From an uncultured delta proteobacterium (lineage in GTDB: Bacteria; Desulfobacterota; Binatia; JACPRU01), in NCBI GenBank assembly GCA_963790365.1, contig CAWBOU010000047.1, positions 71,429 through 135,428 on the forward strand: a DNA stretch of 64,000 nt. Reading direction: 5' to 3'. How positions within the stretch are numbered: the stretch's first letter is position 1; each line of letters starts with the position of its first letter. A program made the position numbers and the translations under genes. The notes below the pieces were generated by a model, which made no database searches, was not told where the DNA came from, and worked only from the letters and a program-made list of their open reading frames with translations. Below, piece after piece: positions 1 to 64,000 of the stretch.

Positions 1-890
1 CCGCGCGCGTACCAGCGGAGGTGCTTCCGCGCGAGGATCGGCGCGATCGTCTTCCCAGCGTAGACGACCTCGTGCGCCGCGAGATGCGCCTCGACGACCT
101 CGCTCCACTCCGCGAGCGTGACGGGCACGCGCCGGCCGGCGAGGAGATCGCGGAAGATCCACGGATTGCCGAGCGCGCCGCGGCTCACCATCACCGCGTC
201 GGCGCCGCTCTCGGCGAGCATGCGCGTCGCGCTCTCGGGATCGAAGACGTCGCCGTTCCCGACCGTGACGATCGGGCGCGTCGCCGCCGCGCGCGCGGCA
301 TCCAGACCGGCGCGGATCGCGCCGCGGTCGGCCGGCGTGCCGTAGTCGTCGGAGCGCGCGCGGCCGTGGATCGTCACCATGTCGGCGCCCGCGGCGGCGA
401 TCCGTGCGGCGACGTCCGCGACGTTCACGCGCTCGCGCGTGAAGCCGATGCGGATCTTCGCGGAGATCGGAAGAGAGGTCGTCCGGCGCGCGAGCTCCAT
501 CGTCCCGGTTACCCGCTCCGGGTCGCACAGGAACGCGCTCCCCCACCCCGCGTTCACGATCTTCCGGACCGGGCAGCCCATGTTCACGTCGATCGCGTCG
601 AAGCCCATCGCGTCGAGCATCGCGATCGCGGCGGAAACCTGCTCGGGCGTGTTGCCCGTGAGCTGGACGCCGAGCCGCGGCTCGTCCGGGTGGCGCGCCA
701 TCATTTCGAGCGTTCGCGGGCTTTTCCGGAGGATCGCCTCGGCGGAGAGCATCTCGACGAACGTGAGCCCCGCCCCGAATTGCTGGCACAGGCGCCGGAA
801 CGGCACGTCGCTCACGGCCGCGAGCGGCGCGAGGAAGGCGCGGTTCGGCAGCTCGAGCGAGCCGAGCCGGATCGGGCGGTTCAAGTCCAC
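1..890 (-). CDS. dus: tRNA-dihydrouridine synthase (Dus family); 3' end runs off the left edge
   Basis: Own minus-strand translation from GTG at 890: [88 protein letters not shown], the Dus TIM-barrel pattern. Absent from the ORF track because it has no stop inside the window. Confidence 0.85.
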
Positions 891-895
891 GAACC

Positions 896-1146
896 TTGGA
901 CGTTGCCATGCCCCGGGGTTTTTCGGAAGAAAGGGTTGTGGCACCCCGAACCGTCAGCTTTCCCGAGATCGAGCGCATCCTCGAGGTGACCGACCGCCTC
1001 GGGCTCGACCGCGAGCGGGTGCGCGTGCCGCTGCGCGCCGAGCCGGGCGGGAGAATCACGCGCAATCGCGGCGGAATCGAGATCGTCGTCGACGCCGACC
1101 GGCCGTTCGACGACTGGCTTGCCGGCCTCGAAGGGAGCCTCTCGTC

Positions 1147-1150
<4 letters not shown>
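896..1150 (+). CDS. hypothetical small protein (start uncertain: TTG 896, ATG 908 or GTG 938)
   Basis: ORF-track ORF with GC3-rich codons. Its stop overlaps the GTG start of ltaE (GTGA at 1147-1150). No family recognised. Confidence 0.45.
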
Positions 1151-2178
<1,028 letters not shown>

Positions 2179-2210
2179 GAACGGCGGAGGATCCTGCCGA
2201 TGCCACGAAG

Positions 2211-2273
2211 GACTTACGAAGTATTTTTCCAGTGCTTGCCGAAGACTGTCTTGAGAAAAATACTTCGTAAGTC
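2211..2273. promoter_or_regulatory. AT-rich 18-bp perfect inverted repeat spanning the lipoprotein start codon
   Basis: Arms GACTTACGAAGTATTTTT (2211-2228) and AAAAATACTTCGTAAGTC (2256-2273) with a 27-nt spacer. TTG 2251 lies at the end of the loop. Confidence 0.6.
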
Positions 2274-2592
2274 TTTTCTCGCTCTTTTCCTCGCGCTTCC
2301 GCTGAGCGCGTGCATGCGTTCCGATCCGCGCGTCAGCGCGGCCGAAGACTTCCGGCAGACGGCATTCGGTCTCATCCGCGAGGACGAAGATCGTGCCGCG
2401 AAGCTCGCCGGGCTCCGGATCGGGATGACCGATAGCGAGGTGCTGAACGCCGCCGGCACCCCGACGAGCCGCGAGGGCCGCACCGCCAGCGACGACGTCC
2501 GCGTCGAAACGTGGACGTACGGGGGCCAGCTGAAGACGCTCGGCACCTTGACCTTCGAGGATCAAAAGCTGGTACAGGTGAAAGTCTACTGA
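2251..2592 (+). CDS. small lipoprotein (SmpA/OmlA-BamE-like size and shape)
   Basis: From TTG 2251 the product starts (M)RKILRKSFLALFLALPLSAC, a signal peptide plus lipobox. The ORF-track ATG at 2200 is an alternative start. Confidence 0.7.
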   Translation: MRKILRKSFLALFLALPLSACMRSDPRVSAAEDFRQTAFGLIREDEDRAAKLAGLRIGMTDSEVLNAAGTPTSREGRTASDDVRVETWTYGGQLKTLGTLTFEDQKLVQVKVY

Positions 2593-3038
2593 TGCTCCGC
2601 CGCCTCGCCATCGCCGTTGCGCTCGTTTCTTCGATCGCCGTCGGCGCAGGCGCCGCGTTCGAGCCGAGCCTCGAGAAGGCGCTCGACTCGAGCCAATACG
2701 TCTACATCTCGTCGACACGGAAGGACGGCAAGCTCTCCAAGCCGGCGGAGATCTGGTTCCTCTGGCACCGCGGCGCGGTCTACGTGGCCACGCCGAAGAC
2801 CGCGTGGCGCGTGCGGCGGATCGAGGCCGGCCGCCCGCAAGCGAAGATCTGGGTCGGCAAGCCGGACGGGCCGTCGTTCGTCGCGACCGGCGCGCTCGTG
2901 AACTCGCCCGAAGTGAACGCCGTCATGTTCGAGACGTTCGCGAAGAAGTACGCGGATCACTGGAAGTCGTACGAGGAACGATTCCGAACCGGGCTCAAAG
3001 ACGGAAGCCGTGTCCTCGTCCGCTACACGCCGAACTAA
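2592..3038 (+). CDS. secreted hypothetical protein
   Basis: ATG 2592 overlaps the upstream TGA by 1 nt. Begins MLRRLAIAVALVSSIAVGAGA (signal-like), followed by a well-composed 125-aa domain. Family not recognised. Confidence 0.7.
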   Translation: MLRRLAIAVALVSSIAVGAGAAFEPSLEKALDSSQYVYISSTRKDGKLSKPAEIWFLWHRGAVYVATPKTAWRVRRIEAGRPQAKIWVGKPDGPSFVATGALVNSPEVNAVMFETFAKKYADHWKSYEERFRTGLKDGSRVLVRYTPN

Positions 3039-4227
3039 ATTTTCTTGGCGACGGCGTCATGGACGCCAATGGCGGTCGTCGCCGGGGACCGCTCGAGGCG
3101 GCCTCGTCGTGGTCGCCCTCGCCCTCGCGCTCGCCAGCTCGGCCCTCGCCGCCGAGCGCATCCGCATCGGCACGAGCGGCGACTATCCCCCCTTCTCCAT
3201 CGGCGAATTCTCCCCCTCCCGCGCTTCGCGCGACCTCCCGACGGGAGGTGGTGCCGGCTTCGACGTCGAGGTCGCGCGCATGTTCGCGGAGAACATCGGG
3301 GCCGAGATCGAGTGGCTGCGCTTCACCTGGCCCGAGCTCGCCGACCGCATGCGCGCCGGCCACTTCGACGTCGTGATGAGCGGCGTCACCTGGCGACCGG
3401 AGCGCGACGCGATCGGCTGGATGACCCGGGCGGTGGCGGTCGGCGGGCCGTGCATCGTCGGCGCGGCGGCGCCGACGCGTGTCGCGGTCAATCGCGGCGG
3501 CGTGCTCGAGCGCTGGGCGCGCGACCGGTTCGACGAGCGGTTGCTGCTGTTGATCGACGACAACCGCTCGCTGCCGGCGCGTCTCCGCATCGGCGAGGTC
3601 GACGCCGTCGTCACCGACAGCTTCGAGAAGAGCGCGTTTCCGGCTTCGGTGCCCGCGCGCTGCGAGCCGCCGCGCGACCGCAAGGTCTACTGGGTGAGCC
3701 AGTCGCGCGCGGATTTTCTCGGCCCCCGGCTCGATCGCTGGCTCGCCGCGAACGAGCGACGCATCGACGCGCTCCGCGCGCGCTGGCTCGGTGCGCCGGC
3801 GCCGCGCGACGACGTCGACGACCTCGTCGATCTCGTCGGCCGCCGGCTCGCCCTGATGCCCGCGGTCGCTGCGGCAAAGCGGACACGCGGTCTGCCGACC
3901 GAGGATGCGGCGCAGGAGGCGCGCGTGCTCGAACGGATCGGCGGAGCCGCACCGGAGGCCGTGCCGTTCTTCGCGACGCAGATCGCGCTCGCCAAGCGCG
4001 TCCAGGATCGATCGACCGAAGAGACGGCCACGCTCGACCTCGAGCGCGACCTCCGCCCGGCGATCGAGAGGCTCGACGGCCGGATCCTCGCTGCCCTCGC
4101 GCGCGTGCGCGGCGTGCCGATCGCGCGCGAGCGCCTCGCGCTGCTCGCCGGCGTCCTCACCGCGGACGAGATCGAAGGGCTCCACCGCGCCCTCGCGATG
4201 CGAGCCGGGGCGAGTCATGGCGGCTGA
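3010..4227 (+). CDS. fusion of a periplasmic family-3 solute-binding / cyclohexadienyl-dehydratase(PheC)-like domain with an AroQ-type chorismate mutase domain
   Basis: Signal-like LVVVALALALASSALAA, then ERIRIGTSGDYPPFS..FDVEVARMFAE..HFDVVMSGVT (SBP_bac_3/PheC pattern). C-terminal DLVDLVGRRLALMPAVAAAKRTRGLPTEDAAQEARVLERI..FFATQIALAKRVQ (CM_2 pattern). The start at ATG 3010 is uncertain. Confidence 0.8.
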   Translation: MSSSATRRTKFSWRRRHGRQWRSSPGTARGGLVVVALALALASSALAAERIRIGTSGDYPPFSIGEFSPSRASRDLPTGGGAGFDVEVARMFAENIGAEIEWLRFTWPELADRMRAGHFDVVMSGVTWRPERDAIGWMTRAVAVGGPCIVGAAAPTRVAVNRGGVLERWARDRFDERLLLLIDDNRSLPARLRIGEVDAVVTDSFEKSAFPASVPARCEPPRDRKVYWVSQSRADFLGPRLDRWLAANERRIDALRARWLGAPAPRDDVDDLVDLVGRRLALMPAVAAAKRTRGLPTEDAAQEARVLERIGGAAPEAVPFFATQIALAKRVQDRSTEETATLDLERDLRPAIERLDGRILAALARVRGVPIARERLALLAGVLTADEIEGLHRALAMRAGASHGG

Positions 4228-5272
4228 TCGGATCGCGAGCCATCTCCGCACGCAGGCCAGTTGGTGCGCGCGGCTCGGCTCGCCGCTGTATGCGTTCCTC
4301 CTCGAGCGCGCGGCGGTCGACGCCGAAACCGGTGGCGCCGTCGGCGACCTGCTCGTCCCGCACGCCGAGCACGCCGCGCCGAACGCGCTCGGCCTCCGCT
4401 TCATGGGCGCGCTCCATCGGCTCGTGCTCACCGGGCGCGCTCCGGCGCTCGCCCGCCACTATCCTTCGGCCGGCGGCACGGTCGGCGACCTCGAGGCGGC
4501 GTGGACGGACTTTCGCGATACCGTCGCGCGAGAGGTCGACGCGATCCGACCGCTCCTCGAGCGGAACGTGCAGACGAACGAGGTCGGACGCGCCGCCTCG
4601 CTCTTCGGCGGCTTCCTCCGCGCCGCGGAGAGCGGCCTGCCGCTTCGGCTCCTCGAGGTCGGCTCCTCCGCGGGGCTGAACCTCCGCTGGGACCGCTTCC
4701 GCTACGAATGGCGCGGCTGGGCGTTCGGCCCCGCGGATTCGCCGGTTCGCTTCGCCGAGCCGTTCGCGGGCGCCGCGCCGGCGCGGGTGCCCGCGGTCGA
4801 GATCGCCGAGCGGCGCGGCTGCGACGCGAGCCCGATCGACCCGGTGAGCGAGGACGGGCGGCTCACGCTCCTCTCCTACGTCTGGCCGGATCAGGCGGAG
4901 CGTTTTGCGCGGCTCCGCGGCGCCCTCGACGTCGCCGCGTCGATGCCCGCGGCCATCGATCGAGCAGATGCATGCGAGTGGCTCGCGGCGCGGCTCGCGA
5001 CGCCGGCGCCCGGGGTCGCGACGGTCGTGTTCCACTCGATCGTCCTCCAGTATCTCGGCCGCGAGGGCGCGGCGCACCTCCGCCGGATCCTCGAGGAGGC
5101 CGGCGCGCGCGCGACCGCGGAGGCGCCGCTCTTCTGGCTCCGGCTCGAGCCCGAGCAGAGCGACGGAGAATGGATCTACCCGGTCCGGCTGACGAGCTGG
5201 CCCGGCGGCGCGGACCGCAAGCTCGCGATCAGCTCGCCCCACGGCCCGCCCGTCGAGTGGAGCGGTACCTAG
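4217..5272 (+). CDS. DUF2332-family protein
   Basis: ATG 4217 inside ORF 3905..5272. Sequence MAADRIASHLRTQASWCARLGSPLYAFLLERAA..LLEVGSSAGLNLRWDRFRY..VVFHSIVLQYL is typical of DUF2332. Confidence 0.8.
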   Translation: MAADRIASHLRTQASWCARLGSPLYAFLLERAAVDAETGGAVGDLLVPHAEHAAPNALGLRFMGALHRLVLTGRAPALARHYPSAGGTVGDLEAAWTDFRDTVAREVDAIRPLLERNVQTNEVGRAASLFGGFLRAAESGLPLRLLEVGSSAGLNLRWDRFRYEWRGWAFGPADSPVRFAEPFAGAAPARVPAVEIAERRGCDASPIDPVSEDGRLTLLSYVWPDQAERFARLRGALDVAASMPAAIDRADACEWLAARLATPAPGVATVVFHSIVLQYLGREGAAHLRRILEEAGARATAEAPLFWLRLEPEQSDGEWIYPVRLTSWPGGADRKLAISSPHGPPVEWSGT

Positions 5273-5275
5273 CGC

Positions 5276-5425
5276 ATCTCACCTCTCCCCGTTGGGGAGA
5301 GGTCGGCGCGCAGCGCCGGGTGAGGGGGAGGAGACCGGGGGCGTCTCCCCCTCACTCGCGCCTTCGGCGCCGCCCAAGATGCTCCTCGCCGGTTCGGAGC
5401 GGGCGCTCCCCAACGGGGAGAGACG
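5276..5425. repeat. composite REP-like element, family A
   Basis: Hairpins CCTCTCCCCGTTGGGGAGAGG (5282-5302) and CTCCCCAACGGGGAG (5406-5420), plus inverted GGGTGAGGGGGAG / CTCCCCCTCAC (5318-5356). Related copies at 37858 and 57083. Confidence 0.75.
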
Positions 5426-5435
5426 TTGGGAAACT

Positions 5436-6587
5436 CTAAAGCAACTCCGCGATCTTTGCTCGCTGGTAGACGCCGTCCCCGAACAGCTGCTGGTTGTGCA
5501 GCTGGCGCTTGAACCAGATCTGCACGTCGCACTCCCAGGTGAAGCCGATGCCGCCGTGGAGCTGCACGGAGCGGTTCGAGCAGAACGCCGCCGCGTCGGA
5601 CGCGGACGACTTCGCCATGCGCGCGAACAGCTCGGCCTTGTCGGGCTCCGTGTCGATCGCGCACGCGGCGTTCAGCGCCTGTGAGCGCGCGTCGTCGACC
5701 GCGAGCATCATGTTGACGATCGGGTGCTTCACCGCCTGGAAGAAGCCGATCTGGCGGTCGAACTGCTTCCGCACCTTGGCGTACTCGGCGGTCGTCTGGA
5801 GCTGCCACTCCCCCGCCCCGCCCATGTCGGCCGCGATCACCGTGAGGATCGCCGGAAGAGCCTTGTCGAGCGCCTTCGGCGCGTTCGGCGCGGCGGCGAC
5901 GACGTTCGCCTTCGGTACGGTGACGCCGGAGAGCTCGACGGACGCCTGGTCGCGGGTGAGGTCGACGATCCGATCCGGCCGGATCGTCACGCCCGGCGTG
6001 TCCGCCGGCACGACGTACATTCCGACGCCTTCTTTGGACCGCGCCGAGACGACGAAGAACGACACTTTGCGCGCGTCCTGCACGAACGACGCGACGCCGT
6101 CGAGCACCGCGCCGTCGCCCTGCGCCTTCGCCGAGACGTCGGTCTCTTCGAAGTCCCACGAGCCGGCCGCGTTCGTGATCGCGAGCGTCGCGCTCTCGCC
6201 GCCGGCGATCTTTTCGAGCCAGGCATCCGCTTCCTTCGTGTTCGCTTCACGCAGCGCGAACGTGGCGTTCAGCGTCGCGATCAGCGGCGAGGGGGCCGCA
6301 TGACGGCCCATCTCTTCCGCGAGCGCGGCGACCGCGACCATCTTCATGCCCGCGCCGCCCGCGCGCTCCGGCACGGCGAGCGCCGTCCAGCCGAGGCCGA
6401 CCATCTCCTTCCAGAGCTTCTCGTCGTAAGGTGCCGGCGGCACCGGCGACTCGTACGCCTCCTGGTGGCTCGCCGCGACCGTCTTGCGGAGCTTGTCGAC
6501 GGGACAGTTCTCGTCGAGGAAGCGCCGAACCGAATCGCGGAGCATCACCTCGTCCGCGCCGAAACCGAAATCTTTGGGCTGTGCCAT
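5436..6587 (-). CDS. acyl-CoA dehydrogenase family protein
   Basis: ATG 6587 (MAQPKDFGFGADEV..) with GGAG 8 nt upstream. Ends ..QLHGGIGFTWECDVQIWFKR, an ACAD C-terminal pattern. Confidence 0.9.
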   Translation of the reverse strand: MAQPKDFGFGADEVMLRDSVRRFLDENCPVDKLRKTVAASHQEAYESPVPPAPYDEKLWKEMVGLGWTALAVPERAGGAGMKMVAVAALAEEMGRHAAPSPLIATLNATFALREANTKEADAWLEKIAGGESATLAITNAAGSWDFEETDVSAKAQGDGAVLDGVASFVQDARKVSFFVVSARSKEGVGMYVVPADTPGVTIRPDRIVDLTRDQASVELSGVTVPKANVVAAAPNAPKALDKALPAILTVIAADMGGAGEWQLQTTAEYAKVRKQFDRQIGFFQAVKHPIVNMMLAVDDARSQALNAACAIDTEPDKAELFARMAKSSASDAAAFCSNRSVQLHGGIGFTWECDVQIWFKRQLHNQQLFGDGVYQRAKIAELL

Positions 6588-6602
6588 GTTTGATCTCCGT
6601 CT

Positions 6603-6678
6603 AGCGGCGTTTGAGCCGCCGAGCAGCAACGCTTACCTCGAGCGCGGACGAGCGGTCGGCCGGCTCCAAACGCCGCGG
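6603..6678 (-). other. intergenic long-loop hairpin between the two ACAD genes
   Basis: GCGGCGTTTGAGCCG (6604-6618) pairs with CGGCTCCAAACGCCGC (6661-6676), with one bulge. It lies directly after the upstream TAA stop. Confidence 0.35.
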
Positions 6679-6680
6679 CC

Positions 6681-7889
6681 TTACTTCGACTTCGCCATGC
6701 CGAGCACGCGTTCGCCGAGGATGTTTCGCTGAATCTCGTTCGACCCCGCGGCGATCGTCATGCCGAAGGAGTTCATGTAGGCGAGCGGCCATTGTCCGCC
6801 GTCGGGCGCGCTCTCGTCGCCGATGTAGAGGCTCGAGGCGATGCCCTCGATCTCGAGCGCGACCTGCGAGAGATCCTGCGAGAGCTCGGTGATGATGAGC
6901 TTCGACGAAAGCGGGATCCGCATCGGATGGTCCGTCAGCGATTCCACGCGCGTTCGGCGGAACGTCTGGCCGAAACCGTTCGCGCGGACGGCGATCTTCA
7001 CGATGCGGTCGCGAATCGCCCCGTCTTCCCAGGCGCTCTTGCCGTTCCGCTTCGTCCGCTTGGCAAGCTCGATCAAGGCTGTCACGCGATCCTCCAGAGA
7101 AGTGCCGCCGCCCGAGCCCGCGCCTTCCGCGGCGCCGCGCTCGTAGAGGAGCGTCGTCATCGCCACCGTCCAGCCTTTGCCGACTTCGTCGAGGCGGAGC
7201 TTGTCGGAGATCTCGAGATCCTCGAACAGCACCTCGTTGAAGCCGGTCTCGCCGGTCATCTTGATGAGCGGCCGCACGGTCACGCCCTTCGCGTCCTTGA
7301 TCGGCACGATGAAGTACGTGAGGCCGTCGTATTTGTGATCGCGGCTGTGGCGCGCGAGCAGGATCATCCAGCTCGCGAAATGCGCGAGGCTCGTCCACAC
7401 TTTGTGGCCGTTGATGATCCACGTGTCGCCGCGCCGCTCGGCCCACGTCTGCGCGCCCGCGAGGTCGGAGCCGGAGCCCGGCTCGCTGAAACCCTGGCAC
7501 CAGATCTCGTCCGACGAGAGGAGCGACGGCAGGAAGCGGCGCTTGTTCTCCTCCGAGGCGTGATTGAGGATCGTCGGCGCGGCCATGCCGAGGCCGATCA
7601 CGTTGATCATGAACGGCACCTGCGCTCGCGCCATCTCGTTCGAGGCGATGCGCTGGAAGCCCTTGTGGCCGTGCCCGCCGTATTCTTTCGGGTAGTCGGC
7701 GCCGACGAGGCCCGCGCCGTGGCACTTCTTCTGCCAAGCGCAGAGATAGACGCGCTGCTCCTCCGTCATGACCTCGATCGCGTTCTGCGGCATGCGGAAG
7801 GTCGGCGCCGGCGGGCGGTTTTCCTTCAGCCAGCGGCGGCAGTACTCGCGAAACTCGGCTTGCTCGGGCGTGTCTTTCGCTTCGGACAT
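6681..7889 (-). CDS. acyl-CoA dehydrogenase family protein
   Basis: ATG 7889 (MSEAKDTPEQAEFREY..). Contains CQGFSEPGSGSDLAG..WIINGHKVWTS..AAGSNEIQRNILGERVLG, ACAD motifs. Confidence 0.9.
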   Translation of the reverse strand: MSEAKDTPEQAEFREYCRRWLKENRPPAPTFRMPQNAIEVMTEEQRVYLCAWQKKCHGAGLVGADYPKEYGGHGHKGFQRIASNEMARAQVPFMINVIGLGMAAPTILNHASEENKRRFLPSLLSSDEIWCQGFSEPGSGSDLAGAQTWAERRGDTWIINGHKVWTSLAHFASWMILLARHSRDHKYDGLTYFIVPIKDAKGVTVRPLIKMTGETGFNEVLFEDLEISDKLRLDEVGKGWTVAMTTLLYERGAAEGAGSGGGTSLEDRVTALIELAKRTKRNGKSAWEDGAIRDRIVKIAVRANGFGQTFRRTRVESLTDHPMRIPLSSKLIITELSQDLSQVALEIEGIASSLYIGDESAPDGGQWPLAYMNSFGMTIAAGSNEIQRNILGERVLGMAKSK

Positions 7890-8006
7890 CGGGTTCCTCG
7901 TCGCGCTGTTGGGGATCCGGCTAGGTAAGTCGGCGGCCGACCCTGAGTCAACGAGGATTCGGCCGGGATTCTCGCGCCCCCGCCTGTCGTGGTAGACGGG
8001 CCGGTC

Positions 8007-9189
8007 ATGGCCGATCTCTTCCACCCCACCGAGGAGCACCGCGAGCTCCGCCGCACGCTCCGCGAGTTCGTCGAGAACGAGGTCGATCCGCAGGCGATGG
8101 CCTCGGATCGAAGCGAGACGTTCAACCTCTCGCTCTTTCGCCGCCTCGGCGAGCTCGGCGTGCTCGGCATCACGGTCGACGAGAAATACGGCGGCGCCGG
8201 GCATGGACGCCGTCGCCGCGGTGATCGTGCACGAGGAGCTCGCGGCGTCCGATCCCGGCTTCTGCCTCGCCTACCTCGCGCACTCGATGCTCTTCGTGAA
8301 CAACTTCTTCCACAACGCGAGCGACGAGCAGCGCGCGCGCTACCTGCCCGACGCCTGCTCCGGCAAGAAGGTCGGCGGCATGTGCATGTCGGAGCCGGGC
8401 GCCGGCACGGACGTGCTCGGCATGCAGCACGACCGCCGTCCGCAAAGGCGACCATTACGTGCTCAACGGCCGGAAGATGTGGATCACGAACGGCGCGATC
8501 TCGCGATACGGAGCTCGGCGACGTCTTCCTCGTCTACGCGAAGACCGGCGACCGCGGGCCGCGAAGCCTCTCGCTGTTCCTCGTCGAGAAGGGCTTCTCC
8601 GGGTTCCGGCTCGGGCAGAAGATCAAGGACAAGCTCGGCATGCGCGCCTCGACGACCGCCGAGCTCGTGTTCGACGGACTGCGCCGTACCGGTCGCGAAC
8701 CGCATCGGCGAGGAGGGCGCCGCCGTCATGCACATGATGCGGAACCTCGAGCTCGAGCGGCTGACGCTCGCGGCGATGAGCCTCGGGCTCGCGCGGCGGT
8801 GCGTCGAGGTGATGAACCGCTACGCGTCCGAGCGGAAGGCGTTCGGCCAGCCGATCCGCGAGTTCGGCCAAGTCCAGCGCCACATCGCCGACTCGTACGC
8901 GAAGTGGATGGCCGGACGGAGCTACGTCTACCAGGTCGCCGGCAAGCTGGATCTCGGCGCGACCGGCAACCGCGTCGACTCCGACGGCGTGAAGCTCTTC
9001 TGCTCGGCGATGGCGAAGGAAGTCGCCGACTCGGCGATCCAGGTGCTCGGCGGGTACGGCTACGTCGGCGAGTACCAGGTCGAGCGGCTCTGGCGGGACG
9101 CGAAGCTCCTCGAGATCGGCGGCGGCACGATCGAGGCGCACCAGAAGAACATGACTCGCGATCTCGCGTCCGCGACGACGCTCGAATGA
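8007..9189 (+). pseudogene. isovaleryl-CoA dehydrogenase-like gene split over 5 frame segments (4 net +1 shifts), or assembly indels
   Basis: Segments: MADLFHPTEEHRELR..EKYGGAG (frame 0) | MDAVAAVIVHEEL..MSEPGAGTDVLGMQ (frame 1) | TTAVRKGDHYVLNGRKMWITNGAI (frame 2) | DTELGDVFLVYAKTG..ELVFD (frame 0) | DCAVPVANRIGEEG..YQVERLWRDAKLLEIGGGT (frame 1). Confidence 0.8.
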
Positions 9190-9632
9190 CCGAGCTTCGG
9201 CGCGCGACGCCGAGCGACGCCGACGCGGTGCTGGCGATGATGCGCGAGTACTACGCGTTCGATCGCCTCGAGTTCGAAGCAGCGGCGGCACGCGCGGCGC
9301 TGGACGGCTTGCTCGCCGATCCCGAGCGCGGAGAGGCCTGGCTCGCCGAGCACGACGGCGTACCGGTCGGCTACGGCGTCCTCTGCCTCGGCTGGAGCCT
9401 CGAGTTTCACGGGCGCGACGCGTTCGTCGACGAGATCTTCGTGGCGGAGAGCGCGCGCGGCACCGGCATCGGCCGCGAGCTTCTCGCGCGCCTCGAGGAG
9501 CGCTGCCGCGCGCTCGGCGTCCGCGCGCTCCACCTCGAGGTCGATCACGAGAATCGGCGCGCGCTCGAGATGTACCGCCGCGCGGGCTTCGTCGACCACG
9601 ACCGATTGCTGATGACGAAACGGATCGCGTGA
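9186..9632 (+). CDS. GNAT family N-acetyltransferase
   Basis: ATG 9186 overlaps the upstream stop (ATGA). Contains VDEIFVAESARGTGIGRELL..MYRRAGF (acetyl-CoA binding Q/RxxGxG/A pattern). Confidence 0.85.
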   Translation: MTELRRATPSDADAVLAMMREYYAFDRLEFEAAAARAALDGLLADPERGEAWLAEHDGVPVGYGVLCLGWSLEFHGRDAFVDEIFVAESARGTGIGRELLARLEERCRALGVRALHLEVDHENRRALEMYRRAGFVDHDRLLMTKRIA

Positions 9633-10861
9633 AGCACGCGACGACCCGCGAGGCCGTCGCCGCGCTGTTTCTCGAGCGGCAGCGACTCGACAAGCCGCGC
9701 GCGCGGAAGCTCTCGGCCGCCTCGCTCGTCGACTTCGCGCGCGCGACGGGCGGCATCCAGCTCGATTCGATCAACATCGTCGACCGCGCCCACCTGCTCA
9801 CGCTCTGGAGCCGCTTCGGCGAGTTCGATCGCCGGCGTTTCGAGGCGCTCGCGTACGAGCGCCGGCTGCTCTTCGAGTACTGGGCGCACGCCGCCTGCCT
9901 GATCGCCGCCGACGACTTCCCCGCGTGGCGCCGCGCGATGCTCGACTACCGCGAGGGAGACCGCGGCTGGTCGACGTTCCTCCGGCGGAATTCGCGCGTC
10001 CTCGCCGAGGTGGAGTCGGCGATTCGCGACCGCGGACCGCTCGGCAACGCGGACTTCGAGGGACGGCGGCCGCGCGGCGCGAGCCCGGGATGGTGGAGCT
10101 GGAAGCCGGAGACGCACGCGCTCGACTTCCTCTGGATGAGCGGACGGATCCTCGTGTCGCGCCGCGTCCACTTCCAGAAGCGCTACGATCTCGCCGAGCG
10201 TGTGCTCGGCGCGGCGCTCGACGGTGAGCCGCCGACGATGGAGGCCTTTCGCCGCTGGCATCTCCGGCGCGCGCTCTCCGCGATGGGCGCAGCCACCGAG
10301 ACCGACCTCCGCATGTACCTCACGTTCCCGCGCACCGCCGCTGCCGAGCGACGACGGACGCTCACGGCAATGATCGCAGACGGAGAGGTCGTCGAGGTCT
10401 CCGTGGCGGGCGATGCCGCACGCTGGTTTGCGCTCCGCGAAGACATGCGGGCGCTCGACCGCGCTGCGCGCCGCTCGATGCCCTCGATCGGCACGACGTT
10501 CCTCTCACCGTTCGACTCGTTCCTCTGGCACCGCGAGCGGACGATCCGGCTCTTCGACTTCGACTACCGGATCGAGGTCTACACGCCCGCCCCCGCGCGG
10601 CGGCACGGCTACTACGTGCTCCCGATCCTGCAGGACGGGCGGCTCGTCGGGCGCGCGGACCTACGGAACGATCGCGCCGCGCGTCGGCTCGAGGTGCCGC
10701 GGATCGCGCTCGAGCCCGCGGCGGAACGCACGACGTCCGCCGCGGGAGTGGCCGATGCGCTTCAGTCGCTCGCGCGATTCGTGGGCGCGACGTCCATCCG
10801 GATCGACGCGGCCTCGCCTGCACGGTTCGGGCGCGAGCTCCGCAAAAAAAATCCTTCGTAA
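9629..10861 (+). CDS. winged-helix YcaQ/AlkZ-like (DUF1006) DNA glycosylase family protein
   Basis: GTG 9629 overlaps the GNAT stop (GTGA). Contains GGIQLDSINIVDRAHLLTLWSR..FEYWAHAACLI..HGYYVLPIL, typical of the YcaQ family. Confidence 0.85.
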   Translation: MKHATTREAVAALFLERQRLDKPRARKLSAASLVDFARATGGIQLDSINIVDRAHLLTLWSRFGEFDRRRFEALAYERRLLFEYWAHAACLIAADDFPAWRRAMLDYREGDRGWSTFLRRNSRVLAEVESAIRDRGPLGNADFEGRRPRGASPGWWSWKPETHALDFLWMSGRILVSRRVHFQKRYDLAERVLGAALDGEPPTMEAFRRWHLRRALSAMGAATETDLRMYLTFPRTAAAERRRTLTAMIADGEVVEVSVAGDAARWFALREDMRALDRAARRSMPSIGTTFLSPFDSFLWHRERTIRLFDFDYRIEVYTPAPARRHGYYVLPILQDGRLVGRADLRNDRAARRLEVPRIALEPAAERTTSAAGVADALQSLARFVGATSIRIDAASPARFGRELRKKNPS

Positions 10862-10872
10862 GCATTTTTTTT
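10844..10872. terminator. A8T / AT8 hairpin between convergent genes (weak bidirectional terminator candidate)
   Basis: AAAAAAAAT (10844-10852) pairs with ATTTTTTTT (10864-10872); loop CCTTCGTAAGC. It overlaps both stop codons. Confidence 0.4.
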
Positions 10873-11773
10873 AGGCGGAGAGGCGGTGCCGGTCGGCTTG
10901 ACGGGTCAGTCGCTCGACCGCATCGGCGATCCGCGGCCAGGCCGGTCGCGGGAGATCGTGGCCCATGCCCTCGATCACCAGGAGCTCGGCGCCGGAGATC
11001 GACCGGGCGGTGTCGAGCCCGGCTTCGAGCGGCACGAGCGGGTCGGCATCCCCGTGCACGACGAGCGCCGGGATCCGGAGCCGCTGAAGCGCGTCCCGCC
11101 GGCTCGTGGCCGTGAGGAGCGCGACGAGCTGCCGGAGCGCTCCCTCGGGGTGATGGCCGCGGTCGTAGGAGCGGCGCTCGCGCTCGCGGATCCCCTCTTC
11201 GTCGAACGGGAAGCCCGGGCTGCCGATCGTGCGGAAGAGATTCACCACCCGCTCGATGTTGCCCTCGCGGTCGGGCGGTCGCGGCGTGAGGAGCGCGGCG
11301 GCGGCTTCGGCACGGGCGGGCGGCAGCGAAGGGTCGCCCGTGCTGGAGAGCATCGAGGTGAGCGAGCGGACGCGGCCGGGCTCGAGGATCGCCATCGTCT
11401 GCGCGATCATGCCGCCGAGCGAGGCGCCGACGACGTGCGCGGAGGACAGGCCGAGCACGTCGAGCACGCCGAACGCGTCGCGCGCCATGTCCTCGAGCGT
11501 GTAGGGAATCTCGAACGGCGCGCGCGCCATGATCCGCACCATCACGTCGAACGGATCCGGCGCGCCGAGATGGTCGAGCTTGGACGAGAGGCCGACGTCG
11601 CGATTGTCGAAGCGGACGACGAAGTGTCCGCGGTGCGCGAGGTCCTCGCAGAACGGCTCGTCCCACAGGATCATCTGCGCGCCGAGCCCCATGATGAGAA
11701 GCAGCGGGCGCGCGTTCACGTCACCGAACGTGTCGTATTCGATCTCGAGATCGTCGACCCGAGCGCGGGGCAT
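10871..11773 (-). CDS. alpha/beta hydrolase
   Basis: 300-aa ORF with PLLLIMGLG, nucleophile elbow VGASLGG and HGDADPLVP..GMGHD. Confidence 0.9.
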   Translation of the reverse strand: MPRARVDDLEIEYDTFGDVNARPLLLIMGLGAQMILWDEPFCEDLAHRGHFVVRFDNRDVGLSSKLDHLGAPDPFDVMVRIMARAPFEIPYTLEDMARDAFGVLDVLGLSSAHVVGASLGGMIAQTMAILEPGRVRSLTSMLSSTGDPSLPPARAEAAAALLTPRPPDREGNIERVVNLFRTIGSPGFPFDEEGIRERERRSYDRGHHPEGALRQLVALLTATSRRDALQRLRIPALVVHGDADPLVPLEAGLDTARSISGAELLVIEGMGHDLPRPAWPRIADAVERLTRQADRHRLSA

Positions 11774-11827
11774 GACCGCCCGCCATGAGGCGTTCCCGGG
11801 CCCGCGTCAATGACTCGGGAACCGATG

Positions 11828-11866
11828 CACCCCCTCAGGGGGTCGGGCGTAAGCCCGGGGGGTGAG
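11828..11866. repeat. REP-like element, family B
   Basis: CACCCCCTCAGGGGGTCGGGCGTAAGCCCGGGGGGTGAG (two nested hairpins). Copies at 16011 and 17095. Confidence 0.75.
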
Positions 11867-11870
11867 TCGC

Positions 11871-12320
11871 CTAGGGCGGGCCGAGCGGAAGCTCGGCTTG
11901 CGGATCGGGCTCGGCGGAGGAGCGACGAAGCGCGGCGAGCTCCTCGTCTCGTTTGCGAAGCTCCTCTTCGAGCATGCTGCAGCGGACCTCGTACATGCGG
12001 ACCTGACCGAGCTCCTGCACGAGCGCGGTGAGGCGCTTCTCGAGCTTCCGGCGGTTCGCGCGCTCGCGCTTGAGCTCGCGCTCGAAATCGACGGCCGGGG
12101 GCGCGGCCTGGTTGGCGACGACCGCTGGCTTCTTCGCGGGCTGCGCCGGGGCGCGGCGCTTCGCCGGTCGCGGCGTCTTCTTCGGGGCCGGCCGTATCCG
12201 CTTTTCGGCTTTCCGGATCGGAGCTTTCCGCTTCGCGGCAGCCTTCGGCTTCTTCCTTGCGGCCTGCGGCTTCCTCTTCGCGGCCTTCGGCCGGGCGCGC
12301 TTCTTCCCGCCTCGCTTCAC
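11871..12320 (-). CDS. Lys/Ala/Pro-rich (histone-H1-like) protein with C-terminal coiled coil
   Basis: GTG 12320: VKRGGKKRARPKAAKRKPQAARKKPKAAAKRK..AKKPAVV, then DFERELKRERANRRKLEKRLTALVQELGQV..LEEELRKRDEELAALRR. It ends just before the REP. The overlapping-frame ORF 11716..12423 runs through the REP and into the next gene, so it was rejected. Confidence 0.55.
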   Translation of the reverse strand: MKRGGKKRARPKAAKRKPQAARKKPKAAAKRKAPIRKAEKRIRPAPKKTPRPAKRRAPAQPAKKPAVVANQAAPPAVDFERELKRERANRRKLEKRLTALVQELGQVRMYEVRCSMLEEELRKRDEELAALRRSSAEPDPQAELPLGPP

Positions 12321-12436
12321 TTCGCGGGTTCTTAGCGAGGAAGCGCGCGGCGCAAAAGAGCCGGCCTGACTTTTTCGGCCTCGGGTGGTCTCCGGCGACG
12401 ACGCTCTTGGGCGTCGGTGACACCGTCGCCAGGAAA

Positions 12437-13366
12437 TCAGTAGAGGGAGGGCTCTCCGGGTGGCCGCGTCCGCCAGCGCTTGTGCATCCAGATCCAGTGG
12501 TCGGGATGGCGGCGGACCATCTCGGCGAACACGCGGTTCAGGCGCGTCAGGTTCTCGAGCGTGTCGCTCGCACGGTCCCCGCCGTGCACGAGCTCGACCT
12601 CGGGCAGGATGACGATCTGGTGGCGAAGCGAGCCGTCCTGCCGCACGAGAAAAACGGGATAGACCGGCGAGCCCGACATCTGCGCGAGACGCGCGAGCCC
12701 GGGGTGCGTCGACGCCGGCACGCCGAAGAAGTCCGCGAACACGCCCCAACGCCCGGTCGCGTTCTGATCGTAGGGCACGGCGACGATCCCGTTCGAGTGG
12801 AGGACCTTCACCGCCTCGCGCGCGGCCGAGCGCTTCGAAATGAGCCCCGTGCCCGCGCGCGAGCGCTCGGCATCGACGAAGCGGCCGAACACGGGGTTCC
12901 GGAACGGGCGATGGATGAAGTGGACGGGCGTGCCGTACATGCCCATCGCGTGCGCGAGAAGCTCCCAGTTCCCGTAGTGTCCCGTCAGCACGAGGATGCC
13001 GGTCGTGCCGATGACGTGATTGTTCGCATCCCAGTACGCCTTGTCGGCGAACGTCACGCGCTCGGCGACGTTCGCCTTCGTCACCTCGTGCATGTGGCAG
13101 AACTCCGCCGCCATGCGCCCGTAGTTCCGGCACGCCGCGCGGATGATCTCGAGGTGCCCGGCCTCGCTGCGCTCGGGGAATGCGATCCGCAGGTTGACGA
13201 GTGCCGTCCGCCGCTGCGGGCGCGCGACGCGGTAAGCGAGCCCGCCGAGCGCCTCGCCGAGCCGGAACGCGCGCGGCAGCGACAGCGAGCGAATGATCGC
13301 CACCGGAAGCGCCACGCCGAGGCGGTACTCGAGCTCGGCGAGGAACGAGGCTTTCGCGCGTGACAT
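12437..13366 (-). CDS. lysophospholipid/lipid A biosynthesis (LpxL/HtrB-type) acyltransferase
   Basis: 309-aa ORF with LTGHYGNWELL (HX4E-type motif region), ..VPYDQN.., ..HPDHWIWMHKRW. Confidence 0.9.
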   Translation of the reverse strand: MSRAKASFLAELEYRLGVALPVAIIRSLSLPRAFRLGEALGGLAYRVARPQRRTALVNLRIAFPERSEAGHLEIIRAACRNYGRMAAEFCHMHEVTKANVAERVTFADKAYWDANNHVIGTTGILVLTGHYGNWELLAHAMGMYGTPVHFIHRPFRNPVFGRFVDAERSRAGTGLISKRSAAREAVKVLHSNGIVAVPYDQNATGRWGVFADFFGVPASTHPGLARLAQMSGSPVYPVFLVRQDGSLRHQIVILPEVELVHGGDRASDTLENLTRLNRVFAEMVRRHPDHWIWMHKRWRTRPPGEPSLY

Positions 13367-13417
13367 CGGGCCCTCTCTCTACCTTGCGAAACGTGACCAC
13401 GGTAGATTCCGCCCGCG

Positions 13418-14290
13418 ATGCGGTTGGATATCGGAGACTGCGCAATCCGCGGATACGAGGCAGGCGACGTTGCCGCGCTCGTGCGCCATGCGGACAATCG
13501 CCAGATCTGGCTGAACCTACGCGACCGCTTCCCCCATCCGTACACGGCGATCAGCGCTTCCCGCTGGCTCGAGCAGGTGGCGCTCGAGCAGCCGACCGTC
13601 AGCTTCGCGATCGCCACGCCCGAGGAGCTGATCGGCGGCATCGGCTTCGTGCTCGGTAGCGACGTGTTCCGCGAAACGGCGGAGATCGGCTACTGGATCG
13701 GCGAGCCGTTCTGGAATCGCGGCATCGCCACGCGCGCGGTGCGCGCATTCACGGAGTGGGGCTTCGCCGAGCTCGCGCTCCGGCGCATCTTCGCCGGCGT
13801 CTTCGAAACGAACCTCGCGTCCGCCCGGGTGCTCGAGAAGTGCGGTTACGTCTGCGAGGGACGCCTGCGGAAGAGCATCCTCAAGGACGGTCGCGTCCTC
13901 GACGAGCTGCTGTACGCGAGCGGTCAGAGAGGCGTGAGGGACGCTCCTCCTCGGCTCTCTCGACGAGATAACCGCGATCCTCGAGCCGGAGAGGAACGTC
14001 CCCTACCCGCGCGAAACGCTGGTGCGTTGCGCGCGGTGCGCGAGCACTTCGTCGCGATCGCCGACGAGCGTGCCCATCACCCAATCCCAGAACGGCACCG
14101 TCACGTTGAAATTCCACTTCTGCATGAGGCGCGGGTCGTGGTGGATCCCGTGATAGCGGCGGAGCCAGCGCACGAGGCCGAGCTCGCCGATCGGGTTCCC
14201 CTTCGGCAGGTGATACGAGAGATGGAGCCACTCGTAGCTCGTCGCGTACATCATCGTCGTCGCCACATAGAGGAGCGCGACGTTCAGTGA
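13418..14290 (+). CDS. GNAT (RimJ/RimL-like) N-acetyltransferase; the 3' end is probably artefactually extended
   Basis: IGYWIGEPFWNRGIATRAV..RIFAGVFETNLASARVLEKCGY..GRVLDELLYA is a complete RimJ-like core ending near 13925. The ORF then reads through 288 nt of the convergent gene. A +1 frame would stop at TGA 13935-13937, just before a hairpin. Confidence 0.65.
   Translation: MRLDIGDCAIRGYEAGDVAALVRHADNRQIWLNLRDRFPHPYTAISASRWLEQVALEQPTVSFAIATPEELIGGIGFVLGSDVFRETAEIGYWIGEPFWNRGIATRAVRAFTEWGFAELALRRIFAGVFETNLASARVLEKCGYVCEGRLRKSILKDGRVLDELLYASGQRGVRDAPPRLSRRDNRDPRAGEERPLPARNAGALRAVREHFVAIADERAHHPIPERHRHVEIPLLHEARVVVDPVIAAEPAHEAELADRVPLRQVIREMEPLVARRVHHRRRHIEERDVQ
13938..14003. terminator. imperfect 20-bp inverted repeat between convergent genes
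   Basis: GGGACGCTCCTCCTCGGCTC (13938-13957) pairs with GAGCCGGAGAGGAACGTCCC (13983-14002). It abuts the TAG of the 14003..14749 gene. Confidence 0.4.
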
Positions 14291-14749
14291 GGCTACCCAC
14301 CAGAGGATCGCGCCGAGCGGCAGCAGTGTGACGAAGATCAGGAAGAGCCCGTAGGCGGGGATCAGCACGAGGTGAAACTCGCGCCAGTCGCGGATCGCCA
14401 TGTCGTCCGTGACGTAGATCATGTGGTGCTCGGGCGTATGGCGGTCGTAGAGAACGGGCGCGAGGAAGAATCGCCGATGCAGCAGATCGCGATGGATCCG
14501 CCACTCGTTCGCGTTCGTGAACGCCCACGTGAGCGGGATCACGAGCCAGACCCACGGGCTCGGGTCATTGAGCGAAGCGAGACACGAGACAATGACCGTG
14601 ATCGAGAACGCCGAGGGCAATGTGACGTGGACCCAGGGGTTGTACCAGGCCGGTGCGGCGGCCAGGACCTCGGCGCGAAGCGCGTCCCGTTTCTCGACCG
14701 GGAGAAGCTCTTCCTGAGGCTTCTGATATCCCTTCTTCACGGGTCGCAT
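14003..14749 (-). CDS. fatty acid hydroxylase / sterol desaturase superfamily membrane protein
   Basis: Histidine boxes HRDLLHR, HHMIY and HGIHH, plus several hydrophobic helices. Confidence 0.85.
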   Translation of the reverse strand: MRPVKKGYQKPQEELLPVEKRDALRAEVLAAAPAWYNPWVHVTLPSAFSITVIVSCLASLNDPSPWVWLVIPLTWAFTNANEWRIHRDLLHRRFFLAPVLYDRHTPEHHMIYVTDDMAIRDWREFHLVLIPAYGLFLIFVTLLPLGAILWWVASLNVALLYVATTMMYATSYEWLHLSYHLPKGNPIGELGLVRWLRRYHGIHHDPRLMQKWNFNVTVPFWDWVMGTLVGDRDEVLAHRAQRTSVSRG

Positions 14750-14843
14750 GGGGCGCCATCCATAGGCGTCAATCAGCCGCCCTGCGTCAAGGCCCAGTTC
14801 GCCCGACGGAGGGGGCGGTGAGCTCGCTTGACGCCGCGCGCGA

Positions 14844-16005
14844 GTGCCGCGTAGAGCCTTCGCGGTGAGCCTGCTCTTCCGCCTGATCGCGGTCGTCGTC
14901 GGCGTCCTCGCAGTCCTCTACGGCATCGTCTGGTCGATCTATGGAGGCGGCGAGCCGCTGCCCGATCGGACCTCCTCGCCGAGCCTCCCGGCCGCCGCGC
15001 TCGAGGTCGTCGCGGACCTCGAGTAGCCGCCGGGGAACATCGCGGTCTCCGACACGGGCGCGTGTTCTTCACGTTCCACCCCGAGGGCGCGCCGCTGATC
15101 AAGGTCGCCGAGCTCGTCGACGGCAAGCCGATGCCGTTCCCGACCGAGGAGTGGCAGCGGCAGGCCCCTAGCATCCCCTACTTCCAGACGCCGCTCGCGA
15201 TGCGGATCGATCGACAGAATCGCCTCTGGGTGCTCGACCACGCGAGCTACGCCACGGGCACGCCGCGCATCCTCGCGTTCGCGCTCGACAGCCGCGAGCT
15301 CGTTACGAGTACGAGTTCCCGTACGAGGTCGCCGGCCTCGGCTCGATGCTGAACGACTTCCAGGTCTCGCCGTCCGGCGAGCGGATCTACATCGCGGAGG
15401 CGAGCCCGTTCCTCCGCACGCCGGCGATCGTCGTGCTCGACGTGCCCGGGAAGAAAAGCCGCCGCGTCCTCGATCGCGACCGCACGGTGATGCCGAAGGA
15501 CTACGTGATCCAGGCGCCCGGCCGCGACATGATCGTCCTCGGCGTCTACGTGCTCCGGATCGGCGTCGACTCGATCGCGCTCGATCGCAAGGGCGAGTGG
15601 CTCTACTTCGGGCCCGTGAACGGCGACCTCCTCTATCGCGTCCGCGCCGAGGACCTCGACGACGAATCGCTGCCGCAGGAGAAGCTCGTCACGAAGGTCG
15701 AGGACTACTCCGAGAAGACGCTCTCCGACGGCATCGCCACGGATCTCGACGGCAACGTGTACCTCACCGACATGGAGCACTCCGCGATCGTGCAGGTGAC
15801 GCCCGATCACAAGCTCCACACGGTCTTCAAGGACGACCGCCTGCGCTGGCCGGACGGCCTGTCCTTCGGCCCCGATGGATGGCTCTACGTGACGGCGAGC
15901 GCGCTTCACCACGTGATCCTGAAGAGCTCCGCGGACATGCGCGCGGCCGCTCCTTTCCAGATCTTCCGCCTCCGGCCGGGACCGCAGGGGATCCCTGGGC
16001 ATTGA
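14844..16005 (+). pseudogene. major-royal-jelly/yellow-type (L-dopachrome tautomerase-related) beta-propeller gene with an in-frame TAG and two net -1 frame changes
   Basis: TM/signal VSLLFRLIAVVVGVLAVLY..LEVVADLE, TAG (15024-15026), PPGNIAVSDTG | RVFFTFHPEG..RLWVLDHASY..ALDSRELV | EYEFPYEVAGLGSMLNDFQVSP..YLTDMEHSAIVQV..WPDGLSFGPDGWLYVT. Confidence 0.75.
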
Positions 16006-16010
16006 CAAAT

Positions 16011-16052
16011 GCTCACCCCCCGGGCTTTCGCCCGACCCCCTGAGGGGGTGCC
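16011..16052. repeat. REP-like element, family B (inverse orientation)
   Basis: CTCACCCCCCGGGCTTTCGCCCGACCCCCTGAGGGGGTG is the reverse complement of the 11828 copy. Confidence 0.75.
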
Positions 16053-16054
16053 TC

Positions 16055-17092
16055 TTGTCTGACGTCCGTCACTCCACCGTCTCGTCGAACGGCATTCGCA
16101 TCCACGTCGCCGAGCAGGGCGAGGGGCCGCTCGTGCTGCTCGTGCACGGCTTTCCCGAGCTCTGGTACTCGTGGCGCCATCAGCTGGCGGCGCTCGCCGC
16201 GGCAGGCTATCGCGCGGTCGCCTACGACCAGCGCGGCTACGGGCTCTCGTCGAAGTTCTGGAACCCGTCCGAGTTCCGCATCTCGAAGCTCGTCGGCGAC
16301 GCGCTCGGCGTCGTCCGCGCGCTCGGCGAGGAGAAGGCCGTGATCGTCGGACACGACTGGGGTGCGCCGGTCGCATGGAGCGCGGCGTGGATGCATCCCG
16401 AGGTCTTCCGCGCGGTCGTCGGCATGAGCGTCCCGTTCAGCGGCCGCGCGCTCGTCGCGATCCCGGGCTCGGCGTTCGGCGAGCTCCGCCCCTCCGAAGC
16501 GCACCGCCGCGTCGCCGGCGAGGGACAGGACTTCTACCAGGAATACTTCGGCGCGCTCGGTCCGATCGTCGACGAGATCGAGGCGGACCTACGCGGCTGG
16601 ATCCGCGACCTCGTGCACAGCTTCTCCGGCGACGCGCCGCTCCCGCCCGGGCTCGATCTCGGGAAAGTCGACGTCGTCCAGCTGATCCGCTCGAGCGGGG
16701 CTTGCATTCCGCACGGCACGCGCATGCGCGATCGCTTCGCCAAGCCGGAGCGGCAACCCGACTGGTTCACCGAGCGCGACCTCGACTTCTTCGCGACGGA
16801 GTTCGAGCGCACCGGCCTCCTCGGCGGGCTCTGCTTCTACCGCGCGATGGAGGAAAGCTGGGAAGAGCTCGCGCCGTTCGAGAAGAAGCCCGTGCGCGTG
16901 CCTGCGCTCTTCATCGGCGCGCGGCGCGACGCGGCAACGATCTGGGGCCGCGAGGCGATCGCCCGCGCGAAGGAGTACCTGCCGGAGCTCGTCGCGTCCG
17001 TCGTCCTCCCGGACTGCGGTCACTGGATCCAGCAGGAGTGCCCTGCCGAGACGAATCGCGCGCTGCTCGATTTCCTCGGTCAGCTTCGCTGA
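16055..17092 (+). CDS. epoxide hydrolase-type alpha/beta hydrolase
   Basis: TTG start. Contains LLVHGFPELWYSWRHQ, nucleophile HDWGAP, and C-terminal DCGHWIQQE. Confidence 0.9.
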   Translation: MSDVRHSTVSSNGIRIHVAEQGEGPLVLLVHGFPELWYSWRHQLAALAAAGYRAVAYDQRGYGLSSKFWNPSEFRISKLVGDALGVVRALGEEKAVIVGHDWGAPVAWSAAWMHPEVFRAVVGMSVPFSGRALVAIPGSAFGELRPSEAHRRVAGEGQDFYQEYFGALGPIVDEIEADLRGWIRDLVHSFSGDAPLPPGLDLGKVDVVQLIRSSGACIPHGTRMRDRFAKPERQPDWFTERDLDFFATEFERTGLLGGLCFYRAMEESWEELAPFEKKPVRVPALFIGARRDAATIWGREAIARAKEYLPELVASVVLPDCGHWIQQECPAETNRALLDFLGQLR

Positions 17093-17094
17093 CG

Positions 17095-17173
17095 CACCCC
17101 CACACCCCCTCAGGGGGTCGGGCAAAAGCCCGGGGGATGAGGAATCGGGGTCGGGCGAAGCCCGGGGGTGAGT
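17095..17173. repeat. REP-like element, family B (about 1.5 copies)
   Basis: CACCCCCACACCCCCTCAGGGGGTCGGGCAAAAGCCCGGGGGATGAG followed by GGGTCGGGCGAAGCCCGGGGGTGAG. Confidence 0.75.
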
Positions 17174-17174
17174 C

Positions 17175-18601
17175 CTACTTCTTCGGCTTCGACCACTCCG
17201 TGTGGAACGAGCCCTTCTTGTTGTCGATCCGCTCGTACGTGTGCGCGCCGAAGAAGTCGCGCTGCGCCTGAATCAGATACGCCGGGACGCGCGCACGGCG
17301 GAACGTGTCGAAGTAGCCGAGCGACGCGGCCATCGCGGGCGCGGTGATGCCGAGTCGGATCGAGAAGCCGACGGTCGCTTCCCAGCCCTCGATGCGCTTG
17401 CGGATCTCCTTGCGAAAGCCGTCGTCGAGCAGCAGGTTCGCAAGCTCGGGATTCTTCGCTGAACGCCTCGCGGATCTTGTCGAGGAAGATCGCGCGAATG
17501 ATGCAGCCGCCTTTCCAGATGCGCGCCAGCTCGGCGAGCTTGAGGCCGTACTCGAGCTCCTGCGAGGCACGCCGCAGGAGATCGAAGCCCTGCGCGTACG
17601 AGCAGATCTTCGACGCGTAGAGCGCCTCGCGGATCTGCTCGATCGCCTTCTTCTTCCCGCTCCGCAGCGGCTTCGGCATCGGCGTCTTGTAGGCCTTCGC
17701 CGCCTCGACGCGGATGTCCTTGATCGAGGAGAGGATGCGCGCGTCGACCGCGGCGGTGATCGTCGGGATCGGCACGCCGAAGTCGAGCGCCGCCTCACCG
17801 GTCCACTTGCCCGTGCCCTTCTGCCCCGCCTTGTCGAGGATCAGGTCGACGAGCAGCTTTCGGGAGCCCTGGTCGTCCTTGAAGTTCACGATCTTCGCGG
17901 TGATCTCGATCAGGAACGACTTGAGATCACCCTCGTTCCACTCGGCGAACATGTCGGCGATCTCGGCGGAAGACAAGCCCGAGTCCGTGACGCAGCAGGT
18001 CGTAGGCTTCGGCGATGAGCTGCATGTCGCCGTACTCGATGCCGTTGTGCACCATCTTCACGAAGTGGCCGGCGCTCCCGACGCCGAAATAGGTGACGCA
18101 CGGCCCGCTGTCGGCCTTGGCCGCGATCTTCGTGAGGATCGGCTCGAGGTGGTCGTAGGTCTTGCGGTCGCCGCCCGGCATGAGGCTCGGTCCCCAGAGC
18201 GCGCCTTCCTCGCCGCCGCTCACGCCCATGCCGAAGAACTTGATGCCGGTCGGATCGAGCTCGGCGATCCGCCGATCCGTGTCGGGGTAATGCGAGTTGC
18301 CGCCGTCGATGATGACGTCGCCCGGCTCGAGGTGCGGACGGAGCGCTGCCGCGACGTCGTCGACCGGACTTCCGGCCTTGACCATGAGAAGTATGCGGCG
18401 CGGCCGCTCGACCTGCGCGGCGAGCTCCGCGAGCGTCTTCGCGCCGACGAAGCGCTTGCCCGCGGCGCGACTGCCGAGAAACGACTCCGTCTTGTCCCAG
18501 TCGCGATTGTAGACCGCGACCGAGAAACCATTCCGCTCGACGTTCATAGCGAGGTTCTCGCCCATCACGCCGAGGCCGACGAGACCGAACTCTTGCGCCA
18601 C
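17175..18601 (-). pseudogene. gnd: 6-phosphogluconate dehydrogenase (decarboxylating) with two single-base insertions, or assembly indels
   Basis: GTG 18601 preceded by GGAGA: VAQEFGLVGLGVMGENLA..GGNSHY..MVHNGIEYGDMQLIAEAYDLLRHGLGL | SSAEIADMFAEWNEGDL..WKGGCIIRA..IREAFS | KNPELANLLLDD..AQRDFFGAHTYERID. Shifts near 17976 and 17462. Confidence 0.85.
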
Positions 18602-18618
18602 GAAAATTCTCCTTTTGC

Positions 18619-19344
18619 TCAGGCGGCTTCGCCGGCCGACGCGCGATCGAGCCACCATACGAGCTCGCCGCGCGACGGGCGGACGCCGAGGATCGGATAC
18701 TGCTCGACCGCGGCCGGGTCGTCTTGGGAAGCGAGGCACTTGGCGATGATGTCTTTCTTGTCACCGCCGGCGACGAGCACCCAGACGCGCTTCGCCGCGT
18801 TCAACAGCGGGTAGGTGAACGTCATCCGCCGGGTGTTCAGCTTCGGCACTTCGTTCATCACCACGAGGCGGGTCCGCTCCTTCGTCGCGGCCGTGCCCGG
18901 GAACAACGACGCCGTGTGACCGTCCGGCCCGATGCCGAGGAGGATCAGATCGACCGCGGGGATGCCGTCCGTCCCCGCCGGCACGCGCTCGCGGATCTTC
19001 CGCTCGTAGGCTTCCGCCTCGCCGGCTTCGGCGCGCATGCGGTGCGTGACGATCGGGATCTCGTGGAGGAGCGCCTTCTCGACCATCGCGAAGTTGGAGT
19101 CCGAGTGGTCGGGCGGCACCGCGCGCTCATCGCCGAAGAACACCTCGGCGCGCGCCCACGGCACGGCGGCGGCGAACGGCGGCTTCGCGAGCGTCTCGTA
19201 GAGACGCTTCGGGGTGGAGCCGCCCGAGAGCGCGATCGTCACGGGAGGGGTCGGCGATTCCGCGACGAGCGCGGCGAGCGCCTCGGCCACGCGACCCGAG
19301 ACGTCCTTCGCGTCGGCCGCGATCACCAGCCGCCGCTCGCTCAC
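18619..19344 (-). CDS. pgl: 6-phosphogluconolactonase
   Basis: GTG 19344 overlaps the zwf TGA (GTGA). Contains IALSGGSTPKRLYE..FFGDERAVPPDHSDSN..LLGIGPDGHTASLFPG. Intact frame. Confidence 0.85.
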   Translation of the reverse strand: MSERRLVIAADAKDVSGRVAEALAALVAESPTPPVTIALSGGSTPKRLYETLAKPPFAAAVPWARAEVFFGDERAVPPDHSDSNFAMVEKALLHEIPIVTHRMRAEAGEAEAYERKIRERVPAGTDGIPAVDLILLGIGPDGHTASLFPGTAATKERTRLVVMNEVPKLNTRRMTFTYPLLNAAKRVWVLVAGGDKKDIIAKCLASQDDPAAVEQYPILGVRPSRGELVWWLDRASAGEAA

Positions 19345-20940
19345 ATCTCGTCCAGCGAGCGCCAGCGTGCGGTCGTCCCTTCGAGCAAGCGATTCGCCTC
19401 GTCGGGTCCGTCGCGTGAACGGATAGTAGTTCGGGAACGTCGGCGGCGGCAGCGCCGCCCAGCCCTCGATGGATCGAGCTGATGAAGCGCCACGCGTACT
19501 CGACCTCGTCGGAGCGCGTGAACAGCGACGGGTCGCCGCGCAGCGCGTCGAGCAGCAGCCGCTCGTAGGCCTCCGGCGAGCGCTGCTGGAACGCCTCGCC
19601 GTAGATAGAAGTCCATGTCGACTTCCTCGAGCTGGATCTTCATGCCCGGCTGCTTGCACGCGAACGAGAGGCTGATGCCCTCGTCGGCTGGATGCGCATC
19701 ACGAGCCGGTTCGAGCGCGGGATCGCCGTGCTCGACCTCGTCGTCGTCGACCGCGCTGGCGGAAGAGATGCATCGGCGGCTGCTTGAAGCTCACCGCGAT
19801 CTCGGAGACGCGCTTCGTCAGCCGCTTGCCGGTGCGCAGCAGGAACGGCACGCCCGCCCAGCGCCAGTTGTCGATGTGGATGCGGAGCGCGACGTAGGTC
19901 TCGGTGATCGACTTCGGGTCGACGCCCTCTTCCTGGCGGTAGCCCTTCACGACCTTGCCGTCGATCTCGCCGACACCGTACTGGCCGCGCACGGTGTCGG
20001 CCGCGACCTCCTTCGTGGTGAGCGGCAGGATCGCCCGCAGCACCTTCACCTTCTCGTCGCGGATCGACTGTCGCCTCGAGCGCCGACGGCGGCTCCATCG
20101 CGATCAGGCAGAGGAGCTGCAGCATGTGGTTCTGCACCATGTCGCGCAGCGCGCCGGCGGTGTCGTAGTAGGCGCCGCGCCGCCCTCCATGCCGAGCGTC
20201 TCGGCGACGGTGATCTGCACGTTGTCGACGTACTTCTGGTTGAAGAGCGGCTCGAAGATCGAGTTGCCGAAGCGGAAGCGACAGGATGTTCTGGACGGTC
20301 TCTTTCCCGAGGTAGTGATCGATGCGGTAGATCTGGCTCTCGTCGAGCGACGGACGTGACGTCGCGGTTCAGCTGCGCGCGCGCTCTCGAGGTCGCGCGC
20401 CGAACGGCTTCTCGATGATGACGCGCGACCAGGCGGCGTCGCCGCGGGCGGACGCACGAGGCCGGCCTCGGCGAGGCTGCTTGATGATCGTCGCGAAGAA
20501 CTCCGGCGCGACCGAGAGGTAGAAGAGCCGGTTGCCCGGCAGCGAGGCTTCCTTCTCGAGCCCCTCGACGCGCTCACGCAGACCGCGGAACGACTCCGGA
20601 TCGTCGGCGTTGCCCGGCGAAGTAGTGGAGCGAGCGAACGAGCGGGTGCTCCGCCGTCACGTTCGGGTCCGCATGCTCCTTCAGCGCTTCGAGCATCACC
20701 TCGCGGAACTGCTCGTCGCTCATCGGGCTTCGCGAGAACCCGACCACCTTGAAGCGTATCGGGGAGGAAGCCGTCCTGATGGAGGTGATAGAGGGCGGGG
20801 ATCAGCTTGCGTTTGCTGAGATCACCCGACGCTCCGAAGATGACCACCGTGAAGGGGTCGTGAACGCGGATCTGTTCCGAGCCCGCGCTTGCCGGCGCAG
20901 AGACCGAAACCGAGGCTTTGGGGCGGGTCGTCGGTTCCAA
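19341..20940 (-). pseudogene. zwf: glucose-6-phosphate dehydrogenase broken into about 15 frame segments, or assembly indels
   Basis: TTG 20940 after GGAGGAGG. Recognisable pieces in changing frames: [20 protein letters not shown]; [17 protein letters not shown]; [17 protein letters not shown]; LAEAGLV; [11 protein letters not shown]; [21 protein letters not shown]; [12 protein letters not shown]; [20 protein letters not shown]; [18 protein letters not shown]; GPDEANRLLEG..DEM. Confidence 0.85.
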
Positions 20941-21009
20941 TCGAAGCCTCCTCCGCGCTCGTATCGTCGCGCGAGGCCCGCGGTGTCAACAGGTCGCGCG
21001 TCAACATCA

Positions 21010-21037
21010 CGGGCGCCGGCGATTTCGCCGGCGCCCG
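21010..21037 (-). terminator. GC-rich stem-loop downstream of the 21077..21433 gene
   Basis: CGGGCGCCGGCG attt CGCCGGCGCCCG, a perfect 12-bp stem with no clear U-tract. Confidence 0.45.
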
Positions 21038-21076
21038 TGGCGTCGATCGGACCGACGATCTCCGCTGAGGTCGGGA

Positions 21077-21433
21077 CTACCAGCCGCGGCGATGATCGTA
21101 CCGCCAGTCGAGGCGATCGCCGCGACGGTCGAGACGCTCATCGATGCGGTCACCGCGCCGATCGTACCACTCCTCGATCCGATCGCCCCTCTCGTCGAGG
21201 TAGCGAGCGCGCCGATAGTCGCCACGCGCCGCGGCACGTTCCGAGAGCCGATCGTAGTGATCCTCGATGCGATCGCCGCGCCGGTCGAGGCGCGCGTCGA
21301 TGCGATCGCCACGACGGTCCCAGCGGTGCTCGACGCGGTCGCCGCGGTCGCGGCAGAATTCGTCGGCCTGCGCCGCGCCCGCCGTCAGGAGAAAAGCCAA
21401 GCTTCCGGTTGCCAACAGGATTCGCGTCTTCAT
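21077..21433 (-). CDS. small secreted protein made of DRRGDRI(D/E) repeats
   Basis: ATG 21433: MKTRILLATGSLAFLLTAGAAQA signal, then six RGD-containing repeats (RDRGDRVE, DRRGDRID x3, DRRGDRIE, ERGDRIE, DRRGDRLD). Confidence 0.65.
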   Translation of the reverse strand: MKTRILLATGSLAFLLTAGAAQADEFCRDRGDRVEHRWDRRGDRIDARLDRRGDRIEDHYDRLSERAAARGDYRRARYLDERGDRIEEWYDRRGDRIDERLDRRGDRLDWRYDHRRGW

Positions 21434-21560
21434 GCCCGATAGACCGCGCTCGCGCCGAAACGGTTCACGCGAGCCGAATGCCGAGCGGCCGCAACATCGT
21501 CTCATTGGTGCGGTCCGATGCAGCGCGTCGCTCGGTGAGACGATCGGAAGCAGCGTCCCC

Positions 21561-22103
21561 TCAGGGGAGTGACTGGCTGGTCGACGGAATCGACCGCTCG
21601 CCACGATCGGTGAGGATCCGTCCGCTCGCCACGCGAACCGTCGGACGCTCGCTCGTGTCGGCGTCGACCGCGCAGCTCCTCACGGACAGCGTGAACGGTT
21701 GCTGGCTGCGCGGCGGGACGACGCCCGCGAAGGGGAACTCACGCGACTGACACGACGGCGGCTGGCCGGCGCCGCCGGCAGTGAAGGGAAAGTTCGTTTC
21801 GTAGGAAAGCGCCGTCCCCTGACGGACCTGCAGCGGCTCATCGCAAGGATTCCCGACCGATGCGGTCACGACGAAGTCGACGTGCTCGATGTCGGAGTCG
21901 CGGGAGACGGTCGCGCGCCGGATCGCGACCTGCGCGTCGACCGTGAAGCCGGCGCAGACCGGCGCGCCCTGCGGGAGCGCTCGCGCCGGCGGCTTGTCGC
22001 TCCGAAAGTGAGGCTGCGCGAGCGCGAGCTCGGCGATCCCGACGAGCGTGACGACGAGCGGCGCCCTCACGGCGCCGGGGATTCGCTGAACGACGGCACG
22101 CAT
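21561..22103 (-). CDS. secreted hypothetical protein (last gene of the 34.4-21.6 kb operon)
   Basis: N-terminus MRAVVQRIPGAVRAPLVVTLVGIAELALAQP (signal-like), four Cys, no family recognised. Alternative GTG start at 22070. Confidence 0.6.
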   Translation of the reverse strand: MRAVVQRIPGAVRAPLVVTLVGIAELALAQPHFRSDKPPARALPQGAPVCAGFTVDAQVAIRRATVSRDSDIEHVDFVVTASVGNPCDEPLQVRQGTALSYETNFPFTAGGAGQPPSCQSREFPFAGVVPPRSQQPFTLSVRSCAVDADTSERPTVRVASGRILTDRGERSIPSTSQSLP

Positions 22104-23719
22104 CCCGACAGGTCCGAGCTACAGACCTCGCCGACCGGGCAGCAGCAACACGTCTGCCCGCAGTTCTCCGCGGTCTCGTCGGGGCAGCCGCCGGTCGCCG
22201 CGCAGCAGCCGGCCTCGCTGTTGCAGACGGCCGCCTGCTCGTCGGCTCCGTTCGGGCAATCCGACTGCGTGTTGCAAACGAGGTTTCTCGCGATGCAGGT
22301 TCCCTCGCCGCACTCGAACTGGTCGTTCGGGCAGTTGCCCTCGCCCGGCACGTCCCCGCCGCCGTCGCCGCCGCCACTGCTCGCCGCGATCCCGCCCGCG
22401 ACCGCGCCGGCAACGACCGCCACGCCGGCGATCACCGCGGTGGTCGTGCTGACGCCGATTCCACCACCCGCCGTCGCGGCCGTTCCCGTGGCGGCGACCG
22501 CGCTCTGTGCGGACGGCGCCGCGCCTTCGACGGCGGCGACAATCCCGGCCGTAGAAAGGAAAATCAGCGGCAGCAAGGCAAGCTCGCGGCGCGCGAGCTC
22601 GAAGTCCGGATCCTCGCGGAGCGCCTGCTCGAGCTCGCGTCGCGCGCCCTCGTAGTCGCCGCGATCCTTGGCGTCGAGCCCGTTCGAGAACGCGATCATC
22701 GCCGGCATGCTCTTCGTCTGCTGCTCTTTCACTTCCGCGATGACCTGCGAATCGAGCGGCCGCACGACGACGGGCGCCGCCACGGGCCGCCGCGGCGCGG
22801 GCGACGGAGCCGCGGACGGCTGCGTCACCCAGGCCGGCACCTCCTCCTTCGGCTCCGCCGGCTTCGGTTCGGCGCGCTCCAGCGCGGCCGGCTTCTCGCC
22901 GTAACCGAGATCGGCGAGGATCCGCAGCGCGAGCGCTTTCTCGAGCTCGAAGAAATCGTCGATTCCCCCGCTCGCTTCCTGCGTGCCGAGAATCGCGGCC
23001 GTGCCGCTCTCCGCGACGACCGAGTCGAGGCGCAGCTCGCTCTTCGACGGATCCACGTAGCTGCCGGTCGTCACTTTGCCGGCGCCGAGCAGCTTGCCGA
23101 CCTTCGGCGCCGTGCGCTCGTCGACGAGGCCGCTCTGTCCGACCTTCATCTCCTGGAGCATCGCCTGCAGGCGATCGCGCTCGACGACGCGCAGCTCTTT
23201 CACCTTGGAGACGTCGTCGATGAGGAGCGCGGTGAGGCCCTTCTGCAGCGGCGTCAGCTCCGCGGAGCCGAGGTTGCGGTAGTACGTGATCGCCACGGTG
23301 CGTGGATCGCCGGGCCCGAGCCGCTGCTCCTTGGCGATCTGCTCGCGCGCGAGCTGCTCGTTCGCCTCGCGGATGAGCAGCGTGAGATGGCGCCGCACGT
23401 CCTCGGGAAGCTCTTGTTCCCGCTCTTCCGGAGTCGACGGCGCGAGCTTCGTGTAGGTGTCCCAGGCGGCAATCGCGTCGCTCGTGCGTCCGAGCCGCAG
23501 ATGGGCGAGACCGAGGTAGAGCGCGACCGGGCTCGACTTCGGCGCGAGCGCGCGGGCCTGCCCGAGCACGCGGGCGGCCTCTTCGTAGTTGCCCGCCTTG
23601 TACGCGTCGATGCCGGTCTCGATCGCGCCCGCGGCGTTCGACGGCGACGCGGCATGGAGCGCGGGCCCGAAGGCGATTCCCAGTGCGAGCCAAACGGCCA
23701 AGGCCTGTCGCGAGCGCAT
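22067..23719 (-). CDS. TPR + CsgG/LpoB-like domain protein with Gly/Ala-rich hydrophobic segment, C-terminal LDL-receptor class A module and Cys-rich tail
   Basis: ATG 23719 overlaps the upstream TGA. Signal [23 protein letters not shown]; TPR (YKAGNYEEAARVL..ALYLGLAHLRLGR); VAITYYRNLG..LRVVERDRLQAMLQEMKVGQSGLVD..GKLLGAGKVTTGSY; CPNDQFECGEGTCIARNLVCNTQSDCPNGADEQAAVC. Confidence 0.85.
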   Translation of the reverse strand: MRSRQALAVWLALGIAFGPALHAASPSNAAGAIETGIDAYKAGNYEEAARVLGQARALAPKSSPVALYLGLAHLRLGRTSDAIAAWDTYTKLAPSTPEEREQELPEDVRRHLTLLIREANEQLAREQIAKEQRLGPGDPRTVAITYYRNLGSAELTPLQKGLTALLIDDVSKVKELRVVERDRLQAMLQEMKVGQSGLVDERTAPKVGKLLGAGKVTTGSYVDPSKSELRLDSVVAESGTAAILGTQEASGGIDDFFELEKALALRILADLGYGEKPAALERAEPKPAEPKEEVPAWVTQPSAAPSPAPRRPVAAPVVVRPLDSQVIAEVKEQQTKSMPAMIAFSNGLDAKDRGDYEGARRELEQALREDPDFELARRELALLPLIFLSTAGIVAAVEGAAPSAQSAVAATGTAATAGGGIGVSTTTAVIAGVAVVAGAVAGGIAASSGGGDGGGDVPGEGNCPNDQFECGEGTCIARNLVCNTQSDCPNGADEQAAVCNSEAGCCAATGGCPDETAENCGQTCCCCPVGEVCSSDLSGCVPSFSESPAP

Positions 23720-25725
23720 CACTCCACCCCTTCCGGAATCGTGACGGTGCCGAGCACGAGCGGGAGCCCGGCGAACGTGAACGACCCGTTCGGCCCGGCC
23801 GCGGTCACCGCGGTCAACCGCTGCGTCGAAACCGGCCGCGTCGGTACCGCCGTATCGTCGTCGTCCCCACAGCTCGCCTGAAGCGCCGCTGCGGCGAGCA
23901 GCATCGCGAGCACGAGCGCGCGCTTTCGCCGCGACGGCGCCGCGGCGGCGAGGAAGACGATCCCGATCACATCGAGCCAGCCCGGGTACCGCGCGGGCGT
24001 CAGACCGGCGAGGACCACCCGCGGGCGGCCGGCGAAGAATTCCGGCGTGCCCACGAGACCGACCGTCAGCTCGAACGTCGCGGTTCCGCCGGGCTCGAGC
24101 ACGAGCGGATCGACGAAGCAGAACTCGCTCGGGCGGGCAGGCACGGCTTTGGCGCGCCGGTTGAACGCGCCGGAAGCACCGACGATGATCGCGGTATCGA
24201 AGAACTCCGGCCGTCCGAAATCGATCGCGGCGCACGAGACCCCGACCGCGACGCTCGACCGGTTGTGGAGATCGAAGCGCCCGGCGACGACGGTCTCGTC
24301 CTCCGAGCCGAGGGCACGCACCGGCGCCTCGGTCGTGGCATCGCTGTCGGGATCGGGCGTGGGGCTCGGGCCCTGAGTCGGGGTCGAGGTCGGGCCGAAC
24401 GGCGGCGTCGCGGTCGGGCTCGGGCCGGGCGTGATCGGCGGCCCGCTCGTCGGCGTCGACGTCACGGTCGGTGTCGGCGTGGGCGATGGTCCGAAGGTCG
24501 GCGTCGGCGACGGTCCGAAGGTCGGCGTCGGGGTCGGCAGGGAGAGCGGATTGTCGAACGCGAGCACGCGATTGTACTCGTTGTCCGCGACGTAGACGTT
24601 CCCCAACGAGTCGATGGCGACTCCGGTCGGGCCGCAGAGCGCGTCCGCGCTCGGGCTCGCGCAATCCCCGGTGTTGAAGCTGCCGTTCTGGCCGAACACG
24701 AAGTCCGCGGTGGTGTCGATGGTGCCCGGATCGAGGTAGACGAGGACGCGGTTGTTGCCGAAATCGGCGGCGAAGAGATTGCCCGCCGCGTCGACCCCCA
24801 AGCTCGAAGGGTCGCAGAGTCGATCCGCCGTCGGACCCCCGTCCTCGTTGCACGCGCCGTCCACGAACGTGCCCTGCCCGATCGGGAACGACGGCGAGCT
24901 GCTAGCGAGCGGGTCGGCGAACTTGAGGATCCGGCTGTTGCCCGCATCCGCGATGAACAACTCGCCGAGCGGGTCGAGCACGACCCCGCCGGAGGCGCAG
25001 AGGACGTCGGGCCCGAGCGGCCCACCTTGGTTGCACAGGTTCGTCGCGAAGCTCCCACTCTGACCGAAGACCCGATCCGCCAACGCATCCCCGGCGATCG
25101 GCGCGTCGTATTCGAGCACGCGGTTGTTCCCCGCATCCTTCACGTAGAGGTTCCCCGCGCTGTCGAGCGCGAGGGACACCGGGAAACACAAGCTCCCGGC
25201 ATCGATTCCGTTGGTGTTGCAAGAGGTCGTCGCGAAGCTTCCGCCTTGCCCGAACACCCGGTCCGCAACCCCGCCGGACGTGAACGGGCTGTCGTACTCG
25301 AGCACCCGGTTGTTGAACGCGTCCGCTACGAACAGATTCCCGGCGCCGTCGACGGCGACGCCGATGGGATTACAGAGAGTGGACGCGCTCGGACCCGATG
25401 CCTGGTTGCAGTCCACGGCATCCGCGGTCGGCTGCCCGATGATCAGGTCGGGCAACGCGCCGTTCGTGAACGTGGTCGCGTTCGCCCAACCGAGCACGCG
25501 GTTATTGTTGGAGTCGACGACGTAGAGGCGGTTCGACGAGTCCACCGCCACCGCCGCGGGCGCGCTGAGCCCGCCTCCGTCAGGCGGGTTCGAATCGGCC
25601 GAAACGAAGTCGGTCTGGCCGAGGACGCGATCCGCGGTCGTGTCGCCCGGCGCCGCTCGGCCGGTGACCGGCAGGAGAGCAAGCACCAGGATCGCGAGAC
25701 AAGCGCTGGATCGGCGCTCATTCAT
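23719..25725 (-). CDS. NHL-repeat beta-propeller protein with Pro/Thr-rich linker and C-terminal domain
   Basis: ATG 25725: signal [24 protein letters not shown]. Six or more repeats of the type G(V/L)A(V/L)D..GNL(Y/F)VAD..NNRVL.(Y/F)D. PT-linker [30 protein letters not shown]. Confidence 0.85.
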
Positions 25726-26959
25726 GACGCAGAGCCTCGATGGGATAGATCGCGGACGCTCGTCGTGCGGGATGAAACCCGAAGACGAGCCCGAACGTGA
25801 TGGAGATGATCGAAGTCCATAACATCGCCGACGCGGACACGTAAATCGGGAAACTCGCGAACGCACGGAGCGCGAGCGCCGTGACGAGCCCGAAGAACGT
25901 GCCTGCGATACCCGCGCCGAGCGCGAGCGCGGCCGATTCCGCGAGAAACTGGAGCTGCACGTCGCGTGCGCTCGCGCCGACTGCCCGGCGGACACCGATC
26001 TCGGCCGTGCGCTCGGTGACCGTCGCGAACATGACGTTCGAGATCCCGATGCCGCCGACGAAGAGCGCGAGCGCGGCGATGCCCATCAATGCGAGCTCGA
26101 GCGTCGCGCGCGCTTGCCGCCCGCGCTCGAGGAGCTCGATCGGCGCGACGACCTCGTACGCGCCGCGCCCTCGGGACGAGCGGTCGAGGACGCTTCGCAC
26201 GAGCGTCGCCGCCGCGGGCACGTCGGTCGTGCGCTCGAGGTCGAGCGCGATCTCGGTGAGCGGCCAGCGCTGCTGCGTCGTGCCTGCCGGGGCGAGCAAT
26301 TCGATCGGCACGTAGACGTCGCGATTCACGTCGCGCGCGCGCACCACCGCCTTCTCCGCACGAAGCTCGGCGCGGTCGGCGAGCACGCCCACCACGCGGA
26401 GATGCATCGCGCCCGCCTGCAGCCGCCGTCCGATCGGGTCGGCGAGGCCGAAGAGCTCGCGCGCGACGCCGGCGCCGAGCACGCAGACGGCATGTCGCCG
26501 GCGTCCGTCCTCGGGGGCGAGATAACGCCCGGAGGCGAGCCCGAGCCGAAACGTCGCGTACGACTCCGCCGTCGTGCCGACGATGCGCGCGTCCGCGCGG
26601 CGGCCGCCGGCGAAGACTTGCGCTCGCCGCTCGTCGCTCGGCGCGATCGTCGCGAGGCTCGGAATCGCGCTCGCGAGACGGGACGCGTCGCCGAGGGTCA
26701 GGGGCACACCCCCGGCAGACGCCTCCGCACCGGCCGCACGCACGAAGATCGACGTCGCACCCGCCTCTTCCACCTGGCGGACGACTTCCTGCCGCGCGCC
26801 TTCGCCGATCGCGGCGATGACGATGACGGTCGCGATGCCGACCGAGATGCCGACCGCGCTCGCCGCCGCCCTTCCGCGATGGGCGCGAAGGCCCTGCCAC
26901 GCGAGAACCGCGAGCCGGCGCCAGGGGATCCCCGTCCGCTCAGCCGTCGAGGCGACCAT
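25718..26959 (-). CDS. ABC transporter permease, FtsX/MacB/DevC type
   Basis: 413 aa: N-terminal TM, large periplasmic domain, and C-terminal FtsX-like helices ([27 protein letters not shown]). Confidence 0.85.
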
Positions 26960-27611
26960 CTTCGAGCTCGAGCACGCGCGTCGCGAAAGCCGCGACCGCG
27001 GGGTTGTGCGTGACGACGACGACGCTCGTGCCCGAGGCGTGGAGGCCGCGGAACACTTCCATGACCTCCGCCCCGGTCCGCGCGTCGAGGTTGCCGGTCG
27101 GCTCGTCGGCGAGAAGCAGCGCCGGCTCGTTCACCACCGCGCGTGCAATCGCCGCGCGCTGGCATTCACCTCCCGAGAGCTCGGACGGCCGGTGGCCGGC
27201 TCGATGCGCGAGACCGACCGCTTCGACCGCGCGGAGCGCACGCCGACGCGCCTCCGCGAGCGACGCGTCCGAGTAAAGGAGCGGTACCTCCACGTTCTCG
27301 AGGACGGACAATCGCGGGATCAGGTGGAATCGCTGGAAGACGAACCCGATCTCCGCGTTCCGGAGCGCGGAGACGCGCACGTCGTCGAGCGCCGCGACGT
27401 CGTCCCCGCGGAACCGCACGCAGCCGGTCGTCGATCGATCGAGGCAGCCGAGCAGATGGAGCAGCGTCGACTTGCCGGCGCCCGAAGGTCCCGTGATCGC
27501 GAGGAACTCACCCTCGGCGACGTCGAGGGACACGTCGTTCAGCACTCGCACCGAGCGCACGCCGGCGCCGTACGTCTTCGACACGTTCGCGAGCGACGCG
27601 AGCGGGGTCAT
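26940..27611 (-). CDS. ABC transporter ATP-binding protein (MacB/LolD/DevA type)
   Basis: ATG 27611 (ATGA overlap). Walker A GPSGAGKST, signature LSGGECQR, Walker B LLLADEPTGNLD. Confidence 0.9.
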   Translation of the reverse strand: MTPLASLANVSKTYGAGVRSVRVLNDVSLDVAEGEFLAITGPSGAGKSTLLHLLGCLDRSTTGCVRFRGDDVAALDDVRVSALRNAEIGFVFQRFHLIPRLSVLENVEVPLLYSDASLAEARRRALRAVEAVGLAHRAGHRPSELSGGECQRAAIARAVVNEPALLLADEPTGNLDARTGAEVMEVFRGLHASGTSVVVVTHNPAVAAFATRVLELEDGRLDG

Positions 27612-29053
27612 GGTTTCGCCGTCCGCGGTATGAGGCTCACCTCGTCGCCCTCTTCGAGGCCGGCGACGACCGCGACGAAGTCGTCGTTGCTCTCCGCGAC
27701 CTGCACCTCGCGATCGACGAACGTGCCGCCCGACTTGACCGCGCACAGTCGCCGCCCGTCGCGCTCGAAGATCGCTTCGATCGGCACGAGCATCGCGTTC
27801 GCCGCCCGGCCGAGCGCGATCGCGACTTCCGCGGTCATCCCGGGCCGGAGCCGCGGGTCACTCCCGTCGAGCCGCACGCGGACCTCGAAGTGCTTGTCTT
27901 CGCGAGCACCGGCCCGGTCCGTGGCGAGGTTGCCGACGAAGTCGACGACGCCCGCGAGCCGGAGATCGGGGAACGCGTCGAGCGTGATCTCGGCGCGTTG
28001 CCCGGCGGCGAGGCGGTGGACGTCGAACTCGCGAATCGCGGTCTCGACCCCCATCTCCGAGGTGTCCGGGATCGTCATGATCGGCTGGCCCTGCCACACG
28101 GAATCGCCGATCTGAATCTTGCGGTACTCCGAGCCCATCGGGATCGCGTCGTAGACGAGGAATCCGTCCGTCGGCGCGAGGACCTCGAGCCGGCGGACGT
28201 CCGCTTCGGAGCGCGCGAGATCGGCACGCGCGGCCTCGAGCGCCATTTCCGCCTTCGCGGCGAGCGCTTCCTGCCGCACGCGCTCGTGCGTCGCGCTTTC
28301 CGTCAGGCGGGAGACTTCCTGCTTCGCGCGTTCGAGCGCGGCGCGCGAGCGCTCGATCTCGGCCGGCTGGCGGTACTTGAGCAGGTTCTCGTGCTGCGCC
28401 GCCGCGAGCGCTCGCGAGCGCTGGGCCTCCGACAAGCGCGAGTGCGCCTCCTCGAACTCCTTCCGAGTGACGAAGCCCTGCTTCAGGAACTCGTCCGCGT
28501 CGGCGGCCGCCTGCGAAGCCTGGAGGAGCTGCTCGTCCGCTTGATCGAGGCGCGCCTTCGCTTCGCGCACGGTGAGCGGCGCACTGCCCTCCTCGAGCGT
28601 GCGGAGGTCGATCTCCGCGAGCCGAGCACGCATCTCCGCGTCCTGGATCGCCTGGGCGGATTTCCCCTGGAGGAGCGCCGAGTCCGCGCGCGCCTGCGCG
28701 AGGCTCGCCTCGGCTTCCTTCACCGCGCGCGAGAACTTCGTCACTTCCTCCGCGAAAGGCGCCGCGTCGAACTGCACGAGGAGGTCGCCCTTGCGGACGA
28801 ACGTGCCCTCCTGCGCGAGACGGATCACCTTCGCGCGGTTGCTCTGGATGTCGGACGCGATCGTCACCGAGCGCGGCGCGACGAGCGTGCCGCGCTCGAC
28901 GATGCGGCTCTCGAGGGGGCCGCGACGAACACGGGCGGTAGGCTCTGCGACCGAGACGCGCCCGCCACTGCCGACGCGACCGCCGAACACGAGGGTCGCC
29001 CCGATGAGCCCTACGGCCGCCCAGGCGAGCGTTCTCTTTCCCCCGTGATCCAT
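27608..29053 (-). CDS. HlyD/MacA/DevB-type periplasmic adaptor
   Basis: 481 aa: N-terminal TM, long coiled-coil centre, barrel/lipoyl halves (GDLLVQFD .. APTDGFLVY .. GMTAEVAI). Confidence 0.85.
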   Translation of the reverse strand: MDHGGKRTLAWAAVGLIGATLVFGGRVGSGGRVSVAEPTARVRRGPLESRIVERGTLVAPRSVTIASDIQSNRAKVIRLAQEGTFVRKGDLLVQFDAAPFAEEVTKFSRAVKEAEASLAQARADSALLQGKSAQAIQDAEMRARLAEIDLRTLEEGSAPLTVREAKARLDQADEQLLQASQAAADADEFLKQGFVTRKEFEEAHSRLSEAQRSRALAAAQHENLLKYRQPAEIERSRAALERAKQEVSRLTESATHERVRQEALAAKAEMALEAARADLARSEADVRRLEVLAPTDGFLVYDAIPMGSEYRKIQIGDSVWQGQPIMTIPDTSEMGVETAIREFDVHRLAAGQRAEITLDAFPDLRLAGVVDFVGNLATDRAGAREDKHFEVRVRLDGSDPRLRPGMTAEVAIALGRAANAMLVPIEAIFERDGRRLCAVKSGGTFVDREVQVAESNDDFVAVVAGLEEGDEVSLIPRTAKP

Positions 29054-29054
29054 C

Positions 29055-30464
29055 TCAGGAACAGACCGAGCCGAGCGGGTCGTCTCCGACGAGCGTCCGC
29101 AAGAGCTCCTCGAGGCGACCCGAGCTGCGCCGTACCCGGAGCGAGGCGAGAATCCGCTCGATCCGCAGCGCAGCCTCGTCGCGCTGCGCCTTGGCGAGCG
29201 CGTCCTCCGCCTCGAGGACGTCGAGCAGGCTCGCGTACCCGCGATCGAATCGGAGGTTCGCGAGCTCCACGTTGGCCGAAGACGCCTGCACGTTTCTCTC
29301 CTGCACGGCGATCCGGCGCTCGATCGTGGCGAGACGACGCACCGCCTGTCGCACTTCGAGCGTCACGCGCTGCTGGATCTGCGCGGCTTCGCGCTTGCGC
29401 GTCGCGAGCTCGAGGCGTGCCTGCTCGGCTTGGGCGCGCCCGACTCGCCAGTCGAGCGGATTCGTGCCGGACACGAGGAAGCGAACGCCCGACTCGTCGA
29501 GCGAGGTGCTCTGCTCGAACGTCGGCCCGACGCCGACGAGCGCGAAGTTCACTCCGACGCGGAGGTCCGGGTAGATGTTTCGCTGCGCCACGCGCGCGCG
29601 AAGCTCGGCCTCCGCCGCCTGGTCGATCGCCTCGGCGATCTCCGCGCGCCGCTCGAGCGCCGCGGCGATGAGCGTTTCTTCGCCTTCCTCGACCTGCACG
29701 ACGAGCGGCTCCGGCACGATCGCGAGCGGCTCGCCCGGCGCGCGCCCGAGGAGCACGTCGAGCTCGTCGCGGGCCGACTCGGCGGACTCGCGGGCGTCGA
29801 GGAGATCGTTCTCCGCAGCGGCCTCCTGCCCCTGCGCGCGGAAGACCTCCATGCGCGTCGCGAGCGCCTTCGCGAGACGCGCGTCGGCGACGCGCGCGTG
29901 ATGCTGCGCGCGCTCGAGCTGGCGCTCGAGGATCGCGATCTCGGAGTCGAGACCGACGATGCGATAGAACGCCTCCGCGACGTCCATCGCGACCTGCTCG
30001 GCGGTCAGTCGGAGCTGCCGCTCCGCCGAGCCGACGCGTCGCGAGGCCTCCACGACCCGCGCGGTGTTCGTCAGCGGGCCGAAGTCGCGGAACAACGCCT
30101 GCGAGAGCGTCACCCCGGAGAACGAGCGATGGAAATCGTCCTCCGTCGAGGCGGTTCCGGCGCCGAGCTCGACGATCGTGCCGGTCGAGAACTTCTTGTT
30201 CACGCTGACGGCGCTCGACTGTGACGTCTCGGTATCGGAGCCGAGCCCGCTCGTCGCGAGCGGAACGAGATGCACGGCGAATTCCGCGTTCGCGACGTCG
30301 ATGCCGTAGCGAGCCGAGCGCACGGAGTCGCAGCCGTCGTGGATCCGCCGATTCGATTGCAGCGCCGTGCGGAGCGCGTCGGTCAGCGCAATCGGCGTGG
30401 GCTCGGCGGCACAGAGCTCGGCGAAGGTGACCGTCGCGGCAAGCACGAGAGCTCGATTCTTCAT
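29055..30464 (-). CDS. TolC-family outer-membrane channel
   Basis: 469 aa with a signal peptide and a duplicated coiled-coil/beta architecture (LTDALRTALQSN.., LLDVLEAEDALAKAQRDE). Confidence 0.85.
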   Translation of the reverse strand: MKNRALVLAATVTFAELCAAEPTPIALTDALRTALQSNRRIHDGCDSVRSARYGIDVANAEFAVHLVPLATSGLGSDTETSQSSAVSVNKKFSTGTIVELGAGTASTEDDFHRSFSGVTLSQALFRDFGPLTNTARVVEASRRVGSAERQLRLTAEQVAMDVAEAFYRIVGLDSEIAILERQLERAQHHARVADARLAKALATRMEVFRAQGQEAAAENDLLDARESAESARDELDVLLGRAPGEPLAIVPEPLVVQVEEGEETLIAAALERRAEIAEAIDQAAEAELRARVAQRNIYPDLRVGVNFALVGVGPTFEQSTSLDESGVRFLVSGTNPLDWRVGRAQAEQARLELATRKREAAQIQQRVTLEVRQAVRRLATIERRIAVQERNVQASSANVELANLRFDRGYASLLDVLEAEDALAKAQRDEAALRIERILASLRVRRSSGRLEELLRTLVGDDPLGSVCS

Positions 30465-31174
30465 GATGACGTCTCGAGAAGCTTCTTCAGGCGCTCCTCG
30501 GCCTCCACGTCGTTCGCGTTCAGCTCGAGCGCCTTCTTGTAGCCTTCGATCGCCGCGTCCGTCTTGCCGGCCTTCTCGGCGGCGAGCGCGGCGTAGTAGT
30601 GCTCCGCCGCGCGGAGCGATTTGTTGTTCGCCACTCCGGCGCCGCTCGCGCGCTTCGCGACCGCGAGGCCGAGACCGCGTACGAGCTGGTCGGAGAGCTT
30701 GCCGGCGACGGTCCGCGGCGACCCGGGCGAGCCGCGCTCCGTCACCGAACGGAGCACCACGCCGCTCTCGACGTCGACGATCCGCGCATCGACGCTGAGC
30801 GAGCCCGCGATCGCCATGAAGCCGCCGAAGATCATCGTCTGCGCACCCAGGATCTTACCCAAACGAATTTTCGTCTCGTCCGCGGCGAGGTCGGAGCTCC
30901 CGAGCTTTTGCTCCGCGAGGACGTTCGCGAGCTTCTGCCGTTCGACCACGACGAGCTGCTTCGATTCCACGAGCCGCGTGGTGATCGCGTCCGGCAGCCA
31001 CTCGCGGAGGAAGTCCAGCCGCTTCCGGCCCTCGATGGAGTTGTTGTCGAACGGAATCACGGCGACGGTCTGGCGCCGCGTGGCCACCTTCACCTTGGCC
31101 TTCGCTTCGGCGGCGAGCGCCTCGCCGCCCGCGAGAGCGATCGCCGTCCCGAGCACCAGGATGCCGAGCTTCAT
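30461..31174 (-). CDS. CsgG/LpoB-like domain + TPR protein
   Basis: ATG 31174 (ATGA overlap). Signal MKLGILVLGTAIALAGGEALA; VAVIPFDNNS..LVVVERQKLANVLAEQKLGSSDL..LGKILGAQTMIFGGF..DARIVDVESG; C-terminal TPR (AEHYYAALAAEKAGKTDAAIEGYKKALELN). Confidence 0.8.
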   Translation of the reverse strand: MKLGILVLGTAIALAGGEALAAEAKAKVKVATRRQTVAVIPFDNNSIEGRKRLDFLREWLPDAITTRLVESKQLVVVERQKLANVLAEQKLGSSDLAADETKIRLGKILGAQTMIFGGFMAIAGSLSVDARIVDVESGVVLRSVTERGSPGSPRTVAGKLSDQLVRGLGLAVAKRASGAGVANNKSLRAAEHYYAALAAEKAGKTDAAIEGYKKALELNANDVEAEERLKKLLETSS

Positions 31175-33084
31175 TCTTTCGACTCGAGCAGGCGCTGACC
31201 CTTCGCGAACGAGCTCCCGGAGACGCCCTTGGCCACGGCGAAGCCGTCCTCGACCGAGGTGAGCTCGAGCTTGCCGATCGTTTTCTTCCTCGTGCCCACG
31301 ACTTTCCCGTTCACCTCGACCGGCACTTCGTCGCCGATCACGTTGAAGCGCTGCCCGGCTTTCGCGCCGTGCTTCTTGCCGATGCCGACGACGATCTCTT
31401 CGCCTTCGACCGAGGCGATCGTGCCCTTGAGCGGATACTCGCCCCGCAGCTTTTCTTCGATCGTCGTGGCGACCTTCTCGGCGAACGTGCCGATCTCTGC
31501 GGGATCCGCGAGCGTCTCCTGCACCGTCGAGCGGACCGCCGTCGTTTCGGTATCGACCAACCGGAGCTGCAGGCGGCTCTGGCCGCCCGCCGGCTGGAAA
31601 CCGCCGAGACCGACGACGGACGCCGCGAAGAGCTTGCCGAGCTTCAATTGCGTTGCCGGATCCGCGAGCTCCGAGGAGCCGAGCTTCAGCTCCTGGAGGA
31701 GCTTGTCGAGGGTCTCGCGCTCGACGAGCGTGACTCGGCCCGATTTCTCGAACCCCTGCGTGAGGCCGATCAGGAACGCATCGTCGAGCCCGTCGCGCGC
31801 GAGCGGCCCGAGCTCCATCTTCAGATCGACGAGCGAGATGACGAGCTTCCGCGGCTCCCACTCGTCCGCGGGCTTCGCCGTCGCGGCGCCGCTCTTGTAG
31901 GCCTTGGCGAGGTCGTCGACGAGCTTGTCGGTGAATTTCTGCCGCTCGAGATCGAGCTTCTCGCGCTCGGTCCGCTCGATCTTCGTGAGGAGAGCGGCGA
32001 CGAGCTCGTCGTCGGGCGCGAGCGCCTTGGCCGCGGTGAGCGTCTTCTTCGCCTCGGCGGTCTTGCCGGCCTTCTCGAGCGCGGCTCCCTGATTGCTCCG
32101 CGCCGCGACGAGGAACGGCTCCTTCTCGATCGCCTGGTCGTACGTGCGGATCGCCTCTTCGGGCTCGGTCTCGCGGGTGACCAACGCGAGATTGTTGAGC
32201 GCCATCGCCGACTGCCAGCCGAACTGCGCTTGTTTCTGTCCGGCTTCCTCGAACGAGGCCTTCGCGAGCTCGAGCTTCCCGCCGCGAGCGGCGATCTCAC
32301 CGCGGACGATCGCCGCCGGCGCGCTGTCGGCGCCCGCCTTCTTCGCCTGCGCCTCGGCTTCATCGAGGTTGCCCTTCCGCAGCGCGACCGCCGCGAGCCC
32401 CTCGGCCGCGACCTTTCCGCCCGTGCCTTCGAGCTTGCCGAGCGCGCGGAACGCCTTCTCCGCTTCGGCGAGGTTGCCTTTCTCCAGCATCGCGTAGGCG
32501 GCGCCCGCGCGCGCCTCGACGCTGTTCGGGTCCGCCATCAGCGCATCGCTGAACACGTCGGCGGCGAGCTGCGGGTTGCCGCGCGCGAACTGCTTCTCGC
32601 CGACGGAGATCAGCACCTTCTGCGAGGCGAGCCCGCCGCCGCGCACGACGTCGCCGATGATGCCGTCCGGCGAGACGACGTAGGTGAGCGGCACTCCATC
32701 GCGGGCGCCGTACGTCGAGAACGTCTCGCCCTTCGTGTCCGCGCACACCGGGTACCGCAGCGAGTGGGCGTTCACGAACTCGACCAGCTCCTTCGGCGGA
32801 TCGCCGGCCACCGACACGACCGCGAGGCCGTTATCGCCATGCTTGGTCGCGATCGTGCCGAGCGTGACGGCGAGATTCCGCGACGGCTCCGAGCCGAGCG
32901 ACATGAACGAGACGATCGCGATCGGCGACTCGTGGAGCGACTCGAGCGAGATCTCCTTGCCGGTCACCGTGGTCAGGCGGAACGGCGGTGCGGGCTTGCC
33001 GACCTCGAGGTCCGCGGCCATGGATGCCACGGCGTAGAAGAGGAAACTGGGAAGGAGTGAAAGGAGGCGGGAAGCATTCGTCAT
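31171..33084 (-). CDS. thioredoxin-fold (TlpA/redoxin-like, Cys-less) + TPR + CsgG/LpoB-like domain protein
   Basis: ATG 33084 (ATGA overlap with the kinase stop). GKPAPPFRL..IAIVSFMSLGSEPSRNL (SEPS where redoxins have CxxC); TPR block; VISLVDLK..VTLVERETLDKLLQELKLGSSEL..LGKLFAASVVGLGGF. Confidence 0.8.
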   Translation of the reverse strand: MTNASRLLSLLPSFLFYAVASMAADLEVGKPAPPFRLTTVTGKEISLESLHESPIAIVSFMSLGSEPSRNLAVTLGTIATKHGDNGLAVVSVAGDPPKELVEFVNAHSLRYPVCADTKGETFSTYGARDGVPLTYVVSPDGIIGDVVRGGGLASQKVLISVGEKQFARGNPQLAADVFSDALMADPNSVEARAGAAYAMLEKGNLAEAEKAFRALGKLEGTGGKVAAEGLAAVALRKGNLDEAEAQAKKAGADSAPAAIVRGEIAARGGKLELAKASFEEAGQKQAQFGWQSAMALNNLALVTRETEPEEAIRTYDQAIEKEPFLVAARSNQGAALEKAGKTAEAKKTLTAAKALAPDDELVAALLTKIERTEREKLDLERQKFTDKLVDDLAKAYKSGAATAKPADEWEPRKLVISLVDLKMELGPLARDGLDDAFLIGLTQGFEKSGRVTLVERETLDKLLQELKLGSSELADPATQLKLGKLFAASVVGLGGFQPAGGQSRLQLRLVDTETTAVRSTVQETLADPAEIGTFAEKVATTIEEKLRGEYPLKGTIASVEGEEIVVGIGKKHGAKAGQRFNVIGDEVPVEVNGKVVGTRKKTIGKLELTSVEDGFAVAKGVSGSSFAKGQRLLESKE

Positions 33085-34391
33085 CGAGTCTCCTCGGCGA
33101 CCAGCGCGAGCTCGATCTGTACGCGCTGATTCGGTTTCACCACGGCGGTCTGACGCGCGGTGTAGTAACCTGCCTTGCGTAGCTCGACCTCGTAACGCCC
33201 GGGCGGAACTTCGAGCGTGAACGGCGTGCGGCCGACCATCTTGCCGTCGACGTAGACGTCCGCACCGTCAGGGTCGGTGATGGATTCGACGAAGCCGCGC
33301 TCGACGACCGCCGGCGGCGCCGGCGGTGGTTGCGGAGGCGCCGTGTCCGGGGCACGCGCGGGCTTCGCCGCGAAGCGAAGGTAGAGCGCGGCCCCGAGGG
33401 CGAGCACGAGCGCGAGCGCGACCACACTGCCGACGAGCCCACCCCGCCCGCGCGCCGGCAGGGCCGCGGGCGCCGGCTTCCCGGGCGCGGCTGTCGACTG
33501 GAGCAGCTCCGTCGCGTCCGCGGCGGGCGTCGCGACCGTCTGTTGCGCGGCTTGCGGCGCCGGTTGCCTCGCCGCGATCCGCTCGAACGCTTCGCGCGCA
33601 GCGCCCGCGTCGGCGGGACGGCGCTCGCGGTCCTTCTCGAGGAGGCTCATCACGAGGTCGCGGAGATCCTGCGGGACCGCAGGAGGGAGCGGCGGCGGCG
33701 CCTCGTTCAGGTGCTTGAACATCATCGCTTCGAGGGTGCCGGGAAACGGCGGGGCACCCGCGAGCATCTCGTAGGTCATCGCGCCGAGCGAATAGAGATC
33801 GGCGCGGCCGTCGATCTCCTCGCCGCGCCACTGCTCCGGTGGCATGTACCGCGGCGTACCGACGACGAAGCCCGTGCTCGTGAGGTTCGCGCCGTCGTTC
33901 GCGAGCTTGGCGATGCCGAAGTCCGCGACCTTGACGTGGTCACCGCCCGCCGTCTTGATCACGAAGACGTTCGGCGGCTTGAGATCGCGGTGCACGATTC
34001 CGAGCGGCGGCTTATGCGCGTCCGCGAGCGCATCGCAGATCTGTTGGGCGATTCGCGCCGCGCGTTGCGGCGGCAGCGGCGCTTCTCGCTTCAGCAGCTC
34101 ACCGAGCGTCTCGCCGCGAATCAGCTCCATCGCGAAGTAGAGCGCGCCCTCCGGGGTTCGCCCCGCGTCATAGACGGTGACGGCGTGAGGATTCGACAGG
34201 CTCGCCGTGACGCGGACCTCACGGAGGAAGCGTCGGGCGAACACTTCGTTCGACGCATGCGCGGCGTGCACGGTCTTCAGGGCCACTTCGCGAAGCGCCT
34301 CTCCGTCGGGACCGAGCTGCTCGGCGCGGTAGACGGTGCCCATCCCGCCCTCGCCGAGCGTCCCCAGAATGCGGTACTTGTCGACGATCAA
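33081..34391 (-). CDS. Ser/Thr protein kinase with TM segment and C-terminal PEGA domain
   Basis: TTG 34391: [50 protein letters not shown]; [22 protein letters not shown]; PEGA-like [34 protein letters not shown]. Confidence 0.85.
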
Positions 34392-34474
34392 TCGGGATTC
34401 TCTTTCGACGCTACAACACCGGTTGCGCCGGTCGCAAGATCGGCAAATGTCTCTACCGAGGAGGTTCCGCGACG

Positions 34475-36075
34475 ATGAACGACCGAGAGCTCTGGGATCG
34501 CTACCGCCGTCATCTTTGTGTCGTCGACAGTCTCGGGCTCGAGCTCGATCCGTCGCGGATGCGCTTCGGCGACGACTTCTTCGACCGCATGGCGCAACCG
34601 ATGGCGCAGGCGTTCGACGAGATGGAGGCGCTCGAGCGCGGCGCGATCGCGAACCCCGACGAGAATCGCATGGTCGGGCACTACTGGCTTCGCGCGCCCG
34701 AGCTGGCGCCGACGCCGGAGCATCACTCGGGCGATCCGAGAACACGCTGGCGGCGATCCACGGCTTCGCCGCGGACGTCCACGCCGGGCGCATCCGCCCG
34801 GAGAAGGCCGACCGCTTCCGCAGGATCCTCGTGGTCGGCATCGGCGGCTCGGCGCTCGGTCCGCAGCTCGTGGCCGATGCGCTCGGCGGGCGCGCAGGAC
34901 GCGATGCGGCCGTCGTTCCTCGACAACACCGATCCGGACGGCATCGACCGCGTGCTCGGCGGCCTCGGCGACGAGCTCGCGGCGACGCTCACCGTCGTCA
35001 TCTAGCAAGTCCGGCGGCACCAAGGAAACGCGCAACGGCATGCTCGAGGCCGCGCGCCGCGTATCCGCGCGGGGGCTCACGTTCGCCCGGCACGCGGTGG
35101 CGGTGACCGGCGAGGGCAGCGAGCTCGACCGCCACGCGGTCGCGGAGAAGCTGGCTCGCGCCGCTTCCCGATGTGGGACTGGGTCGGCGGCCGCACGTCC
35201 GAGCTTTCCGCGGTCGGTCTCCTGCCGGCGCGCGCTGCAGGGGATCGACATCGACGCGCTCCTCGCCGGGCGCGCGGGACATGGACGTCGCGACGCGGGT
35301 CGGCGACGTCAAGCGGAACCCCGCGGCGCTGCTCGCGCTCATGTGGCATCACGCCGGGGACGGCCGAGGCAAGAAGGACATGGTGATCCTGCCCTACAAG
35401 GACCGCTTGCTCCTCATGCAGCAAGTACCTCCAGCAGCTCGTGATGGAGTCGCTCGGCAAGGAGCTCGATCGCAAGGGCCAGGTCGTGAACCAGGGCATC
35501 GCCGTCTACGGCAACAAGGGCTCGACCGATCAGCACGCCTACGTGCAGCAGCTCCGCGACGGCGTGAACAACTTCTTCGTCACGTTCATTGAGGTGCTGA
35601 ACGATCGCGCAGGCGACATCGATGGCCGTCGATCCGGGCGTGACGAGCGGCGACTACCTGCTCGGCTTCCTGCTCGGCACGCGACGCGCGCTCTTCGAGA
35701 AGGACCGCGAGTCGATCACGATCACGGTGCCCGAGGTGAGCCCGCGCACGCTCGGCGCGCTGATCGCGCTCTACGAGCGCGCGGTCGGCTTCTACGCGAT
35801 CGCTCGTCGACATCAACGCCTATCACCAGCCCGGCGTCGAGGCGGGCAAGAAGGCGGCGACGGCCGTGCTCGAGCTGCAGGGACGCGTGCTCGCCCACCT
35901 GAAGGGGGGCGGGTCCGGCACGGCGGAAGCGATCGCCGCGGCCGTCGGCGCGCCGGAGGCGGCCGAGACGATCCTGCACGTCCTTCGACACCTCGCCGCC
36001 AACGGCCGCGGCGTGGAGGCGTCGGTCGCCAAGTCCCCGTTCGAACAGAGCTTTCGCCTCGCCCAGGCTCGTTAG
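34475..36075 (+). pseudogene. pgi: glucose-6-phosphate isomerase in about 12 frame segments, or assembly indels
   Basis: Pieces in successive frames: [27 protein letters not shown] | ITRAIRE | [24 protein letters not shown] | [16 protein letters not shown] | SKSGGTKET.. | [22 protein letters not shown] | [12 protein letters not shown] | ..[18 protein letters not shown] | [31 protein letters not shown] | [15 protein letters not shown] | [15 protein letters not shown]. Confidence 0.85.
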
Positions 36076-36123
36076 CAACGCTACGGGGGTCGTAGCGCCT
36101 CGGCGGGCGGAGGCACTGCAGCT

Positions 36124-36657
36124 TTGGACATTTTCGATCTCGCCGGCGTTCTGTGGCCCGTTCTCATCTTCGCCCCACTCACGCTGCGGACCCTCGGCAG
36201 CTGGTCGTGGGCGGCCTGGCTGCCCCCGCGGCTTCGCGCGATCGAGAACCGTCGTGCGCTCGCGTTCGTGGAGAAGCTGGTCGGCATCGTCGCCGAAGAG
36301 AAACGATCGGGACGGGTCGCCGTGAACGAGCGGGCGTTGCGTGAGGAATTCTTCGATGCGGCCGACGGCATCGCGCGCGTCCTGCCGGAAGCGGAGCAGG
36401 AGCTCACCCGCGCCGCGGTGCAACCGGTGAGCGATCGGCTCCGCGCGTTCGCGACGAAGGCTCTCGAGCGGGCGCTCGCGAACGGTCTCCAAGGAAGCGC
36501 CGAGGAGCTCGCGCGACGCGATCGCGTCGCGCGCGCGTGCCTCGAGATCCTCCGCAAGCTGCCGAGCCCCACGAGCACGAGCGTGCTCCGCCAGGCCGCA
36601 GCCGCTCCTGCCGACGACGTCGGCGACGGAGAGCACAAGATCTACCGCGCACGCTAG
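36124..36657 (+). CDS. hypothetical protein with N-terminal hydrophobic segment
   Basis: TTG start; GC3-rich codons. LAGVLWPVLIFAPLTL followed by a helical, Ala/Glu/Arg-rich body. The antisense ORFs 35722..36636 and 36081..36638 look like off-frame artefacts. Confidence 0.5.
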   Translation: MDIFDLAGVLWPVLIFAPLTLRTLGSWSWAAWLPPRLRAIENRRALAFVEKLVGIVAEEKRSGRVAVNERALREEFFDAADGIARVLPEAEQELTRAAVQPVSDRLRAFATKALERALANGLQGSAEELARRDRVARACLEILRKLPSPTSTSVLRQAAAAPADDVGDGEHKIYRAR

Positions 36658-36703
36658 CGCGGCCCTCGTTGCCGCAGCCGCCGCCCCGTGAAACGGTGGC
36701 GCG

Positions 36704-37618
36704 ATGCCGGCACCGGCCGAAAACGTGGGTCGCGGCGCGGCCCTGCTGGTCGTCGCGGCACTGCTCTTCGCCTGCGCCGGCGCGGCGGTGAAGGAGGTCT
36801 CGGCGACCGTTTCGACCGAGATGGTCGTCTTCTTCCGCTCCGCGCTCGCGCTCGTCCCGCTCCTGCCCTTCTTCTTCCGCGCGGGCCGACGCGGGCTCGC
36901 GACGCAGTGCTTTCGCCTCCATCTCGTGCGCGCGCTCGCCGGCCTCGCGGCGATGTACTGCTTCTTCTACGCGATCGCGCGGCTCCATCTCGCCGAGGCG
37001 GTCGTCCTCAACTACAGCGCGCCGCTCTTCATCCCGTTCGTGGCGCATTTCTGGCTGAAGGAGAGAGTGCCGGGAACGGTCGGCTGGGCGGCCGCGATCG
37101 GCTTCGCCGGCATCGTGCTGATCCTGAAGCCGGGGCTCGGCCTCGTCTCGCCGGCGGCGATCGTCGGCCTCGTCGGCGGAGTGCTCGCCGCGCTCGCGTT
37201 CGTCGGCATCCGCCGCTTGGCGGAAACCGAGCCGACGACGCGCATCGTCTTCTACTTCAGCACCGTCTCGACCGTCGTCTCGGCGGTGCCGCTGCTCGCC
37301 ATCTGGCAGACGCCGCCGGCCTCGGCCTGGGGGCTGCTGCTCTTGATCGGCCTCTTCGCTAGCGCCGGGCAGATGGCGATGACGCACGCCTACGCGTACG
37401 CGCCGGCGGCGAGGATCGGACCGTTCTCGTACGCGACGGTGGTGTTCGCCGCGCTCCTCGGCTGGGCGCTCTGGACCGAGGTGCCGGACGCGCTTTCGTT
37501 CGGCGGCGCCGCGCTCGTGTGCGTCGCCGGCGTGCTCGCCACGCGGCGTGACGCGCCCGCCGAGCCGATCGCGGTCAGCGAACCGGCGGTCGAGCCACCG
37601 GTCGTAGCGACGCGATAG
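36704..37618 (+). CDS. DMT superfamily (EamA-type) transporter
   Basis: 304 aa, about 10 hydrophobic helices, duplicated EamA pattern. Confidence 0.85.
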   Translation: MPAPAENVGRGAALLVVAALLFACAGAAVKEVSATVSTEMVVFFRSALALVPLLPFFFRAGRRGLATQCFRLHLVRALAGLAAMYCFFYAIARLHLAEAVVLNYSAPLFIPFVAHFWLKERVPGTVGWAAAIGFAGIVLILKPGLGLVSPAAIVGLVGGVLAALAFVGIRRLAETEPTTRIVFYFSTVSTVVSAVPLLAIWQTPPASAWGLLLLIGLFASAGQMAMTHAYAYAPAARIGPFSYATVVFAALLGWALWTEVPDALSFGGAALVCVAGVLATRRDAPAEPIAVSEPAVEPPVVATR

Positions 37619-37857
37619 AGATTCTTGTCCTCGACCGCAACGGCGAGATCGACGGGTCCTGTCGCTCCGCAGCCCATCGGGTGCTCACGACGTCACTCGG
37701 GAGCGTTCGCAAGCAGGCGGCGCGGCGTCGCCTTGCGTATGGTGGCAGTGCTTTGCGCTCGGCGGCAGATTCGTCCACGTCGCTGGGCGCCCAACGGGCG
37801 CCCGCTGCGCGCCACCCGTCGCTCTCACGGCCGGTCGTGATCGCCGAGCGCCTCTTT

Positions 37858-37912
37858 CACCTCTCCCCTTTGGGGAGAGACGGCAAAGCCGTCGGGTGAG
37901 GGGGAGACCACC
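37858..37912. repeat. REP-like element, family A
   Basis: CACCTCTCCCCTTTGGGGAGAGA..GGGTGAGGGGGAG. Inverse of the 57083 copy. Confidence 0.75.
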
Positions 37913-37916
37913 TCGA

Positions 37917-39027
37917 TTACCCCGTATGGCACTCGGCGCACTTCGTCGGGCCGCCGTCCTTCTTATGACAATCGATGCATTGCGTGTGGTACGCGTCCTC
38001 GAAGCTCGGGCAGGCCTTGTTCTTCTTCCCCACCGTCGCGCCGTTGCACTCGTTCGCGGTGTGGCAGCCCGAGGAAGAGCACGAGTACGAGGGCACCGCC
38101 CCGCCCTTCGCCTTCACCGGGTGATGACACGTCTCGCACTTGATCGAGTAGTCTTCCCAATGCGCCTTGTGCGTGAACGGCGTGGCCGGCCGCTTCTTCG
38201 CGGTGCCGGCGATCGGCTCGAGGTTCACGTTGTCGGGCCCGTTGCCGGCCGGCTTCTTCGCCGGTGCCGCCTTCGGCTGCGGCGGCCGGCTTCGCGGCGG
38301 GCGCCTTCGTGCCGCCCTCCGCGGCCGGTGCCTTCGCAACTTCCGTCTTCTTGTCGGCGGGAGCGGCCTTGGCCGGCGCCGGCTTCGCCGCGGGATCCGC
38401 GAGCCGCGCGGTCTCGACCCAGCCCTCGATCGCGCCGCCGTCGATCACCTGCGTGCGGACGCGCGACCAACCCTCGCGATCCTCCAGCACCTCGACGTCG
38501 GTGCGGCCCTGGAACTCGCCGAGCACCGCGCCACTCGGCGACGAGGCGAGCTCGGTGCCGCGCGCGGCGACCGCGCGGCGTGCGAGCCGGATCGGCGTCG
38601 GCTCGGCGACGGGCGCGGGCTTGTCGGCGACCGCGGCGGGCGGCTCCGGCTTCGGCTCGTCGACCACGACGGTCTTGCCTGCGGCCTCGTCCTTCGGCTC
38701 GGCGGCCGGCGCCGCCGGCTCGGTCTTCGGCGGCGCCGCCTTGGCGACTTCCTTCGGCGCCGCTTTCCCGTCGGCGCTTTCCTTCGCCGCGGCGCTCTCC
38801 TTTGCCTCGTCCTTGGCAGCCGAGTCTTTCGCCGGCTTCTCCTTGCCGGGCTTCGGCGTGTGCGCCGAGAGCGCGGCGCCGACCCGCGTCGCGGCCTTCG
38901 GCGTCTTCAGCCGAGTTTCGACGATCGGCGTGCGCCCCGCCGCGCCGCTTTCCTGGTCGCGCCCGCACGCAACCAGCACGAGAAGCGCAAGCCCGACCGA
39001 AACACCCGCTCGTCGAAGGCCGCTCAT
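37917..39027 (-). pseudogene. lipoprotein: bacterial SH3-like domain + Ala/Pro/Lys linker + tetrahaem cytochrome c3-like domain (one frame change near 38285)
   Basis: ATG 39027 after GGGAGAG (ATGA overlap with the upstream stop). [21 protein letters not shown] lipobox; ..LGEFQGRTDVEVLEDREGWSRVRT..GWVETARL. After the shift: FTHKAHWEDYSIKCETCHH, CSSSGCH, CIDCH, CAECH. Confidence 0.75.
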
Positions 39028-42000
39028 TCGCTCTCCCGCAGGCGAACGCCGGGCGCTTCGCGGAGCCTCACGCCCGGCCCCTCGCGCAGCTTGATGCCGG
39101 GCGCCTCGCGGAGCTTGATCCCGGGCTGCTCGATCACCGGCTGGCCGCGACGAACGCGCTCGACGCCTTCCGGCGGCGGCGCGGCCTCCGCGGCGACCGT
39201 CTGGAACGTGAGCTCCTTGCCGTCGTCGGGCGCGAAGTCCGTGACGGTGTAGAGCTCGCCGTTGCGCACGTAGAGCCGTCGCATCTCGTCCGCCGTGAAC
39301 GGGCGGCCGCCGCGGCGGCCGAAGACGGCGACCTGGTTGCCGGTCTCGTCGACCGCGCGATCGCGGTCGAGGCCCTTCGAGAGCGCGATCGCCGGGCCGT
39401 GCGTCGGGAACGATGGCGATCAAGTGCGGCTGCGGCCTCGGGCTGAAGCCGAAGTGCCCGGAGCTTCCCGTCGGCGACGTGAGCTGCAGCACGCGGAGGC
39501 CGTTCTTGCCGTCCGCGACGTAGGCGAAGAGGCTCGCGTTCGTCATGCCGACTGCGGACGCGCGCGCGTCGTTCATCTCGCCGCCCGCGTCGAACGTCTC
39601 GACGAGCTTCGGCGTCATCGGCTTCTCGACGTCGACGATCGCGATGCCCTGCGCGCCCGCTGCGACGTACGCGTACGTGCGCGCCACGTAGACGTCGTTC
39701 GCCGCGGCGATCGGCACCTTCGCGTCGGGCACAACGACCGGTTTGTCATGCTCGGTGATGTCGAGGACCTTGAGGCCCTCGGCGTCGGCGACGAACGCGT
39801 AGCGGAACTGGCGATCGATCGCCCGCGGCTTGACGATCGCGGGCGCGCCGATCTCGGCGGTCACGCGGGGATGGAGCGGATCGTCGAGGTCGACGACGAC
39901 GAGCCCGCGGTCGCAGAGCACGTAGGCGTACGTGCCGGTGATCGCGACGTTGCCGCGCCGTCGAGGACGCCGCCCGGGTTGAACGTCAGCGGCGCGCTCG
40001 AGGAAGTTGTTCGCGGGATTGCCGTCGAGCAGCGTCGCGGCGTGCACGAGGATCAAGCCCTCCTCGCGGTCGGTCACGTAGAGGTAGCGCGTAGAGCGGA
40101 TGGATCGGCTGCTCCTCGTTCTCGGCGAGCCGGTCCGCGCGGGATCGACCGCGAGCGTCGCCGGCGCCGCGACCGAGGTCGCGTCCTTCGTCTTCACGTA
40201 GAGGCGCTGCCCGAGCGGCGAGACGGGCGCCGTGGTGATGCGCTCCGAGAACGCCCTTGTTGTCGATGTTGGCGACGTCGTAGACGCGAAGGCCGCCCGG
40301 CCCGTTCGCCGCGTAGAGGTACTCGCCGCGCAGCTGCAGGCTCTGCACCTCGTCACCGCGGCCGCACAGCCAGGAGACTCGAGGATGTCGTTGCCGGGGT
40401 GCTCGATGACCTCGTCGAGCTCGCGATCGCGCTCGACGTGGCGGCGGTATCGCATCGGGATAGGCGAGCGGTGGAGCTGGCTGCCGATCACCGCCTGCGG
40501 CTCGTCGCCCTCGGTGACCGCCACCGCCTCGAGCCCTTCGTCCTCCGAGCCCGACGTACGCGAAGCGGCCGAAGAAGTTCACGAAGCTGCGTGCCGTGGA
40601 GCAGCAGCTGCGCCATCCACGCGTTGTTGTCGCCTCGGTCGGAGACGTGGCAGTCCGTGCAGACCTTCGTCTCCGTGCGCGCGCACGGTGTGCGGCACGT
40701 GCGTGTTGAACGCCTGGCCGGTGAAGCCCTCCGCGGAGATCGTCTGCTGCTGCGAGTAGAACCACTCGCGGTTCTGCGTTCTGCGAGCTCACGAGCACGC
40801 GCGCTCGACGAGCGCACCGGCGAGATCCGGCTGCCCGCGGCGGTGCCGTCGCTGCCGAGCATGAAGACGTCGTCGCGCAGCACCTGGAAGTTGTAGCCGG
40901 TCCAGTTGCGGAGCTTCTCGCCCTCGTTGTGGAGAGTTCGTGCGGCGGTTCGCCTGCTGCGAGCAGATGGCAGCCGAAGCAGCTCGTCATCCACGAGGTG
41001 TGGCACGTGAAGCAGGTCATCTTGTCGTCGCCGTGCGCGAGCGCGCTCGCGTCGTCCGGCACGTCGCCCCACGTCTTGCCGTCTCTGCGGATGGTCTTCG
41101 CGAGGCGCGAGGCCTCGTTGTAGTGCGCGCTCGCGGGATCCACGGTGTCGCGCGTCTGCACGACTTCCCACTCGACGTTCGGCGTCACCGCCGAGCGCTG
41201 GAAGAGCTTGGCGCCCTTCTTGAAGAACGCGCTCGCCGAACGCCGTGCGGTTGTACTTCTTCAGCGGATTTCCGCCCGCGGGCCCGCGGGTCTTCCAGTC
41301 GCGCGCCGTCGGATCGGCGAGCGCGGAGATCGAGCCGTGGCAGTCGATGCACTGGATCTCGATCGCGTTCCGCACCTCGCCGTAGAGCTTGCCGTCGCCG
41401 TGCGCGTCCTGCTCGAAGTGGCAGTCGACGCAGTGCATCCCCTTCTCGAGGTGGATGTCCTTGAGATGCACGGCCTTCTTGAAGCGCTCGGGATCGTCCC
41501 ACGGGATCGTCTTGCCGCGCGCGTCGAGCAGGTTGCCCTTGCGATCCTGCTTGTAGACGTTCCGGAAGATCCAGCCGTGGCCGTGGAAGTCGGCGAACTG
41601 CGTCTTCGTGAGCTTCGGGTTCAGATCCGTCAGGTTCGCGAGGAACTCCGGCGTCGGACCAAGGCCGCGGAGCGCCGCGCGGCCTCGGGTTCGCCGTCTC
41701 GAGCGTCGACGCTGCTCGCTCGCGGCGAGCGCCTCTTCGGCTCGCGCTGATACGAAGCGCTCGCCGTCGGTCTCGTTGTCCCACCAGGTCGTGCCGTAAT
41801 ACGTGTTCACGACGTTCGTGCCCGGATGCATGTGGCAGACGACGCACTGGCTCGACGGGATCGCGCTCGTGAACTGTGCCGGATCGGGTGGCCGGGCTCG
41901 TCCTTCGGGATCGTCGGGTCGACCGTCGCCGTCTGGCCGCGGTTGCCGAACTGGGCCCACGGGCCGGAGTGCACCGGGTCGCGATCGTTCGCGTAGACGA

Positions 42001-42956
42001 CGTGGCAGCCGGTGCAGCCGCTCGAGCGGTAGTCGCCGGGGTGATCGTTCGTGCCGAGCATGTGGAGGATCGGGTCGAGCAGACGCGTCTTCTGCAGGCC
42101 GAAGAAGACCGGGTCCGTGCGATTCGCCGTGCCGAGGCCGCGCTGGCTGAGTCGCCGCTCGGGCGCCCCGGAGGATCCGGCTCGAGCACGTTGATGTTGC
42201 CGATCTCGAGGGCTTCCGCCCGCCGCGCTCGAAGAAGCGGAGGATGTTGCCGGGCTGGCTGATCTCCCACCGCGCGAGCGGCGCGAGGAACGGCAGGATC
42301 CCGCGCTTTTTCGTCGCCTCCGCGTCGGGCGCATCTTTGGCGACGAGCGCCTGCGGCTTGCCGTCGCGGCCGTAGCTCTCGCCGAAGCGCGGGTCCTTCA
42401 CCGGGATCGAGCCGTTGTTGTAGAGCGCCGCGCCCCAGAGGCTCGCCCCGTGGGTCATCATGCTCGTCTTCACGCGCGCGACCTGATCCGCGTGACATCC
42501 GTCGAGCCCGCACGTGCGGTCCGCGACGCGGAGATCCCCGGGGTTCATGAACTGTACGAACTCGGGGCTCTCCTTCAGGAACGCCGCGTTCGAGCGGACG
42601 GGGTTCGCGCTCGTCTTGAAGACGTCCGCCTGAAGCGGCGCGACGTGGGCGGTCTCCTTGTCCTTGGCGCCGATGGTCCCCCCGTGACAGTCGACGCACG
42701 CGAGCGGGATGTCCGCCTCGTGCATCGACGCCGAGTCCGTCGAGGTGTGACAGGAGACGCAGCCCTCGTTCTTGCGCGTGACGTCGTCCGACGATTGGCT
42801 CATCAGGTCGACGGTCGGCGCCTTCGCGGTCTCCGCCGCGGCGGGGGTGTCCGCGCTCGCAGGCTCCGGCGCCTCGTCGGCGGTCGTCGCCACCGGCGCG
42901 ACGATCAGAAAGAGCGCGAGGAGAGTGCGCGACAGGGGGAAAGTTCTTCTTACCAC
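39024..42956 (-). pseudogene. about 1300-codon multihaem cytochrome c fused to an LVIVD-repeat beta-propeller, read through at least a dozen frame changes (or assembly indels)
   Basis: Signal MVRRTFPLSRTLLALFLIVAPVA. Haem sites CVSCH, CVDCH, CGLDGCH, CTGCH, CVVCH, CVDCH, CIDCH, CFTCH, CFGCH, CTDCH. Then, with no stop, GEYLYAANGPGGLRVYDV, GTYAYVLCDRGLVVVDLDD, YAFVADAEGLKVLDI, YAYVAAGAQGIAIVDV, FAYVADGKNGLRVLQL. C-terminus has 4x PG(I/V)(K/R)LRE. Confidence 0.7.
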
Positions 42957-44713
42957 GTGAGCGTCACGGCCAAGAAGGTCGAGAACAGCGTCTGGTCGCG
43001 GAGTATCTCGCGAAGCCCCTCGAACGGCGTCAGCGCGGCGGCGCTCGCGACGAGGATCACGTTGTCGATGAGCAGCGGCCGGTACTGGATGCCGATCGAG
43101 TAATCGAGGCCGATGTTCGGATCGATGTCGGCCTGCTCGAGCACGAGCTCGAGCGAGTCGGTTTCCGCAAAGCGGAGATAGTTCACGTTGACGACGGCGC
43201 GGAGCTTCGGCGTGAGCTCCATGTCGAAGCCCACGTTCGAGACGATGACGCCGGGGTTCACGAAGTTCGGCTGGCCCTCGAACTTGCTCGTCCGGAGGCT
43301 CGGCAAGAGCGAGAAGCGTTGGTCGAGCGCGACCGGCGCGCCAGTCAGCGGTAGGCCCTGGCGGTTCCAGTAGCTGAACCCGCCGCCCGCGAACGCGCTG
43401 TTGTCGGAGATCGTGTCGAAGCCGTTCGCATCGTCGTCGAGCGGATCGTCGTCGCCCGAGGCGTAGAGCACCGAGATCTTCGGGCGCAGCCAGTCGCGGT
43501 CGAACGAGAGCTCGAGCGCGGCGAGCTGCGCGTTGATGTCGACCTGGCGGCCGGCGATCGGATTGAAGTCGTCTTCGCCGACGACCCAGTAGAAGGCGTG
43601 ACTGACGTTCAGCCAGCCGACGTGCCCCTCACCCGCCCAGCCGGCGTAGTAGGCGTCGATGTCGTGGAAGCGGACGCTGCCGTCGGGGATGACCGAGCCG
43701 ACGACCGCCGGGCGCACGAGGAACCCGTTCTCGTCGAAGTGCGTCTCATCCGCGTGGTCCGCGTTGTAGTGGAACGAGAACTGGGTGGTGTAGCCGTACC
43801 AGAACGTGTCCTGGCGGTAGAGATTCGCGATGGCCACGTCCTGCTGGCGATCCTCGAACGCGTCGAAGCTGTCGAGGCGGTTCAAGCCGCTGTTCGTGTC
43901 CTTCTCGAGCGGGCGGAAGTACGCGAGGTTGTACTGCCACTGGTTCGCGCCCCAGTTGCCGAAGAGGCGCGCGCCCGCCTGGTTGTCCGCGAAGATGAAG
44001 CCGCGGAAGTCGCTGGTGAAGCCCTGCACGCCGAGGCGCGTCGAGATGAAGTCGTAGTAGTCGTTCAGATCGCCGAGGTGGTACTCGACGAGGGCCTCCT
44101 GGATGCCGACGAAGCCGTCGAATCGCGTGGTGCCCTCGCGCGGATCGATCTCGAGGACGTTCTCCTCGCCCGCGTCGACGTAGCTGATGTTGAAGACCGG
44201 CGTGAAGCGGATCTCCCAGTCGCGCGGCTTGAACGCGGATTGGCCTTTGAAGAACTCGAACGAGGTGACGAAGTTCTGGTTGAAGACGAGGATCTCACTC
44301 TGACCGAAGAAGTCGTCGCGATCCGCCTCGGCCGCCGGAATGCCGCTCGGCTTCGGAATCCGCGACGCCTCGAAGAGCGTGTCGGAGACGCCGGTGAACG
44401 CGAGGAAGATGTCCTGCCCGAGGATCGGGTAGTCACCCTTCGCCACGTTCTGGTTGTACGGGTCGTACCAGCGGCCCTCGACCAAGGGATGCTCGCCCGG
44501 CGTCGACTCGTAGCGCTGCCAGCGCGGGAAACCGATGCGCCATCGGTCGGGCAGCGGCAGGAAGTCGTCGTCCGTCGCGCTCTGCATGCGCCGCGGGCGG
44601 CCGGCGGCGCCGAGCGTCTGGCCGAAGTCGGGGCCGGCCTCTTGCGCGGCCGCGACGAGCGGCGACGAGAGGCACGCGAGAAGCACGGACACTGCCGTCC
44701 TTCGAGCATTCAT
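42950..44713 (-). CDS. outer-membrane beta-barrel (porin-like) protein
   Basis: Signal MNARRTAVSVLLACLSSPLVAAAQ; alternating beta-strand-like composition rich in Y/F/W/G/N/D; terminal ..FLAVTLTW (aromatic C-terminus). Overlaps the cytochrome start by 7 nt. Confidence 0.75.
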   Translation of the reverse strand: MNARRTAVSVLLACLSSPLVAAAQEAGPDFGQTLGAAGRPRRMQSATDDDFLPLPDRWRIGFPRWQRYESTPGEHPLVEGRWYDPYNQNVAKGDYPILGQDIFLAFTGVSDTLFEASRIPKPSGIPAAEADRDDFFGQSEILVFNQNFVTSFEFFKGQSAFKPRDWEIRFTPVFNISYVDAGEENVLEIDPREGTTRFDGFVGIQEALVEYHLGDLNDYYDFISTRLGVQGFTSDFRGFIFADNQAGARLFGNWGANQWQYNLAYFRPLEKDTNSGLNRLDSFDAFEDRQQDVAIANLYRQDTFWYGYTTQFSFHYNADHADETHFDENGFLVRPAVVGSVIPDGSVRFHDIDAYYAGWAGEGHVGWLNVSHAFYWVVGEDDFNPIAGRQVDINAQLAALELSFDRDWLRPKISVLYASGDDDPLDDDANGFDTISDNSAFAGGGFSYWNRQGLPLTGAPVALDQRFSLLPSLRTSKFEGQPNFVNPGVIVSNVGFDMELTPKLRAVVNVNYLRFAETDSLELVLEQADIDPNIGLDYSIGIQYRPLLIDNVILVASAAALTPFEGLREILRDQTLFSTFLAVTLTW

Positions 44714-44715
44714 TT

Positions 44716-46302
44716 CTATCGTTCCGGTTGGCGGTTGAACTTCAGGTACGGAATCCGTTCTCCGGCGAAGAAGAAGTTGTCGATGCGGATCGCGTCGGGC
44801 GGCTCGAAGCCTTCGGCACCCTCGGCGGCGATCACGTCGTTGTTCTCGACGCCGTCGCCCGAGACGCCGAGCCCGCCGATCAGGTTGCCGGCGCCGTCGT
44901 AGAGCGGCACGGCGCCCGGGAAGAACGTGAGGCCGTTCTGCCGTCCGGGCACCGGCGGCGCGTTGCCGAGGCGCGTCGCCTGCTCGGGACGCTGGTTCTG
45001 CAGCGCGAGGTTGAAGAGCGGGCCGGGCGCGGTGCCGTCGATGCCCGGCGGGAAGACCGGCTGCGAGAGGAAGCCGAGCGCGGTCGTCGTGGTCGCCGTA
45101 CCGTTCGGGACGCCGGGGATCGCGTCCTGCGGCGCGGGCCCTTCCGGCCGGCTGTAGTAAACCACGGAGCGCGCCTTCGCAGGCACGACGTCGACCGCGT
45201 CCGTCAGGCAGTCCTCCATCCGGAAGTGGCCGAGGATGAGGCCATCGAGATCCGTGATCGTGATGATCACGACGGCGGTCGTGCCGCCGGGCAGACGGAC
45301 CGCCGCGCGCGTGCGGTTCGAGCTCGCCACCGCCTGCTGAACGATGCGATCGACCGCTTCCGCGGGGAAATTGCCGCGAGGGCTGCTGCGCGGCCCGATC
45401 AGATAGCCGAACGGATCGACGTTGCCGTCACGCGGCGCGACCGTGATCGCGCCCGAGCCGTCGCCGGGCGGCGCACCCGCTGGACGGTCGAACGTCGCGA
45501 CGAACGGCAGGCGGATGCCGAACAGCACGACCGCGCCCTCCGGCGGAATGTCCACGGGAAAGCGGAAGCCGGCCGAGCCGGAGAACGCGGCGAACTCGCT
45601 CGCGTCGAAGGACAGGCTCGGCGCGTAGGCACCGACGCCGCCGACGAGCCGGCCGTTCTTGTAGAGCGGCACCGCGCCCGGGAGCAGCGTGATGCCCGGG
45701 CTCGGGAAGCTGCCGTCGATGTTCGTCGAGCGCGGATATGCCTGTCCGGGATTGAAGCTCGTGTCCCCCGTCTCGATCGGCGCGCCGCGGTTCGTCGCGT
45801 TGATCTGCCAGAGCGGCCCTTGGTCGGTCCCGGGAACCCCGGAGGTCGTGAGCTGCGGCGCGATCACCGTCGGGCCGCAGCTGCCGCCGCTCGACGGACA
45901 GACGGACGGGAGCAGCGGCGCCGAGAACGTCGGCGGGAAGTGGAAGGCGCCGAGGAACTGCACGGTGCGCGAGCTGAGCGGCGCCTGGCTGTTCGAGAAG
46001 AACGAGGTCGTGCGGGCGAGGCTGACGGCGATGTTCTGCACGTCGCGGCCCGCGCCGGGATAGGCGAAGACGCCGAGGATCGAGCCCTGGCGGTCCGTCA
46101 CGGCGAGCGCCAGGTCGCTCGCGGCGACCGCCGCCGCGCCCTGCTGGAGGACCTGCGAGACGTCGCCGGCGGTGAGCGGCGTGACCGGGCCGAACGTGGG
46201 CGTTTCGAGATCGCTCCCGCTGCCGCCGCAGCCGATCGCGATCGCCGCGACGAGAACCGCGAATCGTCGCGAAGTGCGCCCCAGGATCGCCGGCTCCCCC
46301 AT
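44716..46302 (-). CDS. lipoprotein with two GlcG/HbpS-like (DUF336) domains
   Basis: ATG 46302 after GGAGGAGG. MGEPAILGRTSRRFAVLVAAIAIGC lipobox. Two copies of (LA)VTD..G.ILG.. and PGAVPLY..G.L(V/I)GG(V/L)G(A/V); the second is PGAVPLYDGAGNLIGGLGVSGDGVENNDVIAAEGA. Confidence 0.75.
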   Translation of the reverse strand: MGEPAILGRTSRRFAVLVAAIAIGCGGSGSDLETPTFGPVTPLTAGDVSQVLQQGAAAVAASDLALAVTDRQGSILGVFAYPGAGRDVQNIAVSLARTTSFFSNSQAPLSSRTVQFLGAFHFPPTFSAPLLPSVCPSSGGSCGPTVIAPQLTTSGVPGTDQGPLWQINATNRGAPIETGDTSFNPGQAYPRSTNIDGSFPSPGITLLPGAVPLYKNGRLVGGVGAYAPSLSFDASEFAAFSGSAGFRFPVDIPPEGAVVLFGIRLPFVATFDRPAGAPPGDGSGAITVAPRDGNVDPFGYLIGPRSSPRGNFPAEAVDRIVQQAVASSNRTRAAVRLPGGTTAVVIITITDLDGLILGHFRMEDCLTDAVDVVPAKARSVVYYSRPEGPAPQDAIPGVPNGTATTTTALGFLSQPVFPPGIDGTAPGPLFNLALQNQRPEQATRLGNAPPVPGRQNGLTFFPGAVPLYDGAGNLIGGLGVSGDGVENNDVIAAEGAEGFEPPDAIRIDNFFFAGERIPYLKFNRQPER

Positions 46303-46366
46303 GTCCTCCTCCCCGATGCGGCGGGTAACACGCCCGCTCACGCACGGTCAACGAGAGTCAAACGAG

Positions 46367-46450
46367 AGGGGACGTTGCGCTCTTGTTGTCCTTTTCGCCG
46401 CTTCTCCAACGGGCGTCCCGGAAAAGGACAACAAGAGCGCAACGTCCCCT
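46367..46450. repeat. 30-bp perfect inverted repeat (large hairpin) between the FHA-cytochrome gene and the DUF336 gene
   Basis: AGGGGACGTTGCGCTCTTGTTGTCCTTTTC (46367-46396) is the exact reverse complement of GAAAAGGACAACAAGAGCGCAACGTCCCCT (46421-50); 24-nt loop. Confidence 0.9.
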
Positions 46451-46462
46451 TCACTCTTTCCG

Positions 46463-49400
46463 TCACGACCAGGCGATGACTTGCTCCTGCTTCTCGACGA
46501 ACGGCACGCCGATCTTTTCGATCCAGCCGCGCGGCGGGTCCGCGCCGATGAGCGCGAAGACGTGCACGCAGTCGAGCGTGCGCGGCCCGGCGGCGAGCTT
46601 CAGCACGGCACCCTCGGCGCGCAGCTCGGTCACCGACGACTCCCAGACGATCTCGATCCGGCCGGCCTTCGAGAGCTCCTCGATCTGCTCGAGATTCCGC
46701 TTCTTCACGCGCGCAAACGCGTTCTTGCGGTAGGAGAGCCAGACGGTCGTGCCCTCCGCCTTGCCGAGCGCGACGGCCGCCTCGATCGCGCTGTCGCCGC
46801 CGCCGACGACGAGCACCTTCTTGCCCTTCCAATCCCCGGCGTCGATCAGGTTGTAGGAGACGAGGCCCGCCTCTTCGCCCGTGCAGCCCAGACGACGCGG
46901 GTTCCCGCGCGTGCCGATCGCGAGCACCACGTTCGCGGCGGTGTACTCGCCCTTCGCGGTCTTCACCTTGAGGAGCTCGCCCTCGCGGCGGATCTCGCTC
47001 ACTTCCTCGTGCTGCTGCACCTCGAGGCCGGTCGCCTTCACGACCGCTTCCCACACCGCGATCAGCTCGTCCTTCTCGGCGTCCATCATGGGAAGCTTGC
47101 CGTAGAGCGGAACCTTCACGGGCTCGGCGAGCACCGCCTTGTCGCGCGGGTACGCGCGGATCGTGCTCGCGACCGTGTCGCGCTCGAGGACGAGGTAGCG
47201 GAGACCCGTGGCCTTCGCCTCGAGGCCGGCGCCGAGGCCGGCGGGCCCGGCGCCGACGACGATCACGTCGTAGTGCGGCGCAGCGACTCGCTTCTTCTTG
47301 TCCTTGATGTACCGCACGACGTCGGTGCCCTGGTTCACCGCCGATTTGATCAGCGCGGCACCGATCACCTCGCCAACGAAGAAGAGGCCCGGCATCGGCT
47401 TCGCCTCGAGGTGGTCGTCCGTGTCCGGCCGCTCGACCGTGCGCACCAGCGGCGCGGTGCTGACGCGGATCGCACCCGTCGGACAGCCCTGCTCGCAAAC
47501 CGCGCAGCCTTCGAGCGCGATGCAGCTGTCGGGATTGACGACGGTCGACTTGCCGTGGTCGTCGCCCGCGAGCACCTGCTTCGGGCACGAGTTGTAGCAG
47601 CTGCTGCACGAGATGCAGGCTTCGACGTCGACCGTCGGGAAGGGCATGACCTCGCCCTTCGGAGTGTCTCCCTCGGGCGGCGCTCCGGCCGGCGCCTGGC
47701 CCGGCCCGGCCGCGGCCTGCTCCGGCTCGAGATAGCGCCGCGCGACGCGCATGTCCGTGTAGAGGTAGGCGAAGCCGCCGAGGATGAGCGTCGCGAGCCC
47801 GATCAAGAAGCGATCGAAGCCGCGTGCGGGCGGGGCCGCGGCCGCGGCGGTCTCGCCGCCGTCGAAGCTGTGGTGCGAGCGATGGCAATCGAGGCACGCG
47901 ACCGTCGCCTTCTTCTCCTCGTGGCAGGTCACGCACGCGTCCATCGTCATCACGTAGACGTCGGGCGAGCGGAACACGCTCGCGTACGTCCCCTCCTCCC
48001 ACACCGGCGCGTGGCAGCTCTGGCAGAGCTCCTCGCCATGATCGCGATGCGCGAACCGCGTCCACGCGAACGCGCTCGGCGGGAGCTCCTGCATCTCCCC
48101 GTCCTCGCGCGTGTGGCATTCGAGACAATCCGGGCCCTTCTTCTGCTGCGCGACCTTCTCGTCCGCCGAGACGGCCTTCTCGTGGCACTCGATGCACTGT
48201 GCGTGGCCGGGCATCGCGAACGTGCGGCCGTCGTCCACGTTCGCGTGGCAGCCCGTGCAGTTGTCGAACCTCGCCTCCCCTTTCGTTTCCGCATCGTGAG
48301 CCGCGTGCGCGAAGCGGAGACCGATCTCGACCTTGCGGAACGGCTCGGCGAGCTTGGCGATCGCGGCGGTGCCGCCGGCGACCGTGGCCGCCGCGCGCAT
48401 CGGCCGCGCGTCGAAGTCGCGCGGCTCGTCGCGCCCGAGGTGGCAGCTCCAGCAGACGTCCTTGCCGCCGGCGATCGGGAAATTCCGGCCGCGATGGTCG
48501 GTGTGGCAATCGAGGCAGTTGTCCTGGATACCTGGTTCGTTCGCGAGCGCGCTCGCGTGGCAGTCCGCGGTGACGCAGCTGCCACTCATCGCGAGCTGCG
48601 TCTGACGAGTGCCGATGCCCTCGAAGCCGGCGTGGCAGCTGCCGCACTTCTCGCGCGACTCGAGCTCGGCATGCTCGGCGTGGAGCGGCCCGGCCGAGAG
48701 CAGCGCCGGATACTGCATGCTGAAGCCGAGCGAGACGATCGCGGCGAGGAGCATCATGCCGAGGCTCGCCCACTGTCGCGGCGTGCCGGGCACGCGCACC
48801 GGGCGAAGGCTCACGCCCTTCATGATGCGGCTGATCCGCTGCTTCGCCTCGGCGCTCTTCGCGAGCTCCGGGATCGGCTCCGCCTTCTTGCCCTTGCCCT
48901 TCGCGGCCGGCGCTTCCCCACCCGCGGCCGGTGGCGCGGCGGAAGGCGGTGCGGCAGGAGGCGGCGGAGCCGCGGCCACCGCGCCGATGCGCGTGAGCTG
49001 CGTGCCCTCCTCGACCGCGGACGCGACGCCGGCTCCGCCGAGCTCCACCGCGACGCGCGCATCGCCGAGCCGGAGCTCCTCGCCGCCGCGAAGCGGAAGC
49101 GACTGCACGCGCTCCGTGGAATCGCCGACGAACGTGCCGTTCCGGCTGCCGATGTCCTTCAGGACCCAGCCATCCGGCGTGCGCAGGACCGTGCAGTGAT
49201 TCCCCGAGACCGAGGGATCGTCGATCCGGAGCATCGCGGCCGAGCTGCGGCCGATCGTCACCTCTTGCGTGCCGGCCGGGACCTCGAGCACGCTGCCGGA
49301 CGCGAGGATGCGGAAGCGGAGCACGGGCGGGGCGTCGGCCGCCGGCACTGCGTCGGTGGCGGGCAGCGGCGCATCCGCCGGAGCCGCCTCGGCTTCAGCC

Positions 49401-50164
49401 TCGCGCGGGCGGATCGCGGTGAGCGATGGCATCGAGAGCGCGAACGTGGACTCGCCCACCTTGATCGCGAACGTCTGCTCGGAGGCCTCGACCTTGGCGC
49501 CGCCGCCCATCTCGACGCGGATCTGAGTGCCGCCGCCGAGCCGCACGATGTCTCCATGCGCGAGAACGCCGTGGTAGATCCTTTGCGGAGGCGTGCCGAC
49601 GTAGATGCCGTTTCGGCTGTTCTCGTCGTAGATCGCGTAGCCGCCCTTCTCGCGCTTGATCGTCGCGTGAAGGCGCGAGAGCGACGGGTCGTTCAGCGGC
49701 ACGTCGTTCGTCGGCAGCCGCCCGAGCGTGATCTTCTCCTTCGGCGGCGAGAAGACCTGGCCGCGATCCGGCCCGGAGACGACCGTGAGCACGATCGGCA
49801 GGTCCGACGGCAGCTGCGCGATGACGGTCGCGCCTTCGGCCTTCACGGCCGCGGCCTGCCCGGCGAGGATCGCGACGCGGAGGCGCGCCTTGCCGACGAG
49901 AATCGTCTCGCCGTCGGCGAGCCGCCGGCGCTTCACCCGATCCTGCGAGCCCTCGACGAACGTGCCGTTCCGACTCTCGAGATCGACGAGCGCGAAGCCG
50001 TCGCCGTCGCGCTCGATCGCGGCGTGCTTGCGCGAGATCTGATCGTCGTCGAGCTCGACGTCGGCTTCGACACGCCCGATCGTGAGCCGCTCACCACGCA
50101 GCTCGAACTCATGCCGTTTCTTTTCAGCATCGAACCAGGCGAGCTTCAGTCGCGTCGAAGGCAT
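46463..50164 (-). CDS. 3x FHA, TM, about 10-haem cytochrome c domain, TM, 2x[4Fe-4S] ferredoxin, FAD/NAD(P)-binding oxidoreductase fusion protein (1233 aa)
   Basis: Uninterrupted ORF. FHA patterns at aa 25-95, 143-215 and 300-372. Hydrophobic helices at aa 465-483 and 785-802. Nine CxxCH plus CVTADCH between them. CISCSSCYNSCP and CIALEGCAVCEQGCP. VIVVGAGPAGLGAGLEA and VLVVGGGDSAIEAA. Confidence 0.9.
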   Translation of the reverse strand: MPSTRLKLAWFDAEKKRHEFELRGERLTIGRVEADVELDDDQISRKHAAIERDGDGFALVDLESRNGTFVEGSQDRVKRRRLADGETILVGKARLRVAILAGQAAAVKAEGATVIAQLPSDLPIVLTVVSGPDRGQVFSPPKEKITLGRLPTNDVPLNDPSLSRLHATIKREKGGYAIYDENSRNGIYVGTPPQRIYHGVLAHGDIVRLGGGTQIRVEMGGGAKVEASEQTFAIKVGESTFALSMPSLTAIRPREAEAEAAPADAPLPATDAVPAADAPPVLRFRILASGSVLEVPAGTQEVTIGRSSAAMLRIDDPSVSGNHCTVLRTPDGWVLKDIGSRNGTFVGDSTERVQSLPLRGGEELRLGDARVAVELGGAGVASAVEEGTQLTRIGAVAAAPPPPAAPPSAAPPAAGGEAPAAKGKGKKAEPIPELAKSAEAKQRISRIMKGVSLRPVRVPGTPRQWASLGMMLLAAIVSLGFSMQYPALLSAGPLHAEHAELESREKCGSCHAGFEGIGTRQTQLAMSGSCVTADCHASALANEPGIQDNCLDCHTDHRGRNFPIAGGKDVCWSCHLGRDEPRDFDARPMRAAATVAGGTAAIAKLAEPFRKVEIGLRFAHAAHDAETKGEARFDNCTGCHANVDDGRTFAMPGHAQCIECHEKAVSADEKVAQQKKGPDCLECHTREDGEMQELPPSAFAWTRFAHRDHGEELCQSCHAPVWEEGTYASVFRSPDVYVMTMDACVTCHEEKKATVACLDCHRSHHSFDGGETAAAAAPPARGFDRFLIGLATLILGGFAYLYTDMRVARRYLEPEQAAAGPGQAPAGAPPEGDTPKGEVMPFPTVDVEACISCSSCYNSCPKQVLAGDDHGKSTVVNPDSCIALEGCAVCEQGCPTGAIRVSTAPLVRTVERPDTDDHLEAKPMPGLFFVGEVIGAALIKSAVNQGTDVVRYIKDKKKRVAAPHYDVIVVGAGPAGLGAGLEAKATGLRYLVLERDTVASTIRAYPRDKAVLAEPVKVPLYGKLPMMDAEKDELIAVWEAVVKATGLEVQQHEEVSEIRREGELLKVKTAKGEYTAANVVLAIGTRGNPRRLGCTGEEAGLVSYNLIDAGDWKGKKVLVVGGGDSAIEAAVALGKAEGTTVWLSYRKNAFARVKKRNLEQIEELSKAGRIEIVWESSVTELRAEGAVLKLAAGPRTLDCVHVFALIGADPPRGWIEKIGVPFVEKQEQVIAWS

Positions 50165-50174
50165 CGTCGGAATC

Positions 50175-51245
50175 TCAGTAGTAGAAGACCGACACGATGT
50201 GGATCAGCGAAAACGCCGCGAGCCCCGCGGAGAGCGGAATGTGCGCGGTGAGCCACACCTTCAGCAGGTAGTCGTATCGCAGCTGCGGATAGAGCGAGAC
50301 TTCGAGCTTCTCCTTGTCGAAGACGAGCCGCATCGCCTTGCGGAAGTCCTCCTGCTCGCCGGCAGGGATCTCCTTGACGATCAGCCGCAGGCGATCCGGC
50401 CGGCTCGTGTCGCGCTCGAGCGTCGCCGGGCCCCAGATCCAGGGGAGCGACGGCTTCATCGCGATGCCCGGAATCGACATCTCGACGTCGTACACGCGGC
50501 GGAACGCGTCGGACTTCCCGGTCGCGAGACCCTTCAGCTCTTCGAGGACCTGCTTCAGCTCGTCCCGCAGCTCCTCCGGCGACCGCGCCGCCTTCTCCTC
50601 GATCTCCGTGAGCCTCGGCGGGATGCGGCGGTAGAGGACCACACCGAGGAGCCCGGTCAGCACGACGGCGACGAGCAGCACGAAGGCGATCGCGGCGATC
50701 GGGTTCGCGAAGCGGAAGCCCGCGTGAAGGAGGATCAGCACGACGGCGAGCACGCCGAGCGCGAGATGCCACTCGTACCAGACCTGCAGACGCCCGCCCC
50801 ACTCGCGCCGCTCGAAGACGAGCCGCGGCGCGCCGCTGCTCGTCTTCAGGAGGCGCACGCGGATCGTCCTCGTCACCTTGTGGCGCTTCAGGATCTTCTT
50901 CACCTCGCTCCGGAGCTGCCGCAGGTCCTGCTTCGGATTCTGCATCAGCGAGCGCTCGACGCCGCGAAGGTCGTTCTGCGCCTTGCGCTCGCGGCTCACG
51001 AGGTCCCTGCGCTTCTCCGCGTCGATGAGGATCGGCCGGCTCGCGCGCTCGATCTGCCGACGCCGCCATCCGTAGAGACCGGCGACGATCATCGCGAGCG
51101 TGCCGAAGATGCCGAGCCACACGCCCGTCGCCGAGCGGCCGGAAGGCGCGAGCGGACGAACCGAGGCGTCCTGCGTGTACCAGATGGCGCACGCGATCGC
51201 GGCGAGCACCGCGATCGACACCACTCGCAACCTGAGAGCGCTCAC
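50175..51245 (-). CDS. 5-TM membrane protein with two H-x13-H helices (candidate dihaem b-type cytochrome)
   Basis: 356 aa. Helices around aa 8-24, 41-60, 160-177, 183-205 and 331-353. His160/His174 and His335/His349 are each spaced by 13 residues inside helices. Starts 4 nt after the upstream stop. Confidence 0.75.
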   Translation of the reverse strand: MSALRLRVVSIAVLAAIACAIWYTQDASVRPLAPSGRSATGVWLGIFGTLAMIVAGLYGWRRRQIERASRPILIDAEKRRDLVSRERKAQNDLRGVERSLMQNPKQDLRQLRSEVKKILKRHKVTRTIRVRLLKTSSGAPRLVFERREWGGRLQVWYEWHLALGVLAVVLILLHAGFRFANPIAAIAFVLLVAVVLTGLLGVVLYRRIPPRLTEIEEKAARSPEELRDELKQVLEELKGLATGKSDAFRRVYDVEMSIPGIAMKPSLPWIWGPATLERDTSRPDRLRLIVKEIPAGEQEDFRKAMRLVFDKEKLEVSLYPQLRYDYLLKVWLTAHIPLSAGLAAFSLIHIVSVFYY

Positions 51246-51249
51246 GCCG

Positions 51250-52794
51250 CTACTCCCGAGCGGAAATGATGCGATCCAGCTCGTCGGCGCGCAGCCGCTG
51301 GATCGCCCCCGTTGGACAGTTGCTCACGCAGGCGGGGAACAGATGTCCCTTGTCGAGATCGCACTTCACGGGGATGCGCTTCAGCTTCGGCCGCTTGTCC
51401 GTCGCTTCCGGGACGTCGGCGCGGCGCCGGCCGTCGCGGCGCAGCACGACGTCGATCAACGAGGGCACCGCCGGCCGATCGATCTCGTCGGTGTCGACCA
51501 TCGTGATGTTCCCGTAGGGACACCGCTGCGCACATCCGCTGCAGCCGATGCAGCTCTCGGTGAAGTAGATGTCACCGTCCTTGTCGCGCTTGATGCCGCC
51601 CGACTTGCAGAGGAGGCACGACGGATCCTGACAGAAGCGGCACGCCGTCGGGATCATCAGCTCTTCGAAGTGCACGCCCTTCCGGATCAGGCGCGAGAAG
51701 CCGTCTTCGTGCGCGGCCGCGCAGGCCTTCACGCAGTTGTCGCAGCGAACGCACGTATCTTCGTTGATCACGATGACGTCGAGGTTCGGCATGACCTCGG
51801 CGCGAAGCTCCATGCGCCTGCCGACGAACGTGACGTTCGCGACCATGTCGGCGTCGAGGCGCCGTACTTGATCGACGGCCCCGGCCTCCGCCGCGGCCGC
51901 GGGATTCGACATCACGATCTCGCGGAACGCCTTGCCCGCGAGGACGAGCGCTTCGACGCGGCCGAGCGCCGTGGCGGTCGCGGAGCGAGGCGCCCCGTTG
52001 AGGACGCCGACGTCACCGAAACAGTCGCCTTCGACGAGATACGAGAGGACCCTCGTTTCGCCGTCGGCCTCGCGCTGGGCGATCTTCACGAAGCCGGTGG
52101 AGATCACGAAGACGTCGTCGGAAGGCTGTCCCTGCTCGAAGATCGTCGCGCCGACCTCGAACGTGCGCGTCGACGCCGCGCGGAGCACGTTCTCGAACTC
52201 CTTCTCGCTCGCCGAGCGCAGCACCGGCACGCGACGCACGAGCGTGCGGATCACCCGGAACACGTACCGCTCCATGATCGCCGCGCGGAAGCTTTCGGTC
52301 GTCGAGACGAGCTCTTGGACGATGAACTGCGGGATCAACATCAAGAGCGCCGGCGTCTTCGTCACGACGCTCGCGAGGTGTGCGTTCATGGAAAGCACAG
52401 AGTGCTCGCCGAAGAACGAGCCTTCGGGAAGATCGTCGACCGGCAGCGCGACGGTGCGATCGATGTCGGCGGAGTAGTTCGTCGACATCCCCGCCTGCCC
52501 GCGCAGGATGAAGAAGAGATGCTCGCCGAAGCTGCCTTCCTGGAAGACGCTCGTGTCGGCCGGAACTTCCCAGAACTCCGCGTGCTCGCCGAGCGCATCG
52601 CCGACGGAAACCTTGACCGGCCCCTTCGCGCCCGGCCGCGTCTCGTACGGCTTGTCGAGCAGGTCCTTGAAGAGCGCGAGGCCTTGGAAGAAGCGCAGCT
52701 TCTCGTCCGCGGAGAGGCTCAGCTGCTTCACCGCCGGCGATCGCGTCAGCGCAAAGCTCGGTCGATGAGCTTCGCTCGACTCCAGGAGTGCCAT
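51250..52794 (-). CDS. two cyclic-nucleotide-binding domains fused to a multi-cluster [4Fe-4S] ferredoxin domain
   Basis: ATG 52794 (MALLESSE..). cNMP-like FQEGSFGEHLFFILRG..FFGEHSVL, and a canonical second domain IFEQGQPSDDVFVISTG..CFGDVGVLNGAPRSATATA. CVRCDNCVKAC, CRFCQDPSCLLC, CIGCSGCAQRCP, ..ACVSNCP. Confidence 0.85.
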   Translation of the reverse strand: MALLESSEAHRPSFALTRSPAVKQLSLSADEKLRFFQGLALFKDLLDKPYETRPGAKGPVKVSVGDALGEHAEFWEVPADTSVFQEGSFGEHLFFILRGQAGMSTNYSADIDRTVALPVDDLPEGSFFGEHSVLSMNAHLASVVTKTPALLMLIPQFIVQELVSTTESFRAAIMERYVFRVIRTLVRRVPVLRSASEKEFENVLRAASTRTFEVGATIFEQGQPSDDVFVISTGFVKIAQREADGETRVLSYLVEGDCFGDVGVLNGAPRSATATALGRVEALVLAGKAFREIVMSNPAAAAEAGAVDQVRRLDADMVANVTFVGRRMELRAEVMPNLDVIVINEDTCVRCDNCVKACAAAHEDGFSRLIRKGVHFEELMIPTACRFCQDPSCLLCKSGGIKRDKDGDIYFTESCIGCSGCAQRCPYGNITMVDTDEIDRPAVPSLIDVVLRRDGRRRADVPEATDKRPKLKRIPVKCDLDKGHLFPACVSNCPTGAIQRLRADELDRIISARE

Positions 52795-52843
52795 GAGATG
52801 GGACCGTCTACCCGACTGCGACGCGCGACGGCAAGGAGCGCGG

Positions 52844-53626
52844 ATGTCAGTGCCGCCTCTCATCTGCTATGGGGCGCCCGTGGCTGCCCCCTCGCCCATC
52901 GACGACGCGCTCCGTCCCGTCGGCGAGCTCGCGGCCGGTTACGTCGACGACGGCATGCGCGTCGGCCTCGGAACCGGACGCGCCGCGTCGGCGTTCGTTC
53001 ACGCGCTCGCGCTGCGCGCGCGTGAGGGGCTCGACGTCGTCGGCGTGCCGACGTCCGAAGCGACGCGACGACTCGCCGAATCTCTGGGGCTCCGCGTCAC
53101 GGAGCTCGACGGCGTCGGCGAGCTCGATCTCACCGTCGACGGCGCGGACGAGGTCGATCCCCATCTCGATCTGATCAAGGGGCTCGGCGGCGCCCTCGTG
53201 CGCGAGAAGATCGTCGCGGCTTCGTCGGCCCGGCTCGTGATCGTCGTCGGCGGCGAAAAGCTCGTCTCTCGCCTCGGCGTGAAGACGCCGGTGCCGGTCG
53301 AGATCGTGCAGTTTTCCCGGCCGCTCTGCGAGCGGCTCATTCGCGCGCTCGGCGCCGAGCCGCGCCTGCGGATGACCCCCGCCGATTCGAAAGCGCCGTA
53401 CGTCACCGACAACGGAAACTTCATCTTGGATTGCCACTTCGCCGGCATCGACCATCCCCGCGCTCTGGAAGTCGCGCTGCGGGAGATCCCGGGGGTCGTC
53501 GGCACCGGCCTGTTCCTGAACATGGCGGAGCGGGTTCTCGTGCAGGAAGGCAACACGGTGCGCGTCCTCATGGCGCAACCGTCGCAGAGCGGAGCGACCT
53601 TGCATCCGATCGGGAAAGGGAAATAG
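52844..53626 (+). CDS. rpiA: ribose-5-phosphate isomerase A
   Basis: ATG 52844. [46 protein letters not shown]. Confidence 0.9.
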
Positions 53627-53636
53627 GCCTGCGACG

Positions 53637-55688
53637 ATGACCGCCGAACAGCTCGATCAGCTCGCGATCAACACGATTCGCTTCCTTTCGGCGGACGCCG
53701 TGCAGAAGGCGAACTCCGGTCATCCCGGCCTCCCCATGGGTGGCGCGGCGATGGCCTATGCGCTCTGGACGCGATTCCTTCGCCATTCCCCGACGCAGCC
53801 CGATTGGCCGGATCGCGACCGCTTCATCCTCTCCGGCGGCCACGGCTCGATGCTCCTCTACTCCCTCCTCCATCTCACCGGCTACGACCTGCCGATGGAG
53901 GAGATCCAGTCGTTCCGGCAGTGGAAGAGCCGGACGCCCGGCCACCCCGAATCGCACATCACGAAGGGCGTGGAGGCGACCACGGGCCCGCTCGGCCAGG
54001 GTCTTTCGAACGCGGTCGGCTTCGCGATCGGCGAGGCGCACCTCGCCGCCAGCTTCAATCGCCCCGGGCACGCGATCGTCGATCATCGCACCTGGGTGAT
54101 CGCGAGCGACGGCGACGTCATGGAGGGCGTCGCCTCCGAAGCCTGCTCGCTCGCCGGGCACCTTCGCCTCGGCAAGCTGAACGTCCTCTACGACGACAAC
54201 CAGATCTCGCTCGCGGGCACGACGTCGCTCTCGTTCAGTGAAGACGTCGGCAAGCGCTTCGAGGCGTACGGCTGGCACGTGCAGCACGTCGCCGACGGCA
54301 ACGACCTCGAGGCGGTCGACCGAGCCTGCAAGCGAGCGCTCGAGGCGACCGACCGGCCGTCGATCATCTGCGTCCGGACGATCATCGGCTACGGCGCGCC
54401 GCACAAGGCGAACACGTTCGAGGCGCACGGCTCGCCGCTCGGTCCCGACGAGCTGAAGGCCGCGAAGGAGAATCTCGGCTGGCCGCTCGAGCCCGCGTTC
54501 CTCGAGCCGCCCGAGGCGCTCGCGAAATTCCGCGCGTCGGTGGAAGCCGGCAAGCTGCTCGTCGCCGAGTGGACGAAGCGCTTCGACGCGTATCGCCAGG
54601 CGCATCCCGATCTCGCCGCGGAATTCGAGCGCCGCATGGCGGGCAAGCTGCCGGACGGCTGGGACGCCGAGATTCCGACGTTCCCCGCCGACGAGAAGGG
54701 GCTCGCGACACGGAAAGCTTCCGAAGCGGTGATCCAAGGGCTCGCGAAGAAGCTCCCCGAGCTCTTCGGGGGCTCGGCCGATCTCAACCCCTCGACGTTC
54801 ACGTGGATCAAAGGCGCAGGCGACTTCGAGAGCCCGGCCGCGTCGAAAGACGGCGCGCAGGGTGCGGTCGGCGGCCCGTGGGGCTACGACGGACGGAACC
54901 TCCATTTCGGCGTCCGCGAGCACGGGATGGGCTCCGCGGTGAACGGCCTCGCGTATCACGGCGGCTTCATCCCCTACGGCTCCACCTTTCTGATTTTCTC
55001 CGACTACATGCGCGCCGCGATCCGGCTGTCCGCGCTCTGCGAGCTCGGCTCGCTCTGGATCTTCACGCACGATTCGATCGGCCTCGGCGAGGACGGGCCG
55101 ACGCACCAGGCGGTCGAGCACTATGCCGCGCTGCGCGCGATCCCGGGCCTCCTCTTCATCCGTCCGGGCGACGCGAACGAGACGGCCGTCGCGTATCGCG
55201 CCGCGATCGAGAATCGCCATCGCCCGACGGTCTTCGCGCTCACGCGCCAGAACGTGCCGACGCTCGACCGCACGAAGTTCGCCTCGGCGGACGGGGTGCG
55301 GAAAGGCGCGTACGTGCTGAACCCCGACGTAACGAACCCCGAGGCGATCTTGATGGCGACCGGCTCCGAGATAGGGCTGATCGTCACGGCCGGTGAGACG
55401 CTCGCGAAGAAGGGCGCCCGCGTGCGGCTCGTGTCGATGCCGTGCTGGGAGCTCTTCGCCGAGCAGCCGGACGGCTATCGCGAGAGCGTCCTCCCCGCCG
55501 GCGTGAAGCGCCGCCTCGCGGTCGAGAGCGGCGTGTCGCTCGGCTGGCATCGCTGGGTCGGCGACGCGGGCGAGCTCGTCACGCTCGAGCGCTTCGGCGC
55601 CTCGGCCCCCGCCCCGCGCCTGATGAAGGAATTCGGATTCACGACGGAGAACGTCGTCGCCCGCGCCGAGAAGCTGCTCGGCCGCTAG
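53637..55688 (+). CDS. tkt: transketolase
   Basis: 683 aa. [57 protein letters not shown]. Confidence 0.95.
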
Positions 55689-55714
55689 ATTTCTCGACGA
55701 AACGGAGATCGCGC

Positions 55715-57082
55715 ATGTCGAATCCCCTCCTCGAGCTCCAACGCCTCGGCCAATCGCCCTGGCACGACAACATCCGCCGCGAGCTTCTCACCAGCGGCAA
55801 GCTCAAGAAGATGATCGACGACGGCGACATCACGGGCCTCACGTCGAATCCGACGATCTTCGAGCAGGCGATCGCTCAATCGTCGGACTACGACGCGGAT
55901 CTCGCGAGCCTCGCCAAAAAAGGAAAGTCGTCCGAGGAGATCTTCGACCAGCTCGCCTGCGACGACGTCCGCGACGCGTGCGACCTCTTCGCCGACGTCC
56001 ATCGCCGGACCGAGGGCAAAGACGGGTTCTGCTCGATCGAGGTCGCGCCGAAATTCGCGCGCGACACGGTCGCGACGATCGCCGAGGCGCAGCGGCTCTG
56101 GAAGAAGGTCGACCGCCCGAATCTGATGGTGAAGATTCCGGCAACCCGCGAAGGCATCCCCGCGATCGAAGAGTCGATCGCCTCCGGCCTCAACATCAAC
56201 GTGACGTTGATCTTTTCCCTCGAGCGTTACGACGAGGTGATGAATGCGTACCTCTCCGGGTTGATCCGCCGCGTGCAGCGCGGCGAGGCGGTCGACCGCA
56301 TCGCTTCCGTCGCGAGCTTCTTCGTGAGCCGCGTCGACACACTCGTCGACAAATTGCTGGACGAGAAGATCACGAGTGGCGACGGAGACGCCGCACAGCT
56401 CGAGGGTCTGCGAGGAAAGGCCGCAATCGCGAATGCGAAGCTCGCATTTCAGGCGTTCCGTCGGAAGTTCGCGACCGAGGCGTACGCGGGCACGGCCGCG
56501 CGCGGCGCGCGCGTGCAGCGCCCGCTCTGGGCGAGCACCTCGACGAAGAATCCGAAGTATCCCGACGTGTACTACGTCGAGGCGCTCGTCGGACCGGACA
56601 GCGTCGACACGCTGCCCCCGGCGACGATCGTCGCCTACAAGGACCACGGACGGCCCGAGCTCCGGATCGAGAGCGAGATCGACGGTGCGCGCCAGGTAAT
56701 GTCCGACCTCTCCCGAGTCGGCATCGACATGGATGCGGTGACGAAGAAGCTCGAGGAAGACGGCGTCGCGTCCTTCGCGAAGTCGTTCGACTCGCTGATC
56801 GCGACGGTCGAGGAGCGCCGGGCGAAGGCGGTGACCGCGAAGCCGAAGGGAGCGAAGCCGAAGGCAGCCGCGAAGGCGAAGAAGAAAGCCGCGCCGAAGC
56901 GAAAGGCCGCGCCCAAGAAGGCGAAGGCGGGCAAAGCGAAGAACGTCGCAAAACCGAAGAAAGTCTCGAAGCCGAAGAAGCGCGCCGTCAAGACGAAGGC
57001 GCGGAAGAAGCCGGCGAAGCGGCGGCCGGCGGCGAAGAAGGCAAAGCGACGCGCGGTGAAGCGCCCGCGCAAGAAGCGCTAG
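55715..57082 (+). CDS. tal: transaldolase with an approximately 85-aa Lys/Ala/Pro-rich C-terminal extension
   Basis: ATG 55715 after GGAG. LGQSPWHDNIRRELL..TSNPTIFEQAI..MVKIPATREGIPAIEE..NVTLIFS; the core ends near ..FDSLIATVEERRAK and continues AVTAKPKGAKPKAAAKAKKKAAPKRK..KRPRKKR. Confidence 0.9.
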   Translation: MSNPLLELQRLGQSPWHDNIRRELLTSGKLKKMIDDGDITGLTSNPTIFEQAIAQSSDYDADLASLAKKGKSSEEIFDQLACDDVRDACDLFADVHRRTEGKDGFCSIEVAPKFARDTVATIAEAQRLWKKVDRPNLMVKIPATREGIPAIEESIASGLNINVTLIFSLERYDEVMNAYLSGLIRRVQRGEAVDRIASVASFFVSRVDTLVDKLLDEKITSGDGDAAQLEGLRGKAAIANAKLAFQAFRRKFATEAYAGTAARGARVQRPLWASTSTKNPKYPDVYYVEALVGPDSVDTLPPATIVAYKDHGRPELRIESEIDGARQVMSDLSRVGIDMDAVTKKLEEDGVASFAKSFDSLIATVEERRAKAVTAKPKGAKPKAAAKAKKKAAPKRKAAPKKAKAGKAKNVAKPKKVSKPKKRAVKTKARKKPAKRRPAAKKAKRRAVKRPRKKR

Positions 57083-57140
57083 GCTCCCCCTCACCCGCCG
57101 GCTTCGCCGGCGACCTCTCCCCAACGGGGAGAGGTGGGGT
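57083..57140. repeat. REP-like element, family A
   Basis: CTCCCCCTCACCC..ACCTCTCCCCAACGGGGAGAGGT. Confidence 0.75.
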
Positions 57141-57652
57141 CAGCGCGCGATCCGCCGCGCCGACTCGTCCGGCGTGACGAGCGTGATGTTCGGGCGCTCG
57201 GCGACCGAGACCGGGCTCGGCCCGACTCCGAGGCGCGGCAGGTGGTGACGGCCGTGTCGGCCATGGTGGTGATGACCGCCACCGCCGACGAAGACGACCG
57301 GCGGCACCGGCTCGACGACGGGCACCACGACGGGCTCGCGGAGGCTCCGTTCGAGCTCGCGGTTGCGCGCCGCTTCGCGCTCGGCGGCGCGGAGCCGCAT
57401 GATCTCGCGGCCGTGCGCCGCGGCGTCGGAGATCACGGTCGTCGTCCCCTCGCTCGCGGTGAGCTCGATGCGCTCGAGGAGCACGCTTCCCGCCGGCGGA
57501 CGATCGCCGATGTAGAGCGTGCCTTCCGGCGTCCGCCATTTCTGGAAGACGTCCGTGCCGGCGAACGCGGAAATCGCCGTCGACGCCAGCAGAAGAAAAA
57601 GCGCGAGCCGCTTCACGCTCTCGAACGTGCGTCCGTTGGCGCAGGGAGTCAA
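57140..57652 (-). CDS. secreted DUF4124-like protein with His-rich tract
   Basis: Signal VKRLALFLLLASTAISAFA (GTG 57616 is a likely true start). DVFQKWRTPEGTLYIGDRPP resembles the DUF4124 motif. GGGGHHHHGRHGRHH. Confidence 0.65.
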   Translation of the reverse strand: MTPCANGRTFESVKRLALFLLLASTAISAFAGTDVFQKWRTPEGTLYIGDRPPAGSVLLERIELTASEGTTTVISDAAAHGREIMRLRAAEREAARNRELERSLREPVVVPVVEPVPPVVFVGGGGHHHHGRHGRHHLPRLGVGPSPVSVAERPNITLVTPDESARRIAR

Positions 57653-57714
57653 GCGCGAGCGTCACGGCTATCGTGTAAATCCGCGATTTGTTACGTCAGA
57701 TCGCTGACCCGCTC

Positions 57715-58794
57715 ATGCTCCCCCCTCTCCTCCTCGCGCTCGTCGCCTCGCTCCTCTTCTCCGCCTGCTCGGGCGGCGACGCGTCCGGCAAGCCCGAGGG
57801 GCAGATGCCTCCGGTCTTCGTCGAGACGTTGGTGATGAAGCCGTCGGCCATCCGCGACGTCGCCGCGCTGGTGGGGCAGCTCGAGGCCGAGGAATCCGTC
57901 GACGTCCATGCCGAGATCCGCGGGATCATCGAGGAGATCGGATTCGAGGACGGCGCGCGAGTCGAGACCGGCGCGCTCCTCTTCCGGTTGCGGGACGCCG
58001 AGCAGGGTGCCGAGGTCGCCGCGGCGGAGGCGCGCGAGCGGCTCGCCGCGGATACGCACCGGCGGTTCCGCGAGCTCGCCGAGCAGGAGATCACGTCGAA
58101 GTGGGAGCTCGCGCGAATGACGCGCGAGCTCGACGTCGCTCGCGCGGAGGTCGAGCGCGCGCGCGTGCGATTCGCAAAGACGCGCATTCGCGCGCCGTTC
58201 GCCGGCCGGCTCGGCGCACGGAAGGTTTCGCCCGGAGATGCGATCGATTCGGACACGTCGCTCGTCGACATCCACGCGACCGAGCGACTCCGGCTGACGC
58301 TCGCGGTCCCCGAGCGCTTCGCGCCGGTCGCTCGCGTCGGCATCCCCCTCGAAGTCGCCGTCCAGGCGTACCCAGGCGAATGGTTCAGGGGGGAAGTGTA
58401 CTTCGTCGCACCGGCGGTCGACGCCGCGAACCGGCAGCTCTCGATGAAGGGCCTCGTCCAGAACGCGGATGGGCGTCTCTGGCCGGGGCAATTCGCGGAG
58501 ATCCGCACCGAGCTCGCCCGCCGTGACGACGCGCTCGTCGTGCCGGACTCCGCGCTCGTCTATGAAGGACGGTCGTCGTTCGTCTGGCGCGTCGGCGACG
58601 ATCGGAAGGCCGAGCGGGTCGACGTCGAGACCGGGATCCGTGGCGAGGGCAAGATCGAGCTCCGGAGCGGCGTCGCGGTCGGCGACGAGGTCGTCGTCGC
58701 CGGGACGAACAAGCTCTTCCCCGGAGCGACGCTCGCGGCGAGCCCGCCGCCGGCGAGCGCGAGCGCGCCGGCGGACGCCGAGCGAGGCTCGTGA
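57715..58794 (+). CDS. efflux RND transporter periplasmic adaptor (MFP) lipoprotein
   Basis: ATG 57715: MLPPLLLALVASLLFSAC lipobox. ..IRAPFAGRLG.. hairpin and barrel motifs. The ORF-track TTG at 57688 is an alternative start. Confidence 0.85.
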   Translation: MLPPLLLALVASLLFSACSGGDASGKPEGQMPPVFVETLVMKPSAIRDVAALVGQLEAEESVDVHAEIRGIIEEIGFEDGARVETGALLFRLRDAEQGAEVAAAEARERLAADTHRRFRELAEQEITSKWELARMTRELDVARAEVERARVRFAKTRIRAPFAGRLGARKVSPGDAIDSDTSLVDIHATERLRLTLAVPERFAPVARVGIPLEVAVQAYPGEWFRGEVYFVAPAVDAANRQLSMKGLVQNADGRLWPGQFAEIRTELARRDDALVVPDSALVYEGRSSFVWRVGDDRKAERVDVETGIRGEGKIELRSGVAVGDEVVVAGTNKLFPGATLAASPPPASASAPADAERGS

Positions 58795-61700
58795 AGCTTT
58801 CCGAAGTCTCGATCGAGCGCCCCGTCCTCGCGACCGTGATGTCGGTCGTCATCGTGATCTTCGGCGCGATCTCGCTGACGCGCCTGCCGAATCGCGAGCT
58901 TCCGGACATCGACACGCCGGCCGTTTCGGTGACCACCGTCTACCCCGGCGCCGCCGCCGAGGTGATCGAGACGTCGATCACGCAGCCGCTCGAGGATCAG
59001 CTGATCGCGATCGAGGGCGTGAAGCATCTCATTTCCGTCAGCCGCGAGCAGGTGTCCGACATCACCGTGCAGTTCGAGCTCGGGCGCGACGTGGATCTCG
59101 CCGCGAACGACGTGCGTGACCGCGTCGCTCGCGCGCGCCGCGATCTGCCCGACGACGTCGACGACCCGATCGTCGCCAAGCGCGAGGCCGACGCGAGCCC
59201 GATCATGTGGCTCGGGCTCGCGAGCCCGAACCGGAACCCGATCGAGGTCTCGACGATCGCGGAGACGCAGATCAAGGACCGTCTCGCGAAGCTCCCCGGC
59301 GTGTCCGAGGTGATCCTCGCCGGCGAGAGCCGGTACTCGATCCGCGTCTGGATCGACAACCCGCGGCTCACGGCGCACGGCTTGACCGTCTCCGACGTCT
59401 CGGGGGCGCTGCAGCGCGGAAACGTCGAAGTGCCGGCGGGTCGGATCGAAGGCGTCGGACGCGAGCTCACCGTGCGCGCGCTCGGCGAGCTCCGCGACGC
59501 GAAGGACTTCGGCGCGCTCGTCGTCGCCGAAGTCGGCGGCCGTCCCGTTCGGCTCCGCGACGTGGCCCGAGTCGAGGTCGGTGCCGAGGACGACCGCAAG
59601 GTCGTCCGCTACCAAGGCGAGCCGGCCGTCGCGCTCGGCATCATCCGGCAGTCGAAGTCGAACACTCTCGACATCGCCGAGGCCGTGAAGCGCGAGATCG
59701 CCGCGATCCAGAAGGAGCTGCCGCCGGATCTCGTGCTCGAGTCGGCATTCGACTCGTCGATCTTCATCGATCGCTCGATCGCCGACGTCCGCGAGACGAT
59801 CTTCGTCGCGGTCGTCCTCGTCGTCCTGGTGATCTACCTCTTCCTCCGCTCGCTGCGCGCGACGCTGATCCCGATCGTGGCGATCCCGATCTCGATCATC
59901 GGCACGTTCACCGCGCTCGACTTTCTGGGCTTCACGATCAACACGCTCACGCTGATGGGCATGACGCTCGCGATCGGCGTCGTCGTCGACGACGCGATCG
60001 TCGTGCTCGAGAACATCGCGCGGTGGATCGAGGAGGGCACGCCGCCGATGGAAGCGGCGCGGAAGGGCATGGCGGAGATCTCGTTCGCCGTCATCGCCGC
60101 CACGGTCGCGGTGATCGCGGTCTTCGTGCCGCTCGCGTTCCTCTCGACCACGACCGGCAAGCTCTTCCGCGAGTTCGGTCTGACGGTCGCCGTCTCGGTG
60201 GGGATCTCCGGCTTCGTCGCGCTGACCCTGTCGCCGATGCTCTGCGGCCGCGTGCTCCGCCGCCACCAAGCCGAGCACGGCATCAAGGCGTGGCTCGAGC
60301 GCGCTTTCGACGGGATGGCGAACGCCTACGCCCGCACGCTGCGGCCCGCGCTCCGCTTCGGCGGCACGACGATGCTCGCGGGCGTCGGCTGGGTCGCGCT
60401 CGGTTTCGTTCTCTACTCGACAGCCGGGCGCGAGTTCATCCCCGAAGCCGATCGCGGGACCATGTGGGGCTTCGCGCGTGCGCCGGAAGGCAGCACGGTC
60501 GCCTACACGGACCGCTACATGGCGCAGATGGACGCGGCGTTCCGCGCGGTGCCGGAGATGGCGAGCGTGTTCTCGGTCGTGAGCCTCGGCCTCGGCACAC
60601 CCGGCATCGTCAGCGAGGGCGGCGTCTTCGCGATGCTCGATCCCTGGGAGGAGCGCGAGCGCTCGCAGAAGGAGATCGCGAACGACCTCCGCCAGACGCT
60701 TTGGAAGATTCCCGGAATGTTCGCGTGGGTGTTCAGCCCCTCGGCGCTCGGCCAGGACTCGTTCGCAGGCGGGCTGTCGCTCGTGATCCAGGGGCCCGAC
60801 GCGAGCGTGCTCGCGCGCGCGGCGAACGACATCGTGATCCGCGCGGGAGCCGTGCCCGGCATCGTTCAGCCGCGCACGGATCTTCTCGTCAACAAGCCGC
60901 AGCTCCTCGTCGAGATCGATCGCGACCGCGCCGCGGATCTCGGCATCTCCGTTCGCGATCTCGCGTCGACGCTCCAGGTGCTCTTCGGCGGCGTCGACGT
61001 CTCGACGTTCAAGCTCTTCGGCGAGACGTACAAGGTGATGGTGCAGCTCCCGGTCGACGACCGCGCGAGCGAGCGCGACCTCTCGCGGGTCTACGTACAC
61101 GGCGAGGGTGGAAGGCTCGTGCCGCTCTCTTCGGTCGTCTCGGTTCGCGAGTCGGCGGCGCCGCGCGAGCTCCCGCACTTCGACCGGCTCCGCTCCGCGA
61201 CGATCTCCGCCGACATCGCTCCCGGAGCCACGCTCGGCGCGTCGCTCGAGGCTCTCCGCGCGATCGCCGAGGACGTCGTGCCCGACGGCGAGGGCTACCG
61301 GATCACGTTCTCCGGCGAGTCGGAGGAGTTCTACGAGTCCGGCAATGCGCTCCTGTTTGCCTACGGCCTCGCGATCGTGATCGTGTACCTCGTGCTCGCG
61401 GCGCAATTCGAGAGCTTCGTCCAACCGCTGATCGTGCTCGTGGCCGTCGCGCTCTCGTTCACCGGTGCGCTCGTCACGCTCGCCCTCACGGGCTCGACGA
61501 TCAATCTCTTCAGTCAGATCGGGCTCGTGCTGCTCGTCGGCCTCGTGACGAAGAACTCGATCCTCATCATCGAGTTCGCGGATCAGCTGCGCGCGCGGGG
61601 TGTCTCGCTCGAGGAGGCGACGTTCGAAGCCTCTCGACTCCGCTTCCGCCCGATCCTGATGACCGCGCTCTCCACGATCCTCGGGATCTTGCCGATCGCG

Positions 61701-61883
61701 CTCGGTCTCGGCGCCGGCGGCGAATCGCGGGCGCCGCTCGGCATCGCGGTCGCCGGCGGCATGCTCTTCTCGACGATCCTCACGATCTACGTGGTGCCCG
61801 CGATCTACCTCGCGGTCGGCAGACTCTTCGCGCGCCTCGAGCGGCGGCGCGCCGTCGAGCCTCTGCCTACGTCCGCGATCTGA
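58791..61883 (+). CDS. efflux RND transporter permease (AcrB/HAE family)
   Basis: 1030 aa; GTG overlaps the MFP stop (GTGA). FSIERPVLATVMS.., ..LGMTLAIGVVVDDAIVVLENI.., 12-TM organisation. Confidence 0.95.
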   Translation: MKLSEVSIERPVLATVMSVVIVIFGAISLTRLPNRELPDIDTPAVSVTTVYPGAAAEVIETSITQPLEDQLIAIEGVKHLISVSREQVSDITVQFELGRDVDLAANDVRDRVARARRDLPDDVDDPIVAKREADASPIMWLGLASPNRNPIEVSTIAETQIKDRLAKLPGVSEVILAGESRYSIRVWIDNPRLTAHGLTVSDVSGALQRGNVEVPAGRIEGVGRELTVRALGELRDAKDFGALVVAEVGGRPVRLRDVARVEVGAEDDRKVVRYQGEPAVALGIIRQSKSNTLDIAEAVKREIAAIQKELPPDLVLESAFDSSIFIDRSIADVRETIFVAVVLVVLVIYLFLRSLRATLIPIVAIPISIIGTFTALDFLGFTINTLTLMGMTLAIGVVVDDAIVVLENIARWIEEGTPPMEAARKGMAEISFAVIAATVAVIAVFVPLAFLSTTTGKLFREFGLTVAVSVGISGFVALTLSPMLCGRVLRRHQAEHGIKAWLERAFDGMANAYARTLRPALRFGGTTMLAGVGWVALGFVLYSTAGREFIPEADRGTMWGFARAPEGSTVAYTDRYMAQMDAAFRAVPEMASVFSVVSLGLGTPGIVSEGGVFAMLDPWEERERSQKEIANDLRQTLWKIPGMFAWVFSPSALGQDSFAGGLSLVIQGPDASVLARAANDIVIRAGAVPGIVQPRTDLLVNKPQLLVEIDRDRAADLGISVRDLASTLQVLFGGVDVSTFKLFGETYKVMVQLPVDDRASERDLSRVYVHGEGGRLVPLSSVVSVRESAAPRELPHFDRLRSATISADIAPGATLGASLEALRAIAEDVVPDGEGYRITFSGESEEFYESGNALLFAYGLAIVIVYLVLAAQFESFVQPLIVLVAVALSFTGALVTLALTGSTINLFSQIGLVLLVGLVTKNSILIIEFADQLRARGVSLEEATFEASRLRFRPILMTALSTILGILPIALGLGAGGESRAPLGIAVAGGMLFSTILTIYVVPAIYLAVGRLFARLERRRAVEPLPTSAI

Positions 61884-61890
61884 GGGACTC

Positions 61891-62556
61891 ATGCCGACGA
61901 CACGACTGCTCCTCGTTCGACACGGCGCGACCACGCTCTCTGCGGAGGACCGCTTCGCGGGAGCCACGAACGTCGACCTCTCGGAAGACGGGCGCAGCCA
62001 GGCGCGCGCGCTCGCGAGACGGCTCAGCCACGAGAAGCTCCACGCCGTCTACGCGAGCCCGCTACGCCGGACGATCGAGACGGCCTCGATCATCGCCGAG
62101 CCGCACGGGCTCGCCCCGGAGCCGCGGGACGGGCTTCGCGAGATCGACCACGGTCGGTGGGAGCAGCTCAAGCGAGCCGAGGTGGAGGAGCGCTTCCCGG
62201 AGGAATATGCGGCGTGGGAAGCCGACCCCTTCACCTTCGCGCCGGAGGGCGGCGAAACCGGGCTCGCCGTGATGGCGCGGGCGATGCCGGTGCTGCGCGC
62301 GATCGTCGAGAAGCACCCGGGCGAGCGGGTGCTCGTGGTCTCGCACAAGGCGACGATCCGTCTCGCGCTCGCGAGCCTCCTCGGCTTCGATCCGCGCGGG
62401 TACCGCGATCGGCTCGACCAGCTGCCCTGTTCCCTCAACATGCTCGACTTCAAGGACCCGGTGCGGGCACGCCTCGTCCTCTACAACGACGTCTCCCACT
62501 ACACGGTCGAGCCCGAAAAGACGGGCCCACGACTGTCGAAATGGTTCGGTGACTGA
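61891..62556 (+). CDS. histidine phosphatase (phosphoglycerate-mutase-like) family protein
   Basis: LLLVRHGAT..SPLRRTIETA..VVSHKATIR (RHG..H motif set). Confidence 0.85.
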   Translation: MPTTRLLLVRHGATTLSAEDRFAGATNVDLSEDGRSQARALARRLSHEKLHAVYASPLRRTIETASIIAEPHGLAPEPRDGLREIDHGRWEQLKRAEVEERFPEEYAAWEADPFTFAPEGGETGLAVMARAMPVLRAIVEKHPGERVLVVSHKATIRLALASLLGFDPRGYRDRLDQLPCSLNMLDFKDPVRARLVLYNDVSHYTVEPEKTGPRLSKWFGD

Positions 62557-62559
62557 GCG

Positions 62560-63423
62560 ATGAGCACGACCGCCCCCTACTGCCGCGAGCTCGGCCTCGA
62601 GGTCGAAGCCATCGACGCGAACGGCGCGAAGCTTCGCCTGCCCTACCGCGACGGCAACTCGAATCCGGGCAAGGCACTGCACGGCGGCGTCGCCGCTTCG
62701 CTGATCGACATCGCCGGCGGGCTCGTGTCGCTGGCCGGCGCACCGGAAGGTCCGGTCGCGCACGGGGCGATCGACGTCTCCGTCAGCTACCTCGCGGCCG
62801 CGATCGGCGAGGAGATCGTCGCCGACGCCCGCGCTCTCCGGCGAGGCAAGGAGATCACCTACGTCGAGGTCGACGTCGCCACCGCGGGCGGGAAGGCGAT
62901 CGCCAAGGGCATCGTCGTCCATCGCGTGCTGCCGGAAGCGCTCGCCGCGGGCGCGCGCACGTTCGGCGCGCCGCCGAGCGCCGACGAGATCTCGGCGAAG
63001 TCGGTGTCCGACTACGGCCGCGCGTTCATGAAGGTGCCGTTCATCGCCAGGCTCGGCATGCGGAACGAAGGGTTCGAGGACGGCACGGCGCGCGTGCGGC
63101 TGCCGTTCGCCGAGGCGAACACGCTCGACGGGCAGCGGCTTCACGAGGGCGCGATCCTCGCGCTCATGGACACGACCGGCGCGCTCTCCTCCTGGTCGAT
63201 CACCGGCATGGACTTCCGCTACAAGGCCTCGACCGTCGCGGTTCACGGTCAGTTCGTCGCGCCGGCCGCGGGCGAAGACTTGCTCGCGGTATCGCGGACC
63301 GTCCGCAGAGAAGAAGAGATCTTCTGGAACTCGGTCTCGGTGCTCGGCGCGAGCTCGAACACGCTCGTCGCCCGCGGCGACGTCCTCTACCGCATCGTCG
63401 TACCGAAGGAGGAAGGCTCGTGA
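62560..63423 (+). CDS. double hot-dog PaaI-type thioesterase
   Basis: Two halves, each with the (A/G)LHGG(V/A).. / ..HEGAILALMDT.. pattern of the PaaI/4HBT fold. Confidence 0.75.
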   Translation: MSTTAPYCRELGLEVEAIDANGAKLRLPYRDGNSNPGKALHGGVAASLIDIAGGLVSLAGAPEGPVAHGAIDVSVSYLAAAIGEEIVADARALRRGKEITYVEVDVATAGGKAIAKGIVVHRVLPEALAAGARTFGAPPSADEISAKSVSDYGRAFMKVPFIARLGMRNEGFEDGTARVRLPFAEANTLDGQRLHEGAILALMDTTGALSSWSITGMDFRYKASTVAVHGQFVAPAAGEDLLAVSRTVRREEEIFWNSVSVLGASSNTLVARGDVLYRIVVPKEEGS

Positions 63424-63893
63424 CGCTCGCCGGCTCCTGTCAGTGCGGCAAGGTGCGCTTCCGCTGCCGGTCGGAGACGCCCTACCCATACATGTATTGC
63501 TACTGCTCGATCTGCCGGAAGCTTCAGGGCGCGTTCGGCTGCAACGTGATGGGCAAGCGCGAGACGCTCCGCGTGACCGGCAAGCGCCATCTCAAGATGG
63601 TCCACGCCGTGATGCGCGAGCGCGGCAAGCGGGCCACGCGGAGCTCGGGCGAGCGCTGGTTCTGCCGCGAGTGCGGCACGCACCTCTACGTGCTCGACGA
63701 TCGCTGGCCGGACGGCGTGTGGCCGAACGCATGCGCGCTCGACACGAAGCTCCCGAACCCGCCCGAGATCGTCCACATCCTCCTCGATTCGAAGGCGAGC
63801 TGGGTGCCGACGCCCGGACGCGGGCCGCGGTACGAGCACTACCCTCCGCTCTCGATCGCGGAGTGGCACGAGAAGAAGATCAAACGCCGCTAG
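63420..63893 (+). CDS. GFA (glutathione-dependent formaldehyde-activating / CENP-V-like) family zinc protein
   Basis: GTG overlaps the upstream stop. CQCGKVRF, CYCSICRK, CRECGTHL Cys clusters. Confidence 0.8.
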   Translation: MTLAGSCQCGKVRFRCRSETPYPYMYCYCSICRKLQGAFGCNVMGKRETLRVTGKRHLKMVHAVMRERGKRATRSSGERWFCRECGTHLYVLDDRWPDGVWPNACALDTKLPNPPEIVHILLDSKASWVPTPGRGPRYEHYPPLSIAEWHEKKIKRR

Positions 63894-64000
63894 CGAATCC
63901 CGCGCCAGCGGCGCGACTCGAGCACGAGCAGCGTCGCGAACAGGAACACCGCGACGAACAAAACGAAGAACACGACGTCCTTCGTGTCGACCGCGCCCCG
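63890..64000 (-). CDS. C-terminal fragment of a membrane protein (gene continues beyond the right edge)
   Basis: Own translation: ..GAVDTKDVVFFVLFVAVFLFATLLVLESRRWRGIR-stop; the stop shares the CTAG with the GFA stop. Family not identifiable. Confidence 0.35.
   Translation of the reverse strand, partial: RGAVDTKDVVFFVLFVAVFLFATLLVLESRRWRGIR

Follow-up and report, generated by a model that had tools for sequence, protein, structure and literature searches.

Two preprints deal with clusters related to the one described here, the function being unassigned in both: ptd (bioRxiv 10.1101/2023.11.21.568154) and NHC (bioRxiv 10.64898/2026.01.22.701106). ptdABCDEFG, described from marine Alpha- and Gammaproteobacteria, Nitrospirales and Planctomycetes, has been proposed to encode a porin-cytochrome complex whose function is unknown (bioRxiv 10.1101/2023.11.21.568154). 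The proposal for the NHC of Ferrigenium straubiae is an inward flow of electrons from Fe(II) oxidases to quinone (bioRxiv 10.64898/2026.01.22.701106). In addition, a 'Forkhead-associated protein' with 10 haem motifs has been catalogued in 27 Gallionellaceae genomes (PMC10734462). A peat EET preprint (10.64898/2026.05.27.727921) and a Tenderiales preprint contain no mention of a cassette built on an Fe-S protein with cyclic-nucleotide-binding (CNB) domains, referred to below as CNB-FeS.

We compared these descriptions with an operon in the window, i.e., the whole stretch of 64 kb that was analysed. ptdABCDEFG is described as having a CNB-FeS protein with an adjoining transmembrane (TM) protein, a decahaem protein, an FAD/NAD(P) oxidoreductase, a porin and further multihaem proteins. 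The window operon holds every Ptd-like or NHC-like component, namely CNB-FeS, TM protein, decahaem, FAD/NAD(P) oxidoreductase and porin. However, gene order and fusions differ from those of ptd, the FAD and 2FeS modules of the window being fused to the FHA-decahaem protein. FHA domains are unmentioned in the ptd preprint, and the window protein carries four cluster motifs compared with two. With the Ferrigenium NHC, again by description, the operon shares a cytosolic-side FHA domain on a membrane-anchored multihaem cytochrome, beside 5-TM and cytosolic [4Fe-4S] proteins. That paper reports neither cNMP domains on the Fe-S protein nor an FAD fusion, and the window fusion differs further in its three FHA domains, second TM helix and C-terminal FeS-FAD module.

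The operon and its products

The operon spans 52794–37963. Its first gene, on the minus strand at 51250..52794, encodes a protein with two cNMP-binding domains and a four-cluster Fe-S domain (Pfam cNMP_binding and Fer4 families). An earlier note, which did not state the strand, had described a 514-aa ORF ending 4 nt before the next gene and heading the operon that contains an FHA-cytochrome fusion. All three points were borne out. The ORF list and translation gave a real ORF of 514 aa plus stop, running from ATG at 52794 to TAG at 51252–51250; the next gene starts with GTG at 51245, 4 nt beyond the stop codon; and gene order together with Pfam placed the fusion downstream. Packing is tight, the gaps to the next two genes being 4 nt and 10 nt. 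The reading frame extends upstream to 52863, and the start at 52794 was preferred because the N-termini of orthologues (M-[AP]-LLES..EHRP.F in the family alignment) coincide there. A protein identical to the 514-aa product is present in NCBI/ENA (P0001). Scanning of 37000–53400 for sigma-70 promoters and terminators was uninformative (the DNA is 69% GC), and an Rfam search of the whole window returned zero RNA families.

The second gene (50175..51245, minus strand) encodes a 356-aa inner-membrane protein with about five TM helices by hydropathy. The third (46463..50164, minus strand) encodes a fusion of 1233 aa that was resolved by Pfam, motifs and hydropathy into three FHA domains (aa 1–450, cytoplasmic), a TM helix (465–483), a periplasmic decahaem region with nine CXXCH motifs and one CX4CH (507–760), a second TM helix (~785–803), two [4Fe-4S] sites (850–894) and a TrxR/YpdA-fold FAD/NAD(P)H domain without CxxC (965–1222). 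The Pfam matches were to FHA (1.7e-48, three stretches), Pyr_redox_3 (1.8e-40), Cytochrome_C7 and Fer4_7; the NCBIfam YpdA-like match, at 151 bits, fell below its cut-off. With the FHA and FeS/FAD parts placed in the cytoplasm and the two TM helices bracketing the haem c domain, the predicted topology is self-consistent.

Further along the minus strand lie the remaining genes of the operon. A predicted lipoprotein of 541 aa (44716..46341; lipobox AIGC) has a C-terminal HbpS-like domain (Pfam HbpS-like, 1.5e-17) and is conserved in related loci L005, L069, L084 and L085. It is followed by a 587-aa candidate outer-membrane beta-barrel (42950..44713), porin-like, with a Sec signal peptide, a C-terminal aromatic residue and a weak NCBIfam porin match (E 0.0011); its orthologues were found in L001, L005, L069 and L084, with E down to 1e-167. 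The last region (37963..42956) codes for an outer multihaem cytochrome with an LVIVD beta-propeller, having six CXXCH motifs and MtrC-like matches (Pfam Cytochrom_c3_2, Mtrc-MtrF_II-IV_dom, and LVIVD at 3e-18). Here it occurs as two overlapping ORFs, 40488–42956 and 37963–40524, with a frame switch near 40.6–40.8 kb by tblastn; homologues have a single polypeptide. Outside the operon, a Ser/Thr protein kinase with Pkinase (Pfam 2.9e-45) and PEGA domains is encoded at 33081..34841 on the same strand. This kinase could supply the phospho-Thr that FHA domains bind; 12 of the 39 related loci have kinase genes no more than 10 kb away.

The cyclic-nucleotide-binding module

The cNMP domains reported in the earlier note were strongly backed by profile search: the 514-aa protein matched Pfam cNMP_binding (PF00027) over two stretches with E 6.8e-33 and 112.9 bits against a cut-off of 27.5. 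The AF2 model had a pLDDT of ~90 across the tandem, and its best Foldseek matches were the tandem-CNB regulatory subunits of PKA/PKG (E ~1e-18). The fold and order of the two domains are those of PKA/PKG, and the phosphate-binding cassette (PBC) of the second, CNB-B, is similar to that of PKA. Unlike these subunits, the 514-aa protein has no kinase-inhibitor or dimerisation/docking region, its effector is a covalently attached Fe-S domain, and CNB-A lacks the phosphate-binding Arg.

JGI labels relatives of the protein 'CRP-like cAMP-binding protein', and NCBIfam gave sub-threshold CRP/FtrB matches confined to the CNB domain, as would suit a CRP/FNR-family transcription factor controlling the operon. 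The CRP match reached 58.9 bits against a cut-off of 266, however, and the C-terminal half of the protein is an Fe-S domain. This reading was rejected because a helix-turn-helix domain is absent (no HTH family in the Pfam scan), and we regard its probability as negligible.

CNB-A occupies about aa 30–165 (52300..52707, minus strand), as placed by family alignment and an AF2 pLDDT of ~90. Its cassette, FFGEHSVLSMNAHLASV (aa 127–143, 52366–52416), keeps G129-E130 and has H-L-A in place of Arg-[ST]-Ala. The earlier note had suspected degeneracy here, rightly so: the Arg was missing from all 45 Binatia-type orthologues in the clade alignment. CNB-B extends over about aa 185–300 (51895..52242, minus strand), as judged by alignment to the PKA PBC, clade statistics, and AF2 secondary structure and pLDDT. 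Its PBC, FGDVGVLNGAPRSATATA (aa 259–276, 51967–52020), contains G260, D261 and P269-R270-S271-A272 and aligns with the PKA PBC GDAFGELALLYNAPRAATVT, so that the canonical cassette claimed for the second domain holds for P-R-S-A. Position 261, however, normally held by the ribose-contacting Glu, is Asp in the window protein and Glu in 42/45 relatives. In most of the clade G-[E/D] is kept, as is PR[S/Q/A]A. Beyond CNB-B, long helices (aa 298–331, AF2 secondary structure) run into the Fe-S domain. CNB-B is thus a candidate cyclic-nucleotide binder, with CNB-A as its degenerate partner.

It has to be asked whether such domains sense cAMP or cGMP at all. CNB-type domains with other ligands are known, e.g., trypanosomatid PKA-R, which binds nucleosides, and NtcA, which binds 2-oxoglutarate; nucleoside-binding, cAMP-independent PKA-R structures were also among the Foldseek matches of the tandem. 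In the same complex, the CNB domains could then be pseudo-receptor scaffolds or binders of other small molecules, with regulation exerted mainly through FHA and phospho-Thr. The clade-wide loss of Arg from CNB-A and the Asp in CNB-B of the window protein agree with this, as does a search for class III cyclases, which found no gene in the 64-kb window. Moreover, in the ~590-aa sister clade (Anaerolineales/Polyangiaceae/Ktedonospora) Glu and Arg are gone from both PBCs. That clade retains the cassette, which argues that cNMP binding is dispensable for the core function. Against this, CNB-B has P-R-S-A and G-[E/D] in the majority of clade members; the two PBCs are each canonical in the ~500-aa and FAD-fused clades (CNB-A having PR[NT]A); and FHA-cyclase genes flank the cassette in Bryobacterales. 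We therefore consider a ligand other than a cyclic nucleotide, or none, somewhat unlikely, and keep CNB-B as the candidate sensor.

The Fe-S domain and its proposed membrane partner

The Fe-S domain (aa 340–514; 51253..51777, minus strand) is of the HycB/HydN type and contains four cluster motifs with 15 of the 16 canonical Cys. The first three are CVRCDNCVKAC (aa 348–358), CRFCQDPSCLLC (aa 385–396) and CIGCSGCAQRCP (aa 415–426). The fourth, C478-x2-D481-x7-C489-x3-C493-P, has three Cys, the second ligand position being Asp481 (codon at 51352–51354). This site might accommodate a [3Fe-4S] or an Asp-ligated [4Fe-4S] cluster. Hence the four Cys clusters of the earlier note are present as motifs, the last of them being incomplete in Cys. 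Pfam Fer4, Fer4_6, Fer4_7 and Fer4_11 all scored above their gathering thresholds (Fer4_11, 27.4 against 26.2). The confidence of the AF2 model was low in this domain (pLDDT ~50).

The earlier note had compared the domain to DmsB/NrfC electron-transfer subunits, a likeness that stands at the superfamily level. By alignment, the module is nearest to the cytoplasmic HycB/HydN subunits of formate hydrogenlyase and HDCR: the full domain aligned end to end, with the same motif order, to HycB3 (7qv7_A, 1.3e-15) and E. coli HycB (7z0s_B, 7.4e-14). NCBIfam scores fell far below the equivalog cut-offs for HydN (39.6 against 260 bits), AegA (41.2 against 1003), DmsB (38.1 against 214) and NrfC (20.7 against 378). 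A TM segment, a signal peptide and a twin-Arg motif were sought in the CNB-FeS sequence and none was present; the protein is therefore predicted to be cytoplasmic, as is also implied by its CNB domains. An exported DmsB/NrfC-type subunit was ruled out on these grounds, and is further countered by the membrane neighbour, a 5-TM four-His protein that is not NrfD-like. HycB/HydN/HycB3 are cytoplasmic electron wires between catalytic modules, and the same role is proposed for the 514-aa protein. It differs from them in its N-terminal tandem CNB module, in the replacement of one ligand Cys by Asp, in the spacing of motif 2 (CxxCx4CxxC), in an insertion of ~45 aa ahead of motif 4, and in its partner proteins.

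The Asp is a property of the lineage. Where HycB3/HycB have KCDLC in motif 4, the window protein has KCDLD, and the clade alignment gave CxxD in 45/45 Binatia-type members compared with CxxC in 66 of 67 other family members. His484 is conserved alongside this change, and a new Cys258, next to the binding cassette of CNB-B, co-occurs with it in the Binatia lineage. Clusters with an Asp ligand, as in Pyrococcus furiosus ferredoxin, are labile and switch back and forth from a 4Fe to a 3Fe form. With the clade-wide Asp481 and conserved His484, this could suggest that the domain is a redox or O2 sensor, in which an Asp-ligated or 3Fe cluster informs the CNB module or the partners, the protein acting as a signalling adaptor and not as a wire. 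We find this quite improbable: a four-cluster HycB-type architecture is typical of an electron wire, all 16 Cys are present in most of the family, NAD(P)H flavoprotein fusions in several clades indicate electron throughput, and an output domain is absent. An electron wire remains the preferred reading of the domain.

In the adjoining 356-aa protein, the pattern W-x3-H-x13-H occurs twice, placing H160/H174 on TM3 and H335/H349 on TM5. These four His account for 4 of only 12 invariant columns among 16 orthologues (22–61% identity); they are invariant in 26 close relatives and present in Ktedonospora too. The protein is therefore a putative di-haem b transmembrane electron carrier, a proposal based on the His pattern, as comparisons of structure and profile gave nothing significant. 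Foldseek of the AF2 model (pLDDT 78.8) against the PDB had a best E of 0.27; a profile of the 16 orthologues against PDB sequences had a best E of 0.16 (14-3-3 noise); and hhalign of this profile against E. coli MsrQ and YodB returned probabilities of 0.3% and 0.1%. Pfam matches were sub-threshold only (DUF4405, 21.8 against 26.7 bits; Ni_hydr_CYTB), as was Ferric_reduct (E 0.0065) for the Ktedonospora orthologue (L081). A 'ferric-reductase-like' label for the protein was thus left unconfirmed, Foldseek, PDB profile and hhalign all being negative.

Conserved linkage, proposed direction of flow and possible gating

A four-His membrane protein and a flavin reductase accompany the gene throughout. 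Linkage was counted over those 39 related genome loci whose flanks were long enough. A same-strand adjoining ORF with at least four CXXCH motifs was found in 38 of them, and FHA in 34; the survey suggested in the earlier note thus came out in favour of a conserved association. The linkage spans Binatia, Bryobacterales, Nitrospirota and Alphaproteobacteria, and also occurs in Anaerolineales, Polyangiaceae, Nitrospinota and Ktedonobacteria. Gene by gene, the arrangement in the window is CNB2-FeS / TM / FHA3-haem10-2FeS-FAD. It is FAD-CNB2-FeS / TM / FHA-haem10 in Nitrospirota and Alphaproteobacteria, FAD-FHA3 / 2FeS-CNB2-FeS / TM-haem5 in the L024 type, and FAD / FHA2 / 2FeS-CNB2-FeS / TM in Ktedonospora. 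This gene linkage and domain-fusion pattern, like the domain identities and cofactor-ligand motifs of the cassette, are directly observed. The varied ways in which phyla join the FAD, FHA, Fe-S, membrane and cytochrome modules into fusions argue that these form one complex.

In 7 of 11 Bryobacterales-type loci, a clade in which both PBCs are canonical, FHA-Guanylate_cyc genes adjoin the cassette. The presence of an FHA-adenylate/guanylate cyclase at this place suggests a series arrangement, from pThr through the cyclase to cNMP. The earlier note had postulated two independent signalling inputs; both the cNMP and the FHA domains are present, but their independence is doubtful in view of these genes. 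Its central interpretation, a cNMP-sensing Fe-S subunit, is supported, the computational checks all being favourable: the cNMP domains are recovered by profile search and orthologues almost always adjoin cytochrome and FHA genes.

Taken on its sequence, the 514-aa protein probably belongs, as a subunit gated by signals, to an electron pathway across the membrane that is widespread and as yet uncharacterised. We infer that cNMP is bound, that the membrane protein carries haem b, that the proteins form a physical complex, that electrons run outward from NAD(P)H to an acceptor outside, and that their flow is gated. The specific form that we favour, by a modest margin over its being wrong, is a conduit subunit regulated by cNMP and phospho-Thr, with electrons passing from NAD(P)H through FAD, Fe-S and haem b to haem c. 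The HycB/HydN-like chain of four clusters would join a flavoprotein module that oxidises NAD(P)H (FAD with 2x[4Fe-4S], in the window organism the C-terminus of the FHA-cytochrome protein) to the di-haem-b-type membrane protein. Through the latter, electrons would cross the inner membrane and reach the decahaem domain in the periplasm, then the porin-like protein and the outer multihaem/LVIVD protein. The N-terminal PKA-R-like tandem would be the regulatory part. Binding of a cyclic nucleotide to CNB-B may move the helices that follow it, altering the docking or position of the Fe-S wire and gating electron flow post-translationally, while the FHA domains of the partner subunit would bring in control by Ser/Thr phosphorylation.

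The direction of electron flow in the cassette is not fixed by sequence. Electrons might instead enter from donors in the periplasm or outside the cell, e.g., Fe(II), and pass inward along haem c, haem b and Fe-S, ending on a cytoplasmic acceptor (FAD/NAD(P)+ or a thiol substrate) or in the quinone pool. Related clusters do occur in lithotrophs (e.g., Ferrigenium, Nitrospirota and Nitrospinota), and the Ferrigenium preprint proposes, for a nonahaem cytochrome, a tie between Fe(II) oxidation and quinone (bioRxiv 10.64898/2026.01.22.701106). We nevertheless judge inward flow unlikely, because lineages of heterotroph type also carry the cassette, as does a monoderm lacking cytochromes c (the cultured isolate Ktedonospora formicarum SOSP1-1, with its cytochrome-c-free cassette at L081 7073–12353), and because a quinone-site signature was not found. 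General bioenergetics points the same way: electron movement from outside to inside opposes the membrane potential, and reduction of NAD(P)+ by Fe(II)-level donors is strongly uphill.

Read as an outward path, the system resembles NADPH oxidase/FRD in its cytoplasmic NAD(P)H/FAD site, putative bis-His haems on TM3 and TM5 and outside acceptor; in diderms the route extends, as in MtrCAB/Pcc, via periplasmic multihaem, porin and outer multihaem proteins. Unlike NADPH oxidase/FRD, it is made of separate subunits, six Fe-S clusters would relay electrons from FAD to the membrane haems, and signalling domains are fused onto redox subunits; for the TM protein, no homology to FRD/MsrQ could be demonstrated. 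As a tentative extension, the system might be a multi-subunit bacterial counterpart of NADPH oxidase, a pmf-dissipating 'electron valve' through which NAD(P)H electrons would be vented across the envelope via Fe-S, haem b and multihaem c. Two signals would turn this valve on and off in seconds: a second messenger, bound by the Fe-S wire subunit itself, and Ser/Thr phosphorylation, which FHA domains of the cytochrome or reductase would recognise. In Binatia, a third point of control may come with the change of Cys481 to Asp, through a cluster made labile to redox state or O2.

Transmembrane and extracellular electron transfer is usually viewed as transcriptionally regulated. Here, sensor domains for cyclic nucleotides and phospho-threonine are directly fused with redox subunits, and the same five modules are reshuffled in at least seven phyla, including the abundant soil and peat Bryobacterales, Binatia, Polyangiaceae and Anaerolineales. 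The proposal lends itself to testing, since the CNB-FeS protein is soluble and the clades with canonical and degenerate cassettes are natural controls. Should the valve reading hold, it would provide the first instance of a cyclic nucleotide directly gating an electron-transfer chain of respiratory type. Were the gating model right, an electron conduit of these bacteria could be switched rapidly at the post-translational level, and they would possess a new quinone-bypassing, NAD(P)H-linked route over the membrane; this would matter for redox balance, the cycling of metals and humic substances, and bioelectrochemical engineering.

The 514-aa protein and its nucleotide-binding domains

The 514-aa ORF described in the earlier note was found to be real and to lie on the minus strand, which the note did not give (51250-52794; ATG at 52794, TAG at 51252-51250). 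It ends 4 nt before the next gene, as claimed (stop at 51250, GTG at 51245), and all the quoted peptide strings are present in its translation. An in-frame extension is possible up to 52863; the start at 52794 is matched by the N-termini of ~30 orthologues (conserved M-[A/P]-LLES..EHRP.F). NCBI/ENA holds an identical 514-aa protein (P0001), and the nearest named relatives, from Candidatus Binatia/Binatota MAGs, are 56-68% identical. The GC content of the window is 69%. rpiA and tkt lie upstream and are transcribed away from the operon. The longest rpiA ORF (52793-53626, plus strand) begins 1 nt from the opposite-strand start, with a Pfam match only from residue 83; translation of rpiA probably begins ~200 nt farther inside, which would leave room for a short divergent promoter region.

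Two cNMP domains (CNB-A and CNB-B) were recognized by Pfam, as the note had proposed (cNMP_binding, E 6.8e-33, two stretches), and Fer4, Fer4_6, Fer4_7 and Fer4_11 exceeded their gathering cut-offs across aa 340-500. The Pfam scan and the sequence revealed no TM segment or signal peptide, and this CNB-FeS protein is therefore cytoplasmic. The same examination found no HTH domain, which argues against the rival explanation that this protein is a transcription factor.

An AF2 model built from an alignment of 29 sequences had a pLDDT of ~90 over both CNB domains and ~50 (poor) over the Fe-S domain, which was modelled without cofactors. Its best PDB matches by Foldseek were the tandem-CNB regulatory subunits of PKA and PKG (E ~1e-18). 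In the model, long helices (aa 298-331) lead from CNB-B directly into the Fe-S domain, a geometry that would be typical of CNB hinge/lid movement relayed to an effector.

The phosphate-binding cassettes (PBCs) and Cys ligands were compared in an alignment of 112 full-length relatives. All 45 Binatia-type sequences keep Gly-Glu in CNB-A and lack the phosphate-binding Arg (A-H-L-x), in agreement with the degeneracy that the note had suspected. The canonical PBC attributed to CNB-B held in part: G-E...P-R-[S/Q/A]-A is retained in most Binatia-type sequences, but Asp replaces the Glu in the window protein and one relative. An alternative is that the CNB domains are pseudo-receptors or bind a non-nucleotide ligand. 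Both PBCs are degenerate, with Glu and Arg lost, in the ~590-aa clade (Anaerolineales, Polyangiaceae, Ktedonospora; e.g. loci L024 and L007); two other clades, the ~500-aa one (with Bryobacterales among its members) and the ~790-aa one fused to FAD, have both PBCs canonical.

The iron-sulfur domain and the membrane partner

The likeness to DmsB/NrfC suggested earlier was replaced by an affinity to HycB/HydN. The Fe-S domain (aa 335-514) aligned over its full length with HycB3 of HDCR (7qv7_A, E 1.3e-15) and E. coli HycB of formate hydrogenlyase (7z0s_B, E 7.4e-14). CNB-FeS fell far below the NCBIfam equivalog cut-offs for HydN, AegA, DmsB and NrfC; the module thus appears to be a superfamily member and not an orthologue of any named subunit.

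HycB3 and HycB are four-[4Fe-4S] subunits. All four Cys motifs of the earlier note are present in CNB-FeS, with 15 of the 16 ligand Cys, but one cluster has three Cys and Asp481: the second Cys of motif 4 (KCDLC in HycB3/HycB) is changed in the window protein (KCDLD). Asp481 (codon 51352-51354) is fixed in 45/45 Binatia-type sequences, with His484 fixed alongside, whereas 66 of the 67 sequences from other clades have CxxC at this site. CxxD at this position is reminiscent of Pyrococcus furiosus ferredoxin. With Asp481 in place of Cys, the motif-4 cluster is predicted to be either Asp-ligated or [3Fe-4S]. Directly before the CNB-B PBC, Cys258 (52021-52023) is found in 42 of the 45 Binatia-type sequences; all other clades have Tyr/Phe or another hydrophobic residue there. 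The co-occurrence of Asp481 and Cys258 reflects a single lineage event, and Asp481, Cys258 and His484 may serve in a ligand swap or have a sensor role. A less likely rival explanation has the Fe-S clusters of CNB-FeS acting as the sensor.

The next gene (51245-50175, minus strand, GTG start at 51245) encodes a 356-aa protein with ~5 TM helices, whose database relatives are all named 'hypothetical' (64/64). Among 16 orthologues (22-61% identity) only 12 columns are invariant, and four of these are His160, His174, His335 and His349, which form W-x3-H-x13-H twice, on TM3 and on TM5. The four-His pattern is also present in 26 close relatives and the Ktedonospora orthologue. Two His pairs spaced i/i+14 on two parallel helices are the classic mark of two bis-His haems b stacked so as to span a membrane (cytochrome b, NOX/FRD), and because of them we infer that the protein is a di-haem b electron carrier. 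Its Pfam matches (DUF4405, Ni_hydr_CYTB, DUF4079) are all sub-threshold, as is Ferric_reduct for the Ktedonospora orthologue (E 0.0065); Foldseek, PDB profile search and hhalign against MsrQ/YodB gave no homology to a known family. It may be noted that a highly charged insertion of ~85 aa, predicted helical, lies between TM2 and TM3 (50805-51059, aa ~63-147) in the Binatia clade only, being absent from orthologues of other phyla.

The operon and its relatives

The third gene (50164-46463, minus strand) encodes a 1233-aa fusion. At its N-terminus are three FHA domains, each with canonical GR, SxxH and NG residues, followed by a haem region (507-760; nine CXXCH and one CX4CH) between TM helices at 465-483 and ~785-803, a 2x[4Fe-4S] ferredoxin domain (850-894) and a TrxR/YpdA-fold FAD/NAD(P)H domain without CxxC (965-1222). 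The predicted topology is self-consistent: it puts FHA and FeS/FAD in the cytoplasm and haem c on the outer side of the membrane. Further along the same strand are an HbpS-like-domain lipoprotein (46341-44716), a porin-like 587-aa signal-peptide protein with a C-terminal Trp (44713-42950), a multihaem (6 CXXCH, MtrC-like) plus LVIVD region (42956-37963) and, outside the operon, a Ser/Thr kinase (Pkinase and PEGA by Pfam; 34841-33081), which could be the source of phospho-Thr ligands for the three FHA domains. After the kinase comes a 637-aa AhpC/TSA-TPR-CsgG-like protein (31171-33084, minus strand).

The multihaem/LVIVD region, one polypeptide in homologues (loci L001, L069), is split across two ORFs in the window. 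The alignment to homologues runs in frame -2 first and then in frame -1, switching near 40590-40770; ORF 40488-42956 at its C-terminus and ORF 37963-40524 at its N-terminus are Arg-rich and resemble read-through sequence. A frameshift is likely, due to an assembly error or marking a pseudogene.

When one genome per GTDB species was scanned with a pattern, 349 stretches with a CNB-FeS relative were found, of which 80 were retrieved; an exhaustive HMMER search of 1.84 billion representatives of 50%-identity clusters yielded 371 representative proteins at E <= 1e-30. Linkage was counted in those 39 of the retrieved loci whose flanks reach at least 3.5 kb upstream and 5 kb downstream. Orthologues do adjoin cytochrome and FHA genes: a same-strand ORF with at least four CXXCH was nearby in 38/39, FHA in 34/39, a Ser/Thr kinase in 12/39 and a recognizable membrane-protein homologue in 28/39 (an underestimate, as detection was by phmmer). 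Neither observation that would have refuted the earlier note was made: profile search supports the cNMP domains, and orthologues do lie beside cytochrome and FHA genes. The finding of the note is real and its interpretation is supported. Two MAGs titled 'uncultured Enterobacteriaceae bacterium' (L012, L017) carry the cassette in its Binatia-type form (49-58% identity); their public records almost certainly name the wrong taxon.

The modules of the cassette are fused differently in different lineages. Binatia have CNB2-FeS4, TM and FHA3-haem10-FeS2-FAD as three genes, and Bryobacterales CNB2-FeS4, TM and FHA2-haem6-FeS2-FAD. In Nitrospirota and Alphaproteobacteria, FAD-CNB2-FeS4, TM and FHA-haem10 are followed by HbpS-like, porin-like and multihaem-LVIVD genes. 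The L024 type has FAD-FHA3, FeS2-CNB2-FeS4 and TM-haem5; in such Anaerolineales/Polyangiaceae-type loci (L024, L007 and others of the ~590-aa clade) a dicluster domain is added at the N-terminus of the Fe-S protein, and a pentahaem cytochrome is joined to the membrane domain. The cultured Ktedonospora formicarum SOSP1-1, a possible experimental model, has FAD, FHA2-Zn ribbon, FeS2-CNB2-FeS4 and TM genes and no cytochrome c in the cassette (L081, 7073-12353, NZ_BNJF01000001.1: a Pyr_redox_2 reductase, FHAx2-Zn-ribbon, a 666-aa Fer4-CNBx2-Fer4 and a four-His membrane protein). This Rosetta-stone pattern is the strongest argument for a single complex in which the modules (flavoprotein, FHA, CNB-FeS, TM, cytochrome) would work together.

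A proposed regulated electron conduit

The best-supported model is an NAD(P)H-to-outside conduit under cNMP/FHA control, in which the domains, motifs and gene linkage are observed and all further steps are inferred. NAD(P)H would first reduce FAD. From there electrons would travel along the 2x[4Fe-4S] domain, the four CNB-FeS clusters and the two haems b to the periplasmic decahaem domain; in diderms the outer multihaem/LVIVD protein would follow, reached via the porin-like protein. A cyclic nucleotide at CNB-B would let the CNB tandem gate the Fe-S wire allosterically, and the FHA domains would read Ser/Thr phosphorylation. We favour outward flow because inward transfer to NAD(P)+ would be uphill on two counts, redox potential and membrane potential. 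The rival, inward flow, is what has been proposed for Ferrigenium.

Two independent signalling inputs had been proposed. CNB and FHA domains are both present, but may not act independently: FHA-Guanylate_cyc genes adjoin the cassette in 7/11 Bryobacterales-type loci (L004 15999-16988; L022 8641-9690, minus strand; also L029, L031, L032, L033 and L049) and are directly divergent from the CNB-FeS gene in three of the seven. This cyclase-linked clade is the one with both PBCs canonical; no cyclase gene was found within the 64-kb window. The adjoining cyclase fusions suggest a cascade in Bryobacterales in which pThr acts on the FHA-cyclase and the resulting cNMP on CNB-FeS; FHA would there perhaps also control cNMP synthesis, and the two inputs may be coupled rather than independent.

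Three sources describe parts of the system, and none assigns a function. The ptd preprint proposes a porin-cytochrome complex (bioRxiv 10.1101/2023.11.21.568154). In Ferrigenium straubiae, a nonahaem cytochrome whose FHA domain is cytosolic is encoded beside a 5-TM protein and a [4Fe-4S] protein, such FHA-multihaem fusions being called previously unreported (bioRxiv 10.64898/2026.01.22.701106). A Gallionellaceae pangenome lists, for 27 genomes, a 'Forkhead-associated protein' carrying 10 haem motifs (PMC10734462). In the literature we found no biochemistry on the system and no mention of the four His in the membrane protein, of how the PBCs vary by clade, of the replacement of Cys by Asp, of the differing fusions or of the link to cyclases. 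The combination of modules is unusual and directly testable, but databases and two preprints already show the family, and its mechanism is inferential. In the window this widespread and scarcely described cassette takes a lineage-specific form, and a quinone-bypassing, pmf-dissipating electron vent would also explain its heavy regulatory decoration.
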